Assembly (NCBI GenBank): GCA_964490075.1 | Contig: CAZBBK010000022.1 | Location: 6,168 to 70,167 of the forward strand | Direction: 5' to 3' | Origin: an uncultured Gemmatimonadota bacterium | GTDB lineage: Bacteria > GCA-2686955 | DNA: 64,000 nucleotides | Part shown: positions 1 to 64,000 of the stretch, in pieces | How positions within the stretch are numbered: the first letter of the stretch is position 1 | Layout: every line of letters starts with the position of its first letter | Made by a program: the position numbers and the translations under genes | Notes under the pieces: generated by a model | Databases searched by the model: none | Seen by the model: only the letters and a program-made list of their open reading frames with translations | Told to the model about the DNA's origin: nothing

Positions 1-2064
1 ATCCTCGGTGGCGACCGTGCCCCCGCGGTGTCGCTCGATGAAGTCACACATCATGGCGACAAAACGCGCATCACCCTCCGGCACCGACTTGGAGAAATCG
101 TAGAGCATCATGCGCAGCATGTGCATGACATAGGCGCCCTTCTGGTAGACGATCGCGGCGTACGGTGAGTAGTGCCCTTCGTCTTGGTGCTCGTTGAACC
201 AGATCAGGCGGGTCCCGAACGAGATCGGGCCGCACTCGCTCATGTTGTGACCGTGCCGGGCGGGAGTGAGCAAGAGCTGCCGCGCGCGCTTCGCCTGGTC
301 GAGCAAGCGTCGCTCCTCGCCGTCGATCACCTGCAGCGCGATCCACGACGCGTACTCCGCCGTGCCTTCGCTCAGCCAGCGATCAGCGGGCGTGAGTGGA
401 CGGATCTCGTGACCAAACCACTGGTGCGCCATCTCGTGCAAGACCACCGCATCGGCCTGGCGGCTGGAACGGCTGCGCTCGATCGAGAAGAGATCGAGAT
501 AGACCAGGCTCGGAAGGCTCTGGCTGAATCCGGCCGGTTGGTGCGAGGCGTTGAACTGGTTGCGCTCGATGGCTCCGAAGTAGTGGGAGTAGACCTGGTA
601 GGCGTTCTGCAGATCCTCGGCCACTCCCTTCATCCCTTTCGACGACTGGTGGTAGGCGGAGATGCTCACCCTTTCGCGCTCCACCGTCGCGCCGCGCATC
701 GGGCCGAGATTGAATCCGGCGATCCTCTCCGGCTGCGCGGAGCTCCAACGCGATGTCTCGACACCGTCCTTCTTCTCACGGGACTGCTCGACTCCCGAGG
801 CGACCACCCGCCACAGCTCCGGCGCCCGGTAGACCAGCTCGAAGGTCATCGAATCGTCCCATTCACCGACCCGCGGATACCAGTTATCGCGCGCCGACAC
901 ATAGAAGAACGCGCCGCCCTGGTCGATCATCTTCTTGTCGTCGAGATAGAGATGATAGCGGGGATTGCCGCCGTAGGCGCGCTCTTCGATGATGCCATCG
1001 CCCTGGTAGTCGACCTGCACTTCGAACTCCTCCCCGGCCGCGATGTGCCGCGCCGGGTAGATCCAAAGATCGTCGTCTTGAGCCGGCAGGTACTTGTGCC
1101 AACTCTCGAACACCGCCGCTTGATGTGCTCCCCAGGGCGCGCCCCCCTTCTCGGTCACCGCGCTCACCGACAGCGATGGACGCAGGTGCAGGCGAATCGC
1201 TCGCGGCCCGTCCCGAAAGGCCTGCAGCCGCAAGGTGGCGCTGCCGACCGCGCTGCGATCTTCGCGCACCTCGGTTTCGATGGCGGCGGAGATCCCATCG
1301 ATCGAGAGTGGTCGAGGGTGACGGGGTGCATCACCGGAGGCGTACTCGGCGCGGGCGTGAAACGCCGAGACCTCGCAGAAGTCGTAGTTCTCGAGGGTGT
1401 TCTTGTCGAAGGTCGCCGACCCCAGGGCGACCGTGTACTCGAGCATCCGCAAGGGGTCGTAGGAAATATGCAGGTAACGCTTTTGGTACTCGAGAAGGGC
1501 GGAGCGATACTCCGCTTCGCCGTGCGCGGCGGCGGCGGCCAGGCGCGCCGCGGAGCCGTGGTGGGCGCGCTGGGTAAGGACGAAGCGAGCGCGGTCGAAG
1601 GCCCGGAGCTCCGGCCCTGATGCCGCGGCAGTCTGTAGCTCCAGAGGTCCGATCCAGTCAATGAGCGCGCGCTCGAAGTCGATCACCAGGTCGTCGGCGG
1701 CCAGGACGTGGCTGGCGTGGCGAGATTCCCTTGGCGAGGGTGTGGCGAACGCGACCCGGCCCCGCCCCTCGAAGAGCACCTGTCGGATCGGCGAATCCGC
1801 CACCGGCTGGCGGACCACGACGACGCCTTCGAGCAGCTCGAGGGTGGCCCAGTCCAGCTCCATGCGGGCGTCTTCCACACGGCCGCGGCTCTCGATCCCC
1901 GGTTCCACGCCCCACCACCAGCGTTCGGTCATCCGCACCTGCTCCGCCAGAGTGCCCGCGGCGATCAGCGTGTGCCCGATCGCGGGCTCGATGGGTTCGG
2001 CAGTCGCGGACCCGAAAAACGTAAGGACCGCGGATCCACAGAGAATCGCGCCCAACTGCCTCAT
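1..2064 (-). CDS. Secreted M1-family zinc aminopeptidase (partial, runs off left edge)
   Basis: Hand translation of the minus strand from ATG at 2064 (MRQLGAILCGSAVLTFFGSATAE, signal-peptide-like) stays in frame with VVLHEMAHQWFG...WLSEG (HEXXH-18x-E) and VYQKGAYVMHMLR. Missing from the ORF track because no stop codon lies in the window. Confidence 0.9.
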   Translation of the reverse strand, partial: MRQLGAILCGSAVLTFFGSATAEPIEPAIGHTLIAAGTLAEQVRMTERWWWGVEPGIESRGRVEDARMELDWATLELLEGVVVVRQPVADSPIRQVLFEGRGRVAFATPSPRESRHASHVLAADDLVIDFERALIDWIGPLELQTAAASGPELRAFDRARFVLTQRAHHGSAARLAAAAAHGEAEYRSALLEYQKRYLHISYDPLRMLEYTVALGSATFDKNTLENYDFCEVSAFHARAEYASGDAPRHPRPLSIDGISAAIETEVREDRSAVGSATLRLQAFRDGPRAIRLHLRPSLSVSAVTEKGGAPWGAHQAAVFESWHKYLPAQDDDLWIYPARHIAAGEEFEVQVDYQGDGIIEERAYGGNPRYHLYLDDKKMIDQGGAFFYVSARDNWYPRVGEWDDSMTFELVYRAPELWRVVASGVEQSREKKDGVETSRWSSAQPERIAGFNLGPMRGATVERERVSISAYHQSSKGMKGVAEDLQNAYQVYSHYFGAIERNQFNASHQPAGFSQSLPSLVYLDLFSIERSRSSRQADAVVLHEMAHQWFGHEIRPLTPADRWLSEGTAEYASWIALQVIDGEERRLLDQAKRARQLLLTPARHGHNMSECGPISFGTRLIWFNEHQDEGHYSPYAAIVYQKGAYVMHMLRMMLYDFSKSVPEGDARFVAMMCDFIERHRGGTVATED

Positions 2065-2225
2065 ATCCAGACCTTCCAGAGCGATTGCGGTGTCTCGATG
2101 TAGCGCGCGGAATCTCCCCGCGGCGCCGCCGCTCAGCATAGTCGATCGATCAGCCAAGAGACCGCCGATCCCCGCTGCTGATAAGATGCGCGCAAGCGTC
2201 ACACCCCACCGAAAAGAGGCATTCG

Positions 2226-3767
2226 ATGTCGATCGTTCCGCGCGCCGCCCGCCCCCTGCTCGCCGCCGCGCTCCTGCTCCAGCCACTGCTGGCCCGCGCA
2301 CAGGTCGAGACCACCCGGTTGACGATCCTGCACACCAACGACTGGCACGGCTACGCCTTCGAGGAGGACTACAAGGGGGTTCCCTCCGGGGGCGTGGCGG
2401 CCTGCGCGGTGGAGGTGGCGCGCCTGCGCCGAGAGATCCCCGATCGGCTGCTGGTGCTCGACGCGGGCGATCTCCTCTCCGGGCACGCGGCGGCCAGTTT
2501 CGAGGCCGATGGGGTGCGCGGACTGCCCTTCGTCGATCTGTGGCAGCGGATCGGCTTCGACGCCTGGGCGATCGGCAACCACGAGCTGGATCACGGCCGC
2601 GCCAACCTGGCCGCCCTGCTGGAGCGGATCTCGGCCCCGGCGCTGTGCGGCAACTGGCTGGCAACGCTCCCGGGCGGCGGCGCGCCGGTCGCCGGGCGCG
2701 ATCCGGCGCCGGTCGAGGCCCGGCCCTTCCTGGTGCTGGAGCGCGCCGGCTTGCGGGTGGGCGTGGTCGGGCTGGTCACCGGAGACCTGACCGACCTGGC
2801 GGCGAAAGAGGCGCTGCAAGGCACCGTCGTGGCTCCGCCCGCGGCGGCGCTGGCGCAGATCTGGCCGGCGCTCGACGCCCGGAGCGACATCCAGATCGCG
2901 CTCACCCACATGGGTGTCGACGCCGATCGCCGGCTCGCGGCCGCGTTTCCGGAGCTGGAGGTGATCGTAGGCGGCCACAGCCACAAGTTCGTGCGCCGGC
3001 CCCTGCGGGAAGGCAAGGTGGTGATCGTTCAGGCCGGCTGCTACGGCAAGGTGCTGGGACGTCTCGACCTGGAGATCCGCGACCAGCAGGTGGTGAGCGC
3101 CGAGGGCCGGTTGTTGAATCTGCCGCGGCCGGCCGACGCCGAGATCGACCCCGAGCTCCTGGCGGCCGAGCAGACGCTGCGCGGGCGGATCGAAGCGCTC
3201 GACGCCCAGGTGATCGGCGTCGTACCGGCGCCGCTGGGGCGCAGCTACCACCAGGCCAGCCCGCTGGGCAACGTGGTGGCGGAAGCATGTCGCCGGGCGG
3301 CGCAGGCCGAGGTGGGATTCGTGAACTCCGGGGGACTGCGGGCCGACCTCGAGGCGGGACCGATGACCCGCGCCGAGCTGATGGCGATGCTGCCCTTCGA
3401 CAACGAGCTGGTGCGCTTCACTCTGACCGGCGCCGAGCTCGAGCGGGTCTGCCGGCACAACGCCCGCGTCTCGTTGACCGAGGAGCATGGAATCCTGCAG
3501 GTTGCCGGCCTGCGCTACAGCTTCGCTCCCGGGAGCGGTGAGGGTGAGGTGGTGGTGGAGGGGATCGAGATCGGCGGCAAGGCCCTGGATCGCAACGCGA
3601 GTTACCTCTGCGCCGGCAACGACTACATCGTGACGACCCGCGCGGAAAAGTACTTCGGCCGCAAGATCGACGACTGCGAGCAGCGGGGGATGTGGCTGCG
3701 GGACGTGTTCGAGCTGGCGGTGAAGGAGGGACGCTTGACGCCCGGTGAGGGGCCGAGCGGGCCGTAG
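2226..3767 (+). CDS. Secreted bifunctional metallophosphatase / 5'-nucleotidase (UshA/CpdB-like)
   Basis: Signal peptide; ILHTNDWHG, DAGD, GNHELD, THMG, GGHSH motifs; C-terminal NSGGLRADL...MLPFDN domain. Confidence 0.92.
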   Translation: MSIVPRAARPLLAAALLLQPLLARAQVETTRLTILHTNDWHGYAFEEDYKGVPSGGVAACAVEVARLRREIPDRLLVLDAGDLLSGHAAASFEADGVRGLPFVDLWQRIGFDAWAIGNHELDHGRANLAALLERISAPALCGNWLATLPGGGAPVAGRDPAPVEARPFLVLERAGLRVGVVGLVTGDLTDLAAKEALQGTVVAPPAAALAQIWPALDARSDIQIALTHMGVDADRRLAAAFPELEVIVGGHSHKFVRRPLREGKVVIVQAGCYGKVLGRLDLEIRDQQVVSAEGRLLNLPRPADAEIDPELLAAEQTLRGRIEALDAQVIGVVPAPLGRSYHQASPLGNVVAEACRRAAQAEVGFVNSGGLRADLEAGPMTRAELMAMLPFDNELVRFTLTGAELERVCRHNARVSLTEEHGILQVAGLRYSFAPGSGEGEVVVEGIEIGGKALDRNASYLCAGNDYIVTTRAEKYFGRKIDDCEQRGMWLRDVFELAVKEGRLTPGEGPSGP

Positions 3768-3804
3768 CGCGACGGGAGGCACGGACAGGTTCTACGTCGC
3801 CGGA

Positions 3805-5187
3805 TCAGGGACGAATCGGCAGCAACGCTTCGGCCGCGCGCAGCTCCTCGATCGAATCGGCGTTCGACCGGGCGATCGCTCGAAACTCGGTGGACACACG
3901 CGGGTCTCTTGCGATCTCGAGCCACAGCTCGCGGGCGGCGCGGGAGGCGTCCGACCAGACCGGTGTTTCCAAGGGCGAGGGAATGCGTGGCTCGAAGCGG
4001 CGCTCGACGAGGTTGCCGCTCTGTGGAGCGTAGAGCATCGGCAACATGTCGTAGACCGGTGCGAGAGCAACGATGTCCAGGCCGCGTGCAAAGAAGGAGA
4101 GATTGCCGAAGTGCATGTCGGTGTTGGCGATGAGACGGCCGAAGACCTCGAGCCAGAGGATGGCGCGCACCGTTCGCGCGTCGAGGAGGCCTCGATCCCG
4201 GAGCGCCGTGGCCGATTCGCTCCAGGAGACCAGTTTGCCGCCGACGAACTCCAGGTCGAGAGCCAGCAGCGACACCAGTCCTCGCCGGTGACGAAGCCCG
4301 TGGCGGTCGAAACGCTCCACTTCGAGGAAGAGCCGGTCGCCGGCATCGAGGACTTGCGATCGGGCCGCGGGGCTACCGTGGCGAGAGAGAACCCCGTGGG
4401 CCAGATGCTCGCTGATGAGGAGATCGGCCACCCTGCTGCCGCTTCGGGTCGAGGTGGGAGGCGAGAACTTGACGATCACCGGCACCGCGGCCTCGCCGGT
4501 TCCCCGGTTGGCCAGGAATTTCGGCTGCTCGCCGCCGGCCGACGATCCCGGAACGCCAAATGCCAACACATCCCGCGCGGCGCGCGGATAGACCAATTCG
4601 CGCTCGCGCTCCGGCACGCAGCAGCGCGGCGCGAGTGTCTGTTCCATGTATCGTTCGTACGCCGTGGAACCGGCGATCAAGTTGCCGCTCAGATCCGATC
4701 CGTGGCCGGCGAGGTAGCGCAGAGTGTCGTCGTCGCTCCAGCGGTTGATGTCCAGAGGAGCGTCGATTTCGGGATGCTGCAAGGGCACCAGCCGCCCGAG
4801 GAATCCGCTCGGACGCAGGTCGAAGAGGAAGTGCGGGAAGCCGTCGATGAAAGCCGGCTCCACTTCGTCGGCGATCGGCTCGATCCAGAAGCCCGAGGGA
4901 GCGATGGGGTGCAGATGGAGCAGCAATCGTGGGCCTTGCCCCGGTTCGCCGACCTCGAAGACCGGGATCGGTGAGGGCAAGGCGGATATCACCCGCTTGA
5001 GGGCATAGCGTGTCGCTCTGGCTCTGCCGGTGACCAGCACGCGCCCACGCCGCGCCGCGACGAGGCGGGAGAAGGTCGGCTGACTGATCGCGAGGTGCCG
5101 GCACAGCTCCGGTCCGGAACTGGGGCCGTCTATGAAGAGATAGCGGCAAAGCCGGTCGGCGAGGGCGGGATCCGCGCGTCGTGGCAT
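3805..5187 (-). CDS. yjjJ: HipA-family kinase toxin, YjjJ type, with N-terminal HTH
   Basis: The real gene is the C-terminal 460 aa of track ORF 3805..6969 (ATG at 5187). Motifs: ISQPTFSRL HTH, FLFDLRPSGFLGR, SSAGGEQPKF, VERFDR, NTDMHFGNLSF, APVYDMLPM. Confidence 0.88.
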   Translation of the reverse strand: MPRRADPALADRLCRYLFIDGPSSGPELCRHLAISQPTFSRLVAARRGRVLVTGRARATRYALKRVISALPSPIPVFEVGEPGQGPRLLLHLHPIAPSGFWIEPIADEVEPAFIDGFPHFLFDLRPSGFLGRLVPLQHPEIDAPLDINRWSDDDTLRYLAGHGSDLSGNLIAGSTAYERYMEQTLAPRCCVPERERELVYPRAARDVLAFGVPGSSAGGEQPKFLANRGTGEAAVPVIVKFSPPTSTRSGSRVADLLISEHLAHGVLSRHGSPAARSQVLDAGDRLFLEVERFDRHGLRHRRGLVSLLALDLEFVGGKLVSWSESATALRDRGLLDARTVRAILWLEVFGRLIANTDMHFGNLSFFARGLDIVALAPVYDMLPMLYAPQSGNLVERRFEPRIPSPLETPVWSDASRAARELWLEIARDPRVSTEFRAIARSNADSIEELRAAEALLPIRP

Positions 5188-5508
5188 GCTTATAGAATAG
5201 ATATGGAATCGATTATCAGCAAGTCTCAAAACGAGATATGCTGCATGATGCCGGTATTGGGAATCGGCTCTGGTTGCCGCACCGCCCCTTCCCGGGAGCG
5301 GGTTCGGGCTCGGGATTGGACCTGGGAACGCGGGCTCCGTGTCGAAACGCCAGAGAGGCCTCCCAAGCGCGTGCACCCCCCCAGCCCCCCGGTGTAGACT
5401 CCGGGATTCCCCGTCCGTACCACCCACGCAGAGCACAGTCCCGACCCCCGGGGGACACCTCGTGATCATCTCGATCGGCGCGGGTTTCCGGGCCACCGGA
5501 GAGCATTC

Positions 5509-6954
5509 ATGGCGATTCTGATCCTGCTGGCCGTCGTGGCCTTCGTCATCATCCGCCTGCCGAAAATCGAGGTCGGCCACACCGACGAGTTCCGCCAGCG
5601 GCGGGTGATGAACTGGCTGCCGCTGGGCCTCACCTACGCCTTCCTCTACATGGGGCGCTACAACCTCAAGGTGAGCAAGTTCGCCTTCGAGGAGATGCAG
5701 GCCGTCGACGGCTCGCCGTTGATGGCCAACGCCGACTTCGGCCTGATCTTCATGTGGGGCACGGTCGTCTACGGCTTTTCCTTCTTGATCAACGGACCGC
5801 TCACCGACCGGCTCGGCGGGCGCTTCTCGATCCTCACCGGCGCGGCGGGGGCGGCGGTGATGAACCTCTTGATGGGGTTGGCATCGCTCTCGTTGCTGCA
5901 CCAGGGCCCGGGCCACCAGCTCATCGCCGCCAACTTCGTGCTGCTCTTCTCGGTCCTCTACGCCCTCAACATGTACTTCCAGAGCTTCGGCGCGGTGGCG
6001 ATCGTCAAGGTGAACGCGGCCTGGTTCCACGTGCGCGAGCGCGGCGTGTTCGGGGCGATCTTCGGGATCCTGATCTCGCTCGGGGTCTACTTCGCCTTCG
6101 ATTGGGGCTACGCGATCCTCGAGACCTACGGCCTGGCCTGGGTGTTCCTGGTCCCAGCGGTGCTGCTGGCGATCTTCTTCGCAATCGACGTGTTCGTGGT
6201 GCGCAACACCCCGGGCGAAGCGGGGCAGCGAGACTTCGATACCGCCGACGCCTCCTCGGGCGACGAGGGACCGCAGCTCAACGCGCTGCAGGTCTTTTCG
6301 CTGATGCTGCGCAATCCGATCATCATGACCATCGCCGCGATCGAGTTCTGCTCCGGCTTCCTGCGCCAGGCGATCATGCAGTGGTACCGCACCTTCGCCA
6401 AGCAGACCGACGCGGCGCTGGGGCTGATGGACAGCTTCGTCTACGAGAACTGGGGACTCCTGCTCTGCTGCGCCGGAATCCTGGGCGGGGTGCTGGCCGG
6501 CGTCATTTCCGACCACATCTTCCAGTCGCGGCGCGGACCGGTGGCGATGTTGCTCTACGTCGTCATGCTGGTCGGCTCGATCGTCCTCGCCTTCACCTAC
6601 CAGACGCCCTACGTCGGCTACCTGGTCATCCTCATGTCGATGGCGGTGATCGGCGTACACGGCATGCTCTCGGGAACCGCGAGCATGGACTTCGGCGGCC
6701 AGAAGAACGTGGGGATCGCGGTCGGCATCATCGACGGCTTCGTCTACCTCGGCACCGCGGTGATGTCGCTGACCTACACCATCGTTCTGCCCCAGGAGCA
6801 GCTCGACGCCGCCGGAGAGATCGTAGGTCCGGCGACCGATCCGGCAAACTGGAGCCCCTGGCCGATCGCGATGATTCCCCTGGCCCTGATCGGCACATTG
6901 ATGGCCTACCGCGTCTGGCACGCCAAGCCGCAGCCGAAGAAACAGACCGCCTGA
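5509..6954 (+). CDS. MFS transporter, organophosphate:Pi antiporter-like (GlpT/UhpC family)
   Basis: About 12 hydrophobic segments; TYAFLYMGRYNL, NGPLTDRLGGR, GVISDHIFQSRRGP, GIIDGFVYLG. Confidence 0.85.
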   Translation: MAILILLAVVAFVIIRLPKIEVGHTDEFRQRRVMNWLPLGLTYAFLYMGRYNLKVSKFAFEEMQAVDGSPLMANADFGLIFMWGTVVYGFSFLINGPLTDRLGGRFSILTGAAGAAVMNLLMGLASLSLLHQGPGHQLIAANFVLLFSVLYALNMYFQSFGAVAIVKVNAAWFHVRERGVFGAIFGILISLGVYFAFDWGYAILETYGLAWVFLVPAVLLAIFFAIDVFVVRNTPGEAGQRDFDTADASSGDEGPQLNALQVFSLMLRNPIIMTIAAIEFCSGFLRQAIMQWYRTFAKQTDAALGLMDSFVYENWGLLLCCAGILGGVLAGVISDHIFQSRRGPVAMLLYVVMLVGSIVLAFTYQTPYVGYLVILMSMAVIGVHGMLSGTASMDFGGQKNVGIAVGIIDGFVYLGTAVMSLTYTIVLPQEQLDAAGEIVGPATDPANWSPWPIAMIPLALIGTLMAYRVWHAKPQPKKQTA

Positions 6955-6982
6955 TCGATTCGAAACCAACTAGGAGACACTC

Positions 6983-7960
6983 ATGGCCGACACATTGAAG
7001 ACCGTGCTCTTGCTGGCGCTGCCAGCATCGGGAAAATCCGAAGTTCGACGCTATCTCGCCCAGCTCTCTCCGCAAGAGTGCGCGGATGACTTCCACATGG
7101 GCGAGACGGTGCAGCTCGACGACTTCCCCTACGTGCACCTGATGCGACGCATCGACGAGGAGCTGGAGACACTCGGGAAGCCGCGCCGATTCTACCTCTC
7201 CGGCAACGACACCTTTACCGACAAACGCGACTGGGGCACGTTGATCGAGCTAATCAACGAGGACTACTCACACCTGGTGAACCGCACCACGGTCCCCGAA
7301 CAGGGTGCGGCCGAGCATTTCTTCACGCGCCTCGACGCCGCCGGCGCCAAGGTGGGAATCGAAGCGCGGGTCGCCACTTTCGACGGCGAGACGCGCCGCG
7401 CCATCGCCGCCGCCCTGGAGAGCGAGGTGGCCGACCTCTACCGCGAGCAGAACGCCGCCCTGCCCGCGAGCCTCGAGGGCAAGACCGTCGTCATCGAGTT
7501 CGCTCGCGGCGGCCCCGACGGTTCCGACATGCCGCTGCCGGCCCCGCACGGCTACCAGTACTCGGTATCGCTGCTCTCCCCCGAGATCCTGGAGAACGCC
7601 TCGATCCTCTACATCTGGGTGACGCCCGAGGAATCGCGGCGCAAGAACGACGCCCGCACCGATCCCAACGATCCGGGCTCGATCCTGCACCACGGCGTTC
7701 CGATCAGCGTGATGCTCGGCGAGTACGGCTGCGACGATCTGGACTGGCTGGAGGCGAACGCCACCCGCGAGGGCGCGATCGACATCGCAGCCGGCGGCAA
7801 GACCTACCAGATCCCGGTCGGGCGCTTCGACAATCGGGTCGACAAGACCACCTTCATCCGCGACGAGCCGAGCAGCTGGGACCCGGCCGACGTGGCCGCG
7901 GTTCACAATGGGCTGAAGGGGGCGCTCGACCGATTGAGCGCGTTCTGGACCGGCGGATGA
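6983..7960 (+). CDS. Uncharacterised P-loop NTPase / small-molecule kinase-like protein
   Basis: N-terminal VLLLALPASGKS Walker A and VVIEFARG strand; 28 bp after the MFS gene; stop overlaps the next start (ATGA). Confidence 0.65.
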   Translation: MADTLKTVLLLALPASGKSEVRRYLAQLSPQECADDFHMGETVQLDDFPYVHLMRRIDEELETLGKPRRFYLSGNDTFTDKRDWGTLIELINEDYSHLVNRTTVPEQGAAEHFFTRLDAAGAKVGIEARVATFDGETRRAIAAALESEVADLYREQNAALPASLEGKTVVIEFARGGPDGSDMPLPAPHGYQYSVSLLSPEILENASILYIWVTPEESRRKNDARTDPNDPGSILHHGVPISVMLGEYGCDDLDWLEANATREGAIDIAAGGKTYQIPVGRFDNRVDKTTFIRDEPSSWDPADVAAVHNGLKGALDRLSAFWTGG

Positions 7961-8361
7961 CCAGGACGATGGAGATCGAGCTGGGTGAGAGCCGGCGCGT
8001 CAACGCCCGCTACGGAGCGTTCGAGCTGCGCACCGATCAGACGATCGACAATGGCGGCGACGGCAGCGCGCCGGAGCCCTTCGATCTCTTTCTGGCGTCG
8101 CTCGGCACCTGCGCCGGATTCTATGTCGCTTCCTTCTGTCGCAACCGCGAGATCGCCACCGAGGGAGTCGGCCTGCGCCTGAGCTGGTCGCGCGATGGAC
8201 AAGGCAAGCTGGCCGGCATTCGCATCGAGATCCGTCTGCCGGAGGAGTTCCCCGCCAAGTATCACAAGGCGGTGGCGCGGGCGGCCGACCAGTGCACCGT
8301 GAAGCGGATGCTGGCCGCGCCGCCCCCCATCGAGACGGTGGTGGTCAGGGGCCCGGTCTGA
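7957..8361 (+). CDS. OsmC-family protein
   Basis: TDQ...GGDGSAPEPFDLFLASLGTCAG and CTVKR two-Cys pattern. Confidence 0.9.
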   Translation: MTRTMEIELGESRRVNARYGAFELRTDQTIDNGGDGSAPEPFDLFLASLGTCAGFYVASFCRNREIATEGVGLRLSWSRDGQGKLAGIRIEIRLPEEFPAKYHKAVARAADQCTVKRMLAAPPPIETVVVRGPV

Positions 8362-8377
8362 CCCGGGCCCGGACTGG

Positions 8378-8869
8378 CTACTTCGCCAGCACCCGAGGAA
8401 AGAGCTCCTGGTCCTCGATCGCGATGTGGTCGCGCAGCTCACGATCGAGGTGGGCGAGCGAGTGCCAGAGCGATTCGAGCGCGTGGCCGGCCCCCGCGGG
8501 AGGCCGGTAGCCGCCGGTCAGCTCGCGCAGCCGCGCCAGCATCCGCAGCGCCGCCTCGTGGTCGCCGATCATGGCGTGGATCGGATCGTCGGCCGCGACC
8601 GGCTTCCCCGAGAGGATGCGCGGGAAGACGGTCTCTTCCTCGGTGCGCACGTGGACCTTGAGCTCGTCCTTGAGCAGTCCGAACACCTCGGCGACGTCGG
8701 TCATGTGGTCGAAGTGAGAATCGTCGTGGGTGGCCATGGCCGCCAGCACATGTTTGTGTACCGCTTCGAGCTCGAGCTTCAAGGGCTCGTGGTAAACATC
8801 GATCAGCTCGTCGATGATCTCGTCGAGCGGGCGCTGGCGGCCGCGGGTCGCGGTCTCTCGTTCCGTCAT
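8378..8869 (-). CDS. Hemerythrin-domain (RIC/YtfE-like di-iron) protein
   Basis: H..LKLEL, HVRTEEETVFP, DHE and HIAIEDQELFP His/Glu di-iron pattern; start could also be 8881. Confidence 0.82.
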   Translation of the reverse strand: MTERETATRGRQRPLDEIIDELIDVYHEPLKLELEAVHKHVLAAMATHDDSHFDHMTDVAEVFGLLKDELKVHVRTEEETVFPRILSGKPVAADDPIHAMIGDHEAALRMLARLRELTGGYRPPAGAGHALESLWHSLAHLDRELRDHIAIEDQELFPRVLAK

Positions 8870-9009
8870 GGTCGCTTCCATGAAGCACTCCGGGTGGTGC
8901 TCTGCGATTGCCGCCGCCCGGCTTCCAACCGCCAGGCGGCGCTTCGTTGTTCCTACGATAGATCGACTCTTCGGGATCCCAGTCGAGCGCAAAGGCTCCG
9001 CGTGAGAGC

Positions 9010-10230
9010 TCAAAACGCGTCGAATCCGGTCAGGGCGCGCCCGAGGATCAGGGTGTGGACCTCGTGGGTTCCTTCGTAGGTGATGACCGATTCCAGATTC
9101 AGCATGTGCCGGATCGGTGCGTATTCCGCCATGATTCCGTTGGCTCCCAGGATCTGGCGGGCGCCGCGGGCCACCTCCAGGGCGGCGGCCACGTTGGCGC
9201 GCTTGGCCAGGCTGACGTGGGCCGGCAGCGCTTCACCGCGTTCCTTCAGGCGTCCCACATGAAGGGCCATCAGCCGCGCGTGAACGGTGGCGGTCGCCAT
9301 CTCGACCAGCTTCGACTGAATCAACTGCTTGCCCGCGATCGCGCCGCCGAACTGGGGTCGATCCCGGGCGTAGCTCAGCGCCACGTCGAAGCAGGCGCGG
9401 GCCGCGCCCACCGCGCCCCAGGCGATGCCGTAGCGCGCCTGGTTCAGGCACGAGAGCGGCGCTCCGAGCCCGCGCGCCTTCGGCAGCAGCGCCTCCTCGG
9501 GCAGCTCGCAATCCTCGAGCACGATCTCCCCGGTGACCGAGCTGCGCAGCGAGAGCTTCCCCTCCATGACCGGAGCGGAGTAGCCGGGCGTGTCTTTCTC
9601 GATGATGAAGCCGCGGATGTCGCCCTGGTCGTCCCCCTCGAGCTTGGCCCAGACCACGGCCAGGTCGGCGAAGGGACTGGCGGTGATCCACATCTTGGTG
9701 CCGTTCAAGAGGTAGCCATGGTCGGTGCGAATCGCTCGCGTCACCATGCTGCCGGGATCCGATCCCCAGTCCGGCTCGGTCAGGCCGAAGCAGCCGATCT
9801 TCAGACCGCGCGCCATCTCGGGCAGCCAGCGCAGCTTCTGCTCGTCCGAACCGAAACGGTGCAGGGCATACATCGCCAGCGAGCTGTGCACCGAGACGAA
9901 GCTGCGCAGCCCGGAGTCGCCGTACTCCAGCGCCTCTTGGGCCAGCCCGTAGGCCACCTCGCCCATGCCGGCGCAGCCGTAGCCCTGCAACGACGCGCCG
10001 AAGATGCCGAGCTCGGCCAGCTCCGCCACGTGGTCGCGGGCGAAGGGCTCGCCGTCCAGGAAACGCTGGTCGACGCCGGGCATGAAGCGCGAATGCACCC
10101 AGCCGAGCACCGACTCGTGAACCAGGCGCTCTTCTTCGCTCAGGTGGAGACGATCGCCGAGAAGCTGCTGCAGGTCGATCGCGGGGTCGTTCGCCGGCTT
10201 GGCGGCGGAGGAGTTGTCGGTGGCGGCCAT
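9010..10230 (-). CDS. gcdH: Acyl-CoA dehydrogenase, glutaryl-CoA dehydrogenase type
   Basis: GCFGLTEPDWGSDP, NGTKMWIT, CLNQARYGIAWGA, ITYEGTHEVH; ATG at 10230 overlaps the bcrD stop (TGATG). Confidence 0.85.
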   Translation of the reverse strand: MAATDNSSAAKPANDPAIDLQQLLGDRLHLSEEERLVHESVLGWVHSRFMPGVDQRFLDGEPFARDHVAELAELGIFGASLQGYGCAGMGEVAYGLAQEALEYGDSGLRSFVSVHSSLAMYALHRFGSDEQKLRWLPEMARGLKIGCFGLTEPDWGSDPGSMVTRAIRTDHGYLLNGTKMWITASPFADLAVVWAKLEGDDQGDIRGFIIEKDTPGYSAPVMEGKLSLRSSVTGEIVLEDCELPEEALLPKARGLGAPLSCLNQARYGIAWGAVGAARACFDVALSYARDRPQFGGAIAGKQLIQSKLVEMATATVHARLMALHVGRLKERGEALPAHVSLAKRANVAAALEVARGARQILGANGIMAEYAPIRHMLNLESVITYEGTHEVHTLILGRALTGFDAF

Positions 10231-11120
10231 CAGGCCACTCCTTTCGAGCGTCCGGTTCGTTCGGCCCGGAACGCGCCCCAGAGGGCAGCCCCGACCGCGC
10301 CGGCGTATTGGGATCTTGGATGGGAAATCAGCTCGGGATGGGGCGGAGGATCGCCGCCGGAGCGGGTCGCCCGCCGCAGGTTCTTCTGGTGCACCGCATC
10401 GAGCTCCTCGGCGATCCGCGCCAGCAGGCCGACGTCGGCCGCCAGACCACCGGTGACCATGACCGGCCCCTCGATGCCGACCGCCGTGGCGAGACGGGCG
10501 AAGCGCCCGGCCATCGAGGCGTGGATACCGCGCAGGATCTGCGGCGCGCCGATGCCGCGCGACACCATGTTGATCACGTCGGTCTCGGCCAGCACGGCGC
10601 AGATGCTCGATACAGTCTCGGCCTCGCCTGCCTCGCGCGACAGCTCGCCCACCTCCTCGATGCCGACGCCGAGGTAGCGGGCGATGTTCTCCAGAAACTG
10701 GCCAGAGCCCGAAGCGCACTGGCTGGTCATGCGATAGCGCTCCACGCGGGCCAGCTCCGAGACCCGGATCGCCCGGGCGTGCAGGGCGCCGACGTCGATC
10801 ACCACGCGTGCCTCGGGGCGGTAGAAGAGGGCGCCGCGGGCGTGGGTGGTCATGCTGTAGAAGTGGCCGGTGGCGCCGGGGATCAGGTCGGCGTCGCCGG
10901 TGGTCGCCAGGTAGGTGAGCGCCGACTCGTCGATCCCGGCGTCGCCCAGCGCCCGGGTCCGCACCATCTCGACCACCTGGGCGGGATCGCGGCGGCGGAT
11001 CCGCTCGCAGACCAGCGCCAGCTCCTCGGCGTCGCGCGCGGCGGGATCGGCGGGATTGGTGTGACGCAGCAGCGCCGCCTTGATGGCGCTGGATCCGACG
11101 TCGAGTCCGAGGGTCAGCAT
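10230..11120 (-). CDS. bcrD: Class I benzoyl-CoA reductase subunit D (ASKHA ATPase)
   Basis: GLDVGSSAIK, FYSMTTHARGA, RMTSQCASGSGQFLENIARYL, SSICAVLAETDVINMVSRG. Confidence 0.9.
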   Translation of the reverse strand: MLTLGLDVGSSAIKAALLRHTNPADPAARDAEELALVCERIRRRDPAQVVEMVRTRALGDAGIDESALTYLATTGDADLIPGATGHFYSMTTHARGALFYRPEARVVIDVGALHARAIRVSELARVERYRMTSQCASGSGQFLENIARYLGVGIEEVGELSREAGEAETVSSICAVLAETDVINMVSRGIGAPQILRGIHASMAGRFARLATAVGIEGPVMVTGGLAADVGLLARIAEELDAVHQKNLRRATRSGGDPPPHPELISHPRSQYAGAVGAALWGAFRAERTGRSKGVA

Positions 11121-11166
11121 GGGCAGCTCCGGGAGCGGTGAAAGGGCCGGCGGTTGGGCGAAGGGG

Positions 11167-12522
11167 TCAGTCGCGGTTCAGCTCGATCGGCAGGGCGCCT
11201 CCGCCCTGGCCCACGCGGTCGCGGCGCGAGAAGAGGGCGGCGCCGAGCGCACCGGTGAAGATCGAGTCGGGGGCGATGTTGATCGGCTGCTCGCCCCAGC
11301 TCTCCCGCACCACGTCGCGCAAGGCTGCGACCGCGGCCGGGTTCTTGGCGACACCGCCGGTGAAGGTGAACTGCTGCTTCACTCCGCCGGAGCGCGAGAG
11401 CAGGCTGGCGGCGCGCAGGATGATCGCCCGGTGCAGACCAGCCAGGATATCCTCGCGCTTCTCGCCCAGCGAGAGCCGCTCGCGCAGCTCCGCGCCGGCG
11501 AACACGGTGCAGGTGGAGCTCACCTTCACCTGGCGCCGCGACGCCATCGCCAGCGGACCCAGCTCGTGCAGACCCATGTTCAGCTCGTCGGCGATGTAGC
11601 CCAGGTAGCGGCCGCAGCCGGCGGCGCAGCGGTCGTTCATCTGGAAGCTGGTGACGACGCCGCGCTCGTCGACCTGGATCGCCTTGGTGTCCTGGCCGCC
11701 GATGTCGAGCACCGTGGCGGTGCGGGGGAACATCGCGTGGGCGCCCAGGCCGTGGCAGAGGATTTCAGAGCGAATCGCTTCGGGAGGGAAGGGCAGCCGG
11801 GCGCGCCCGTAGCCGGTGCCGACGCTGCCGCCGATCTCGATCTCTCGGTCCTGGACCCGCTCGAAGGCGGCGCGCGCCGCCTCGCGAGCCGGCTCGTCGA
11901 GCTCGCCGCAGGCGCGGGCATCGCCCACCAGCTCACGCGCACACGCCGCGACCTCGGAAAAGGCGGTGCTGCTGACACGGTTTTCCACCTCCAGAATCAC
12001 CCGATCGAAAAGTGTCGCCGCCAGCTCGAAGGGGATCTCGAGCTCGGGCGCCATCCGCTCGGCGACCGCCATGAAGCGACTGGAGGCGACATCGCGGAAG
12101 AAGTCGCTGCGCTCCTCGGCGTCCGCGCCGTGGATCTGGTAGGCATCGGCGCGCATCGCCTCGAGCGCCGCGGCGACCAGCGTCTCGAGCGCGGAGCGCC
12201 GGTCACGGAAGCGCTGCGCGTCGATCTCGCCGAGCACCTCGCGTTCGAACTCGTCGATGCGCGCCAGATGGCGCGCCAGGCGCACCAGCCTCTCCACCAC
12301 TGCGACCAGAGCGCCGCCGCCCTGGCGTGCGCGCAGGTCGGCGCCGAGCAGCTGCAGCCGGGCATCGCTCAGCGCCTCTTCCGCGGCCACGCCGCAGGCC
12401 ACGTCGTAGTTGGCGCGGCTGTTGGTGATCCCTCGGCCGATCACCGCGCCGTCCTCGTCGAGCACCACCGCTTTGGTGGTGGTCGATCCCAGGTCGACGC
12501 CCAGATAGGTGGTGACACTCAT
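11167..12522 (-). CDS. bcrA: Class I benzoyl-CoA reductase subunit A
   Basis: GVDLGSTTTKAVVL...GRGITNSRANY, SEILCHGLGAH, DIGGQDTK, QMNDRCAAGCGRYL, SSTCTVFAG; ATG at 12522. Confidence 0.92.
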   Translation of the reverse strand: MSVTTYLGVDLGSTTTKAVVLDEDGAVIGRGITNSRANYDVACGVAAEEALSDARLQLLGADLRARQGGGALVAVVERLVRLARHLARIDEFEREVLGEIDAQRFRDRRSALETLVAAALEAMRADAYQIHGADAEERSDFFRDVASSRFMAVAERMAPELEIPFELAATLFDRVILEVENRVSSTAFSEVAACARELVGDARACGELDEPAREAARAAFERVQDREIEIGGSVGTGYGRARLPFPPEAIRSEILCHGLGAHAMFPRTATVLDIGGQDTKAIQVDERGVVTSFQMNDRCAAGCGRYLGYIADELNMGLHELGPLAMASRRQVKVSSTCTVFAGAELRERLSLGEKREDILAGLHRAIILRAASLLSRSGGVKQQFTFTGGVAKNPAAVAALRDVVRESWGEQPINIAPDSIFTGALGAALFSRRDRVGQGGGALPIELNRD

Positions 12523-13811
12523 GCGGCCTCTCCTGCGGCGCGCCTCTCGCGCACCATCTGCAGATAGGACTCGATCCGGTTCTTCACGTTGGCCGCGGAG
12601 AAGTAGCGCGGATCGACCAGGTCCGATTCGATGAAGGCGCCGGGCCTTCCGGTGCGCTCCTCGAGCTCGCGCAAGATCAGCAGCTGCCCCGACGAGAAAG
12701 AGTTGCAACTCTTGACCGAGTTGATCAGAAAGCCGTCGGCCGCGAAGTCGTTGACGTAGTTCTCCAAGAGATCGATGCGCGCCGGGAGCGAGAGATTGGT
12801 GTAGCAGCCGAGGCAGTACTCGGCCAGACTCTCCAGCGGGCGCGCGGGATCGTGACGAAAGCCCTGATCATAGAGTCCCCCGACCTTGCTGTAGGTCGAT
12901 GCGACCGCCACCGCTCCCTCGTCGGCGAACATGCTCCAGAACTCGCGAAAGCTGGTCCAGTTCGGCGGGCCCTCGACCACCAGGCGGAACTCCTCGCGGG
13001 CGAGCTCGCCGGCCGGCGTGATGGGACCGAGTCCCTTGCGCACACGATCTTCGACCTCGCGGCGCAGCGATTGGTAATAGCGCTCGCCTTCGGCGGTGCC
13101 GCGGAAGGCGGTGAAGATCGGTCCGATGTAGTAGACGGCGCCGAAGTAGGAGTCGATCGGCGAGGGACGGGACTTGGCCGCGTCGAGCACCGCCACCAGG
13201 TCGTCCTCCATGCGCGCCGAGCGGGCCAGCGATTCGGCCAGCCGAGCCTCGTCGTAGCGATTGCCGCTGAGCCGCTCCAGGGCGGGAATCACCTCTTCGC
13301 GCAGCTGCCGCACCACGTAGTCGACCATTGGGCGCTCGATCTTGCCCTGGGCCTGGTAGGGGACCTGGAGCATCGAGATCCGCGACTCGGCCTCGTCGCG
13401 CAGCAGCTCGAACCACTTCAAAAAGGTGAAGCATCCGGTGTAGGAAAGGAGCAGCAGATCGGCCGGCGGAATCGCCAGACCGGTCGGCCCGATGCCGCCC
13501 TGTTTCATCATGCCGACGTCGCACTTGACGTAGGTGCAGACATCTTCGGAGTGGCCCTCGCGCTCGGCCTCGGCGATGAAGCCGCGCGAGCGCCCGCGCA
13601 TGCCTGACTGCAGGGCGTTGATCTCCGGCAGGCAGGGCAGCAGATCAAAGGAGCGGATCAGCTCGGTCAGGTTCCCCGGCACGAAGGTGTAGACCACCTT
13701 GTCGCCGCGCTCGGGGGCCTCGCTGAGGCGCTGGTAGTAGGATGCCAGCATCTCCTTTTGCAGGATCATGCTGCGATCTTTGGCCGCCGTCTCGTGCGGA
13801 CTCTTGGTCAT
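12519..13811 (-). CDS. bcrB: Class I benzoyl-CoA reductase subunit B
   Basis: TFVPGNL, PEINALQ, GHSEDVCTYVKCD, YTGCFTFLKWFE, SVKSCNSFS, ESDLVDPRYFS; ATG at 13811. Confidence 0.92.
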   Translation of the reverse strand: MTKSPHETAAKDRSMILQKEMLASYYQRLSEAPERGDKVVYTFVPGNLTELIRSFDLLPCLPEINALQSGMRGRSRGFIAEAEREGHSEDVCTYVKCDVGMMKQGGIGPTGLAIPPADLLLLSYTGCFTFLKWFELLRDEAESRISMLQVPYQAQGKIERPMVDYVVRQLREEVIPALERLSGNRYDEARLAESLARSARMEDDLVAVLDAAKSRPSPIDSYFGAVYYIGPIFTAFRGTAEGERYYQSLRREVEDRVRKGLGPITPAGELAREEFRLVVEGPPNWTSFREFWSMFADEGAVAVASTYSKVGGLYDQGFRHDPARPLESLAEYCLGCYTNLSLPARIDLLENYVNDFAADGFLINSVKSCNSFSSGQLLILRELEERTGRPGAFIESDLVDPRYFSAANVKNRIESYLQMVRERRAAGEAA

Positions 13812-14974
13812 GCGTGGCTCCAGAGCTTGATCGCGTCGGAGAAGGTGCCCGCCTGCTCGCGAATCACCTGGAACTGGCCGGTGTTCTCGGCGTACTGCAG
13901 GGCGGTGTGGGGGATGTCGGCGTCGTCCAGGGCGCGCTGCAGCATCGGCCGATCGAGCAGCGCCGGATCGCAGAACGATGGCGCGCAGAACACCACGCCG
14001 TCGGCGTCGCGGCCGCGCACCATCTCGATCAGTCGCATCCCTTTGGTGTCGTTCAGGTCGTAGACCGAAGCGGTGCTGGGGCTCGACTCCATGTAGCCGC
14101 GAGCGATCGCCGCCAGCGGATCGCCTTGCTCGCTCAAGGGCTCCTGCTGCCAGCGCAGTCCCAGCAACAGATCGTCGTCGACCACGCCGCAGCCGGCGCG
14201 CTCCAGGGTCACCAGCAGGTTCACCGGCGGCTGTTCGCAGAAGGCGCCGATCACCAACACCCGGCTCAGGTCGCGGTAGGGCAGATCGCGCTCTGTGGCG
14301 GCGGTCACGTAGTCGCGCAGCAGCGAGGTGTGCTCGGCGATCGGCATCAGTCCACCGGCGCGGATCACCGAGTAGACCTCGCGCAGCGGGTAGCGCCAGG
14401 GGGCTTCGGCGCGCAGATCGAAGAGCTCGGCGATCGCCGCCGCGTTGCGGTTGTAGTCGGCGATCGACTCGCGAATCCGCTCTTCGTCGATCGGCCGTCC
14501 CGTGATCCCTTCCAGATCGGATCCGAGCGCCGCCAGCTCCCCGGCCATGAAGTCGGCGCCCGCCTCGACGCTCTGACACTGGGGCACGTCGACGTAGCGC
14601 GAGAGCACCTTGGGGAAGAGCACCTGCCACATGCCGGAGAGATTGCGGATCACGTCGCAGGTGGCCGGAAAGAGCATCGCGTCCAGCGGCTGGTAGGCGC
14701 CGTTCAGCGCCAGGTCGATGACGCTCCGCGGCAGGTGGCAGATGTAGCTCTGGAAGTAGGCGTCGCCTTTGACCACATCGACCGCGTCGCCCCCCCCGAA
14801 GATCGCCACCGGCAGCATGCCGGCCGCCGCGACCAGCGGCCGCGGCGCATAGACGGGCAGGTGCCCGACCGCCCGAAGGGTCGGATCGGCCTCCTTCAGG
14901 GCACGCAGCCATTCGAGGTGGAGATCGTCGAGCCGCTCCGTGCAGCGGGCGACGATCGCGTCGACTTTGCTCAT
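13808..14974 (-). CDS. bcrC: Class I benzoyl-CoA reductase subunit C
   Basis: GDAYFQSYICH, ATCDVIRNLSGMW, GAFCEQPP, PSFCDPALL, YAENTGQFQVIREQAGTFSD; GGAGG RBS before ATG 14974. Confidence 0.92.
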   Translation of the reverse strand: MSKVDAIVARCTERLDDLHLEWLRALKEADPTLRAVGHLPVYAPRPLVAAAGMLPVAIFGGGDAVDVVKGDAYFQSYICHLPRSVIDLALNGAYQPLDAMLFPATCDVIRNLSGMWQVLFPKVLSRYVDVPQCQSVEAGADFMAGELAALGSDLEGITGRPIDEERIRESIADYNRNAAAIAELFDLRAEAPWRYPLREVYSVIRAGGLMPIAEHTSLLRDYVTAATERDLPYRDLSRVLVIGAFCEQPPVNLLVTLERAGCGVVDDDLLLGLRWQQEPLSEQGDPLAAIARGYMESSPSTASVYDLNDTKGMRLIEMVRGRDADGVVFCAPSFCDPALLDRPMLQRALDDADIPHTALQYAENTGQFQVIREQAGTFSDAIKLWSHA

Positions 14975-15756
14975 CGATCCCTCCACTGGGGGCGGCGCCG
15001 CTCCAGGAAGGCGGCGATGCCTTCCGGCGCGTCCTCGGTCGCCATCAGCTCATCGAGGTAGAGCGCCTCGTTGGCGTCCAGCTCGCCGCCGCTCAGCGCC
15101 CGGCTCAGCTCGGCGCGCGCCGCTCGCGACGCGAAGCGCAGGGCCACCGCGCTCCTGGGCAGCACTTGAGCTTCCAGGTAGGCGAGCGCGGCGGCCTCGG
15201 GATCCTCGTCGACGCTGTGGGCCAATCCCCAGGCCGCCGCGGTGGCGGCGTCGATCGAGCGACCGGTGAGCAAGAGATCGTCGGCCCGCGCGCCGCCGAT
15301 GCGCCGCGGCAGCACCACGCTCGCCACCGGCGCGAACACGCTGAGCTGCACCTCCGGCTGCCCGAAATGCGCGTCGGGGGCGGCGAAGATCCAGTGACAC
15401 AATATCGCCAGCTCCATGCCGCCGCCCAGGCACTGGCCGCGCACCGCGGCCGCCATCGGCAGATGCAGCTCGACCATCGCCTTGCTCAGCCCGTGAAACA
15501 CGCCGAGCATGTCGCGCACCTGGTCGGGAGCGTGCTCCGCGACACTGGCGCCGAACGAGAAGTGCTTGCCCTCGGCGGCCAGCAGCAGGGCACGCAGCTC
15601 CCGGCGCCGCGCCGCGGCCTCACAGGTCGCGTGCAGCTCCTTCATCATCGCCGCGTCGACGATGTTGCCCTTGCCGCCGGCCAGACGCACCGTCAGCAGG
15701 TGATCGTCGTGCGACAGGGAAAGCTCGAGTCGATCGCAGGAAGGCAGCGCGCTCAT
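14971..15756 (-). CDS. dch: Cyclohexa-1,5-dienecarbonyl-CoA hydratase (crotonase family)
   Basis: GKGNIVD, KHFSFGASV, CLGGGMELA, FGQPEVQLSVFAP; position inside the bcr operon. Confidence 0.85.
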   Translation of the reverse strand: MSALPSCDRLELSLSHDDHLLTVRLAGGKGNIVDAAMMKELHATCEAAARRRELRALLLAAEGKHFSFGASVAEHAPDQVRDMLGVFHGLSKAMVELHLPMAAAVRGQCLGGGMELAILCHWIFAAPDAHFGQPEVQLSVFAPVASVVLPRRIGGARADDLLLTGRSIDAATAAAWGLAHSVDEDPEAAALAYLEAQVLPRSAVALRFASRAARAELSRALSGGELDANEALYLDELMATEDAPEGIAAFLERRRPQWRDR

Positions 15757-16853
15757 GCCTGGTCCTTTCGCGGCGGCATCAACGATTCGACCAGCTCGGC
15801 CGACCAGTGATCGCCGCGCGCGATCGATTGGCGCAGGCCGATGAAGTCGGCCTCGCGGTGCCCGCGTATCCCCTCGTTGAAAGCGCGGAAGCCCAGATCG
15901 GCCTCACCCAGCATGTTGACGCCGAGCCACGATCTGTTGCCTTCACGGTTCTTGTCCCAGTGGGCCAATTTGTGGCGGCGCACCGACTCGAGGGTGCGGG
16001 TCAAACAGCCAGGCATCATCATCAAGAGCTTGTTGCACAGCCGATCGACCGCGGCGTCCAGGTGCGCCAAGTTGACAGTGCCGCTCTTGAACAGTGTCTT
16101 CCCCTCGCCCAGGGCGTCGCCCTTCAGCATCTGGCCGTGCACGATCTGGCCTCTCTCGTCGAGCCAGCGCGAGGTCTCCACCATCGGGTTCGGAATCAGC
16201 TTGCCGTCGACCTCGAGCACCGGCACTACCTCGGTGATCAATCCGTAACGCTGAGCCTCGTAGGCGCTCCACATCTCGCACAGCGTGGCCGACTGCATGG
16301 CGCGCTCGTAGCCGACCAGGAGCGGCAGGAAGTCGGTCGATCCGCCGTCGGGCGCCGAACCGTGTTTGGGTCCCGCCTGGCCGAACACCGCCAGGTCGGA
16401 GGCCACCGAGAAGTCGCAGGCCATGCCGATCTCCTGGCCGCCGGCGATGCGCATGCCGTTGACGCGACAGATCACCGGCTTGTCGCAGTGGAGGATCGCC
16501 GAAACCATGTCGTTGAAGAGACGCATGTACTGACGATACTCTTCCGGACGGCGGGCGTAGTACTCGGCGTACTCCTTGGTGTTGCCACCGGTGCAGAAGG
16601 CCCGGTCGCCGGCTCCGGTGAAGACCACGCTGACGATGTCGCGACGATTCGCCGCGTGGCGCATTCCCAGGATCACGCCCTTGGTCATCGCGGTGGTGTA
16701 GGAGTTGAGCTGGGTCGGGTTGTCGAGAGTGATCCAGCAGTGAAAGAGGCCCTCGGCGACCGAGCCGTCGGGAGCCAGGGCGGGGCGATAGTCGACGCCG
16801 ATCCCTTCGGCGGGTGAGAAGGGAACGAGATCGTGGTCGTTGAGCTGCGTCAT
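15753..16853 (-). CDS. oah: 6-oxocyclohex-1-ene-1-carbonyl-CoA hydrolase (ring opening)
   Basis: WITLDNPTQLNSYTT, FCTGGNTKEYAEYY, GQAGPKHGSAPDGGSTDFL. Confidence 0.93.
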   Translation of the reverse strand: MTQLNDHDLVPFSPAEGIGVDYRPALAPDGSVAEGLFHCWITLDNPTQLNSYTTAMTKGVILGMRHAANRRDIVSVVFTGAGDRAFCTGGNTKEYAEYYARRPEEYRQYMRLFNDMVSAILHCDKPVICRVNGMRIAGGQEIGMACDFSVASDLAVFGQAGPKHGSAPDGGSTDFLPLLVGYERAMQSATLCEMWSAYEAQRYGLITEVVPVLEVDGKLIPNPMVETSRWLDERGQIVHGQMLKGDALGEGKTLFKSGTVNLAHLDAAVDRLCNKLLMMMPGCLTRTLESVRRHKLAHWDKNREGNRSWLGVNMLGEADLGFRAFNEGIRGHREADFIGLRQSIARGDHWSAELVESLMPPRKDQA

Positions 16854-16898
16854 CGTTGGCTTTCCAGGTTCTTGGGATTGGGATTCGCGGGTAGCGAT

Positions 16899-17990
16899 TC
16901 ATCCGGCGTCGGGGACCAGCACGGCGCGGCGCCCGTCGGAGCTGTGGTGGTGGAGCTCGTCGAGTACTTCGTTGACGGCTCTCAGCGGCCGCTTGGTGAC
17001 CATCGGCGCGATCGGCAGACTGCCGGCGAGGGCCATCTCGACCAGCTCCGGATAGAGGGCCGGGTCGCATCCCCAGTTGCCGATCGCCCGGGCATCGAAG
17101 GCCATCAGGTTGGACAGGCGCAGGTGGACCCGCGCCGGCGTGAAGCCGACCACCGAGAGGGTCGCGCCGTGGTTCAGGAGGCCAAAGGCCAGCTCCTGGC
17201 CGGGAGCGCTGCCGCTGGTCTCGAAGATCCGCCAGGGGCTGGCGGCCAGCCCGCGTTCGGCGGCGAATCCGCGCAGCTCCTTGCGCACCGCCTTAGTCTC
17301 GACCCCGTCGATGTTGAGGGGCAGATCGATGCCCAGATCGCGCATCGCCTCGACCCGTCGGGGACTGACGTCGAGCGCCGCCACGCAGGCGCCCATCGAC
17401 TTGGCGAGCAGCGCCCCGAAGCCGCCCACGCCGCCGGCGCCGACGAAGATCGCCAGCTCTCCGGGGGCCAGCTCGGCGCGTCGGATCGCCTGCCAGGGTG
17501 TGGAGATCGCGTCGGCGATCACCCCCAGCTCCGCCAGTCCCACGCCGGAGTCGCCGAGCGGGGCATCGCCGCCCTCGTAGCCCGGCACCGGGCACAGGTC
17601 GCGCGCCGGAACCACCAGGTGGGTGGCGAACCCGCCATGCACGTCGTTGCCGGGCATGATCTGCCCGGGACAGATGGTGCCGCGCCCCGCCAGGCAGGCC
17701 GCGCACTCTCCGCAAGGCATCACCGCCGGCACGATCACCGCCTGACCGACGCGCCCCTCGGCGCCCGGCCCGGCCGCCTCGATCACCCCCGAGACCTCGT
17801 GACCGAGCACCAGGGGCAGCGGGTGCTTGGTGCGCACGCCCCCGTGCAGGAAGCCGATATCGGTGTGGCACACGCCGCACCCCACGACCCGAACCAGCGC
17901 CTCCCCCTCCTGGAGCTCGGGGGCGGCCCGCTCGAAGGGCTCGAGCGCCTTGCCCGGTTCGGTCATCGCAAAACCGTGAATGGTTGTCAT
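16899..17990 (-). CDS. had: 6-hydroxycyclohex-1-ene-1-carbonyl-CoA dehydrogenase (Zn MDR family)
   Basis: CGVCHTD, GHE, PCGECAAC..G..TIC, RLSNLMAFDARAIGNWGC; first gene of the operon. Confidence 0.9.
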   Translation of the reverse strand: MTTIHGFAMTEPGKALEPFERAAPELQEGEALVRVVGCGVCHTDIGFLHGGVRTKHPLPLVLGHEVSGVIEAAGPGAEGRVGQAVIVPAVMPCGECAACLAGRGTICPGQIMPGNDVHGGFATHLVVPARDLCPVPGYEGGDAPLGDSGVGLAELGVIADAISTPWQAIRRAELAPGELAIFVGAGGVGGFGALLAKSMGACVAALDVSPRRVEAMRDLGIDLPLNIDGVETKAVRKELRGFAAERGLAASPWRIFETSGSAPGQELAFGLLNHGATLSVVGFTPARVHLRLSNLMAFDARAIGNWGCDPALYPELVEMALAGSLPIAPMVTKRPLRAVNEVLDELHHHSSDGRRAVLVPDAG

Positions 17991-18567
17991 GACGATTCCT
18001 CGGCCGACACGTGGCGGCGGACTATTGAGGACCGACGGCGGGCGGGCGAACGCGTGCGCCGGCCGTCGAGAACCACACTATACTGCCGCTCTTGCTGGCT
18101 CAATAGAACTATACTGCTGATTCCCCGCGGCCGTTGCCGCGGGCTGGTTGCGCCTGGCTCTTCCGCCAAGCTCGTTCGACCGCCGGCGTCTCGATCCGGG
18201 TGCGGGCGCTCGATCGGAAGGGTCGAGTATCGCCTGGATCGGCGCGCCGCGCCAGGGGCCCGGCGAAGTCGCCGGGGCTCTCGGAGCCGTCCGGACGGCG
18301 CGCCAATTGGCGCATGCGCACCCGCCCGCCCGCCGGATCCGGCGCCACGTAAGAAAACTCAGGCCCCCTGGTCCCGGATCGGAGCCCGGCAGAGCCAGGT
18401 CGGATGGGCGGCGATCGAGCCAATCCCTTGCCAATCGGCGCCGAATCCGCGATCTCCGGCGCTTCGCCGACAAATATGACGCCCCGCTCTCAGTCGCCCG
18501 GCCGATCGGGTAGAGACACCATGCCTTGTAGGGAGGAGCCCCGACACCGAACCCCCGGAATCACCCG

Positions 18568-20058
18568 ATGAGATCGACTGCCCTGTTCTTGGCTTGCCTG
18601 GCGAGCGCCACCGCGGCGGCCGCGCCGCATTCGCGCGCGCCGGAGGAAACTGTACGGATCAACATCGGGACGACCGCCGCGTGCGACCTCGATCAGGCGC
18701 TGGCGCTGCTGCGCGCACGCTACGACTTTCAGGTGCGGCGCCGGCTGGCCCGCATCGGGGTGCTGACGATCGAGATCGATCGGCGTCACCTGGATGATCT
18801 GCGCGGCGACCGCGCCCTGAATGCCCTGGTGGACTACCTGGAGCCCGACGGCGTGGCGCGGATTCCGGAGGACGGCGACCAGACGGGCCGCCACCTGGCC
18901 GCGCCGCGGGACCGGGCGCGCCCCTTGGGCCAGGCGCCGAGCGACCCGTACTACGACCGGCAATGGGCGCCGGCCTGCGTCGACCTCGAGCGCGCCTGGA
19001 GCCGCTTCGGATTCGGCCCGCGGCCCGTGACGGTGGCGGTTCTCGACACCGGCGTCGATCACACCCACCCGGATCTGGCCGGCAACGTCGACATCGACCA
19101 CGGCTGGGACTTCGTCGACGACGACGCGACGCCTTTCGATCTCTATGGGCACGGCACGGCCTGCGCGGGCGTCGTGGCGGCGGTCGCCAACAACGGAATC
19201 GGCATCGCCGGGGTCCTCGATGCGACGATTCTGCCGGTCAAGGTGCTCGACGACCAGGGCATGGGCTGGCCATGATCCGCCACCTAATTCGCGATTCGCC
19301 ATGCGCCTCTTGGCCTTGTCCTTCGTTGCTCGCGCCGATTCGATGCTCAACGTAGCTCTACTACGCCTGCGCTCAAGACTCCAGATGACGGCCCTTCGAC
19401 CGCCATCTGGGCGCCGATTGCGGCAGACGAGCGACTCGGAGTCGCTCGCAGCTGAATAGGCGCGGCGCGGCGCCTCGACCAAGGCCAAGATTCGCACGGC
19501 GCGATCACGAATCAGGTGGCGGATCAGGGCTGGTGGTCCGACGTCGCCGCGGGAATCGAGCACGCGCTCGCCCAAGGCGCCCGGGTGATCAGCACGTCGA
19601 TCGGCGGAGAGCACGACGCCACGCTGCAGCGCGCCTGCGACGACGCCTACGCCTCCGGCGTGCTGGTCTTCGCCAGCGCCGGGAACTGGGGCAACGACTG
19701 GCGGAACTACCCCGTCAGCTTCACCTCGGTGATCGGAGTGGGAGCGCTCGACGAGGGCTGCACCGAGGTCGCCTATTTCTCCAGCCGGGGTTTCGGCGAC
19801 CACCTTCAGGAAGGCAAGGTGGAGCTCGCAGCCCCCGGCTCGTACATCTATTCGACCCATCGCGACGGTCTGTACAAGTACTGGTCGGGCACCTCGTTCT
19901 CGTGTCCGCTGGCGGCCGGCATCGGCGCCGGCTACGTCGCCCTGAGCGCCTGGAACAACCAACGGATTCGCGCGCATATGCAGCTCAGTGCCGACGGAAT
20001 CGGCGATCCCTTCGATTGCGGCTACGGCCGGGTCGATGCTTTTGCCTTTGGGGACTAG
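18568..20058 (+). pseudogene. Secreted S8 subtilase interrupted by a MITE (5' part 18568-19269, 3' part 19534-20058)
   Basis: Signal peptide, VAVLDTG (Asp) and GHGTACAG (His) before the insertion; SAGN and GTSFSCP (Ser) after it. Removing the insertion plus one target copy restores KVLDDQGMGWWSDVAAGI, matching KVLDEHGFGSWSDVAAGI in the paralogue at 45890-47137. Confidence 0.9.
19270..19528. mobile_element. MITE-like element, copy 1 (259 bp)
   Basis: Terminal inverted repeats CCATGATCCGCCACCTAATTCG / CGAATCAGGTGGCGGATCAGG; flanking direct repeat GCTGG (19265-19269, 19529-19533); no transposase. Confidence 0.85.
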
Positions 20059-20072
20059 GGTTCACGCCGGCG

Positions 20073-20207
20073 TGGATTGCGACTTTCGCCGGAATGCCGC
20101 ATCCTCACGGCGTTGTTCTGGACTGCGTCAGAGCACCATGTCGCCGTCGCTCCAACCTGCCCTCTCCCGTCATTCCGGCGAAAGCCGCAATCCAGTTCGT
20201 TCCAACA
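20073..20207. repeat. Inverted doublet of REP-like palindromes (CCGTCATTCCGGCGAAAGCCGGAATCCA family)
   Basis: Copies at 20073-20099 (reverse, degenerate) and 20167-20207; the same doublet recurs at 36118-36229. Confidence 0.85.
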
Positions 20208-20589
20208 GCAATCTACCGAAGTAGGAGTGAGCGCGAGCCGCTGGTGGCGGATGGTCGCGGCGTCTCGCCCCCGCGACCACCGTGGGGGATGCCACCAGCG
20301 GCCCACGCCGTCCACCCCGTCCCTGGGTGTCGATTCTCGGTCCTCCCGGCGTCCGCTGGAGTGACCTTGGTTCGAAGCAGGGATTGTGCCGATTCCAGCG
20401 ACGAACGCGGGACGGATTGGCGGCAACGGATTTAGGGCGGCAGAAGCAGATCGGACACCCCCCCGCATCGTTCGTGGTCGCAACAATCGGCGACTCCGAA
20501 TCCCTCCAGCCCCCCGCCAAAATGCTGATGCCGACGCCCTTACGCCAGCTTCGTAGAAAGCGGCGCTTCGCCATTCCCGACGACGCATT

Positions 20590-22095
20590 CTACCGCACCC
20601 GAACCCGCCGCACCTTGCGGCCCAGACCCAGGATCTTGATTCGGCGGCGCAGGGTCGACTCCGGGATTCCGAGCTGCTGGGCGGCGGCGGTGCGCACGCC
20701 GCCGGAGGCGCGCAAGGCGTCGCTGATCAACTGTCCCTCGTGCAGGCGCATCAGATCGGAGAGCCGGCGGCTGGGGCGTCTGATTCCACCCACCGACGCA
20801 AAGCGCTGCCGCCACTCGCGCAGCTCGCTCTGGACCTGTCGCGGCCAGATCAACCGGCCCCGGGCGCGCGCCGAGATTCGTCTCAAGAATAGCTCCAGCT
20901 CCGCCACGTTGCCCGGCCAGTAGTAGTCCTTGAGCAAGGCGATGCAGCCCGCCGCCAGCTCGCGCGGAGCGGGGAGCCCGAGCCGCGCCTCGGCCCGGAC
21001 CAGCATCGCCGCCGTCAGCTCGGGGAGATCCTCGAATCGATCCCGCAGCGGCGGCAGGCGGATCTCCAGAGCGCAGAGCTCGTCGAGCAGGCGCGCCCGG
21101 AAGCGCCCCGCCAGCACCTCGGAGTGCAGATCGCGGCGGGTGGTGGAGACCAGTCGCGCCCGGAGCGCGCGTGGCTCTCCCTCGCCCACCGGATCGACCC
21201 GGCCGGCGCGGATCGCCCGCAGCAGCATCTCCTGCAGGGCCTCGCTCAAGAGGGCGACCTCGATCAGCAGCAGCGTGCCTTGGCCCGCCTCCAGCAGCAA
21301 GCCCTCGCGGGCCGCGCCGTAGCCGCCGCCACCGACCGGGCGCTCCCCGAAGAGCTCGCGCTCGACCATTCCGGCCGAGCAGGCCGCCACGTCGACCGGC
21401 AGCAGCGATCCCACCCCGCGCACCCGGTGCAGCGCTCTGGCGGCCAGCTTCTTGCCGCTGCCAGCCTCGCCGAGCAGCAGCACCGGCTGGGGCATCGGTC
21501 CGTAGAGAGCGATCCGCTCCCGCACATGTTGAATCACCGCGCTCCGCCCCGCCAATCCTCCGATCGCCGCCCGCTCGGGCGACAGGCGGATTCGCGCCAT
21601 AGAGCGCTGGTGCGACTGCATCGCGTCGACATAGATCGACAGCGCCCGGCGGATCTCGTCCACCCGGCCGCGGGCCCGGACGCCCTCCAGCGAATCGCTT
21701 CGCGAGTCCAGGTAGACGCAGCCGACGCAGCCGCCGGAGCCGTCGAGGGGCACGCAGATCACGCTTTTCAGCGCCCCCTGCGCGACCTCGGGCAGATCCT
21801 CCAGGTCGTGGGCGTGCAGGGCGCGACGCTGGCGCAGCATGCGCTCGGCGACCCGGTGCGCGAGCTCGCCGCGCGGTCCACGCTCGGCAAAGCTGGTGAT
21901 CGGCTCGCTGCCCCCGATCGCGAGCAGCAGGGCGCCGTCGATGCGCAGCCCGTGCGCCAGCGCCAGGTAGCGCACGGCGGCGTCGAGCATCGGGCCCAGG
22001 AACTCCTCGAGGCTGTGCTCGCGCGCGACCGCATCGAGCAGGATCGCATCGAAGGCCTCACGCAGCGCGGAAACCGATTTCTGTTCTCCACGCAT
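20590..22095 (-). CDS. GAF-AAA+-Fis protein; degenerate sigma54 enhancer-binding paralogue
   Basis: Walker A GEAGSGKK; GAFTGA replaced by GGGGYGA; Walker B LLLIEV lacks the Asp; FRARL; C-terminal [19 protein letters not shown]. Confidence 0.85.
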   Translation of the reverse strand: MRGEQKSVSALREAFDAILLDAVAREHSLEEFLGPMLDAAVRYLALAHGLRIDGALLLAIGGSEPITSFAERGPRGELAHRVAERMLRQRRALHAHDLEDLPEVAQGALKSVICVPLDGSGGCVGCVYLDSRSDSLEGVRARGRVDEIRRALSIYVDAMQSHQRSMARIRLSPERAAIGGLAGRSAVIQHVRERIALYGPMPQPVLLLGEAGSGKKLAARALHRVRGVGSLLPVDVAACSAGMVERELFGERPVGGGGYGAAREGLLLEAGQGTLLLIEVALLSEALQEMLLRAIRAGRVDPVGEGEPRALRARLVSTTRRDLHSEVLAGRFRARLLDELCALEIRLPPLRDRFEDLPELTAAMLVRAEARLGLPAPRELAAGCIALLKDYYWPGNVAELELFLRRISARARGRLIWPRQVQSELREWRQRFASVGGIRRPSRRLSDLMRLHEGQLISDALRASGGVRTAAAQQLGIPESTLRRRIKILGLGRKVRRVRVR

Positions 22096-22122
22096 GATGT
22101 GCGCCCCGCGGGGGCGATGCTC

Positions 22123-22479
22123 TCAGAGCACCCAGTTGATGAGGCGGATGATCCGCTTCAATGTGAACGGCTTCTCAATGAACTGGATCGGTGCGGGCGT
22201 CGCGCCGTCCCCGTTCGGCCGGCTCCAGGATTTGCCCGACATCAGGATGACGGGAACCGGATCGGCGCTCTTGCGCACCGCGCTGAGCAGCTCGATGCCG
22301 CTCATGACCGGCATCTCCACATCGGAGATCACCAGGTCGAAATGGTCGTTTTGCAGCATGGCGAGCGCTTCGCGCCCGTCCGCGGCCTGCTCCGGCTCGT
22401 GGCCCAGATCGAGCAAGGCCTCCTGGAGCAGGGAGCGGATCTGCGGCTGATCGTCGACGATCAAGATGTGCTTGGTCAC
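22123..22479 (-). CDS. Single-domain response regulator (CheY-like)
   Basis: ILIVDD, VISDVEMPVMSG, VILMSG, FIEKPF; GGAGG RBS and GTG start at 22479. Confidence 0.9.
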   Translation of the reverse strand: MTKHILIVDDQPQIRSLLQEALLDLGHEPEQAADGREALAMLQNDHFDLVISDVEMPVMSGIELLSAVRKSADPVPVILMSGKSWSRPNGDGATPAPIQFIEKPFTLKRIIRLINWVL

Positions 22480-22523
22480 GGCGGCACTCTCCTCCAAAGG
22501 GATACGGACCCGAGGCCGGAGCT

Positions 22524-22539
22524 TGCATGCCACGTGCCA
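22524..22539 (-). promoter_or_regulatory. Sigma54 -24/-12 promoter
   Basis: Minus strand reads TGGCACGTGGCATGCA (GG-N10-GC), about 45 bp upstream of the GTG at 22479. Confidence 0.7.
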
Positions 22540-22751
22540 GCTCCGCGGCGTCCATCCCAAAGGTCGCAACCAACCTCAGTACAAGGACTTAGAGAGATCG
22601 GCCCGGAGTGCTTCCGGGGCGGCGCGGCGGCGCCCTCGCAGCCGGCGGCGGCGGGAGGTCGAGCGCGGCGGGAGGGTGGCGTTGCCAGTCAAGCGCTTGC
22701 CGCGCTTTCGCCGCTGCCTGCGAGCGCGCCACAATCGACGCGGCGCGGCGC

Positions 22752-24284
<1,533 letters not shown>

Positions 24285-24293
24285 CGGGGGGAC

Positions 24294-25688
24294 CTACAAG
24301 CTCGGGGCGGACGACGCCCTCTTTCGGTGTTCGAGCAGAGCGCGCCGCAGCATCGGCACGAAGGCTCGGGTGGAGGCCGCCGCCTCGAGCTGTGCCAGGG
24401 CGACCCGAGCGGAGCTCGGTCTGCGGGCGGGCCTGCGGTCGATCCATCCGTGGACCAGGGGGACCAGCTCGGGAGCGCGCGCCTCGAGCCGGGGCAGGTC
24501 GCCCGCTCCGCGCAGCACCGCGCTGTTGGTCTGCTCCACGGAAGGGCGCGCGAAGGGGCCGCGGCCGGTGACCAGGGCGTGCAGCAGACAGCCGACCGAG
24601 AAGAGATCGCTGCGCGGATCGGCCCGCCGCCCTTCGAGCACTTCGGGCGCGGTGAAGCCGGGGGTTCCGGCCGCTGCTCCGGGCACGGTGCCCGCGGGGT
24701 CGGTCGCCACCGTGGCCAGACCGAAGTCGATCAGCTTGAGGCCCCCGCCCGAGTCCCGCAGCAGGTTCTGGGGCTTGACGTCGCCGTGCACCACGCCGCG
24801 CTCGTGGGCATGGGCCAGGGCTTCGAGGGTCTGGCGGGCGGCGTCCAGCGCTTCGGGCGGATCGAAGCGGCCGGAATCGCGCAGCGCATCGCTGAGCGAG
24901 GTCGACGCGAAAAGCTCCTGGCTCATGAAGAGGTCGTCGCCGTGCACGTGCAGATCGTGCACGCGGATGATCCCCGGGTGGCGCAGCATCTGCCCGACCC
25001 GCACCTCGCGCACGAAGCGGCTCACCTCGGCCAGCGCGCCCTGGAAATGCTTCAGGGCCACCTCTTGCGCCAGCCACCCGTCGCGCGCCCGGAGCACCGA
25101 GCCGAAGGCACCGAAACCGAGCAGGTCGAGCACCTCGAAGCGTTCCGGCACGCCGCCCGAGAGCGCCGACCAGGGGATGCGACGAGGGACGCTCTCGCCG
25201 AGCGCCAGGTAGCTCAAGGGCCCCGCCTCCGGCCAGGAGACCAAGGCCCCCGGCAAGCGGCCGAGCTGGATCACGAAGGGGTGCAGGTCGTGGGCCCGCC
25301 CCCGGTCGTCGACCAGGTGGGCGTGGCGCGGTCCCAGCGGCTGGGGGCGCTTCGCGGGGAGGGCGGCGGCGGCGTTCAGGCTCCGGCACTCGGAAACGCC
25401 GTGGGTGTCGAGGTGACACTCGAGCCAGCGGGTCATCTCGCCGGCGGCGACCCAGGGCAGCGCGGTCCCTTCCGCTCCTCTCTGGCCTGCCACCGGCCTC
25501 GGGCGCAGCGACGACCACAGACTCTCCAGGGTGATGCCGCCGCGCCGCGCCGACTCTTCGCTGAGCAGCAAGCGGGCGGCGGTGCGCGGCGCGACCCCGC
25601 TGCGCTCGGCGTGCAGCGCGGTCAACACGGCGCGCATCAGCGGCTCCGCGACCCGGGCGGGGGCCGCTCCTACTTCGGGCTCGGACAT
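24294..25688 (-). CDS. Hanks-type Ser/Thr protein kinase with ~185-aa unrecognised N-terminal region
   Basis: LGFGAFGSV, VALKHF, HGDVKPQNLL, DFGLA, GTPGFTAPE, DLFSVG. Confidence 0.92.
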   Translation of the reverse strand: MSEPEVGAAPARVAEPLMRAVLTALHAERSGVAPRTAARLLLSEESARRGGITLESLWSSLRPRPVAGQRGAEGTALPWVAAGEMTRWLECHLDTHGVSECRSLNAAAALPAKRPQPLGPRHAHLVDDRGRAHDLHPFVIQLGRLPGALVSWPEAGPLSYLALGESVPRRIPWSALSGGVPERFEVLDLLGFGAFGSVLRARDGWLAQEVALKHFQGALAEVSRFVREVRVGQMLRHPGIIRVHDLHVHGDDLFMSQELFASTSLSDALRDSGRFDPPEALDAARQTLEALAHAHERGVVHGDVKPQNLLRDSGGGLKLIDFGLATVATDPAGTVPGAAAGTPGFTAPEVLEGRRADPRSDLFSVGCLLHALVTGRGPFARPSVEQTNSAVLRGAGDLPRLEARAPELVPLVHGWIDRRPARRPSSARVALAQLEAAASTRAFVPMLRRALLEHRKRASSAPSL

Positions 25689-25691
25689 CCC

Positions 25692-26369
25692 TCAGCTCTC
25701 CTTCGTGCTCTCGGTCGAGGTCCCTTCGATCATGCCCCAGGTGATCGCGTAGGAGGCGCAGTCCGCCGGGCCGTGCAGTCCCAGCTTGCTCGACAGCCGG
25801 GCGCGGTAGGTCTCCACAGTGCGATCGCTGATGTGCAGATCGGCCGCCACCTGCTTGGTGCTCTGCCCCTTGGCCACCGACACCAGCACCTCGCGCTCGC
25901 GCGGGCTCAGAACCGCCGGAGACGCTCCGCGCACCTTGCCGTCCCCAGGGCCGTTGCTCCATGCCGAACAACGCTCTCCGTGGGGGAAAGTGGACTCGAT
26001 ACGCTCCGTCGACAGGATCGCGTCGATCAACTCCTGGGGGGATGCGCTCTTGAGTAGATAAGCCCACACCCCGAGCAAATCGAACTCATGGGCGAAGTGG
26101 TCGCTCTCGTACATGGTCATGATCACGATGCGCGCTTCCGGTGCCACCTTGCGCAGCTCCGGCACCGCCTCGAAGGCGGTCTTCTTCGGCATCGAAATGT
26201 CCATCACGATCACATCGGGTTGCAGCTCGCGCGCCATCTCGACGGCGCTGATCCCGTCCCGCGCCTCGCCGATCACCTCGATGCGACGCTGCTCGGCCAG
26301 CGAATCCCTCAGACCACGCAGCACCAGCGGGTGGTCGTCGATCAAAAGCACGCTGTGTTTCTTACTCAT
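25692..26369 (-). CDS. NarL/LuxR-family response regulator
   Basis: LLIDDHPLVLRG, VMDISMP, LSPREREVL..VAKG.STKQVA..L.IS.RTVETYR; ATG at 26369. Confidence 0.93.
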   Translation of the reverse strand: MSKKHSVLLIDDHPLVLRGLRDSLAEQRRIEVIGEARDGISAVEMARELQPDVIVMDISMPKKTAFEAVPELRKVAPEARIVIMTMYESDHFAHEFDLLGVWAYLLKSASPQELIDAILSTERIESTFPHGERCSAWSNGPGDGKVRGASPAVLSPREREVLVSVAKGQSTKQVAADLHISDRTVETYRARLSSKLGLHGPADCASYAITWGMIEGTSTESTKES

Positions 26370-26502
26370 CTTTGGTCTCCAAGCTCGGGCCAGGGAGCCC
26401 TTCGAGCGGGACAGGAAGACTGATCCATTTGGGATGTGCTCGCAATTGAGGAAATGTACGGACGCCCGGCGCGGGGCCGGCTCCACCGGCCGCACCTGCC
26501 AA

Positions 26503-27021
26503 TTATGTTGCTGTTTCGTCAGCTTCGAGGGAACCCGGCTCCTCGCCCCGCTGCCGCATGCGCGCCCGGGTGTGCGCGCTCAAGTGCACCTCGCCACGCA
26601 GCGCGGTGCGAATCGCCCGCATCAAGCCGGCCGCCGGGGCGAGCTTGCTCACGTAGCCGAGCGCCCCTTCGCGCACCACCGTTTCGCCGAAGAGCGACTC
26701 TTCGTGGATCGACTGCACCAGCATCTTCAGATCGGGAAGGCGGGCGCGCAGGCGGCGCACCAGCTCCACGCCGCTCTCACCCTGCAGCGAGATGTCGATC
26801 ACCGCCAGATCGGGCTGCAGCGACTCGATCTTCTCGAGCGCCGCGCCGACACTGGCCGCCTCGCCGCAAAGCTCCACGTCGGGATGCAGCGACATCAGGT
26901 CGGCGAAGCCACGGCGCACCAGCGGGTGGTCGTCGACGATGAAGACCCGGGCCGGCGGGCGCTCGGAACCCACCTCCGCGGAGCTTCGAGCGTCGTCGCG
27001 CTCATCGGTCGCCAGCGACAT
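26503..27021 (-). CDS. NarL-type receiver domain lacking the HTH output domain
   Basis: VFIVDDHPLVRRG, VIDISL, GYVSK, AIRTALRGEVHLS, then stop with no LuxR HTH. Confidence 0.85.
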   Translation of the reverse strand: MSLATDERDDARSSAEVGSERPPARVFIVDDHPLVRRGFADLMSLHPDVELCGEAASVGAALEKIESLQPDLAVIDISLQGESGVELVRRLRARLPDLKMLVQSIHEESLFGETVVREGALGYVSKLAPAAGLMRAIRTALRGEVHLSAHTRARMRQRGEEPGSLEADETAT

Positions 27022-29731
27022 CTTGCACCTTCCTTTCGATCTGACAGCTCACTGCCGTACCGCCCTCCGCGCGGGGCGCAACGTTGAGCACGCCGCCGAT
27101 TCTCTGCGCGCGGTAGCGCATGGTCTTCATTCCCTGGCCGGTGGCGCTCCCAGCAGTCTCGGTGATCCCCCGGCCGTCGTCGAGCACCGCGAGGCGCAGG
27201 CGCCTCTCCGAACCCTCGAGGCGCAGCTCGATGCGACTCGGCGCGGCGTGACGCAGCGCATTGCCGAGCGCCTCGCGAACGATGTGGAAGAGATCCGAGG
27301 CGGCGCCGATGTCGTTCACCTCGACGTCACCGGCGGTGTGCAGCCGGCACTCGACGCCCTCGATGCGGTCGGTGGCGGTCGCCAGCTCCTGCAAGGCGCT
27401 CAGCAGCCCGCGCGCGCCGATGTCGACCGGGTGCAGGCCGCGGGCGACGCGGCGCAGCTGTCCGCGCGCCGCCTGCAGGTGGGCCACGCACTCGCTCACC
27501 ACCTCCGCCTCGGGCACCGAGCGCTTCACCAGTCGGGCTTCGAGAGCCTGCAACAACGACGCGACCCCGGTCAGCTCCTGGCCGATCCCGTCGTGCAGCT
27601 CCTGGCCCAGGTGCTGGCGCTCCCGCTCGCCGGCCTCCAGCAGCTCGGCCTCGAGCCGGCGCCGCTCGCTGATATCGGTGGCGGTGGTGGTCAAGCCCAC
27701 CGTCCGGCCCCAGGCATCGCGCTCGGGCGCGATCGAGACGTCGTAGATCCGCTTTTCCGCATCGCTCGCGACGCGCAGCTCGACGCGCTCCGCCACGCCC
27801 TGCTCCAGCACCCGGCGCTGCAGCGCCATCAGCGTGCCGGCGCTCGCCGGGTCGAGGAACTGGTCGGCGCTGCGCCCCAGCACGTCGTTCTCCGAGCGGC
27901 CCCAGGGTCGGTTCCAGACCCAGGTGTGGAGCAGATCGGAGTCGAGGGCCGCGACGGTCACCGGCGAATGCTCCAGCACCCGCCGGAAGCGCTCCTCGTT
28001 GGTTCGCAGCTCGCCCGTCCACTGCTCACGTTCCACGGCGCGCCCCAGCAGGTCGCCGATCTTGGCCGTCTGCTCGACCATCTCGTCGGGCTGCTCCGGA
28101 AGACGCGCCGCGAAGAAGGCCAACATCGCGCCGACCCGGCCGCGCGGCGCGATCGGCAGCAGCAGCACGGCGCCCACCCCCGCCTTCCGCAGCGCGTCGA
28201 GGTGCTGCTCGCCGAGCAGCTCGACTGGCTCCGAGCCCCATTGCGGCCGGCCGGTCGCCAGCGCGGCCGCCAGCGCCCCGCCGCCTCCGCCGCCTTCCGC
28301 GCAGGCCCGCGCCAGGGGCCCGAAGCGCTCCCGCGACTGGGCCCACCAGACACCGCCGGCGGCGAAGCGGGTCGGATCGCCGGCGTCGGGCGTGAAGGCG
28401 TGGGCGGCGAGCCAGCCATGATGGCGGCAGATCATGCCCAGGGTGGCCTCGAAGGCGTCGTGCGAGCCGGCGGCCACGGCGGCCACGGTCGCCACCTCGC
28501 GCAGCAGCCGCGCGCGCCTCTCGTGCTCTTCGCGGCGCGCCTCCCAGTCGCGCCGCAGGCCCGCGACCCGCTCCTCGATCGATGCCCGGTCGAGCGCCAA
28601 GGCCAGCACGCCGGCGACCGCCTCGACGTACTGGGCGGCGCCGGTGCCGAACGCGTTCCGAGCGGTTGACGCCACCGCCAGCGCGGCGGCGGGCCTGACC
28701 CGCTCGAGCGCCACCATGACGACGCTGCGCGCCCCCGCATCGGCCAGGAAGGGGCCGCTGTCGGGCCGATCGCGCTCGGCGCAGTCGCCGCAGAGCACCA
28801 CGCCGGGAGCGCTCAGGGCGCAGCCGAAGCAAGATCCTTCGCGACCCCGGCGCTCCTCGCCGATGCCGGCCTTCTCCCAGCCGATTCCCGCCCGCATGCG
28901 CACCCGCCCCGGGCCCGATCCGACGTCGAAGAGGGCGCAGAGCGGCGCGGCGAGGGTGTCGGCGAGGGCGCGCAGGGCGATCTCCACGAGCTCTTCGGAT
29001 GCGCGCTGCGCCAGGGCCGCCCGAGCCAGGCCGGCGAGCCGCTCGCGTCCCCGGATCGAGGGCCAGAGCGCGGCCCGCGAGACCAGGTCGGCGCCGGCGC
29101 CGGTGCCGGCTTCGGGCACCGCCCCGCCCCCGCGCCGCAGCGCCCGCTCGGCGGTGAGCGCCCGGCGGTTGACCAGCTCCAGCTCCCGGCCGCGGCTGGC
29201 GAGCTCGGCGCGCAGCTCGGCCAGCTCTCGGGCCCGGCCCGGAGCGCCCTCCGCGGCCCGCGTCGGCTCGATCGTGAAGGTCACCAACAGATCTGCGCCG
29301 CTCTCGCCCGGCGCGCCCAGCGGCCGGGCCCGCACCGTGACCTCGCGCCCCTCGCCCCCGATCTCGAGACCGCTGGCGCGCACCGCCGTGGGCCCGTCGC
29401 GCAGTGCCGCGAATCGCACACAGGCCAGCACCGCGGCGTGCAAGGGGGCGCGCACCAGCGCCCGCAGGTCGTGGGTCGGCACACCCTCGGGCGCACGCAG
29501 AAAAGGCGAGGTGTCGCCGTGGAAGTAGCGCACCCGCTGCGTGGAGTCGATCAGCACCGCCGCCGGGGCATGGTGCTCGAGCAGGGCGGCGATCGCCTTG
29601 CGTCCCGCGGGCGACACCGCGGCCCCGAGCACCGGTCCCGGTGCTGGGCCGGAGCGAGCACCCGGCGCAGACCTGGCTCGGACAGCGGCGACGGCGGTCC
29701 GGGCGTCGCCGCTGAGCTGTGTTGGGGGCAT
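27002..29731 (-). CDS. PAS/GAF sensor histidine kinase, HisKA_3 (NarX-like) type
   Basis: N-terminal LLEHHAPAAVLID PAS, coiled coil, GAF, PAS, RERQHLGQELHDGIGQELT, REALGNALRHA, DDGRG, G.GMKTMRYRA. Start could be 29764. Confidence 0.88.
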   Translation of the reverse strand: MPPTQLSGDARTAVAAVRARSAPGARSGPAPGPVLGAAVSPAGRKAIAALLEHHAPAAVLIDSTQRVRYFHGDTSPFLRAPEGVPTHDLRALVRAPLHAAVLACVRFAALRDGPTAVRASGLEIGGEGREVTVRARPLGAPGESGADLLVTFTIEPTRAAEGAPGRARELAELRAELASRGRELELVNRRALTAERALRRGGGAVPEAGTGAGADLVSRAALWPSIRGRERLAGLARAALAQRASEELVEIALRALADTLAAPLCALFDVGSGPGRVRMRAGIGWEKAGIGEERRGREGSCFGCALSAPGVVLCGDCAERDRPDSGPFLADAGARSVVMVALERVRPAAALAVASTARNAFGTGAAQYVEAVAGVLALALDRASIEERVAGLRRDWEARREEHERRARLLREVATVAAVAAGSHDAFEATLGMICRHHGWLAAHAFTPDAGDPTRFAAGGVWWAQSRERFGPLARACAEGGGGGGALAAALATGRPQWGSEPVELLGEQHLDALRKAGVGAVLLLPIAPRGRVGAMLAFFAARLPEQPDEMVEQTAKIGDLLGRAVEREQWTGELRTNEERFRRVLEHSPVTVAALDSDLLHTWVWNRPWGRSENDVLGRSADQFLDPASAGTLMALQRRVLEQGVAERVELRVASDAEKRIYDVSIAPERDAWGRTVGLTTTATDISERRRLEAELLEAGERERQHLGQELHDGIGQELTGVASLLQALEARLVKRSVPEAEVVSECVAHLQAARGQLRRVARGLHPVDIGARGLLSALQELATATDRIEGVECRLHTAGDVEVNDIGAASDLFHIVREALGNALRHAAPSRIELRLEGSERRLRLAVLDDGRGITETAGSATGQGMKTMRYRAQRIGGVLNVAPRAEGGTAVSCQIERKVQDVAGDR

Positions 29732-30012
29732 CACGCCTTCCATTGGAATGCGGTCAGAGCGCACGGTGCGGGCCGGGGCGGGGAGCGGGCGGGGTTCTCG
29801 GCCTGGCGGGGCGCGACGTCAAGGTAGGATCGCCGGCGCTTGTGTGCAATTGCATTCAATCATCGGGGGGTGGGCGGCGGCGGGTCGGATCGCCGGCACC
29901 CCGGAGCGCGGGCTTCGCATTCGGGGCACCTTCCCAGACAGTAGTCCGGCGATCGCCCTGTGTATTGTCCGGGAAAACACTGTCGCCGCGGGAAGAGCCG
30001 CGAAAAACCGGC

Positions 30013-32217
30013 TCAGCCCTCCACCGCGCCGGGCAGCATGAGCCGGAAGGTCGTTCCGCGCCCCGGCTTCGACTCCGCCCAGATGCGCCCCCCGTGCAGC
30101 TCGACGATGCGGGCGCAGATCGCCAGTCCGATCCCGGTCCCCGGATACTCGTCGACCGGGTGCAGGCGGCGGAAGGGCCGGAAGATCTCGCGCGCGTCGG
30201 CCGGATCCATGCCGATGCCCTTGTCGCGCACCCAGATCTGCCAGAGCTCGCCCTCCCGGCGCGCCCCGATGCGGATCTCGGGCGGCGCGTCGCCGCGGAA
30301 CTTGAGCGCGTTGCCGAGCAGGTTGCGGAACACGCGCGCGAGCTGCACGCCGTCGCCCCGCACCGCCGGCATGGGACCGATGCGCAGCGTCGCCTCGCTC
30401 GCCTCGAGCGCCTCGTGCATCGACTCACCCAGCTCCCGCAGCAGCACGCCGCAATCGACCGGCTCGGCGGGGCGCTGCTCGCTCTGCAAGCGCGAGAGCT
30501 CCAGCATCTTGGTGACCATCTCGCGTATGCGGGCGATTTCGCTCTCGATGAAGCCGAGCCACTCGGCGGCGGTCGGCTCCAGCGACCCGGCCGCGCGCTG
30601 GTGCAGCAGCCCGGCGAAGCGCGAGACGATCGCCAGCGGCTCCATCAGGTCGTGGGCGGCGTCGAAGGCGAACTGCTCCAGCTCGACGTTGGAGCGCGCC
30701 AGCTCGGCGGTGTGGCTGAGCGCCACCTCCTCGGCTTTCTTGCGCGCGGTGATCTCCTCCGCCAGCATGACCGCGCGATCCCAGGCCGGGGGCTCGCCGG
30801 GGGCGCCGACGGTGAGGGCGATGTCGAGTCGGGCACCGCTCGGCATCCGGCCCTGGGTGTCGACCCGCAGCGTTCCCCGGCCCTCGTAGATCGCCAGGCA
30901 GATCGCCCGCATGGCATCCATCCCCTCGCGCGGGATGGCGTTGGGCCAGGTGATGAGCAGGTCGGTTCTGGAGCGCTCGCGGTAGAGCCGCACCGCGGCG
31001 TCGTTGACGTCGCGGATCCGCACCTTGGTGTAGAGCCGCGCCAGCTCCAGGGGATGTTCGAGGAGGTGGCGATCGAGCGCCTGGGAGGTCGCGCAGTCGA
31101 GCTTGTTCAGAGAGGTCTGGACCGCCGAGAGGTCGACGTTCCAGATCGCCACCGGGGCCGACTCGAAGAGGTGGCGGTAGTGGGCCTCGCTCCGCTCGAG
31201 CATGCGCCGCGCCTCATCGCGCTGGTAGCGCAGCACCCGATCGGCGCGCAGATCGCGCACCTCGCCGACGATTCCGAGCACCTCGCCATCGGAATCCTCG
31301 ATGCGGCTCAAGTTGAGCGCCACCGGGATCTGGTCGCCGTTGCGGCAGATCATCCGCGTCTCGACCCCACGCACCGGCTCGCCGCTCAGCGCCCGCTCCA
31401 TCAGAATCTCGGCCTCGGGGCGCAATCCAGGGGGCACCAGGAGATCGAAGAGCGGACGCCCCAGCGCCTCCGACACTGAATAGCCGAAGAGCTTCTCCGC
31501 CTCGGGGTTCCAGAGCTGGATCCGGCCTCCGGGGCTGTAGGCGATCATGGCGTTGGGCGAGCAGCGCAATACGGCTTCGAGATTGGCGCTCAGCTCGCCG
31601 CGCCGGCGCCGGAAGAGCAGGTCGTGGGCGGCCATGAAGACCCGTGAATGATCGGGCGGGTCGCCGCCGGCCGCCACCGTGACGTCGAGCAGGACCGGCG
31701 TGCCGTCGAGCGCCACCAGGGGCGCCTCGACCCGCACCCGGCCGGCGCCGCCGAAGAAGCTCACCAGCACCTCGGCCAGCGGCGGCACGGTGCCCTCGAC
31801 CAGCATGCTCGCCTGGTTGCGCTTGGCCTCCTCGGCGTCGCGCGCCTTCAGCAGGCGCAAGGTCTCGCGAGTGGCGTAGCGCACCTCGATCGCCGCCCCG
31901 AGCTCCAGCACCAGCTCCGGGCGCTCCCGCAGGTGGTCCCAGAGCGCCCCCTCGCTCTCCAGTCCGAGCGCGGCGATGCGCGCCAGGGGTACGCTGAAGT
32001 CGAGCTCGGCCAGCACCGCCGGGGCCAGGTCCCAGAGCGGCGCGCCGCGGCCGAATCCGCGCGCCTCGGCCATCCTCGGGGGGGAGGAGGGGGCCGAGAG
32101 GGCGTCGTCCCCCACCGGCCGGGGGCCCTTCTTCGGGCGCCGCGAGGGTTTCTTGCGCCGCCCCTTCGGCTGCTCGCGCTCGGTCCCCGTCTTGGTGCTC
32201 TGACCTTTTCCGCCCAC
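30013..32217 (-). CDS. Multi-PAS sensor histidine kinase (HisKA)
   Basis: PAS repeats, LEQFAFDAAHDLMEP, NLLGNALKF, DKGIG, GTGIGLAIC, GRGTTF; GTG start with GGAGG RBS. Confidence 0.92.
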   Translation of the reverse strand: MGGKGQSTKTGTEREQPKGRRKKPSRRPKKGPRPVGDDALSAPSSPPRMAEARGFGRGAPLWDLAPAVLAELDFSVPLARIAALGLESEGALWDHLRERPELVLELGAAIEVRYATRETLRLLKARDAEEAKRNQASMLVEGTVPPLAEVLVSFFGGAGRVRVEAPLVALDGTPVLLDVTVAAGGDPPDHSRVFMAAHDLLFRRRRGELSANLEAVLRCSPNAMIAYSPGGRIQLWNPEAEKLFGYSVSEALGRPLFDLLVPPGLRPEAEILMERALSGEPVRGVETRMICRNGDQIPVALNLSRIEDSDGEVLGIVGEVRDLRADRVLRYQRDEARRMLERSEAHYRHLFESAPVAIWNVDLSAVQTSLNKLDCATSQALDRHLLEHPLELARLYTKVRIRDVNDAAVRLYRERSRTDLLITWPNAIPREGMDAMRAICLAIYEGRGTLRVDTQGRMPSGARLDIALTVGAPGEPPAWDRAVMLAEEITARKKAEEVALSHTAELARSNVELEQFAFDAAHDLMEPLAIVSRFAGLLHQRAAGSLEPTAAEWLGFIESEIARIREMVTKMLELSRLQSEQRPAEPVDCGVLLRELGESMHEALEASEATLRIGPMPAVRGDGVQLARVFRNLLGNALKFRGDAPPEIRIGARREGELWQIWVRDKGIGMDPADAREIFRPFRRLHPVDEYPGTGIGLAICARIVELHGGRIWAESKPGRGTTFRLMLPGAVEG

Positions 32218-32427
32218 GTCGCTCCTCCCACGCTGTCGCGACCGTGCTCCCGACTCCTGTCTCGGCGTTCTGCTTCTTTGGGCCGGTTCCTGCTGACCGA
32301 GCGGCAGGCTATCGGAGGCTCTCGGGAGCCGTCAATCAAATCTCGGCAACAGGCCCTCCACATCGATGCGCCCGTGCCGCTCGACGGGCCCACGCCGGGG
32401 TCGGAGGCGGTGCCCTCCCGGCGCCGC

Positions 32428-34055
<1,628 letters not shown>

Positions 34056-34192
34056 CGGGGGGGCTCCGGGGGGCGAGCGGTCGGTCGCCAGAGATGGCGA
34101 CAGTTCCTGCGCTCTCGCTGGTGACACCTACGATTGGATAGTAGTGGACCCTCGACCGGCCGGTAATCAGGAGTTGTCCGGACAAGAGTCTC

Positions 34193-36022
34193 TCAGGGGT
34201 CGATCTCGATGATCTTCCGGATCCTCATTCCGGGTCGGCTGCGCGGCGGAGCCACGCGCCGGAAGTGAATCGGGTTGGAGGCGAGCACCAGCTCGCCGGA
34301 AATGGCGTCGCGCGCTTCGAGGCGCAGGTGGCAGGTGTCCGACACGCTGAGGGTCGCCTGGCCATCGATCAGAGCGCCCGGGTGGCCGAGGCGAAGTGTG
34401 TCGACCCGCGCGGGGTGCACGGTCAAAAGGTCCAGATCGATCGAGGGTAAATCTGTTGCGCCCCGATAGACGATGTCGACTTCGTTCAGGTCGCTGACGA
34501 CGACGTCGCCCATGGCGAAGCGCCCCGAGGCATCGGCGCAGATCAAAAAAGCGTCGCCGCCGACCAGGTAGGGATCACCGAGGCAGATCCGACCCCGCGC
34601 CAGGGCGAGCAGGATCTCCTGCTGGGCGAGCAGCTCGGTGCGCACGAAGCTCACCCAGCGGTTGGGAGTGAAAATCCAGGGAACGGCGTTGTGGGAATCG
34701 CTCACCCCCAGGCCGGTCTGGAAAGAGTCGCGGCGCAGCAGGTCGTCCCAGACCGCGAAGTGTTCCTCGATTCCGCGGCCGCGCAAGGGGTAGCCGACCT
34801 CCAGGAAGTCGGCACCATAGGCGAGCTCGTCGAGGGTCTGCTGGCGCAGTCGATCGCGGCTCAGCTCGTCGATCCAGCCGGTGGATGGACCGAAAATATG
34901 ATTGTGGCTGACGGCGTAGCCCAGGGATTGGGCCCAGCGCACCGCGCAGCGCGGAAAGTCGAGCGGATCGTAGCGGGGATCGCTCCAGTCCGGCATGGCG
35001 GGCGGGCCGCTCGGGGCGTAGATGTTGATGTGGTGAGGTTTGGCTCCGTCGTGCCCGCGGCTGAGCTCGAGTCCGACGAAGTGGACCGGGGCCGGCTCCG
35101 GGAGTGAGTCGAGGAATTGCGCCTGGCGCGCCAGAAGCGCGCCGCTTTCCGGTCCACCGATGCGCAAATGGAAGTCGTCGACCAGCATTGCCGCGTCGTC
35201 CACCGGGCCGAAGGCCAGCCACCCCAGGCTGATCTCGTGCAGGTGCAGATCTTCGCCGTAGGGGACCAGCGAGCGCCCCACCTGACCGATCGGCAGGGTG
35301 ATCGAGGTCCAGGAGCCGAGCGGCGGCGACTCCATCGGGCGGTAGAAGTGCAGTCCGTCGTCGGCCGGCAGGCTGTCTCTCCCGGCGACGAAGGTGAGCA
35401 GATGGGGCACCATCCCCTCGCCCGAGTAAGAGAGCAGGCAGCGCACGGCGAAGTGGTGATCAGCGGGGGCCGGCGCGCCCGGGCGCAGCGCGAGATCGAG
35501 CTCGATCTCCTGGAAGAAGGAGCGCATCTCCAAGCGGGCGGTGCCGGTGTGAAAGCGGTAACCGTCGAAGAGCGGGTAGACGCTGCTGTCGGAGGGCGCC
35601 GAACGCTCGGCGCTCAGGGCCAGGGAGCGGCTGCCCTGAGCCGCGGCGCTGTCGATCAGGGTCGCGCGGACGAAGTCCCCCCCGGGGTCGTCGAAGAAGC
35701 CGCGCTCCGGCAAGGGGGGCTCGGTCAGGATCAGAGTCCCCGCTTCGAAGTCGAAGGCCAGCGCGAAGGCGTACTCCGGCGGGATGGAGTACATCCCCTC
35801 GTGGTCGGTCCACCACAGCGCCTCGACCCCCAGCTCGCGGTTGCGCGCGGCCTGGTCGACCATGCGCCCGACCCCCTCGCTGAGCGAGCCGTGCAGGTGC
35901 AGCTGCACGGGGTGGAAGCCGCCGCCACCGAGCGCGCTCCCGGAAGCCAGGAGCGCCGCCGCCACGAGCGCGATCCGACAGCGATTCGTCCCGAATCTCG
36001 CCGCTATGCGCATGATCTCCAC
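34193..36022 (-). CDS. Secreted PHP-like (CehA/McbA-type) metallohydrolase with a large insertion
   Basis: Signal peptide; QLHLHG, WWTDHE, HHIN, SHNH and GVSDSH metal-ligand motifs. Confidence 0.65.
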   Translation of the reverse strand: MEIMRIAARFGTNRCRIALVAAALLASGSALGGGGFHPVQLHLHGSLSEGVGRMVDQAARNRELGVEALWWTDHEGMYSIPPEYAFALAFDFEAGTLILTEPPLPERGFFDDPGGDFVRATLIDSAAAQGSRSLALSAERSAPSDSSVYPLFDGYRFHTGTARLEMRSFFQEIELDLALRPGAPAPADHHFAVRCLLSYSGEGMVPHLLTFVAGRDSLPADDGLHFYRPMESPPLGSWTSITLPIGQVGRSLVPYGEDLHLHEISLGWLAFGPVDDAAMLVDDFHLRIGGPESGALLARQAQFLDSLPEPAPVHFVGLELSRGHDGAKPHHINIYAPSGPPAMPDWSDPRYDPLDFPRCAVRWAQSLGYAVSHNHIFGPSTGWIDELSRDRLRQQTLDELAYGADFLEVGYPLRGRGIEEHFAVWDDLLRRDSFQTGLGVSDSHNAVPWIFTPNRWVSFVRTELLAQQEILLALARGRICLGDPYLVGGDAFLICADASGRFAMGDVVVSDLNEVDIVYRGATDLPSIDLDLLTVHPARVDTLRLGHPGALIDGQATLSVSDTCHLRLEARDAISGELVLASNPIHFRRVAPPRSRPGMRIRKIIEIDP

Positions 36023-36117
36023 TAGTCACGCCAAGCGTGTCCGACTCCTTCCCCCCCGATCGGAATCGGCCGCTTCGCGCTTCTCGTTCAGTGATTTGCT
36101 CTACTTTGTCAGCTTGG

Positions 36118-36229
36118 TGTTGGAACGAACTGGATTCCGGCTTTCGCCGGAATGACGGAAGAGCGCTATGCCCGCGTCATTCCCGCCCACTCCTCGTTAC
36201 TCCGTCATTCCGGCGAAAGCCGGAATCCA
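36118..36229. repeat. Second REP-like inverted doublet
   Basis: 36118-36158 is the reverse complement of 20167-20207 with one mismatch; 36202-36229 is the partner copy. Confidence 0.85.
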
Positions 36230-36296
36230 CGCATGCACGAAGGCCCGTTCCGCGAGCACCCACTCTCTTCCAGCAAAACAGCATTCGTTGGTGATC

Positions 36297-37433
36297 CTAG
36301 TCCCAGACAAAAACCTCCACCCGCCGATAGTCCGCCAGCTCGATGCCCTTGCCCACCGGACCGATCGGTCCCAGACCCATGGTGCGCAGGCGGGTCGCGT
36401 CGATGCCCTGGCCGGTCAGGTAGGCGGCGACGCTCTGGGCGCGGTCGCGGCTCAGGTTGATGTTGTACATCTGGCCGGCGCGCGCGTCGGCGTAGCCGGT
36501 GACCAGGGCGTGGCTGCCCTGGTGCTGGCCCATCAGGGTGGCCAGCTCGTCCAGGGTGGCGTTGTCGCTCTCGTCGAGCTCCGCACGCGAGGTCTCGAAA
36601 TAGACCACCTGCTGGTGGCTGAGCCCGCCCCGCTCGCGGCTGGCCCCCGCCAGCGCCGTGCGCAGCTCGTCGAGCTCCTTCTTGGTCTCCCAGGCGATCT
36701 TGGCGTTGGCCTCGGCGATCCGGGTGTCGACCTGGTCCAGCAGCGCCGCCTCGTCGATGCTGCCTTCCATCAGGGCGGTGTAGATCGAGGGGACCGAGCT
36801 GCCGAAGACGTAGCTCAGGCCGACCCGAGCGCCGGCCACACCGTCGCCGAAGCCGCCGGCCTCGATGCCGTCGATGCGGTCGTTGGAAGCCAGCGTGTAG
36901 CCGCTCTGCAGGGTCAGGGCCCAGTGGTCGTCCAGGAAGAAGTCGGTGCCCAGGCCGGCGCGGAAGGAGCCGTAGCCGTCACCGGAGTCGAGGCCGGCGA
37001 AGAGGGTGCCGGTCTCGTCGAGCGAGGAGACCGAGTAGAGGCCGCCGCCGAAGTAGATGAAGGGGCTGATCCGCGAGTCGGGGGCCAGGTTGACCAGGGC
37101 GTCGAGCTCGGCGCCGAAGGTATTTCGACTGAAGTCGGCGGGGTCCTGGGTGGACCGGAAGATGGCGAAATCCTGCTCTCCGGTGGTGTGCTGGAAGCCC
37201 AGGTTCAGCGCCAGGCCCAGGTTGGACGTGAGGCCGTAACGCCCTTGCAGGCCGAGATATAGCTCGTCGCCGCCGAATCCACCGTAGTCGAGGTTGTTCT
37301 GCAGGTCTCCGTGCACCACGCCGCTGCCGAGCTGCAGACCCAGCGCGAAACGGTCGGCCTGGTTGCCGGCCAGGGCGGGGGGCGCCCAGGCGATGCCGAG
37401 GCACAGCGCCCCGAGTGCGATGGCAATTCGCAT
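36297..37433 (-). CDS. OmpA-family outer-membrane protein (beta-barrel plus peptidoglycan-binding domain)
   Basis: Signal peptide; barrel ending RVGLSYVFG; VYFETSRAEL, GYAD...YNINLSRDRA.SV, RRVE. Confidence 0.9.
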   Translation of the reverse strand: MRIAIALGALCLGIAWAPPALAGNQADRFALGLQLGSGVVHGDLQNNLDYGGFGGDELYLGLQGRYGLTSNLGLALNLGFQHTTGEQDFAIFRSTQDPADFSRNTFGAELDALVNLAPDSRISPFIYFGGGLYSVSSLDETGTLFAGLDSGDGYGSFRAGLGTDFFLDDHWALTLQSGYTLASNDRIDGIEAGGFGDGVAGARVGLSYVFGSSVPSIYTALMEGSIDEAALLDQVDTRIAEANAKIAWETKKELDELRTALAGASRERGGLSHQQVVYFETSRAELDESDNATLDELATLMGQHQGSHALVTGYADARAGQMYNINLSRDRAQSVAAYLTGQGIDATRLRTMGLGPIGPVGKGIELADYRRVEVFVWD

Positions 37434-37564
37434 GTGGTCTCTCCTGACTATGTTTGATGACCCCCGATGCCTGTGGCTACTTTCTATTTTAGTCTGAGGT
37501 CACGGGGTTTGGCGTTTCATGTGCCGGATCTGCCGTCCGGCGCCTGGCGCGGGAGGGTCGATCG

Positions 37565-40500
37565 GTGGCCGCGCCGAGCCGAAATCGAGTGCTGGCCGGA
37601 CTGCTGGAGCTGGACCGGGAGGGCGGCGGCGAGGCGTTGCGGCCAGGTGTGGAGCGCGAGCTCGAGTGCCAGGGAGCGGCGCTGGTGCGCGCGGTGGCGG
37701 TCGCGGAATGGCGGGCCGGCGCGCGCACCGAGCGGCTGGCGATCGAGGAGAGGAGGCGCGGGCTGCCGGGACTGGGCGCGGCGCCGGCGCGGGGCGGGGC
37801 GGAGCCGCGGCCGGCGCGACCGAGCGACTCCGAGCTCGCCCGCCGTGCCGACCAGTCGATGCTGCACTGGGAAACCCTGCAGCGCCTGGAGGACGAGATC
37901 TGCGCCGCGGCCTCTCGAGCGCGGGAAGCCGCCGGCCCGCCACCGAGCGGACCGGGCCTGGGCGAGACCTTCGAGGCGCTGCTCGCCGGGGTCGCGCCAG
38001 CCGGCGCGCTCGACCGTGGTGAGGCGGGCGTCCTGGTCGCGTTCGGCCCTCGACTGGTCGAGCGCAAGCCCGCGGGAGCGGAAAGCCTGGCGCGCACACT
38101 CGGCGCCCTCGGCGTCGCCGGCAGCGGCGTTTCGCGGCCCGCCGTGGCGCTCCTGGCCGCCCGCTGCGAGATCCTGCGCGGGCGCGCCGAGCATGCCCTC
38201 CCCACCCTGGACTCTTCGATCGAAGAGCACCCGGGGCGCCGGTGGGCCGCCCATGCGTGGCAGTTGCGGGCGCGGACCTGGCGCGACCTCCGCGGCGCAC
38301 CGCATGCCTTCCAGGCCGCGATCGAGAGCGCGGTGGCGGCCCGGGCGCTGCGCGATCGGCGCCTGGAGGCGGGGGCGATGCTCGATCTCTCCAGTCTGTA
38401 CCGCGATACCGGGCGCCCGGAGGCGGCGCGCGCGCTTTGCGGTGCGGCGCTCGAAAACGCGCGCCGGGTGGGCGCCCGGGAGCTCGAGGGGACCGCGCTC
38501 GGCAACCTGGCCAACGTGAACGCCGATACCGGATCGGTGCTGCGGGCCATGGAGCTCTTCGAGCAGGCGCGGGAGATCTTCCGGCGGCTCGGGGACCGGC
38601 GCCGCGAAGCGATCGCGACCGGCAGCCTCGGCTGTGTGCACTGGATGCTCGGCGATCGCGACCGCACCCGCGCGCTCTTCGAGGCGGCGCTCCGGATCCA
38701 GCGCCAGCAAGGCGACCTGCGGGTCGAAGGCGTCACACTCGACAACCTGGGCCAGCTGCACCGCGAGTGGGGATCCTTCGGCGAGGCACAGCACCTTTTC
38801 GACGCCGCGCTGCGCATCCACCAGCGCCTCGGCAATCGCCAGTCCGAGGGCCGAACGCTCGGCAACCTGGCCAATATGCAGCTCGATGCGGGTGCCGCCG
38901 GACGCGCGCGCGAGCTCTACGAGGCGGCGCTCGCCATCCACCGCGAGGTGGGCGACCGGCCGTGGGAAGGGCGTGCGCTCGCGAACATGGGAACCCTCCA
39001 GGTGTCGACCGGCGACGCCGATCGGGGGCGCGGACTGCTCGAGGCGGCGCTCGAGATCCACCGCGAAGTAGAGGATCGCGCCAGCGAGGGCAAGACGCTG
39101 CAGGACCTGGCCCGCTTCCACGCCGCCGCCGGCCGCCCGGCGCGCGCGCGGGAGCTCTACCGGGCCGCGCTGCGGATCCATCGCCAAGCCCGGGAGCGCT
39201 ATCCGGAGGGCAGATCGCTGGCCGGTCTCGCCCGGGTCGAGCTCGAGCTCGGCGAAACCGCCCCGGCTCTCGAGCATTGCCGCGCCGCCCATGCCATCTT
39301 CAGCGAGCTCGGCGCCCTCGGCGAGCTCCCCGTGGCGCTGCACACGCGGGCCCTGTGCCTGGTCCGAGGGAACGCCCCGAAAGCAGCCATGGAGAGCTTC
39401 CGCGCGGCGCTCCGGGCGCTGGAGCAGTGGCTGCGCGACACCGGCTCCGAGCGCCGGCGGAGCCGCGTCCTCGAAGATGCCTTCCCCTGTCTCTTCGACG
39501 CCGTCGCCCTGTTGCTGCGCGGAAGCGATCCCGGCGCCGAGGCAATCGCCGAAGCCTTCGAGCTGGCCGAGCGCTGCAAGGCCCGGTCGCTGCTCGAGAA
39601 GGTCCGCCGGCCGGCACCGCCGTCCCTCCCTTCGACGCCGATCGCACGCCGCCGCCGCGAGCTCGAGGCGCAGCTGCAGCGAGTGCGGGAGCTCCTGCTC
39701 GAGGAGCGCTCGGGCCCGCGCGCGCGGCGCCAGGTGCTGGAGCATCTCGAATCCGAGCTGGACCGCGCGCGCGCCGAGCACGGCGATCTGCTCGATCGGC
39801 TGGCGCTGCGCCGCCCGGTCTGCGCCGCCGGCGAAGGACTCACCCCGCCCTTGCCCCTGGCCGAGGTGCAGCGGCGCATCGTCGGGGATCGGAGCAGCGC
39901 ACTGCTCGAGTATCTGGTCACGCCCTCCGAGACCTTCCTGTGGGTGATCCGCGCCGACCGAGTGCGGACGGTACGGCTGGGAATGGGCGAAGCGCCGCTG
40001 GCGCGTAGCGTCGATCGGGCACTGCGTCCCTTTGCACGCTTTCGGCAGTCGCGCATCCCGGCGGCGCTCTGCGCGCTCGATCCCGCGCGGCTGCGCCACC
40101 TCGCGCGCCTGGTGCTGGGGCCGGCGCGAGCGCATCTCGAGGGCGTTCGTCGATTGCTGGTGGTCCCTTCCGGTCCGCTGCACGCGCTTCCCTTCGATCT
40201 GCTGGTGCTGCGACTCGCCGGCGAGGGCGGGTGGAAGGGCCGCGCGACCAGCGATCGCTACGCCGCTTCCGAATACCTGGCGGAGCGTTTCGAGGTGGTC
40301 TACGGCCCCTCGGCCACCCTGCTGGACCCCGGGCTGCGAGCCCGCGGCGAGCGCGACGCGCGCGCGAACCCGCCGCCGGCGAGTCCGGCGCAGGCGAGGG
40401 TGCTGGCCTTCGCCGATCCGCTCTGCCGCGCCGCCGGCGCCCCCCCGGAACCGCCCCCGGGCAGCGCCGCGGCGCCGCCCCTCCCTCCCCTGCCCGGCAC

Positions 40501-41125
40501 CCGCGAGGAGCTGCGCGGCATCGAGGAGCTCTTCCCGCGCACCCAGTCGTACTCCGGCTCGCGCGCCCGCGCGGACATCTATCGCCGCCACGCCCCCGAA
40601 GCCGACATCATTCATCTCGGCTGCCACGGCCTGATCGACGCCGATCAACCGAGTCATTCGGCGATGGCGCTGGCGCCGGGCCGGCAACCGCCCGAGGAGG
40701 GCTGTCTGCGGGCCTACCAGATCGCCGAGCTGCACCTGCCCCGCGCACCCCTGGTGGTGCTCTCGGCCTGCGGAAGCGCCGGGGACCGACTCTGCCCGGC
40801 GGAGGGTCCGCTGGGCCTGATCCGCGCTTTCGCCGAGGCCGGCGCGAGCTCGGTGGTGGCCGCCCGCTGGGCCGTCGACGATTCGGTCACGGCGCGGCTG
40901 ATGACCCTCTTCTACCGCGCCCTGGTCGCCGGCCGCGACGATCCCGCCGCGGCGCTGGCCAGCGCCAAACGCGCGATGCTGGCCGCCGCCAGGGGTTCGC
41001 CGCCGCGAGGTCGCGACAGATCGGAGACCGCCCTTCTGTTGCCGCCCGGGCACCCCTACTTCTGGGCCGGCTTCGGGATCTACGGACAGGGAATCTGGTG
41101 TCGCGGTCTGCCCAGTGGGGGATGA
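37565..41125 (+). CDS. TPR-CHAT (caspase/separase-like) protease, 1186 aa
   Basis: Nine 40-aa TPR units (e.g. EGTALGNLANV, EGRTLGNLANM); AFELAERCKARSLL; LLVVPSGPLHALPFDLL; catalytic HLGCHG and VLSACG; PYFWAGF. No signal peptide seen. Confidence 0.92.
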   Translation: MAAPSRNRVLAGLLELDREGGGEALRPGVERELECQGAALVRAVAVAEWRAGARTERLAIEERRRGLPGLGAAPARGGAEPRPARPSDSELARRADQSMLHWETLQRLEDEICAAASRAREAAGPPPSGPGLGETFEALLAGVAPAGALDRGEAGVLVAFGPRLVERKPAGAESLARTLGALGVAGSGVSRPAVALLAARCEILRGRAEHALPTLDSSIEEHPGRRWAAHAWQLRARTWRDLRGAPHAFQAAIESAVAARALRDRRLEAGAMLDLSSLYRDTGRPEAARALCGAALENARRVGARELEGTALGNLANVNADTGSVLRAMELFEQAREIFRRLGDRRREAIATGSLGCVHWMLGDRDRTRALFEAALRIQRQQGDLRVEGVTLDNLGQLHREWGSFGEAQHLFDAALRIHQRLGNRQSEGRTLGNLANMQLDAGAAGRARELYEAALAIHREVGDRPWEGRALANMGTLQVSTGDADRGRGLLEAALEIHREVEDRASEGKTLQDLARFHAAAGRPARARELYRAALRIHRQARERYPEGRSLAGLARVELELGETAPALEHCRAAHAIFSELGALGELPVALHTRALCLVRGNAPKAAMESFRAALRALEQWLRDTGSERRRSRVLEDAFPCLFDAVALLLRGSDPGAEAIAEAFELAERCKARSLLEKVRRPAPPSLPSTPIARRRRELEAQLQRVRELLLEERSGPRARRQVLEHLESELDRARAEHGDLLDRLALRRPVCAAGEGLTPPLPLAEVQRRIVGDRSSALLEYLVTPSETFLWVIRADRVRTVRLGMGEAPLARSVDRALRPFARFRQSRIPAALCALDPARLRHLARLVLGPARAHLEGVRRLLVVPSGPLHALPFDLLVLRLAGEGGWKGRATSDRYAASEYLAERFEVVYGPSATLLDPGLRARGERDARANPPPASPAQARVLAFADPLCRAAGAPPEPPPGSAAAPPLPPLPGTREELRGIEELFPRTQSYSGSRARADIYRRHAPEADIIHLGCHGLIDADQPSHSAMALAPGRQPPEEGCLRAYQIAELHLPRAPLVVLSACGSAGDRLCPAEGPLGLIRAFAEAGASSVVAARWAVDDSVTARLMTLFYRALVAGRDDPAAALASAKRAMLAAARGSPPRGRDRSETALLLPPGHPYFWAGFGIYGQGIWCRGLPSGG

Positions 41126-41199
41126 CCTGGATACACAACACGTCCGTGGTGGGTTATCGGTGGGATATGAGCAACGGTCACCCAAGGCGAGGAGCACCG

Positions 41200-41745
41200 A
41201 TGGACGACGAAACCGGCTCGCTCTTGACTCGCTACTCCTGCGAGGTGCTGCGCGGCGCCGAGCTGGAGCGCGCCGAAGAGCTGATCGTGCGGTCGCACGC
41301 GGCGCGCGAGTACGTGGAGGAGATGGACGACACGTTCGAGCTGATGGGCCGTGGGGACCTCCGCCTGCTGCGCGCCGTCGCGGGACCGAAGCAGACACTT
41401 CCGGTGCGGCTCGGCCGGCTGCTGGTCCGGGCGCGCGAGCTCCTGGCTCGCGAGCTGGGGCTGGAGCCGCGCGGCAAGGACGGACGCTGGTTCGACGCCG
41501 TGCCCGAGCTCTGGACCCTGATGCAGGCGGAGGCGGTCACGCGCGGCGATTCGTCGAGCGGCGGGCCGGTGCCCCCGCACCGCCGCTGGCTCAGCGCGAT
41601 GCACTGCCTGGAGAAGGGCGATCCGCGGCTGGCGCTGCTGCACTTCGCGGCGATTCAGAAGGCGCGCGGAGAGCTGTCGCGCGACGCCAACGCGATGCGC
41701 GGCGAGATCGAGGCCCATTTGCGCGAGGTGGCCGGCGATGAGTGA
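41200..41745 (+). CDS. Anti-sigma-like protein (degenerate zf-HC2-like N-terminus, TPR-like C-terminus)
   Basis: GSLLTRYSCEVLRGAELERAEELIVRSHAAREYVEE follows zinc-finger anti-sigma spacing but lacks the H/CxxC ligands; GAGGAG RBS; overlaps the ECF gene. Alternative start 41167. Confidence 0.5.
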   Translation: MDDETGSLLTRYSCEVLRGAELERAEELIVRSHAAREYVEEMDDTFELMGRGDLRLLRAVAGPKQTLPVRLGRLLVRARELLARELGLEPRGKDGRWFDAVPELWTLMQAEAVTRGDSSSGGPVPPHRRWLSAMHCLEKGDPRLALLHFAAIQKARGELSRDANAMRGEIEAHLREVAGDE

Positions 41746-42316
41746 GCCGCATCCCGCGTTCGAGAGTGGCGACCGGCACCCCGCGCCGCCCCACCTCGCG
41801 ACCTGGAACGAGATGGGCGACAGCGAGTGGAACGACCTGCTGCGGCGCGCCCAGGCCGGACGAAAGCACGCCGCGGACGAGCTGCTGGCGCTGCTGCGGA
41901 TCGGTCTCTTGCGCGTGGCGCAGGGTCGGCTCTGGAACGGTGCGGCGGCGGAGGCGGAGGACGTGGTGCAGGAGACGCTGCTGGCGGTCTATGGGAAGCT
42001 CCGCGGCATCCACGACCGCCCCTACGCCTACGCGCTCGCCGTGCTGCGCAGGAAGATCGCCGACGCGCTGCGGCAAAGAAAGCCCGGCGCGGCACCATCC
42101 CCAGAAGCGCGCCCCAGCCCGCCCCCCGACCCGGAGCTCAGGCGCCGCCTGGAGCGCGCGCTGCGCTCTCTGCCGGCGACGTGTCGCGAGCTGCTGCTGC
42201 TGCTGGCCCGCGGCTACGACAATTCCGATCTCTACACGATGTTCCCGGAGCTGGAGCCCGGCACCATCCGAGTCCGCATCAAGCGTTGCCGGGATCGGTT
42301 GCGGGTCGAGCTCTGA
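41738..42316 (+). CDS. ECF sigma-70 factor
   Basis: Region 2 EAEDVVQETLLAV; region 4 LRSLPATCRELLLL...GTIRVRIKRCRDRL. Confidence 0.88.
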   Translation: MSEPHPAFESGDRHPAPPHLATWNEMGDSEWNDLLRRAQAGRKHAADELLALLRIGLLRVAQGRLWNGAAAEAEDVVQETLLAVYGKLRGIHDRPYAYALAVLRRKIADALRQRKPGAAPSPEARPSPPPDPELRRRLERALRSLPATCRELLLLLARGYDNSDLYTMFPELEPGTIRVRIKRCRDRLRVEL

Positions 42317-42363
42317 GCGCGGCTCGTTCCGGCTTTGGTGCTCCCGAGGGTCGGAATAGATCC

Positions 42364-42383
42364 AACCGCAGAGGCCTCAGAGG
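42364..42383 (+). repeat. 20-bp sequence with a perfect inverted copy at 43590-43609
   Basis: AACCGCAGAGGCCTCAGAGG versus CCTCTGAGGCCTCTGCGGTT. Confidence 0.8.
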
Positions 42384-42439
42384 GCCAGGTCAACGCGGAC
42401 TTTCGGGCGCGTAGCATCAGGGCCGGAATCCGGTAATGA

Positions 42440-42685
42440 CTCGCGACTCCGATCGAGGAGTTGGAGGTTGCGGCAAGATTCTGGTCACCACTCACCACTC
42501 TCGATCGAGAGTCGCGAGGTACGACGCGAATACGGTCGTGGCTCTGGGTTCATCGCGATGAGCGGCGAGTTGTGGCGGATATACGGTCGTGGCTCCGCAC
42601 TCTCGATCGAGAGTGGTGAGTTGTGTCGCGAAAAGGCGTCATGACTCGCGGTTCCGGGCGCGGAGCTGGGCTTTGTGTCGGGGCC
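42440..42685. repeat. Tandem array of four degenerate 51-bp units plus a conserved tail
   Basis: Units start at 42440, 42491, 42542 and 42593, each with a central palindrome (CTCTCGATCGAGAG or TCATCGCGATGA); tail GCGGAGCTGGGCTTTGTGTCGGGG. Confidence 0.85.
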
Positions 42686-42700
42686 GGTGGCGAGCGTCCT

Positions 42701-42880
42701 GTCTACGTGGCTCCGGGGACCCAAGAAGCCGCGGTCGCCCATGTGGAGCTGCTCGTGGAGCGGCTTCGCGTGGTGAATCGCCAGCTCCGGAAGTGTCACC
42801 ACTGATCGGTGATCCAGCTCCGCGCTTCGCACCAGGAGCTCTGCCCGGTCTCTGGCTCAGGAGCCGTGACCAAGCTCACC
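42701..42880 (+). pseudogene. Possible IS110-family transposase remnant
   Basis: VYVAPGTQEAAVAHVELLVERLRVVNRQLRKC and SGSGAVTKL resemble IS110 linker and C-terminal segments as recalled from memory; stop codons and no catalytic domain. Confidence 0.4.
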
Positions 42881-42962
42881 GCGGCGATTGCTCTGACACC
42901 GTTGAAGCCGGCGCGGGGATCGTGGAGCCTCGCGTGGGCTGGATGGAAGGGGGCGCGTTCCA

Positions 42963-43138
42963 CCATAATCCGCTACCTGATTCGCGATTCGCCATGCGCC
43001 TCCTGGCCTTGTCCTTCGATGCTCGCACCGATTTGATGCTCAACGTAGCTCCACTACGCCTGCGCTCGAATCGGCCCGGCGCCTCGACCAAGGCCAGGAG
43101 GCGCACGGCTCGGTCACGAATCAGGTGGCGGATTATGG
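42963..43138. mobile_element. MITE-like element, copy 2 (176 bp)
   Basis: TIRs CCATAATCCGCTACCTGATTCG / CGAATCAGGTGGCGGATTATGG; 5-bp flanking duplication TTCCA (42958-42962, 43139-43143); internal sequence homologous to copy 1. Confidence 0.88.
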
Positions 43139-43549
43139 TTCCAGGCAGCGAGCTGCCCTGGAGAGCGGGAGGACGCCGCGCCGGTCGAGAATGCCTGGGC
43201 GGTGTTGGCGACCGGGCTTGCGGAGCCGCAGCTTGCGCCGCGATTCCCTGCGGAAGCAGCGATGCTCTCGAGTCCCTCATCCTTCGAGCCGTTGATTGCG
43301 TTCCCCCCCCGGTCCACGACCGTCGATCGGCGCAAGACGATAGCTCCCAGGTGGCGTCCGGGGTCACAGCCCCGGAGCTTTTCATTGCCAAATGGTGAGG
43401 AGTCCCTGCCCGATTCGGGCAACGGAGTCGGGCAAGTGCCTGGGCTTGGGCAGAGGCACGATTCGTCATGATCCGGGCGCTCCCTGCGCGGAGAGCCGCT
43501 ATATCGAAACGCCAGTCGGCCCTTTCCCGCTCCACAACCCAGAACCCCT

Positions 43550-43609
43550 CAGCGCTCTCTGCGTCCTCTGAGGCCTCCTGGCCTCTTGGCCTCTGAGGCC
43601 TCTGCGGTT
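43550..43609. repeat. Short-period (8-9 bp) CTCTG-type tandem repeat ending in CTCTGCGGTT
   Basis: CTCTGCGTC CTCTGAGGC CTCCTGGC CTCTTGGC CTCTGAGGC CTCTGCGGTT. Confidence 0.7.
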
Positions 43610-43780
43610 CATCCTCCGCTGGTCGACAGGACCAGCGAAGTAAGGCCGTGCACAGAATTGCGTAGCGAGACGGCGCTGCCGCGCGCTGGGTCGGGTAAGC
43701 GGGCGCCGCCCGCGCGGGGCGGGCGGCGCGATCGACTCGGACGATTGCGTCTCGTCCGGTGCCTCGGGGGCGGGCGAGGG

Positions 43781-44083
43781 CTACTCGCTGGTTTCGATTC
43801 GGTGGAGCAGCAGGGGCTGTCCGGCCATGCAGACGTCCATTCCCCTATACACCTCGGCCCAGACCCGCACGCGGTCGCCGACCGCGTAGCCGGGGGCGTC
43901 GTCGCACGGGAAGGCGTACTCCACGCCGATGTCGGACACCAGCGCGAAGCAGTCCTCGATCTCGTAGACCAGCTCGCCGCGGGTCATGATGCCGACGCGC
44001 GGCTCGTCCAGGATCGAGCAGTCCGCCAGGGCCGGTGTGGCCGCCAGGATCATCGTGCCAAGAAACACCTTGAGGGCATTCAT
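43781..44083 (-). CDS. Small secreted hypothetical protein (100 aa, four Cys)
   Basis: AAGGAG RBS; signal peptide MNALKVFLGTMILAATPALA; YAVGDRVRV suggests an OB-like strand. Confidence 0.75.
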   Translation of the reverse strand: MNALKVFLGTMILAATPALADCSILDEPRVGIMTRGELVYEIEDCFALVSDIGVEYAFPCDDAPGYAVGDRVRVWAEVYRGMDVCMAGQPLLLHRIETSE

Positions 44084-44423
44084 GGCCACTCCTTTCTCTA
44101 CTGGGTGTGTGGTCACGGCAAGGGACGCGCGCCTCGAGCGCGTCGCCGTGTCGACCATGCACCCTCCCAATCGGTGCGGAAGGGCGCTCCGTTACAGCCC
44201 TCTGGCTAAGTGTCGGTGGCTTCCCGGAGCCCTCGCAGCAGGCGGCGAAGGCGCCGCTTGTTGCGAATCGGGCCAAGGACCTTGCCGGCAAACGAACTCG
44301 GGCGGCAACGCGGCGAAGTGTCGTTGTTTGCTGCGATCGAGGGCGCTCGACCGCCCCGCGCCAGGTCGGGCGGCGCGCCGCTAAAGCGCTACTCTGCCAT
44401 GAGTTATACGAACCGACTCAGTT

Positions 44424-44439
44424 CGGCACGAAGCCTGCT
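44424..44439 (+). promoter_or_regulatory. Sigma54-like promoter upstream of secreted paralogue A
   Basis: CGGCACGAAGCCTGCT (GG-N10-GC), near-identical to the motif at 48131; 259 bp before the ATG. Confidence 0.55.
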
Positions 44440-44682
44440 GTTGCCACGCCGAAACGATTCGAGTCGATCCGCGACGGCGCGGCTCGACACTCAATACAGC
44501 GGGCTTCGACCGGCGCTGATCCGGCAACGAACCAACCTCGGCGGTGGCACACCGCTGCGTCGATCCACGGCGGGACGGCTGGGGGAATCGATGCGCATCG
44601 GTTCGACCCTAAAGGTGTCGGCTCGAAGCCCGCAAGACTCAGCGATCGTCTCCAACGAGGGGGCGATCGAAGGAACTACCAA

Positions 44683-45768
44683 ATGCAGATGTCAAAGGCA
44701 TTTTTTGCGGCGGCTTCGGTCGCGCTCTTCGCGGGCGCTGGGTTCGCGGATGAGACGGTGATCGACAAGGGAACCAGTACCACCGAGTACCTCCTTGGCA
44801 CCGAGCAGACGCCGCTCAAGATCAATCCGTCGAGGATCTGGTACAACACCAGCCACGTGACCATGGGCGTGGGCATGCGCAACCAGCACGCCAACGGCGG
44901 CGCGCTGAGCGGCTGCCCGCTCGACGTGGTCGGGCCCGACGCGGTCAAGGCGGTCATCTTCCACTGGTCCTACACTGGGGTCGACAAGGCGGCCCCGCCG
45001 GCCGATCTCGACCTGATCCAGGTCCGGCGATTCACCCCCGCGCAGTACGCGCAGCGGGATGTCTACGGCGAGCGGATCGGCGTCAGCGAAGAGAACTGCT
45101 GGGAGATCAACTCCAACGCCGAAGTCTACCGGGCGATCGTCGAGCCGGGTGACGCGCTCTTCACGCAGCTCGGTTTCGATGTGGCTGGGAACGGCACCTT
45201 CGGTTTCGTGCTTCCGGCCGGAACCACCGCGATTCACGATCACCGCCACCCCTGGCAGGCCTTCGGATACCTGGACGATCGCGCGGCCTTCGACGGCGTC
45301 TCGATGACGGTCGTCTACAAGTCCGACGAGGATCCCCGAGGCATGGGCGAGACCCTGCTCTTCGACAAGGAGCAAGGCGCCGGCTACGCACTCGCCGCGG
45401 ACCTGTTCAACATCTCCGCGGACTACCAGCTGCAGAACCTCAGCTTCACCGAAGACAAGTACTCGAAGCTCAGCTTCGTGTCGTTCGGCGGGCAGATCGA
45501 TCGTGAAAGCGGTTGGTACGCGCAGAACGCGTTCAGCTCTGAGCTCACCCAGCTCTTCATCGACAACAAGGTCAATGGCAACTCTAGCTCGCTCGACGCG
45601 CTTGGCAAGAGCCTGTACGAAGGCGAGCAGGGCAACACCTCGCCACAGCTGATGGACGCCCGCAGCTTCGAGATGTTGGCTGCGCTGACCGGCTCCGACC
45701 TGTTGGTCGAGGTCAGGGGCGATCAGGACTGCATCATCCCCGGTGCCGTCATCGTCACGCAGCGGTAG
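44683..45768 (+). CDS. Secreted uncharacterised protein, paralogue A
   Basis: Signal peptide; WYNTSH..GVGMRNQ, HWSYTG, NCWE..VYRAI, FDGVSMTVVY, SPQLMDAR, GDQDCIIPGAV; AAGGAA RBS. Confidence 0.85.
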   Translation: MQMSKAFFAAASVALFAGAGFADETVIDKGTSTTEYLLGTEQTPLKINPSRIWYNTSHVTMGVGMRNQHANGGALSGCPLDVVGPDAVKAVIFHWSYTGVDKAAPPADLDLIQVRRFTPAQYAQRDVYGERIGVSEENCWEINSNAEVYRAIVEPGDALFTQLGFDVAGNGTFGFVLPAGTTAIHDHRHPWQAFGYLDDRAAFDGVSMTVVYKSDEDPRGMGETLLFDKEQGAGYALAADLFNISADYQLQNLSFTEDKYSKLSFVSFGGQIDRESGWYAQNAFSSELTQLFIDNKVNGNSSSLDALGKSLYEGEQGNTSPQLMDARSFEMLAALTGSDLLVEVRGDQDCIIPGAVIVTQR

Positions 45769-45889
45769 CTGCACGGCGGACTGGATAGCTGGAGCAACAG
45801 CGCCGGCTGCTGGTGGCATGCCCCGAGGCGGTCTCGGCCGAACGACCGAGGCCGCCTGCCACCAGCAGCTCGCGCTCTTGTGCGTACGA

Positions 45890-47137
45890 TCAATCCTCGA
45901 AGGGGTAGGCGTCGACCCGCCCGTAGCCGAAATCGTAGGCGTCACCCAGAGGGTCGGCATTCTCCTGGAGATGAGCGCGGATCTGCCCGTTGTTCCAGGG
46001 CGTGAGGCTGACGTAGCCGGCTCCGATCCCCGCTGTCAAGGGACAGGCAAAGGAAGTACCCGACCAGTAGTTGTAGTTGAAGGTCGGATTCGTCGAGTAG
46101 ATGTGCTCCCCCGGAGCCACGATCTCCACGTTGCCCTCCACCTCGTGGTCGCCGAAGCCTCGACTGGAATACCAGGCGATCTCGGTGCACCCCAGGTCCA
46201 ACGCGCCCACACCGATGACCGATGTGAAGGTCGCCGGGTAGTTGCTCCGGTCGTTTCTCCCGTTACCCGCCGCGGCAAAGACCGACACCCCAGCAGAGCG
46301 GGCATCCTCGCAAGCGCGCTCCAGGGTGGCGTCGTGTCCGCCTCCCAGAGACATGCTGATTACCTGGGCACCGAGTCCCACCGCGTAGTCGATTCCAGCG
46401 GCCACATCGGACCAGGAGCCGAAGCCGTGCTCGTCGAGCACCTTGATCGGCAAGACCGACGCGTTCACCACCCCGGCAATCCCGATCCCATTGTCCGTCA
46501 CGGCCGAAGCAACCGCCGCACACGCCGTCCCGTGCCCATAATCGTCCATCGGATCGGCGTCATCGTTCACGAAGTCCCAGCCGTTCTCCGTGTCGACGTT
46601 GCCGATCAGATCTTCGTGGTTGTAGTCCACGCCGGTGTCGAGGATCGCGATCGTCACGCTCCTCTTCTCGAACCCAAAGCGCCCCCAAGCCCGCTCCAGG
46701 TCGACGCAAGCCGGCGCCCATTGCCGGTGGTAGTACTCATCGTTGGGCACCACACTCTCCCCCAGCTCCCGGGCCATCCCCCCCTCGGAGAACTGCGCCA
46801 TCCACTCCTCATCCTCAGGAATGCGCGCCACACCATCCAGCTCCACGTAGTCCACCAGCGAACGAAGCGCGGCATCCGCCACGAGCCATTCCACATCGCT
46901 CGGCGCCACCTCGATGGTCATGGCCCGGATTCGCCCGAGCCGCCGTACCAGGCCCGCGCCGTGGTTCTCGCGCACAAGCGCCAGGGCGTCGTCCAGATCC
47001 AGATTACTGGCGGCGCCGATGTTGATCCGCACCAGCTCGGAGCGGTCGTCGACCGCCGCACCGGTGCTCCGTGTCTCGCCCGCGGCCTCCAACGCGGCGA
47101 ATCCTGCTACTACTAGAAAGAGAATAGTCCTCGTCAT
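45890..47137 (-). CDS. Secreted S8 subtilase (intact paralogue of the split gene)
   Basis: Signal peptide; IAILDTG, GHGTACA, AAGN, GTSFACP; ATG at 47137. Confidence 0.93.
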   Translation of the reverse strand: MTRTILFLVVAGFAALEAAGETRSTGAAVDDRSELVRINIGAASNLDLDDALALVRENHGAGLVRRLGRIRAMTIEVAPSDVEWLVADAALRSLVDYVELDGVARIPEDEEWMAQFSEGGMARELGESVVPNDEYYHRQWAPACVDLERAWGRFGFEKRSVTIAILDTGVDYNHEDLIGNVDTENGWDFVNDDADPMDDYGHGTACAAVASAVTDNGIGIAGVVNASVLPIKVLDEHGFGSWSDVAAGIDYAVGLGAQVISMSLGGGHDATLERACEDARSAGVSVFAAAGNGRNDRSNYPATFTSVIGVGALDLGCTEIAWYSSRGFGDHEVEGNVEIVAPGEHIYSTNPTFNYNYWSGTSFACPLTAGIGAGYVSLTPWNNGQIRAHLQENADPLGDAYDFGYGRVDAYPFED

Positions 47138-47694
47138 GTTTCGTTCCTGGTGAGCCTGATGCTCCTGCTTCACCCTGGGGCGAACGCTGGTGTCGGGCAC
47201 CGCGCGTCCGGTGTTCCCCTGACATTCAATCAGTACTTTTTCGATCGACCCGTCAAGCGAAGCCTTCAGCGTCATATTTTTCGCGGGATCGCGAGGAATA
47301 GCGGATATCCTCGCGTCGCGTGGCATGCTCTTCATGAATCTGTCGCTCCGAAGGGCGATTGCCCGGGCGACATCCGAAGGATCAGAGCTGCAGGTCCTCC
47401 GAAGAAACATCGGCTCGCCACGATATCGCCCTCGTTTCGCCGGCCTCGGCGACTGAAATGCACCGGTTGCGCACTTCCGCGCAGTCGGCTCGGGGCATGA
47501 GATCGCACCCCGCGGCGCATTCGCCAATTGTGGCGATCTCCGGCAAGTCCCTTGCGCGACAAGGGAAAGGGCATATCGCGGCGGCATTTTTCGCTCCTTG
47601 CTGCGACCAAGCGCGGCCCAGGCTGCTGTCCCTATCCCGCTCTGAACGCCGCAAAGTGCAGAGCGGCCGTCACTTGGGGAAGCTCCGTCCGGGC

Positions 47695-47710
47695 CGGCAC
47701 GCAGGCTGCG
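47695..47710 (+). promoter_or_regulatory. Sigma54-like promoter of the vestigial gene start
   Basis: CGGCACGCAGGCTGCG (GG-N10-GC), 104 bp before ATG 47799. Confidence 0.55.
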
Positions 47711-47798
47711 AGAGGTGTCCCGATCTCGGGAGAACGGGTCCTACCACCTCCCCAATCAGCCGCACCGAACACTCGGTGCGAATCGCAAGGCACGGACG

Positions 47799-47895
47799 AT
47801 GCGCAAGGCGATCGCTCCTCTGGCGCCGGCGGCGACCACGCTGCTGGCTCAGTACGCAAGCGCGGACGAAGATGTCACGGTCGTCGACCGGGCGC
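47799..47895 (+). pseudogene. Vestigial 5' end of a fourth paralogue (signal peptide only)
   Basis: MRKAIAPLAPAATTLLAQYASADEDVTVVDR versus MRKAIAPLALAATALLAGNAIAGRVSVVDY at 48235; similarity then stops. Confidence 0.75.
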
Positions 47896-48130
47896 CATCA
47901 AGCAGGAGCTGTGATGAAGTCCGCGGTGGAGAAAGGGCGTCGCACGCCCCGGCGAATTCGCCGATTGTTGCGAGCTCCGGCCAGGGCGCTGTGGGGCAAG
48001 GGGATCGATGCTTCTCGCCGCCATTCCTCGCTATTTGTTGCGATCAGTCTCCAGCCTCGGCTCCGCCGCCGCGCCCGCCCTGGTGGCGGAAGCGATTGGA
48101 TTTCAACGAATTGGAAGAATGCGCCGAGAT

Positions 48131-48146
48131 CGGCACGATGCCTGCG
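48131..48146 (+). promoter_or_regulatory. Sigma54-like promoter upstream of paralogue B
   Basis: CGGCACGATGCCTGCG (GG-N10-GC), 104 bp before ATG 48235. Confidence 0.62.
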
Positions 48147-48234
48147 TTGGGTGCCCACGCGCGAAAAGTCTCGGACAGACCGACGCTCGAGGCGCGGATT
48201 TCGTCCGCGAGGCACGGATCGAAAGGAACACACG

Positions 48235-49260
48235 ATGCGCAAAGCAATCGCTCCGCTGGCGCTGGCGGCCACCGCGCTGCTGGCCGGAAACGCCATTGCG
48301 GGGAGGGTCAGTGTGGTCGACTATGGCACCAGCCCGACCGCATATGTCCAGAACGATCTGGACATCTTCCCCTACCCCACCGTCTGGTACAACACCACCC
48401 ACGTCACCAACGCCGTGGGCATTCGCAACCGGCGCGGCGGCGGCATCGAGCTCAACGGCGCGCCGGACGATGTGCGCGGCGCCGAAGCGGTGATCATGCA
48501 CTGGTCCTTCACCGGCATCGACGATCCGGATCAGCCGGGCCTCGACAAAATGTGGATCAGCCGCATGGAGCCGCCCTACACCAAGGTGCTGATCGATGGC
48601 ACGATCGTCGGCGAGAGCCATGTCAACTGCTGGGAGATCCGCTCCCGGGCACGGGTCTACCGGGCGATTCTGAGCCCCGACGAGATGGAAGCGCTCAAGT
48701 TCGACGTCAAGGTGAGCGGCTCCTTCGCGGTCTGGACCGTGTACGGAACCACCCCGCTGACCCAGGGGCGCGATCCCTGGCTCCGCGAAGGCTACGACGA
48801 CGATCTCTCCGCGGTCGACGGCGTGGCGCTGACGGCGATCTACCGCTCCGACCGGGAGCCGATGGGTGCGACCTTCCTCTACGACGAAGAGCACGGCTCG
48901 GGTCGGGCGCTGGCCGGCAAGCTCTTCAACCTGGAGGCCAGCTACACTCTTCATGGGCTGAATGTCGCCGGAATCGACGATTCGAAGTTCAGCTTCCTCT
49001 CCTTCGGCGGGCAGGATCGCAAGGCCGGGCTGACCCAGGGCATGGGCGAAGTGACGCGCCTCAACGGCAACTTCGCGCAGGGCAACTCGGCGCTGGCGCA
49101 GCGCCTCTTCGACGGCGCCCAAGGCTCCTGGTCGCCGCAGCTGATCGACGCCCGCTCCTTCACCCAAGAGCTGAGCGCGGGCACCTCCGACGTGCTCGTC
49201 GAGATCGCGGGCGACCGTGACTGCATCGTGCCGGGCGCGGTCGTGGTGACTGCAAGGTAA
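48235..49260 (+). CDS. Secreted uncharacterised protein, paralogue B
   Basis: Signal peptide; WYNTTH..AVGIRNR, HWSFTG, NCWE..VYRAI, VDGVALTAIY, SPQLIDAR, GDRDCIVPGAV; AAGGAA RBS. Confidence 0.87.
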   Translation: MRKAIAPLALAATALLAGNAIAGRVSVVDYGTSPTAYVQNDLDIFPYPTVWYNTTHVTNAVGIRNRRGGGIELNGAPDDVRGAEAVIMHWSFTGIDDPDQPGLDKMWISRMEPPYTKVLIDGTIVGESHVNCWEIRSRARVYRAILSPDEMEALKFDVKVSGSFAVWTVYGTTPLTQGRDPWLREGYDDDLSAVDGVALTAIYRSDREPMGATFLYDEEHGSGRALAGKLFNLEASYTLHGLNVAGIDDSKFSFLSFGGQDRKAGLTQGMGEVTRLNGNFAQGNSALAQRLFDGAQGSWSPQLIDARSFTQELSAGTSDVLVEIAGDRDCIVPGAVVVTAR

Positions 49261-49289
49261 AGAGTGGTGCCAACGGGCATGGACAATAA

Positions 49290-49427
49290 GGGACCGCGCG
49301 AGAACGAGATCCCATTTTGGCGCCCAGATGTGGTTCAGATCTGGTCGATCGGCGAGTCCCGAAACCGTCGGCCAGAGATGGGCCGCAGATGGGATGCCAA
49401 AATGGGAGCTCGTTCTCGTGCGGTTCC
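49290..49427. repeat. Long imperfect palindrome (~138 bp)
   Basis: 32-bp arms 49290-49321 and 49396-49427 with 3 mismatches; weaker pairing continues inward. Confidence 0.8.
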
Positions 49428-49550
49428 AATGGGTTGGCTGTTGGTGGCGTGCCCCGAGGCGGGCTCGGGTCGAATGGCTCGGACCGCCTGCCGCCAGCAG
49501 CCCGCCCGCCCGCTCGTTTCGGCAACCGAACGCGGGAACGGAAGACCCAC

Positions 49551-49946
49551 ATGACCAGAAAACTGCTCCTCGCTCTGATCGCCGGCCTGCTGTCGCCGGC
49601 GTTTGCATTGGCAACGACCATCGTGCTGCACGGCACGGTCACCAGCTGGCCCAGCGGCGATCCGATCGAGGACGCACGGGTGATGCTCTGGGACGTGGCG
49701 ACATCGTGTGGCTGCGAATGTTGCGAAGGCGCACCTCTCGCCGAGGCCTTCACCGACGAGCAAGGACGCTACCTGATCATCGTCGACGATCTGCCCCCCG
49801 GCGCCCGCTACCGCCTGGCGACCGAGAGCGGCACGCCTTGCCAGTCGTTTCGGCAGCGGCTCTGGGAAGGCGCGCCGCGGGAGCAGATCGCACGGCGCGT
49901 CGATTTCGTGATTCCGGAGATGTGTCTGCCACGCTTCTGCTGTTGA
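49551..49946 (+). CDS. Small secreted Cys-rich protein with a carboxypeptidase-regulatory-like beta-sandwich
   Basis: Signal peptide; LHGTVTSW.SGDPIEDARV, TDEQGRY; CGCECC and a terminal CC. Confidence 0.7.
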   Translation: MTRKLLLALIAGLLSPAFALATTIVLHGTVTSWPSGDPIEDARVMLWDVATSCGCECCEGAPLAEAFTDEQGRYLIIVDDLPPGARYRLATESGTPCQSFRQRLWEGAPREQIARRVDFVIPEMCLPRFCC

Positions 49947-50004
49947 GGTCATCATGGTTTCGCTCCGCCCGCACAGCGACTCGAGCACCCGACCAAGCGG
50001 TGCG

Positions 50005-50478
50005 ATGGAATCGCTGGCCCGCGCGCCGCGTCGCACCGATCCCGCCGGCTGCCAGCCGGTCGGAGTCTGGGAGGAGGATCTCGGCCCCCTGATGGCCGAG
50101 CTCCGGGGAATCGCGGCGCGCGGCGTGGCGGACGTCGAAGGCTACCTGACCTGCCACCCGCGGGCGGTCGAACGCATGATCGCGTGTGTGCGCGACGCCG
50201 ATCTGCGGCGCAAGATGCTGGAGCACTTCGGAGCCATCCGCGACAACGTTTTCCGCAACGGGCTGCACGCCACCCTGCTGGCCGAATCGAAGCCGGACGC
50301 CATCGAGATCTTCGGCGCCCTGGCCCGCGGCGTGACCCTGCTGAGCAAGCACACCCGCGCCCGCGGCGCCTCCGGCGAAGACCGCGAGCTCTTCGTCGCC
50401 CTGACCATCCCCGGCGATCCCCCCGATCCCAGCCGCGCGGTGGTGATCGTGGCGGATACTACGGGGCGGGGCGAATGA
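50005..50478 (+). CDS. Stand-alone degenerate PAS-like protein
   Basis: PVGVWEEDL...YLTCHP...VR...LFVALTIPGDPPDPSRAVVIVADTT aligns by eye with the second PAS of the 30013-32217 kinase (PVAIWNVDL...HLLEHP...VR...IALTVGAPGEPPAWDRAVMLAEEIT). Confidence 0.55.
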   Translation: MESLARAPRRTDPAGCQPVGVWEEDLGPLMAELRGIAARGVADVEGYLTCHPRAVERMIACVRDADLRRKMLEHFGAIRDNVFRNGLHATLLAESKPDAIEIFGALARGVTLLSKHTRARGASGEDRELFVALTIPGDPPDPSRAVVIVADTTGRGE

Positions 50479-50644
50479 AGGCGCGGAGTCGTTCTTCGGT
50501 CGAGCGGTCGGCGAAAGCTGATGATGGCTACAGCATCAGCACTTCGCCGAAGCCGGCCGACCCGTCAATGGACTGGCCATGGCGCTGGTCCGATAGTCAA
50601 CCAGTCGCCAGATCGGCGAAAACCCTCAGAGAAGGAGACAACCG

Positions 50645-52348
50645 GTGAAGCTACACGGCATCTTTGCGCTCTTGACAGTGATCGCGGCCCCCCTTTCAGC
50701 CATGGCCGAATGCACATCCAAGTCCGGCGACATCGAAGGCGAGGTCTGGTCTCAGGCCGGCTCTCCCTATTGCATCGAGGGCGACATTCGCATCCTGGAC
50801 CTGGTCATCACACCCGGCGTGCAGATCGAATTCGCCGGTGCCTACGTTTTCCAGATCGACCCCTTCGCGACTCGCTTCGAAGCGCAGGGCACCGATGCTC
50901 AGCCGATCATCTTCACCAGCCAGAGCCTCGACAACGACTGGGATGGCATTTGGTTCAACGGTGTTGGCCCCAGCGCCTCGCTGCTGATGGACCAGTGTCG
51001 TGTCGAGTACGCCGACAACAGCGGCATCACCATCACGGACTGCTATCCGACGATAAGGAACTGCGATATCACCAAGAACCACAACTCGAGCGGCGCTGGC
51101 GGCGGCATGCGCATCACGCTGGACGGGCCGATTGGCGACTTGGTGCTGAGTGACTGCCGCATCAACAACAACGCCGCAACGGGCAACGGAGGCGGGATCT
51201 GGATGAACGTCTCTTCCGGCTCGCTGACTCTCCAGCGCTGTGAGATCAACACCAACGACGCGAACAGGGACGACGCCACAGGCCATCGGCACGGGGGCGG
51301 GGTCTTCATTTCCGACGCCGCGGGTGAGCTCGCCTTCGAGGACTGCGACATCAGCTCCAATCGAACCGATTCTTTCCATTATGACAATGTCAGCTCGACC
51401 AGCTATGGTGGCGGGCTCTATCTTGGGCAGGGGACTCTCCGGATGCGCCGGTGCAGCATTGGGGACAATACTACGTATGCGTACTCGTACGATCCCAGCT
51501 ACGGCTCCAACAGAAACTCGTACCCTTACGGTGGTGGCCTCTACTTGAACGAGGGAACGGCGGTCCTGAGCAACTGCACGGTCTCGTCCAATGCGGTAAC
51601 GGGTGGAGCCGACGGCACCGTCTACCCTCGCGGGGCGGGCCTATTCAACAAAGCGGCGACGTTGTCCTTGGAGAACTGCACGATCGCCTACAACAACGAT
51701 GCCGAAGGCGTCTACGAGCAGGGCGGTGCGGTCTATGTGCTCAACTCGATCGTGTACTTCAACACCGGCGACCAGTTGAGCGCCGGCGTGGCCGGCCGCT
51801 ACAGCTGCATCCAAGGCGGCTGGAGCGACCCGGACTCGACCAATATCGATGCCGATCCCGAGTTCTACGGCGTCGACGATCTGCGCATCCGCTGCAGCGC
51901 CTCACCTTGCGTGGATGCCGGCGATCCCGTCCCCTATTACGACGACGCTTGCCAGGCGTGCGGCACCAGCAGGAACGACATGGGGGCCGGTGGCGGACCG
52001 AACAACTGTGAGCCCTCTGGTTGTGACCTGCTGATCGAGATCACCGACTACCCGGCAATCGTGAACGCGGGAGAGGTCTTCGCCTACACGGTTTGCGTCT
52101 CGAATCCCTGCGAGTCGGTGCTGAGTTTCGATGAGGTGGTTCTGGACGTGGCGGGGCCCGGTGTTTCGATCGCGCTCCCGCTCATGGATGGCATCACTGT
52201 ACCGGTGAGCTCGGGCAGTACCCTGTGCGCGGAGCAGCGACAATTCGTGCCGATCGGCGTGGCTCCGGGGCTGTACACCGGAACGACGAAGCTCTATCGC
52301 GTTGGCGAGCTTCTGCACAGTTACGCCGCGAGCGTGACCGTGCAGTAG
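50645..52348 (+). CDS. Secreted right-handed parallel beta-helix protein with C-terminal Ig-like domain
   Basis: Signal peptide; repeated GGG(I/L/V)x(I/L) turns and C.I..N..; DPEF...DLRI..SPCVDAGDP; GTG start. Confidence 0.82.
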   Translation: MKLHGIFALLTVIAAPLSAMAECTSKSGDIEGEVWSQAGSPYCIEGDIRILDLVITPGVQIEFAGAYVFQIDPFATRFEAQGTDAQPIIFTSQSLDNDWDGIWFNGVGPSASLLMDQCRVEYADNSGITITDCYPTIRNCDITKNHNSSGAGGGMRITLDGPIGDLVLSDCRINNNAATGNGGGIWMNVSSGSLTLQRCEINTNDANRDDATGHRHGGGVFISDAAGELAFEDCDISSNRTDSFHYDNVSSTSYGGGLYLGQGTLRMRRCSIGDNTTYAYSYDPSYGSNRNSYPYGGGLYLNEGTAVLSNCTVSSNAVTGGADGTVYPRGAGLFNKAATLSLENCTIAYNNDAEGVYEQGGAVYVLNSIVYFNTGDQLSAGVAGRYSCIQGGWSDPDSTNIDADPEFYGVDDLRIRCSASPCVDAGDPVPYYDDACQACGTSRNDMGAGGGPNNCEPSGCDLLIEITDYPAIVNAGEVFAYTVCVSNPCESVLSFDEVVLDVAGPGVSIALPLMDGITVPVSSGSTLCAEQRQFVPIGVAPGLYTGTTKLYRVGELLHSYAASVTVQ

Positions 52349-52355
52349 AAGCACG

Positions 52356-53459
52356 TTGCGAGGCCGCGTCCCGGCAGGGCATGACCACTTGCCGGGGCGC
52401 TCGGGAGCAGCGCCGGCCACCGACCTACGGATGCGTCACGATTCCCGCGCGGGACGATGCTCCGTCACCAGATCGAGACCGAACAGCACCGACGCCCACA
52501 TTCAGGGATCGGGCATTGCGCCGCTGAACATCTACCCGTCGATTGTCTGGTACAACACGAGTCACTCCACGGCGGGCGTGGGAATGCGCAATCAGCGCGC
52601 CAACGGTCTGGCGCTCAGCGGTTGCCCGGCGGACGTGACGGGGCCCGATCCGGTCAAGGCGGTGGTGCTGCACTGGTCCTACACCGGGGTCGACACGACG
52701 GCGCCGCCACCCAATCTGGACAACCTCTTGGTGCGGCGCTACACGCCGAGCTACTACCCACCCATCACCATATTCGGGGCGTTGATCGGCCGCAGTGCAC
52801 AGACCCGCTGGCAGGACGCGACTTCGGCCCTTGTCTACCGCGCGATTCTGCACGAGGGCGAGCTCTCCGCTCTGGGATTCAGACCCTCCGCCGGAGTGCA
52901 AGCGGGCAACGGAGTATTCGGCATCGTGCTCCCGACCGGGACCACCGCCATTCGCGATCAGCGCTCGCCCTTCGAAACCAACGGCTATTCCGCCGCGCTG
53001 GCCGCCTTCGACGGTGTGGCCATGACGGGGGTCTACTACTCGAACGAAGAGCCAATGGGCGAGACCTTGCTCTTCGACCGCGAAGAAGACACTGGCCTCG
53101 CCCTGGCCGGACGGCTATTCAACGCCGAAGCCCACTTCGAGCTACGTAACATCCACGTACCCGGAATCACGAAGAGCCTGATCAGCTTCGTCAGTTTCGG
53201 GGGACAAAACGACGTCGGCGGACACGACATCGATCCACGCTATGCCCGCGAGACCTTGTGGATCGGCGTCGGCTCCGGCCCGCCTTGTTGCTTCGCAACA
53301 CGTTTCTTCGACGGCATCCAGGGCGAGGTGTCGCCACAGCTGATGGACGCCAGAACTGTCGCCCTGGAGCTACCGACCGGCGGTCAATCCTTGCTGATCG
53401 AGGTCGATGGCGACGAGGATTGTATCGTTCCCGGCGCGGTCATCCTGACGCAAAAGTAA
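52356..53459 (+). CDS. Paralogue C of the secreted family; 5' end apparently degraded
   Basis: VWYNTSH..GVGMRNQ, HWSYTG, VYRAIL, FDGVAMTGVY, SPQLMDAR, GDEDCIVPGAV; no in-frame signal peptide, so the start is uncertain. Confidence 0.75.
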   Translation: MRGRVPAGHDHLPGRSGAAPATDLRMRHDSRAGRCSVTRSRPNSTDAHIQGSGIAPLNIYPSIVWYNTSHSTAGVGMRNQRANGLALSGCPADVTGPDPVKAVVLHWSYTGVDTTAPPPNLDNLLVRRYTPSYYPPITIFGALIGRSAQTRWQDATSALVYRAILHEGELSALGFRPSAGVQAGNGVFGIVLPTGTTAIRDQRSPFETNGYSAALAAFDGVAMTGVYYSNEEPMGETLLFDREEDTGLALAGRLFNAEAHFELRNIHVPGITKSLISFVSFGGQNDVGGHDIDPRYARETLWIGVGSGPPCCFATRFFDGIQGEVSPQLMDARTVALELPTGGQSLLIEVDGDEDCIVPGAVILTQK

Positions 53460-53757
53460 CGACACACCGACCCCCTCCGGCCCCGGGCCTGCTTGCGGCA
53501 GCGCGCCGATCTGGATCGCCGGCTGCACATGGTGCCCATCTTCACCCGGATCCCGGCCGGTCCGCGGAGCGCCGCCAGGGCTTCGCCCGCCGCCGGTGGG
53601 GGCCGGCGCCGCGACGCGCGCCTGCTCCAGCGCGAAATCGATCCGTCCGGATGCCGCCCACGGGCCGGGGGCGATGCCGCCTGCTGCGACGGGACCGGGT
53701 GTGAGTCTGTGCCCCGAAGGGGTCTCATCTTGACTTCCGTCGCCGGAGTCCCCCCCG

Positions 53758-54466
53758 CTACTCTGCCGCTCTCGGCCCGAGCACCAGCGGCCGCGGCAAG
53801 GTGACCGAGACGATGGTGCCGCCGCCGGGGCGTGGGCCGATCACCAGCAGGGCGCCGATCCGGGCCGCCCGGTTGCGCATGGTGGCCAGACCGGCTCCGC
53901 GGGCCTCGGCCTGCGATCGATCGAAGCCGGAGCCGTCGTCGCGAACTTCCGCGACCAGGGGACTCTCGCCGGAGCTCAGGTCGATCTCGATGCGCCGCGC
54001 CGCGGCGTGTGAGAGGGCGTTGGCGACCGCTTCCTGGATGATGCCGAAGAGGTGCTCGGCGGCGGCCGGGCAGGTCGACCACCGGCAGTCCGCGCGCCAC
54101 GCGACGGAACTGGCGGCGCGCATCCGACACTCCCGCGGCGACCTCTGGCGCCGGTGCTTCCAGCCCGGGTGCCCGCGCCCGCAGCCGCTCGGCCAGCCCG
54201 TCTAGCAGCAACGCCACCCCGGTGAGCGTGCTGCCGATGCGCGGGTAGGTCGACCATTTCTTGGAGATCGGGGAGGACATGTCGGTGTAGCGGCCGACCG
54301 TTTCCGAGCTGCCGAGAAAGAGATGGCCGGTAGGGAGCAGGGCGAAGTGGAAGAGCGACATCAGCCGCGACTGGACCTCCGGCTGCAGGTAGATCAGCAC
54401 GTTGCGGCAGGAGATCAGGTTCAGGCGCGAGAAGGGGGGATCGTGGGCCGGTTGCGCCGCGGCCAT
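53758..54466 (-). pseudogene. Collapsed CheR / HisKA_3 / HATPase remnant
   Basis: DPPFSRLNLISCRNVLIYL...LFLGSSET (CheR C-terminus) fused to LTGVALLL...FRRVARGL (HisKA_3), then a frameshift to IIQEAVANALSHA...DDGSGF...GLATMRNRA. Confidence 0.85.
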
Positions 54467-54470
54467 CGCG

Positions 54471-54668
54471 TCACAACTCCGCGATCTCGATCGAGAGTCG
54501 CGAGTCACGACGCAAATACGGGCGTATCTCGGCGCTCTTCCTCGAGAGCGCGGAGTTGTGACGCGAATACGGGCGTAACTCCACACTCTGATTCGAGAGC
54601 AGTGAGTCGTGTCGCGAAACGGCGTCGTAACGCGCTCTTCCGACCGCGGAGCTCGGCTTTGTGTCGGG
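54471..54668. repeat. Second 51-bp tandem array (three units) plus the same tail
   Basis: Units start at 54477, 54528 and 54579; tail GCGGAGCTCGGCTTTGTGTCGGGG; same orientation as 42440-42685. Confidence 0.85.
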
Positions 54669-54840
54669 GGCGGGGTCGGAGTCGGGGGCGGACTTGGACC
54701 CGGGAACACGGGCTCGACATCGAAACCCAGCTGCAGACGGCTGGGGTCTCGCCCATCCCCGTCCCGATCCCCAAAGCGACCTACCATCGCCCCCGGGAGC
54801 GCGGAGCGCCGGGCAGCGACCGGCGCGAGAGGAGCGCGGC

Positions 54841-55116
54841 ATGCCGCGGGTCGAGCTGACGGCACATTTGCGACGCTTCTTCCCGACGCTCGAGGTCGAG
54901 ACGCGGGTCGAGGGCGACACGGCGGCGGAGGTGGTGGCGGCGCTGGAGGCGCGGCATCCGGGGCTGGCCCACTACCTGGTCGACGAGCAGGGAGCGCTGC
55001 GGCGCCATGTGAACATTTTCGTGGGCGAGGCGCCGGTCGTCGATCGGATGGGTCTGAGCGATTTGGTGGACGAGAACGAGCGCGTCTTCATCTTCCAGGC
55101 GCTTTCGGGAGGCTGA
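54841..55116 (+). CDS. MoaD/ThiS-family ubiquitin-like protein
   Basis: LRRHVNIFV and C-terminal ALSGG. Confidence 0.92.
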   Translation: MPRVELTAHLRRFFPTLEVETRVEGDTAAEVVAALEARHPGLAHYLVDEQGALRRHVNIFVGEAPVVDRMGLSDLVDENERVFIFQALSGG

Positions 55117-55118
55117 AC

Positions 55119-56204
55119 ATGCGGACGCGAACGCTCATCGCCGGAACCCGCAAGGGGCTGATCCAGTTGCGGCGCGGCGACGACGGCTGGCGGGTGCGGA
55201 GCGCCCATTTCGAGGGGATTCCGGTGACCTACGCGGCGCGCGTCGGCGGCACGCTCTGGGCGGCGCTGGACCACGGCCACTGGGGACCGAAGCTGCAGCG
55301 CTCGGCGGATGGTGGCGCCACCTGGTCCGAGGTGGCGGCGCCGCGGCTGCCGGAGGGGCCGCGCCTGCACGAGGGCGGCCCCGAGGCGGCGCTGCGCACG
55401 ATATGGACGATCGCCGGAGGCGGCCGGCCCGGGCGCCTCTACCTGGGCACGGTGCCGGGGGCGCTCTTTCGCAGCGAGGACGGCGGGGAGTCGTTCCAGC
55501 TGGTGGAGGGACTGTGGAATCACCCGAGCCGCAGCGATCCGGCCAAGTGGTTCGGGGGTGGAATGAACGAGCCGGGGATCCATTCGATCCTGGTCGACCC
55601 GCGCGATCCGCGGCGGGTGCTGGTCGGCGTGAGCTGCGCCGGGGTGTTCGAGACCGACGACGATGGGTCGGCCTGGCGGGTGCGCAACCGGGGCTTGCGC
55701 GCCGACTTCCTGCCCGAGCCCGAGAGCGAATACGGGCACGATCCGCACTGCATCGCGCGCTGCGCGGCCGATCCCGACGTGATCTGGATGCAGAACCACT
55801 GCGGGCTTTTCCGCTCCACCGACGGAGCGGCGAGCTGGAGCGAGCTGCACGATGCGGAGGGACCGGGCGGCTTCGGCTTTGCGGTGGCGGCCGATCCGAA
55901 CGATCCCGAGCGCGCGTGGGTGGTGCCGGCGCTCAGCGACGAGCGGCGGATGGCGGTCGGCGGCGCCCTCTGCGTGTCGACCACCGGCGACGGCGGCCGC
56001 AGCTGGCGGGCGTTGCGCCGCGGGCTGCCGCAGCGCGACTGCTACGACATCGTCTACCGCCACGCCCTCGATCTGAGCGGCGAGTGCCTGGCCTTCGGGA
56101 CGACGACCGGCAACCTCTTCGTGTCGGAGGACCGCGGCGAAAGCTGGAGCTGCGCGGCCCTTTTCCTGCCGCCGATCTACTCGCTGCGCTTCGACGAGGA
56201 CTGA
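55119..56204 (+). CDS. BNR/Asp-box beta-propeller (sialidase-like) protein
   Basis: AGTRKGL start; Asp boxes SADGGATW, SEDGGESF, STDGAASW, TGDGGRSW, SEDRGESW; no signal peptide. Confidence 0.88.
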   Translation: MRTRTLIAGTRKGLIQLRRGDDGWRVRSAHFEGIPVTYAARVGGTLWAALDHGHWGPKLQRSADGGATWSEVAAPRLPEGPRLHEGGPEAALRTIWTIAGGGRPGRLYLGTVPGALFRSEDGGESFQLVEGLWNHPSRSDPAKWFGGGMNEPGIHSILVDPRDPRRVLVGVSCAGVFETDDDGSAWRVRNRGLRADFLPEPESEYGHDPHCIARCAADPDVIWMQNHCGLFRSTDGAASWSELHDAEGPGGFGFAVAADPNDPERAWVVPALSDERRMAVGGALCVSTTGDGGRSWRALRRGLPQRDCYDIVYRHALDLSGECLAFGTTTGNLFVSEDRGESWSCAALFLPPIYSLRFDED

Positions 56205-56279
56205 CGCGGCCGGACGCTGCTCACGCAAACGCGCACCAGAGCCGATCTAGGAAGTGTGGAGGTGGGGACGGAATGGTCC

Positions 56280-56927
56280 ATGCGCTCCACTTTCCTTTTC
56301 CTCCGCTCGTCGATCGCGGCGCTCGCTTGTGCGTTGCTGGGGGCCGGGTGCGCGGGGCGCTTCGGCTCGCCGGAGTCCGCGCTGGGGCCGGCGCTGCGTC
56401 TGGAGACCGAGGGGCTCGCGGTGTGGAGCGAGGGGTGCCGGCCGCGGCTCGAGCCGGAGCTTCTGCTGCGCGCCGACCAGATCGCGCGCGAGGTCTGCGG
56501 CGCGGTGCTGGGGCGCGCGCCGGCGCCGCTGGGAGAGCGGGTGCCGATCGTGATCCGGAGCGATGCGGCGCACCAGCGGCTCTCGCTGGAGCGCGGCGCC
56601 GCCGAGAGCTTCGGCTTCTACCTGCCGGGCGAGCGCCCCGAGATCTCGATCACGGCGGCCTGCTGGAAGGTCGAGCGCAACCGCCACCGGGTGACCCGCG
56701 ACCTGCCCCTCGACGCCCTGCCCTTCGTGCCCTACGGCATCATCGCCCACGAGCTGACCCACGCCTACCTGGACGCCGCCGGCTACCGCGCGGCGCGCGC
56801 CGAGATCTACCCCTGGGCGACCTATCAGCTGGTGGTGGAACGGCTGCGCGCGGAGCAGACCGGGCTGGGCGTGGCGCTGGGGATGGATCCGGAGGTGGGT
56901 GAGGTGGCGGCGGCGCCGGGCGGCTAG
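56280..56927 (+). CDS. Hypothetical lipoprotein with HEXXH motif (possible zincin)
   Basis: Lipobox LGAG-C; IIAHELTHAY. Confidence 0.6.
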   Translation: MRSTFLFLRSSIAALACALLGAGCAGRFGSPESALGPALRLETEGLAVWSEGCRPRLEPELLLRADQIAREVCGAVLGRAPAPLGERVPIVIRSDAAHQRLSLERGAAESFGFYLPGERPEISITAACWKVERNRHRVTRDLPLDALPFVPYGIIAHELTHAYLDAAGYRAARAEIYPWATYQLVVERLRAEQTGLGVALGMDPEVGEVAAAPGG

Positions 56928-57571
56928 TCGTCCAGACGCTCGCGCAGCTCCTCGGCGGCGTCGCGGATCTCTTCGGAGTCGGGGAGCGCTTCGCGGGCGG
57001 TGTCGAGCGCCCGTTCCGCCTGGGCGGCGGCGTCCTCCAGATCGAGATCGCGCGCGAAGTCGACCGCCCGGTCTCCGAGATCGCGCACCGCGTCGCGGCC
57101 GCTGTCGATGTTCGACAGAGCCTCGCGCCAGGGAGCCTGCTCGGCGGTGGCGATCGCGTAGGCCCGCGACTCTTCGAGGGCGGGACGCAGCGCCGGCACG
57201 ATCAGGGCGATCGGCAGCAGCACCAGCACCACCACCAGGATGCCCTGGGCCAGCCCGACCACGGCGCCGAGCAGTGCGTCGACCGCCCGCAGCGGCGTGG
57301 CGCGCGCCGCCTTGACCAGCACCCGTCCGATCAACGAGACCGGCAGCGCGCCGGCGAGAAAGGCGAGCGGCACCGCAACCAGGCCGGCGACTACGCCGCT
57401 GCCGAGCACCGACTCGAGGGCCGCGGTGATCTGCGGCCGGGCACCGATCAGCACCACCAGCCCGGCGGCCAGCGCGGCCAGTCCGACCAGGCGGATGGCG
57501 AAGCCTTTGCGCAGCCCGAGCAGGGTGAAGAGGAGGACGACGCCGAGGCCGATCAGATCGAAGCTGTTCAT
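56924..57571 (-). CDS. cvpA: CvpA (colicin V production) family membrane protein
   Basis: FDLIGLGVVLLFTLLGLRKGF and VDALLGAVVGLAQG; ATG at 57571. Confidence 0.8.
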   Translation of the reverse strand: MNSFDLIGLGVVLLFTLLGLRKGFAIRLVGLAALAAGLVVLIGARPQITAALESVLGSGVVAGLVAVPLAFLAGALPVSLIGRVLVKAARATPLRAVDALLGAVVGLAQGILVVVLVLLPIALIVPALRPALEESRAYAIATAEQAPWREALSNIDSGRDAVRDLGDRAVDFARDLDLEDAAAQAERALDTAREALPDSEEIRDAAEELRERLDD

Positions 57572-57671
57572 GGTGCGGAGCTCCTGGGGCTGGTGGGCCA
57601 CTGAGTCTGCGTCAATCACGCCCGCCGGTCCACCCGGATGGGCCACCGAGCGAGGGCGAGTGCGGTTGGAT

Positions 57672-57821
57672 TTGACATTTCTCGCGGCGAGGCGGGTTCA
57701 GTTTGACATCTCTCCCCGATCCACGGCCATTTGGGCCGCCCAGGGTCGCCAAATCACCGCACACACGCCCCTTTCGCCGGGAAATGTCAAACTGAGCTCG
57801 CTTCGGTGCGAGGAATGTCAA
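57672..57821. repeat. Intergenic inverted repeat carrying four TTGACAT boxes
   Basis: 38-bp arms (57672-57709 / 57784-57821, 6 mismatches); each arm has two TTGACAT boxes 31 bp apart. Confidence 0.8.
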
Positions 57822-57850
57822 GTTCGGGCGGGCTGGCCGCGGTCGGACCA

Positions 57851-59908
57851 TCACCGCCGCCCCAGCGCCTCGATCTTGGTCGCCAGGCGCGCCCGCATCG
57901 GGCCGACGAGCTCCGCGGGCTCCGGGAGCCCCAGCACGCAGGAGTCGGCCTGCTGGTAGTGCCGCAGGGCCAGCTCGGGCGGCTCGCGCTGCGCCAGCAG
58001 GTCGGCGAGCATCTCGTGGGCCTGGCCGGTGGTGACGCGGTGCGGGTAGGCGCGGCGGCCGGGCCGCGGGCGGTGCTCGGCCGCGAGCTCGAGCATCTCC
58101 TCGAGGACCGCCCGCGCTCCCGCGCGCATCCCGCCGTGCAGATAGGATGCGGCCAGGTAGAGGTGGGCCTGGGAATGCAGCGCCGACTCGATCTGCGAGC
58201 GAAAGGCTGCGGCGGCCTCGGTGAAGCGCTCGGCGTGGTAATGGGCGACGCCGATGTTGTAGCGCAGCTCGGCGAAGGCGGGGCAGGCGCGCTCGATCTC
58301 CAGGTAGCGGGCGAGGGCCTGCTCGGTGCGGCCGCCGGTGAGCTCGGCGAAGGCCAGCAGGTAGGCGACTTCGAGCGAGGCCGGCAGCAGGCGCTGGGCC
58401 TGCTCGAGCGCCGGCAGCGCGGCGGCGGCGCGGCCGGCGTCGATCGGCGCTTGGGCGATGACCAAGAGGCGCTCGGCGCGCCAGCTGCGGGCGGCGAGGG
58501 AGCCGAGGATGAGCGCCAGGGCACAAGCGGCGAGGGCGACCAGGGCACCGGCGCTGCGCCGGAGCGGGTGCGGGGCGGCCGCCCGGGGCGCCGGGGCGAG
58601 CAGCCCGGTCAAGAGCCCGGCGAGGATCCAGAAGAGCCCGCGCACGCCGGGCGTGGCAGGCGCGATGCCGACCGCGCCGTGCACCAGGCCGCCCGCGAGG
58701 GCGAGGGCGAGGGCGACCCGCCAGCGCGCCTCGGGATCGTGCAGCGGCCGGGCCAGCGCGTCGCCGAGCAGCCAGGCGAGGGCCACGATCCACAAACACG
58801 CGCCGGGCACGCCTCCCTCGACCGCCCACTCGAGCAGCGCCGAGTGGGTGTGACGGGTGTTCCAGGCGACGTGCAGCAGGTGCAGATCGTGGGGGCGCCA
58901 GCGGGCGAAGGCGCGCACGAAGCCGCCCGGTCCGTGACCGCGCAGAGGCCGCTCGGCGATCGCGCGCGCGGCGCTGCCCCAGAGCGCCAGGCGCACAAAA
59001 GCGGTGTTGACGTCGAGCTCGTCTCGCGCCAGCGCCTCGAGCGCGGCCGGGGGATGGTCGGCCAGGTCCTGGCGGCTGCCGAGGTAGGCCTGGGTGCCGG
59101 CGGTCAGCACGAGGGCGGCGGCGATCAGCAGAGTGAGCGCGCGGCGCGGGACCGGGCCCGCCGGCGCCGGCTCGCGGCCTCCGCGGGCGCGGGCGCCGCG
59201 ACGGCGGAGCAGGATCGGGCCGGCCAGCGCCAACATCGCGACCACGGCGAGCCAGGCTCCCTGCGACTGACCGGTCCAAATGCCGAAGGCGGCGCACGAG
59301 GCGACCAGCCCCGTCGCGATTCGGCTCCAGCGGCCGGCGCGCGGATCGGTCGCATGCGCCAGCAGCAAGGGCAGGGAGAGCACCAGCACCGCCGCCATCA
59401 GATAGCGGTTGCCCATGGTGCCGAGCAGCGAGCCGGGGGCGTCGGCCCACACCACCGGATCGAGCCCGGCGCGCTGCCCGGCCATGTAGAGGAACGCGGG
59501 GAGCAGCGCCAGGCAGAGCGTCGCGGTGAGCATGCGCGGCGCCGCGCTCCGATTGCGGCGCGCGAGCGCGAAGGCCCAGAAGAAGAGAACGAGCGCCGAC
59601 ACCGTGTCGGCGAAGGCGACCACCGCGACCTGCCCCCCGAGCGCCGAGCTCGCCGGCAAGGGCAGCAGCCACAGCGCCGCGGCGCCGAGCATCCAACCCT
59701 GCGGGGGAAGCGGTGCCAGGTTGGTGGCCGTCCCCAAAAACGAACCCCGGACGAAGCTCGAGAGAGCGATGCCGGCCCCGGTCCAGAGCACCACCGACTT
59801 GGGGAAGGTGGGATCGCGGGCCAGAGGATCGAGGGCGACGATCAGGGCGATGAGGACCGATGAGAGGAGGATCGTCGCCGGGGCTGAGCCACGCTTCTCT
59901 GGTGCCAT
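57851..59908 (-). CDS. O-antigen ligase-like membrane protein with C-terminal TPRs
   Basis: Many TM segments; LGTMGNR, RLALW...RPLRGHGPGGF, HTHSALLEWAVEGG; TPR tail. Confidence 0.85.
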   Translation of the reverse strand: MAPEKRGSAPATILLSSVLIALIVALDPLARDPTFPKSVVLWTGAGIALSSFVRGSFLGTATNLAPLPPQGWMLGAAALWLLPLPASSALGGQVAVVAFADTVSALVLFFWAFALARRNRSAAPRMLTATLCLALLPAFLYMAGQRAGLDPVVWADAPGSLLGTMGNRYLMAAVLVLSLPLLLAHATDPRAGRWSRIATGLVASCAAFGIWTGQSQGAWLAVVAMLALAGPILLRRRGARARGGREPAPAGPVPRRALTLLIAAALVLTAGTQAYLGSRQDLADHPPAALEALARDELDVNTAFVRLALWGSAARAIAERPLRGHGPGGFVRAFARWRPHDLHLLHVAWNTRHTHSALLEWAVEGGVPGACLWIVALAWLLGDALARPLHDPEARWRVALALALAGGLVHGAVGIAPATPGVRGLFWILAGLLTGLLAPAPRAAAPHPLRRSAGALVALAACALALILGSLAARSWRAERLLVIAQAPIDAGRAAAALPALEQAQRLLPASLEVAYLLAFAELTGGRTEQALARYLEIERACPAFAELRYNIGVAHYHAERFTEAAAAFRSQIESALHSQAHLYLAASYLHGGMRAGARAVLEEMLELAAEHRPRPGRRAYPHRVTTGQAHEMLADLLAQREPPELALRHYQQADSCVLGLPEPAELVGPMRARLATKIEALGRR

Positions 59909-59995
59909 GGGGAGAGGGTAGGCGTCGCGGGCTGGGGCTGGCGAGGGTCGTCGGTGGCGCGGTCTGTGGATCCCGGCGGCAGCCGTTGGCGGTCC

Positions 59996-60034
59996 TTGAC
60001 AGAATGATGCGGTCGTGCCATATTGGTCGGACCA
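59996..60034 (+). promoter_or_regulatory. Sigma70 promoter with overlapping FadR-type operator
   Basis: TTGACA-17bp-CATATT (59996-60024), directly followed by palindrome TGGTCGGACCA (60024-60034). Confidence 0.75.
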
Positions 60035-60072
60035 CCCGGCCATCCGGCCGATCGAGAGGAGAGCCCGAGCCG

Positions 60073-60771
60073 ATGCCCTTCACGCCGGTCCAGCGCACCA
60101 AGGTCTCGGAGCAGGTGGCGGAGGCGATTCGCGAGGCGATCGTCACCGGCCGCTATGCCCCGGGGGACGGACTGCCCGCCGAGCGCAGCCTCGCCGAGCA
60201 GTTCGGCGTCAACCGCTCGAGCGTGCGCGAGGCGATCCACCGCCTGGAGGCCTGGGGACTGGTGGAGGTGCGCCAGGGCGGCGGCACGCGAGTGGTCGAT
60301 TTTCTGGCGACCGCGGGGCTGCACCTGCTGCCCTTCCTGCTGGCGCCCGGGGGGCGGCTCGATCCGGCGCTGCTGCGCGACCTGCTCGACCTGCGCGTGG
60401 AGCTGCTGGGGTGGACGGCGGAGCAGGCGGCCGGCCACGCGGGAGCGGACGACGCGGCGGCGCTCGAGGCGACGATCGAGGCGCTGGAGGCGGCCGGCGA
60501 TCCGGCGCGCCGGCAGGAGCTCGACTACGACTTCTTCGAGCAGCTGGTGGCCTTGAGCCGCAACCGGGTGCTTGGGCTCCTGGCGAACGCCATCCGCCGG
60601 GTCTACCTCGAGAACCGCGCGCTCTTCCTGGCCTTCTACGGCGGCGACGCGTTCGACACTCTCCACCATTGGGCGTGCGCGGGGGCGCTGCGCGCGGGCG
60701 ACGCCGGCGACGCCCGGGCGGCGATGAGCGCCTACGGCCGCGCCGCGCTGGAAGATTGGATCGCACCGTGA
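60073..60771 (+). CDS. GntR/FadR-family transcriptional regulator
   Basis: LPAERSLAEQFGVNRSSVREAI..LE..GLVEVRQGGGTRV; FadR-like C-terminal domain. Confidence 0.93.
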   Translation: MPFTPVQRTKVSEQVAEAIREAIVTGRYAPGDGLPAERSLAEQFGVNRSSVREAIHRLEAWGLVEVRQGGGTRVVDFLATAGLHLLPFLLAPGGRLDPALLRDLLDLRVELLGWTAEQAAGHAGADDAAALEATIEALEAAGDPARRQELDYDFFEQLVALSRNRVLGLLANAIRRVYLENRALFLAFYGGDAFDTLHHWACAGALRAGDAGDARAAMSAYGRAALEDWIAP

Positions 60772-61823
60772 CCGACAACGGATCCGCCGACACTTTTGTC
60801 GCCGACACTTTTGTCGCCGATAACCGGGCTCGCTTCCAATTCGACCGACCTACCGACCACGTGGAGAGCTGGTTTCTGCGCGCCAACCACCCGACCCGGG
60901 CGCGGGCGCTGTGGCTGAAGGCGACGATTCTGGGGCGCCGTGGCGGAGAGTCGGTGGCCGAGCTCTGGTGCAGTCTCTTCGACGGCGACCGGGGCTGGGC
61001 GCGGGGCCGCAAAGAGACGGTGCCGATCGCCGAGGCGAGCTTCGGCGAGGCACCGCTGGAGGTGGAGATCGCGGGCGGCCGATTCCGCTTCGCGCCGCGG
61101 GGCGGAGAGGCTCGCGGCGAGCTCGACGGGGGCTCGATCAGCTGGGATCTCGGCTGGCGGCCGCTGCGGGGGGCGCTCGGGGAACCGCTCTGCATGCTTC
61201 CGGCGCGCCGCCTGGTCGACGCCGCGCTGCCCAAGAACAAGCTGCTCACGCCGGCCCCGGCGCTGCGCTTTTCGGGCAAGGTGCGCCTCGCCGGGCAAGA
61301 GGAAGAGTGGCGGATCGATGACTGGATCGGCATGCAGGGTCACAACTGGGGGCCGGCCCACGCTCCGCAATACGCCTGGGGTCAGTGTGTCTTCACCGAC
61401 TCCCAGGGCGAGCCCTTCTGCATGGTCGAGGGGGCCGCGGGGCGGATCCGCATCGCCGGAATGTTGTCGCCGGTGCTGGCGCTGATGTGCATCCGTCACG
61501 GCGGGCGCGAGTACCGCTTCGACCGCCTGCTCGATCTGTGGAATCGGCGCACCAGCATCAGCTTTCCCGACTGGACGCTGCGCATGGCCGGGCCCGACGG
61601 CGAAGCGCTGCTGGCGATGCGGGCGCGGCCCGAACGAATGGTGCAGCTCGGCTACAACAACCCGCGCGGGCCGACCTCGTACTGCCTGAACAGCAAGCTG
61701 GCGGCGGTGTCGCTGCGGGTCAATCCGGTCGACGGACACGGCTTCGAATGCCGTTCGGAGCACGGCGGCGCGCTGGAGTTCTTGCGGGGCGAGGCGGCGG
61801 CGGCGATCGACGAGGTGGTCTGA
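60768..61823 (+). CDS. Hypothetical protein, possibly tocopherol-cyclase / lipocalin-like double barrel
   Basis: GTGA overlap with the regulator; HVESWFLRAN, GMQGHNWG..H..YAWGQC. Confidence 0.6.
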   Translation: MTDNGSADTFVADTFVADNRARFQFDRPTDHVESWFLRANHPTRARALWLKATILGRRGGESVAELWCSLFDGDRGWARGRKETVPIAEASFGEAPLEVEIAGGRFRFAPRGGEARGELDGGSISWDLGWRPLRGALGEPLCMLPARRLVDAALPKNKLLTPAPALRFSGKVRLAGQEEEWRIDDWIGMQGHNWGPAHAPQYAWGQCVFTDSQGEPFCMVEGAAGRIRIAGMLSPVLALMCIRHGGREYRFDRLLDLWNRRTSISFPDWTLRMAGPDGEALLAMRARPERMVQLGYNNPRGPTSYCLNSKLAAVSLRVNPVDGHGFECRSEHGGALEFLRGEAAAAIDEVV

Positions 61824-61825
61824 AC

Positions 61826-64000
61826 ATGGCACTGAGCTTCTTCGAGACGATGCGCGGCGAGCTGGTCGACCGCGAGGGCATGAGCCACAAGGTCGACTTC
61901 GACATCAAGGCGGACGCGGCACACACCAGGCGCTTCTTGCGCACCGGACGCTCCCATATCAGCGGCGTGGTGCGGGCCCATCCCTGGGCCGACGACGCGG
62001 CGCTGGACGGGATGCTGCATATTTCTCCGGTGCGCCGGCGCACCATCGAGTATCGCTTCCGCTTTCGCGATGACCAGGAGCGCGACTACCACTTCCTGGG
62101 GCGCAAGACCCTGCGTCTGATGCGACCGCTGCGCTCGATGACCAGGATGCGCGCCACCTTGCGGCGCCAAGGCGAGCTGGTCGCCGAGGGTTCGATGCTC
62201 TTCGATCTCAAGGACCTTCCGGCCTTCGTGGCGGGCTGGTCGGGCGCCTCGTCGATGCAGCGGGTCGATCTGTTGCGGCCGGCGGCCGAGGTCGCGGGGC
62301 TGCCGGCGCTCGGGCCCGGGGCCCGACGCACGCTGGGCGCGCTGGCGGAGCAGATCCTGGCGCCGGGGGAGCACGTGCCTGCGCCCGATCGCCTGACCAT
62401 CGAACGCTGCGGAACGCTCCTGGCCCACCTTCCCCCGCACCTGGTGACCCTCTACCGGTGTGGCCTCTCCACGCTCGACGCGTTGGCGCTGCTGCGCTTC
62501 GGGCGGCGCTTCGCGAAGCTCGATCGGCGCCGGCGCGAGGCGTTGCTGGAGCGGATCGAGCGCCACCCGCGCAGCGGAGGGCGGCTGCTTCTCGGCCTGA
62601 CGATGCCGCTCAAGACCGCTCACTTCGGCCGCCGCGACTACCTCGATTCGCTCGGCGCGCCGAGCTTCGTGAACCGGGTGCGGGAGCCGGAGCCGCGCCA
62701 CATGGCGCAGGTTTCGACGCCGGACGACCTGGGGTTCGAGGTCGACCTGGAGGCCGAGGTGGTGGTGATCGGCAGCGGCGCCGGCGGCGGTCCGGTGGCG
62801 GCGGCGCTGGCGGAGCGCGGGGTGGCGGTGGCGCTGATCGAGGAGGGCGGCTACCGGCGCCGGGCGGAGTTCAGCGGCGCGCCGGAGCAGCGGGTGATGG
62901 AGCTGTGGCGCGACGGTGGGATGCAGTTCACGGCCGGCAACACACCGATCATGGTGCCGACCGGGCGGCTGGTCGGCGGCACCACGGCGATCAACTCCGG
63001 CACCTGCTTCCCCACTCCCGACGCGGTGCTCGACCAGTGGCGGCGCGAGCACGGATTCCCCGAGGATTTCGCGCCGGAGAGCTTCCGGCCTCACCTCGAC
63101 GCGGTGGCGGCGGAGCTGCAGGTTGCTCCGGGGGACTGTCGCTACCTGGGGGCTGCGGCGGAGATCGTCGGGCGCGGCGCCGACGCCCTGGGCAAGGCGC
63201 ACGGGCCGCTGCCGCGCAACGCCCGCGGCTGCGACGGGCAGGGGGTCTGCTCCGTGGGCTGTCCGACCGGCGCCAAGCGCTCCGTCGATGTGTCGTTCGT
63301 GCCGCGGGCGCTGAACGCCGGGGCGCAGCTCTTCACCGGAATGACCGTGACGCGGCTGCTGCGCCGCGGGCAACGGGTGGTGGCGGTAGAGGCGCGCGGG
63401 CGCGACCGCGCCGGAGCGCCGCGAGTGCTGAGGATCCGCGCCGCGGCGGTGGTGGTGGCGGGCGGCACGCTGCACTCCCCGCTGCTGCTGCGCGCCAACG
63501 GAGTGCGGCTGCCGGCGCTGGGGCGCAATCTGTCGCTGCATCCGGCCATCGGCATGACGGCGCGCTGCGCGAGGGCGACCGATCCCTGGAGCGCCATCCC
63601 CCAGGGCTATGGCGTCGAAGGGCTCGTCGATCCACGAATCCGTTTCGAGGGCTTCTATGCTCCACCGCAGCTGCTGGCCCCCGCCTTCTCGCTGCGCGGC
63701 GCGGCGCTGACGCGCTGGATGGATGCTCAGCGGCACAGCGTACAGTTCGGCTTCATGGTGCGCGACCCGAGCGTGGGGCGGGTGCTGCGCGGTCCGGCGG
63801 GGCGTCCGCTGATCCGCTACTCCCTGACGTCCGAGGTGGTCGACCTGATGCGCAAAGGTGCGGCGGGGCTGGCCGAGCTGCTGCTCCGTGGCGGCGCCGA
63901 GGAGGTGTTCACCGGCGTGGCTCCGGCACGGGAGGTGAGCAGCGTGACACAGGCACGGCGCATCGCCGAGCTGCGCTTGCGCGCCCACGATCTCACGGTG
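61826..64000 (+). CDS. GMC-family oxidoreductase with N-terminal extension (partial, runs off right edge)
   Basis: Hand translation from ATG 61826 is in frame with VVVIGSGAGGG, GRLVGGTTAINSGTC, CDGQGVCSVGCPTGAKRS, LGRNLSLHP. Missing from the ORF track because no stop codon lies in the window. Confidence 0.9.
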   Translation, partial: MALSFFETMRGELVDREGMSHKVDFDIKADAAHTRRFLRTGRSHISGVVRAHPWADDAALDGMLHISPVRRRTIEYRFRFRDDQERDYHFLGRKTLRLMRPLRSMTRMRATLRRQGELVAEGSMLFDLKDLPAFVAGWSGASSMQRVDLLRPAAEVAGLPALGPGARRTLGALAEQILAPGEHVPAPDRLTIERCGTLLAHLPPHLVTLYRCGLSTLDALALLRFGRRFAKLDRRRREALLERIERHPRSGGRLLLGLTMPLKTAHFGRRDYLDSLGAPSFVNRVREPEPRHMAQVSTPDDLGFEVDLEAEVVVIGSGAGGGPVAAALAERGVAVALIEEGGYRRRAEFSGAPEQRVMELWRDGGMQFTAGNTPIMVPTGRLVGGTTAINSGTCFPTPDAVLDQWRREHGFPEDFAPESFRPHLDAVAAELQVAPGDCRYLGAAAEIVGRGADALGKAHGPLPRNARGCDGQGVCSVGCPTGAKRSVDVSFVPRALNAGAQLFTGMTVTRLLRRGQRVVAVEARGRDRAGAPRVLRIRAAAVVVAGGTLHSPLLLRANGVRLPALGRNLSLHPAIGMTARCARATDPWSAIPQGYGVEGLVDPRIRFEGFYAPPQLLAPAFSLRGAALTRWMDAQRHSVQFGFMVRDPSVGRVLRGPAGRPLIRYSLTSEVVDLMRKGAAGLAELLLRGGAEEVFTGVAPAREVSSVTQARRIAELRLRAHDLTV

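Follow-up and report, generated by a model that had tools for sequence, protein, structure and literature searches.

At positions 37565-42316 of the window (the whole 64-kb stretch of DNA that was analyzed, from a marine bacterium that probably belongs to Gemmatimonadota), three genes lie on the + strand: a gene for a TPR-CHAT protease of 1186 aa (37565..41125), a small orphan gene encoding 181 aa (41200..41745) and a gene for a divergent ECF (group IV) sigma factor of 192 aa (41738..42316). The first two are separated by a 74-bp gap, the last two share an 8-bp overlap, ATGAGTGA (41738..41745, + strand), between the sigma start codon and the small-gene stop codon, and terminator-like sites are absent between the three genes. 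This confirms the original prediction for the segment, down to the coordinates and the overlap. The start/stop overlap suggests translational coupling of the small gene and the sigma gene. Upstream, an intergenic region (37434..37564) separates the CHAT gene from a divergent ompA-like gene (36297-37433, - strand) and is presumed to hold the operon promoter; this placement is presumptive because no sigma-70-type consensus was found in its sequence. Downstream of sigma, a 209-bp repeat element (42484..42692, + strand) contains the first terminator-like hairpin past the operon (42649-42668), and the two together probably mark the 3' boundary of the transcription unit.

The protease gene, which is the longest coding ORF in the 64 kb, starts with a GTG, 8 nt downstream of a ribosome binding site (GGGAGG), and has GC1/2/3 values of 0.81/0.57/0.87. 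An antisense ORF of 1293 aa lying over it (37517-41398) was rejected as a high-GC artefact, with a GC3 of 0.78 and an Arg/Ala/Gly-rich nonsense translation. Pfam detected a CHAT domain (E=1.7e-55, residues 842-1174) and TPR_12 (E=3.2e-41) in the protein, which is organized as a conserved helical N-terminal region (~aa 1-245), a TPR array (~aa 246-650), a helical linker and the CHAT caspase-like domain (aa 842-1174). The catalytic residues are His1021 (motif HLGCHG, codon at 40625..40627, + strand) and Cys1069 (motif VVLSACGS, with its LSAC core, codon at 40769..40771, + strand). Both are invariant among six full-length close relatives; in a set of 27 relatives this still holds for C1069 and nearly holds for H1021. 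The dyad is intact and the protease active-looking. No signal peptide or TM-grade segment was found by hydropathy, the maximal 19-residue Kyte-Doolittle mean being 1.64 and located inside the CHAT core, and the protein is predicted on this basis to be cytoplasmic. The cytoplasmic TPR-CHAT with an intact dyad that had been described from the sequence is thereby upheld. An AF2 model of the protein (pLDDT 81, pTM 0.79) had as top Foldseek matches separases, which were the best overall (E ~5e-14), DdvA (8rot_A, E=1.5e-12) and Csx29 (8eey_B/7y84_C, target-normalised TM-score 0.51-0.57), and the modelled fold class is of the separase/craspase type.

The small gene is a real gene, and its product is predicted to be all-helical and cytoplasmic. 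It has an ATG start preceded by an AGGAG ribosome binding site (41190-41194) and a clean coding signature (GC1/2/3 of 0.77/0.48/0.91), and was called by independent pipelines on six public contigs. The protein has no detectable relative among 1.84 billion representatives, no match in Pfam, NCBIfam, PADLOC or PDB sequences, and no homology to Csx30 found by sequence. The zinc-less anti-sigma-like spacing formerly ascribed to it received no sequence support: no anti-sigma domain (ASD) is recognizable, a zinc motif is absent, and the N-terminal half resembles nothing, including any ASD. A single-sequence AF2 model, indicative only with a pLDDT of 42, has eight helices. The protein divides into a variable N-terminal half (aa 1-113) and a conserved TPR-like C-terminal tail (aa 124-176, PHRRWLSAMHCLEKGD..., 41569..41727, + strand), joined by a linker, TRGDSSSGG (aa 114-122, 41539..41565, + strand), which is a speculative candidate cleavage region; residues 115-125 are predicted to be non-helical in the low-confidence model. 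The TRG of this linker had been put forward as a candidate Arg-P1 site. In six relatives an analogous Arg with a low-complexity linker is present, the Arg being an invariant column, but so loose a motif arises by chance in roughly every second shuffled sequence and is statistically meaningless.

The tail is common to small proteins of paralogous CHAT-sigma loci. Alignment by hhalign of a six-protein profile with the window protein gave E=0.002 and a probability of 14% over aa 124-176. In permutation tests, the tail reached z=5.7 against L015_228 (0/500 shuffles), 3.8 against L020_176 and 3.4 against L019_181, with negative controls at about -1.2, a kinship that rests on ~55 tail residues. We propose that the small protein may be an anti-sigma or adaptor.

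The sigma is divergent, yet a full-length ECF. Sigma70_r2 was detected by Pfam (E=1.9e-9; sigma2, aa 57-115, 41906-42082, + strand), followed by a sigma4-like region (aa about 126-192, 42113-42313, + strand). The TIGR02937 sigma70-ECF model aligned end to end with 41.3 bits, narrowly missing its cutoff of 42.9, and the ECF sigma 9isn_F from the PDB matched residues 33-190 (E=7.2e-7). Its sole recognizable relative is the sigma of locus L015 (E=2e-7). Membership of the ECF54-context clade was not detectable, since on a profile of three ECF54-context-type sigmas the window sigma scored 22.6 bits, below E. coli RpoE (51.9 bits).

We tentatively propose, as the likeliest reading but at somewhat less than an even chance, that the three genes form a single operon encoding a stand-alone, cytoplasmic, protease-gated sigma/anti-sigma switch. 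The 181-aa protein would be the cognate inhibitor of the ECF sigma, made in step with it by means of the 8-bp overlap; its variable N-terminal helices would hold sigma, and its conserved tail would dock on TPR-CHAT, a putative separase/craspase-type cysteine protease kept resting. A protein or ligand cue, sensed by the TPR array or by the conserved N-terminal region, would activate His1021/Cys1069, and the activated CHAT would cut the small protein, the flexible linker at about residues 114-125 being the probable site. The fragments would be cleared and sigma released for transcription of its gene set. Precedents for such release by a protease are Csx29-Csx30-CASP-sigma (PMC10028731), CalpL-CalpT-CalpS, SAVED-CHAT/PCaspase, and the model for DdvA (PMC11506125). 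The interpretation given in the original prediction is partly supported.

At five of the six independent loci of the close CHAT family (36-45% identity, Gemmatimonadota), the CHAT gene is accompanied by a sigma-like gene and a small helical protein. The three genes are therefore co-conserved at module level, as had been anticipated. Their arrangement varies: CHAT, zf-HC2 protein and sigma with a 4-bp overlap (L015/L016); sigma then small protein, divergent from CHAT (L013/L014/L019/L018) or convergent with it (L011/L012); and CHAT, LTD protein, sigma and small protein (L020). At the remaining locus (L007-L010), which has two tandem CHAT genes, no sigma was found inside the fetched flanks. The small-gene-first order, earlier noted as the reverse of the usual one, holds here and at L015, but the paralogous loci keep sigma first. 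The family is also expanded, with paralogues and tandem arrays.

This variation in order and orientation relative to CHAT would suit an ordinary sigma/anti-sigma pair of small protein and sigma that answers to another cue (e.g. redox or envelope stress), with CHAT merely co-transcribed or a target of sigma and not acting on the pair. Indeed, the ECF classification paper cautions that conserved neighbours of ECFs may be targets instead of regulators (PMC7826278). We nevertheless give this little probability, because the linkage outlasts repeated rearrangement and extreme divergence of sigmas and small proteins, at 5/6 family loci and in several phyla, because the small-protein tail tracks the CHAT family and not sigma, and because both functions are physically fused in DdvA. 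Among these loci, CHAT proteins and small-protein tails are conserved, and sigmas and N-terminal halves have diverged beyond recognition, a pattern to be expected from a tail that contacts CHAT and a head that contacts sigma.

The same covariation of the tail with CHAT rather than with sigma could also mean that CHAT acts on sigma itself, either by degradation as the off state, as proposed for ECF54, or by processing, as PCaspase does on PCc-sigma, with the small protein serving as a securin- or PCi-like inhibitor or adaptor of the protease. PCaspase cuts PCc-sigma as well as its inhibitor, PCi; the nearest structural matches are separases, whose activity is held in check by the small protein securin; and no ASD is recognizable in the 181-aa protein. 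We consider this possibility unlikely, in view of the small protein at L015, the locus sharing the gene order of the window, which bears a curated zf-HC2 anti-sigma domain (Pfam, E=2.5e-5, above cutoff) next to a sigma seemingly frameshifted in sigma4. The anti-sigma reading gains indirect support from this domain and from the tail score against L015, even though the N-terminal half of the window protein itself is unlike any ASD. Moreover, bona fide zf-HC2 anti-sigmas are found at other CHAT-sigma loci (L032, L034, L046), translational coupling of the small gene and sigma is a hallmark of sigma/anti-sigma pairs, and the N-terminal extension of sigma is short (~30 aa), with no obvious pro-sequence. 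The parallel with separase-securin lies in the architecture, helical repeats over a long region and then a caspase-like domain, and in a small partner protein, which in the case of separase exerts control. It is one of fold only, with no relationship at the sequence level and a wholly different biological role. Separase cleaves after Arg, the P1 residue proposed earlier for the linker, but P1 differs among known CHAT proteases (Met or Leu for Csx29; PMC11506125), and the linker AEAVTR misfits the separase site (S/D/E)xExxR.

Across the 64-kb window, no CRISPR array, Rfam CRISPR-DR family, CRISPR-like repeat, Cas7-11 or coding ORF longer than the CHAT gene was found, which bears out the claim of CRISPR independence at this scale. 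Pfam and PADLOC revealed no SAVED or CARF domain, cyclase or cas gene, PADLOC gave no defence-system signature except a generic TPR match, no toxin-like gene lies within the operon, and no defence genes were seen nearby. A further alternative is a non-proteolytic partner switch, in which TPR-CHAT would, in the presence of a signal, sequester the small protein by its tail, as an anti-anti-sigma, and the protease would be aimed at other substrates, e.g. as a cell-death or defence effector, with sigma as a parallel transcriptional arm. TPR arrays are protein-binding modules and the tail is itself TPR-like, CHAT and caspase-like proteases in conflict systems frequently act on a broad range of substrates or on different ones (e.g. 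PCaspase), and expansion by paralogues and tandem arrays is frequent in sensor/effector families. However, beyond the lack of defence or toxin genes, the dyad is strictly conserved along with the sigma linkage, an argument for catalysis being important to the module, and every characterized relative touching a sigma pathway uses, or is proposed to use, cleavage. Such a partner switch seems to us rather improbable.

Beyond the close family, an ECF sigma adjoins 8 of 31 distant TPR-CHAT genes, in several layouts and several phyla, to be compared with a chance expectation of a few percent based on the figure of about 10 ECFs per genome in the abstract of PMC7826278. Four loci, L026 (Pseudonocardia nigra), L028 (Phycisphaeraceae), L030 (Caldilineaceae) and L041, have an ECF54-type context of sigma, CarboxypepD_reg-like protein, CHAT and subtilase. 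The CHAT-ECF linkage had indeed been noted computationally, as the original prediction stated: PMC8999054 and PMC7826278 describe for ECF54, in Actinobacteria, an ECF sigma with conserved CHAT, subtilase and carboxypeptidase-like neighbours, with proteolytic control proposed from synteny and no experimental characterization.

The window has its closest precedents in DdvA-DdvS and in this ECF54 genomic context, and not solely in type III-E. In DdvA-DdvS, as in the window, a TPR-CHAT that has the separase/craspase fold and a His-Cys dyad is linked with an ECF sigma and an anti-sigma function, and the logic proposed is the same: on a signal, CHAT would cleave a flexible linker and set sigma free. 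However, DdvA unites in one membrane-spanning chain a zinc-binding anti-sigma domain on the cytoplasmic side, a TM helix and a dimeric TPR-CHAT in the periplasm; RseP is needed for the intramembrane cleavage step, and a CBASS/CRISPR defence island is under DdvA control (PMC11506125). In the window, protease, small protein and sigma are predicted to be distinct soluble proteins of the cytoplasm, all three without a TM segment, the small protein lacks a zinc motif, and no such defence genes are seen.

As in the ECF54 context, the TPR-CHAT of the window stands alone, seems to be cytoplasmic, is encoded together with an ECF sigma and lacks a CRISPR link; an S8 subtilase lies at a distance of 3.6 kb and a weak match to CarboxypepD_reg at 7.2 kb. 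The middle protein of the window belongs to another family and is helical with a TPR-like tail, in contrast to the CarboxypepD_reg-like C-terminus of ECF54 loci (hhalign E=0.64; z about -1), and the gene order is CHAT, small protein, sigma, where the ECF54 context has sigma first. The type III-E Craspase module (Cas7-11, Csx29, which is a TPR-CHAT, Csx30, Csx31 and CASP-sigma/RpoE) likewise encodes a cytoplasmic TPR-CHAT beside a small protein and an ECF-like sigma, and cleavage of its two-domain inhibitor relieves sigma (PMC10028731). Since Cas7-11, crRNA and CRISPR array are all absent from the 64 kb, activation here cannot be RNA-guided. The window CHAT protein also exceeds Csx29 by ~450 residues, carrying an N-terminal region of its own and a long TPR array; Csx30 and the small protein show no sequence relationship, and Csx31 is absent. 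In CalpL-CalpT-CalpS and SAVED-CHAT/PCaspase/PCc-sigma/PCi (type III-B), an activated soluble protease cuts an ECF-like sigma or its partner, a cleavage that is only proposed for the window; unlike here, these proteases are activated through SAVED by cyclic oligoadenylates and tied to Cas10 signalling, and CalpL is a Lon-type protease, not a CHAT.

Returning to the protease-gated switch, the most plausible targets of the released sigma would be neighbouring genes for secreted proteins with signal peptides (43781..53459). They comprise three paralogues of ~340-367 aa (44683-45768, 48235-49260 and 52356-53459), the S8 subtilase (45890-47335, - strand, Pfam), the weakly matching CarboxypepD_reg-like protein (131 aa, 49551-49946, Pfam) and a beta-helix protein (50645-52348, Pfam). 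Beta-helix and S8 genes recur next to related CHAT-sigma loci. This candidate regulon is a guess, because no shared ECF-type promoter motif was found upstream of the operon or of these neighbours. A protease-gated switch of this kind has been predicted from genomes and seen in CRISPR-linked forms.

The TPR-CHAT protease gene (37565-41125, + strand, 1186 aa) has a GTG start behind a GGGAGG ribosome-binding site, and its product matches multiple TPR families in addition to the Pfam CHAT domain. It is followed on the same strand by a small gene at 41200-41745 (181 aa, ATG start, AGGAG ribosome-binding site), whose GC content at the three codon positions (0.77/0.48/0.91) is a clean coding signature, and by an ECF sigma factor gene at 41738-42316 (+ strand, 192 aa, Sigma70_r2 E=1.9e-9). 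The sigma ATG precedes the TGA of the small gene, in an 8-bp overlap of the two genes (ATGAGTGA) that makes them translationally coupled. The GC content of the window is about 70%, and long spurious ORFs are therefore common: a 1293-aa ORF antisense to the CHAT gene was discarded as a high-GC artefact, with a GC3 of 0.78 and an Arg/Ala/Gly-rich nonsense translation. No terminator-like site was found between the triad genes, the first one on the + strand being located past the sigma gene, at 42649-42668.

The triad also occurs on six contigs of the same organism in public metagenome data (JGI 3300009128, ENA SUTE22 samples, Logan), where its genes were called by independent pipelines. The three genes and their overlap are real. 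Neither a signal peptide nor a hydrophobic segment of transmembrane (TM) grade was found in any of the three proteins, in keeping with the cytoplasmic location put forward in the original prediction. Its claim of independence from CRISPR also holds as far as the window reaches, since the 64 kb showed no Rfam CRISPR-DR match, no CRISPR-like repeat and no coding ORF exceeding the CHAT gene in size. The initial observation is thus confirmed, and the three genes very probably constitute one functional module.

The CHAT domain (PF12770, E=1.7e-55) occupies residues 842-1174 of the protease and is aligned over positions 3-288 of the 289 of the profile. The intact His-Cys dyad noted from the sequence was borne out: H1021 (HLGCHG) and C1069 (LSAC) are invariant across six full-length relatives of 36-45% identity, and in an alignment of 27 sequences C1069 remains invariant and H1021 nearly so. 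A helical N-terminal region of about 245 residues is also common to the window protein and the six relatives. By sequence alone, relatives in the PDB are found for the TPR part only. An AlphaFold2 model built from the 27-sequence alignment was confident (pLDDT 81, pTM 0.79), and its best Foldseek matches were human and yeast separase, Myxococcus DdvA (8rot_A) and Csx29 (8eey_B, 7y84_C), each with a probability of 1.00. As in these three proteins, the model displays an N-terminal array of TPR/helical repeats and a C-terminal caspase fold. With its dyad kept and these structural matches, the modelled protein is a TPR-CHAT of the separase/craspase/DdvA class, with an intact active site.

Over its whole length (positions 2-165 of 165), the ECF model TIGR02937 is aligned to the sigma factor with a score of 41.3 bits, just below the cutoff of 42.9, and a solved ECF sigma (9isn_F) matches residues 33-190 of the factor (E=7.2e-7). 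With 192 aa, the window sigma has the features of ECF group IV (sigma2 and sigma4 only, about 200 aa). No homologue was retrieved at E<=1e-5 from an indexed database of 5.8 billion sequences, a threshold that is probably too strict for that size. Its sole recognisable relative is the sigma of L015, a close-family locus described below (phmmer E=2e-7; blastp 3e-7 over sigma2).

The small protein retrieved only itself, both from an indexed set of 5.8 billion proteins and when 1.84 billion cluster representatives were searched exhaustively with phmmer. No match was obtained in Pfam, NCBIfam, PADLOC or PDB sequences, and no PDB chain matched it at E<0.4, Csx30 (8eey) being included in the PDB. For want of any such match, it is neither Csx30 nor a recognisable anti-sigma factor. 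The zinc ligands H-x3-C-x2-C are absent from its sequence, and zf-HC2/RsrA-like profiles did not match. A single-sequence AlphaFold2 model was unreliable (pLDDT 42) and indicates only that the protein is all-helical, with a break around residues 115-125. The anti-sigma-like spacing it had been credited with was therefore not confirmed as a property of the sequence: the protein is an orphan free of domain matches, and its model is unreliable.

The conservation of the module was analyzed by comparing loci bearing related TPR-CHAT genes. The five closest protein-database relatives, together with four loci from genome collections, gave six independent locus types; all the named close loci belong to Gemmatimonadota MAGs, except the short contig L017, binned as Planctomycetota. 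The window itself is the first type, with the order CHAT, small protein, sigma. In the second (L015/L016, from the same metagenomes as the window), CHAT is followed by a 228-aa protein and a sigma. The third (L013/L014, with orthologues L019, from MAG ARS67, and L018) has a beta-helix gene, a sigma and a small gene transcribed in this order, divergently from CHAT. In the fourth (L020, also from ARS67), CHAT is followed by a secreted protein with a lamin-tail domain, a sigma and a small gene, the last two overlapping by 4 bp. The fifth (L011/L012) has three tandem CHAT genes, then a convergent operon of sigma and small gene, and the small gene occurs there a second time. The sixth (L007-L010) has two tandem CHAT genes, and no sigma was found within the fetched flanks. 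A sigma and a small helical protein thus accompany CHAT in five of the six locus types, so that the co-conservation of the three genes, whose failure would have spoken against the original prediction, is observed at the level of the module. Given next to this recurrence, the explanation that CHAT is merely co-transcribed with the sigma and small protein pair, or is a target of the sigma, appears improbable to us.

The tandem arrays of L007-L012 (ENA ERZ247946xx contigs) comprise two or three paralogous TPR-CHAT genes encoding 1207-1333 aa. They are interspersed with repeated signal-peptide genes of 130-171 aa, whose copies are 74-82% identical, and with genes for 151- and 202-aa proteins; large beta-helix genes are found near them.

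The 228-aa protein of L015 carries a Pfam zf-HC2 anti-sigma domain above cutoff (E=2.5e-5; motif FERHLLECAECIEAV). The sigma gene next to it (12273-12797, at the same relative position in L016) was missed by public gene callers; it begins within the zf-HC2 protein gene, sharing with it the 4 bp TTGA that hold the stop. Its sigma2 half is intact; the sigma4.2-like end (NAVYQRVHRSLKRFRAEL) is in the +1 frame in both independent samples, and this gene may therefore be a frameshifted, decaying copy.

We compared the small proteins of these loci with one another. The six from loci other than the window have in common a C-terminal TPR-like tail (W-x2-A-x3-L-x2-G...), with Pfam TPR_19 matches up to 2.8e-8 and pairwise E-values down to 7.5e-9. 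A profile of four of them matched the window protein at E=0.057; after extension to six, the match reached E=0.002, with a probability of 14%, and covered the tail only (residues 124-176). In a permutation test of the window tail (aa 120-181, 500 shuffles), similarity to the tail of the syntenic zinc anti-sigma domain (ZAS) protein of L015 (L015_228) gave z=5.7, a score reached by 0/500 shuffles. The tails of L020_176 and L019_181 gave z=3.8 and z=3.4 (3/500 shuffles each), versus z of about -1.2 for two unrelated middle proteins used as controls. Conversely, the N-terminal halves of the small proteins share no similarity beyond orthologues (z<1.7), and when compared with the N-termini of ZAS and other small neighbour proteins, the first 70 residues of the window protein gave no significant similarity (z<1.7). 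The window small protein is thus probably related to the others, through its tail only.

A parallel difference separates the other partners of the module, as the sigmas of CHAT loci fall into mutually unrecognisable clusters while the CHAT proteins are 36-45% identical. This co-variation suggests CHAT, itself conserved, as the probable contact of the conserved tail, and the variable sigma as that of the variable head. We lean towards the small protein being an inhibitor of the sigma. CHAT could instead act on the sigma itself, the small protein being a regulator of the protease, which we regard as rather unlikely. The best-supported reading of the whole, which we propose tentatively, is a stand-alone cytoplasmic protease-gated sigma switch: the variable head of the small protein would hold the sigma, its conserved tail would dock on TPR-CHAT, and a cue would activate the CHAT dyad, upon which CHAT would cut the small protein in its linker and free the sigma.

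A candidate place for such a cut had also been named, at an Arg residue in the P1 position of the linker. In the alignment of the six relatives, an Arg is invariant at the head of a linker rich in Ser, Gly, Ala and Pro (LRGG, ARAG, FRDE, LRGN), and the window protein has VTRGDSSSGG (nt 41539-41565) at the corresponding domain boundary. As a statistical signal, the motif was rejected, the same pattern being found in 44-68% of shuffled sequences. The P1 residue differs among CHAT proteases, Arg for separase and Met or Leu for Csx29 (PMC11506125), and the window linker does not fit the (S/D/E)xExxR site of separase. The Arg is a reasonable guess for the cleavage site, nothing more. A partner switch that dispenses with proteolysis of the small protein, CHAT cleaving other substrates, is a reading to which we give little credence.

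More distant TPR-CHAT proteins (23-34% identity) were collected by genome and metagenome scans. The metagenome scan, made with the close-family alignment, returned distant TPR-CHATs only and no further close loci, and served for frequency estimates. An ECF sigma was present within the fetched flanks of 8 of the 31 distant loci, for a chance expectation of a few percent, which is our own estimate, drawn from the average of about 10 ECFs per genome given in the ECF classification paper (PMC7826278) rather than from a computed control. Four of the loci, L026 (Pseudonocardia nigra), L028 (Phycisphaeraceae), L030 (Caldilineaceae) and L041, share a layout in which a sigma and a soluble protein of about 210 aa are accompanied by a TPR-CHAT, which is cytoplasmic, and an S8 subtilase, which is secreted; this layout matches the ECF54 context of the literature. 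Their middle proteins (L026 6994-7668; L028 2506-3126; L030 8921-9586; L041 6244-6891) combine an N-terminus resembling an anti-sigma helix (e.g. LLDWVEERLPADEAARV; HLDVDCETC in L041) with a weak CarboxypepD_reg match at the C-terminus; zf-HC2 was not called in them by Pfam. From these sequence features, the carboxypeptidase-like neighbour of the ECF54 context may be a cryptic soluble anti-sigma. No relationship was found between these middle proteins and the ZAS protein, nor with the window small protein, which is of a different family.

Two other distant loci (L034 5558-9562, L046 4802-9382) resemble a split DdvA: an ECF sigma comes first, a membrane zf-HC2 anti-sigma second, and last a TPR-CHAT encoded separately, whose N-terminus is lipoprotein-like. 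In L032 (215-4813), a TPR-CHAT bearing a signal peptide or TM segment precedes a sigma and a membrane zf-HC2 protein. This diversity suggests that CHAT and anti-sigma are partners in more than one form, whether fused, split-periplasmic or entirely in the cytoplasm.

How does the window triad compare with characterised systems? In the type III-E CRISPR system Craspase, Csx29 cuts Csx30 and thereby relieves the ECF-like CASP-sigma (PMC10028731); CalpL-CalpT-CalpS and SAVED-CHAT/PCaspase/PCc-sigma are further CRISPR-linked circuits joining a protease to a sigma. The window triad resembles Craspase in that an ECF-like sigma gene adjoins the protease gene, but neither Cas7-11/gRAMP nor a CRISPR array is present in the 64-kb window, and the small protein does not match the substrate Csx30. 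DdvA, whose CHAT active site is without the three-helix motif and is completed in trans in the dimer, unites a cytoplasmic zinc-binding anti-sigma domain (ASD), a TM helix and a periplasmic TPR-CHAT in one polypeptide, whereas the window has separate genes, and its CHAT and small protein show no TM-grade segment, signal peptide or zf-HC2 match. As for ECF54, a profile of three ECF54-context sigmas, taken as a surrogate for the group HMMs, gave 22.6 bits for the window sigma versus 51.9 bits for E. coli RpoE, so that the window sigma is not detectably of this kind. Of the ECF54 neighbours, CHAT is adjacent in the window, an S8 subtilase lies 3.6 kb downstream on the opposite strand, and a secreted 131-aa CarboxypepD_reg-like protein, 7.2 kb downstream, matches weakly (24.5 bits for a cutoff of 32.3). 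Finally, class I anti-sigma factors, which bind sigma2 and sigma4 and so block RNA polymerase or DNA binding, have a recognisable ASD/ZAS domain that the window small protein lacks, yet its gene overlaps that of its sigma by 8 bp, much as the zf-HC2 protein gene of L015 overlaps its own by 4 bp. The triad is thus outside the Craspase, DdvA and, as far as testable, ECF54 families, but most likely works like them. According to the classification paper, ECF54 and ECF58 have no putative anti-sigma (PMC7826278), and CHAT goes unmentioned in the main text of Casas-Pastor et al. 2021. In our literature search, a cytoplasmic TPR-CHAT that is free-standing and whose anti-sigma-like partner is a separate, soluble protein was neither described nor tested. 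It was fair to state that the linkage had been noted computationally and not characterised in this form.

Downstream of the triad, three paralogous proteins of about 340-367 aa are encoded on the + strand (44683-45768, 48235-49260 and 52356-53459). Pfam gives no match for them, and signal peptides are clear in the first two at least. Their genes are interleaved with those of the S8 subtilase (45890-47335, - strand), the CarboxypepD_reg-like protein and a beta-helix protein. Since these neighbours are secreted and beta-helix and S8 genes recur next to related CHAT-sigma loci, secreted hydrolase- or adhesin-like proteins are the most plausible candidate regulon of the sigma. We looked upstream of the operon, and of ten genes in its neighbourhood, for a bipartite ECF-type promoter that they might share; nothing exceeded the shuffle level, there was one isolated GGAAC-N-CGTT match, and no sigma-70-type promoter was found.

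The same region contains two direct copies of an element of about 209 bp (42484-42692 and 54470-54678, 77-80% identical), which bracket a 12-kb stretch of lower GC (0.64-0.67 versus 0.70-0.75) holding the secreted-protein genes. Within each copy there are tandem 51-bp units, about 2.5 of them (core GAGTYGTGACGCGAATACGGKCGTRRCTC), as well as a terminator-like hairpin and a 14-bp palindrome (CTCTCGATCGAGAG). The 51-bp core occurs only inside the two copies and nowhere else in the window; with this confinement and a candidate -35/-10 spacing of about 11 nt, it was rejected as an ECF promoter. The two copies could flank an inserted island; otherwise the element could be of MITE-like nature or serve as a repeated regulatory sequence. 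The first copy is within 42317-43780, a stretch of about 1.46 kb directly following the sigma gene and devoid of a convincing coding ORF or Rfam match; an ORF at 42589-43398 was considered as a paralogue of the gene after the second copy, and shows no similarity to it. An ORF on the - strand (53384-54466) starts 4 bp from the second copy. Its first 69 residues resemble the CheR methyltransferase domain, with the match confined to the final third of the profile (positions 131-191 of 195). It has the appearance of a CheR-family gene that lost its 5' part to the event that introduced the repeat. Upstream of the triad, a cluster of PAS/GAF sensor histidine kinases of 920, 734 and about 500 aa (27002-34127, - strand), to which public calls add a short response-regulator gene, is followed by a 609-aa protein without Pfam match and by an OmpA-like outer-membrane protein divergent from the CHAT operon.

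Proteolytic release of ECF-like sigmas is a recently recognised output of type III CRISPR systems (Craspase, CalpL, SAVED-CHAT) and of the myxobacterial defence regulator DdvA-DdvS. In all the cases studied, either a CRISPR complex directs the protease or the protease is part of a fusion with a membrane anti-sigma. A soluble, CRISPR-free version in three proteins poses in its simplest form the question of what activates TPR-CHAT alone. It is a compact three-gene test system, in which catalytic and linker mutants are clear, and it could open experimental access to ECF54-type sigma groups. That the tail tracks the protease and the head tracks the sigma is a testable design rule; if it holds, the modules may be useful as orthogonal protease-controlled transcription switches.

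A broader proposal, which we offer as speculative and doubtful at this stage, is that the window TPR-CHAT is one member of a paralogue-rich, lineage-specific set of cytoplasmic receptor-like proteases, each wired to its own fast-evolving sigma by a bipartite adaptor whose conserved tail docks on the protease and whose variable head cages the sigma. Such a set would work independently of CRISPR, as an array that is innate-immune-like or senses the environment and whose function parallels that of NLR-type sensors, and its free-standing state would be ancestral to the fused (DdvA) and CRISPR-recruited (Craspase) versions. There is a hint here that groups described as free of anti-sigma may have a cryptic soluble one; if the proposal is true, this would apply to ECF54 and ECF58, both currently described without an anti-sigma.
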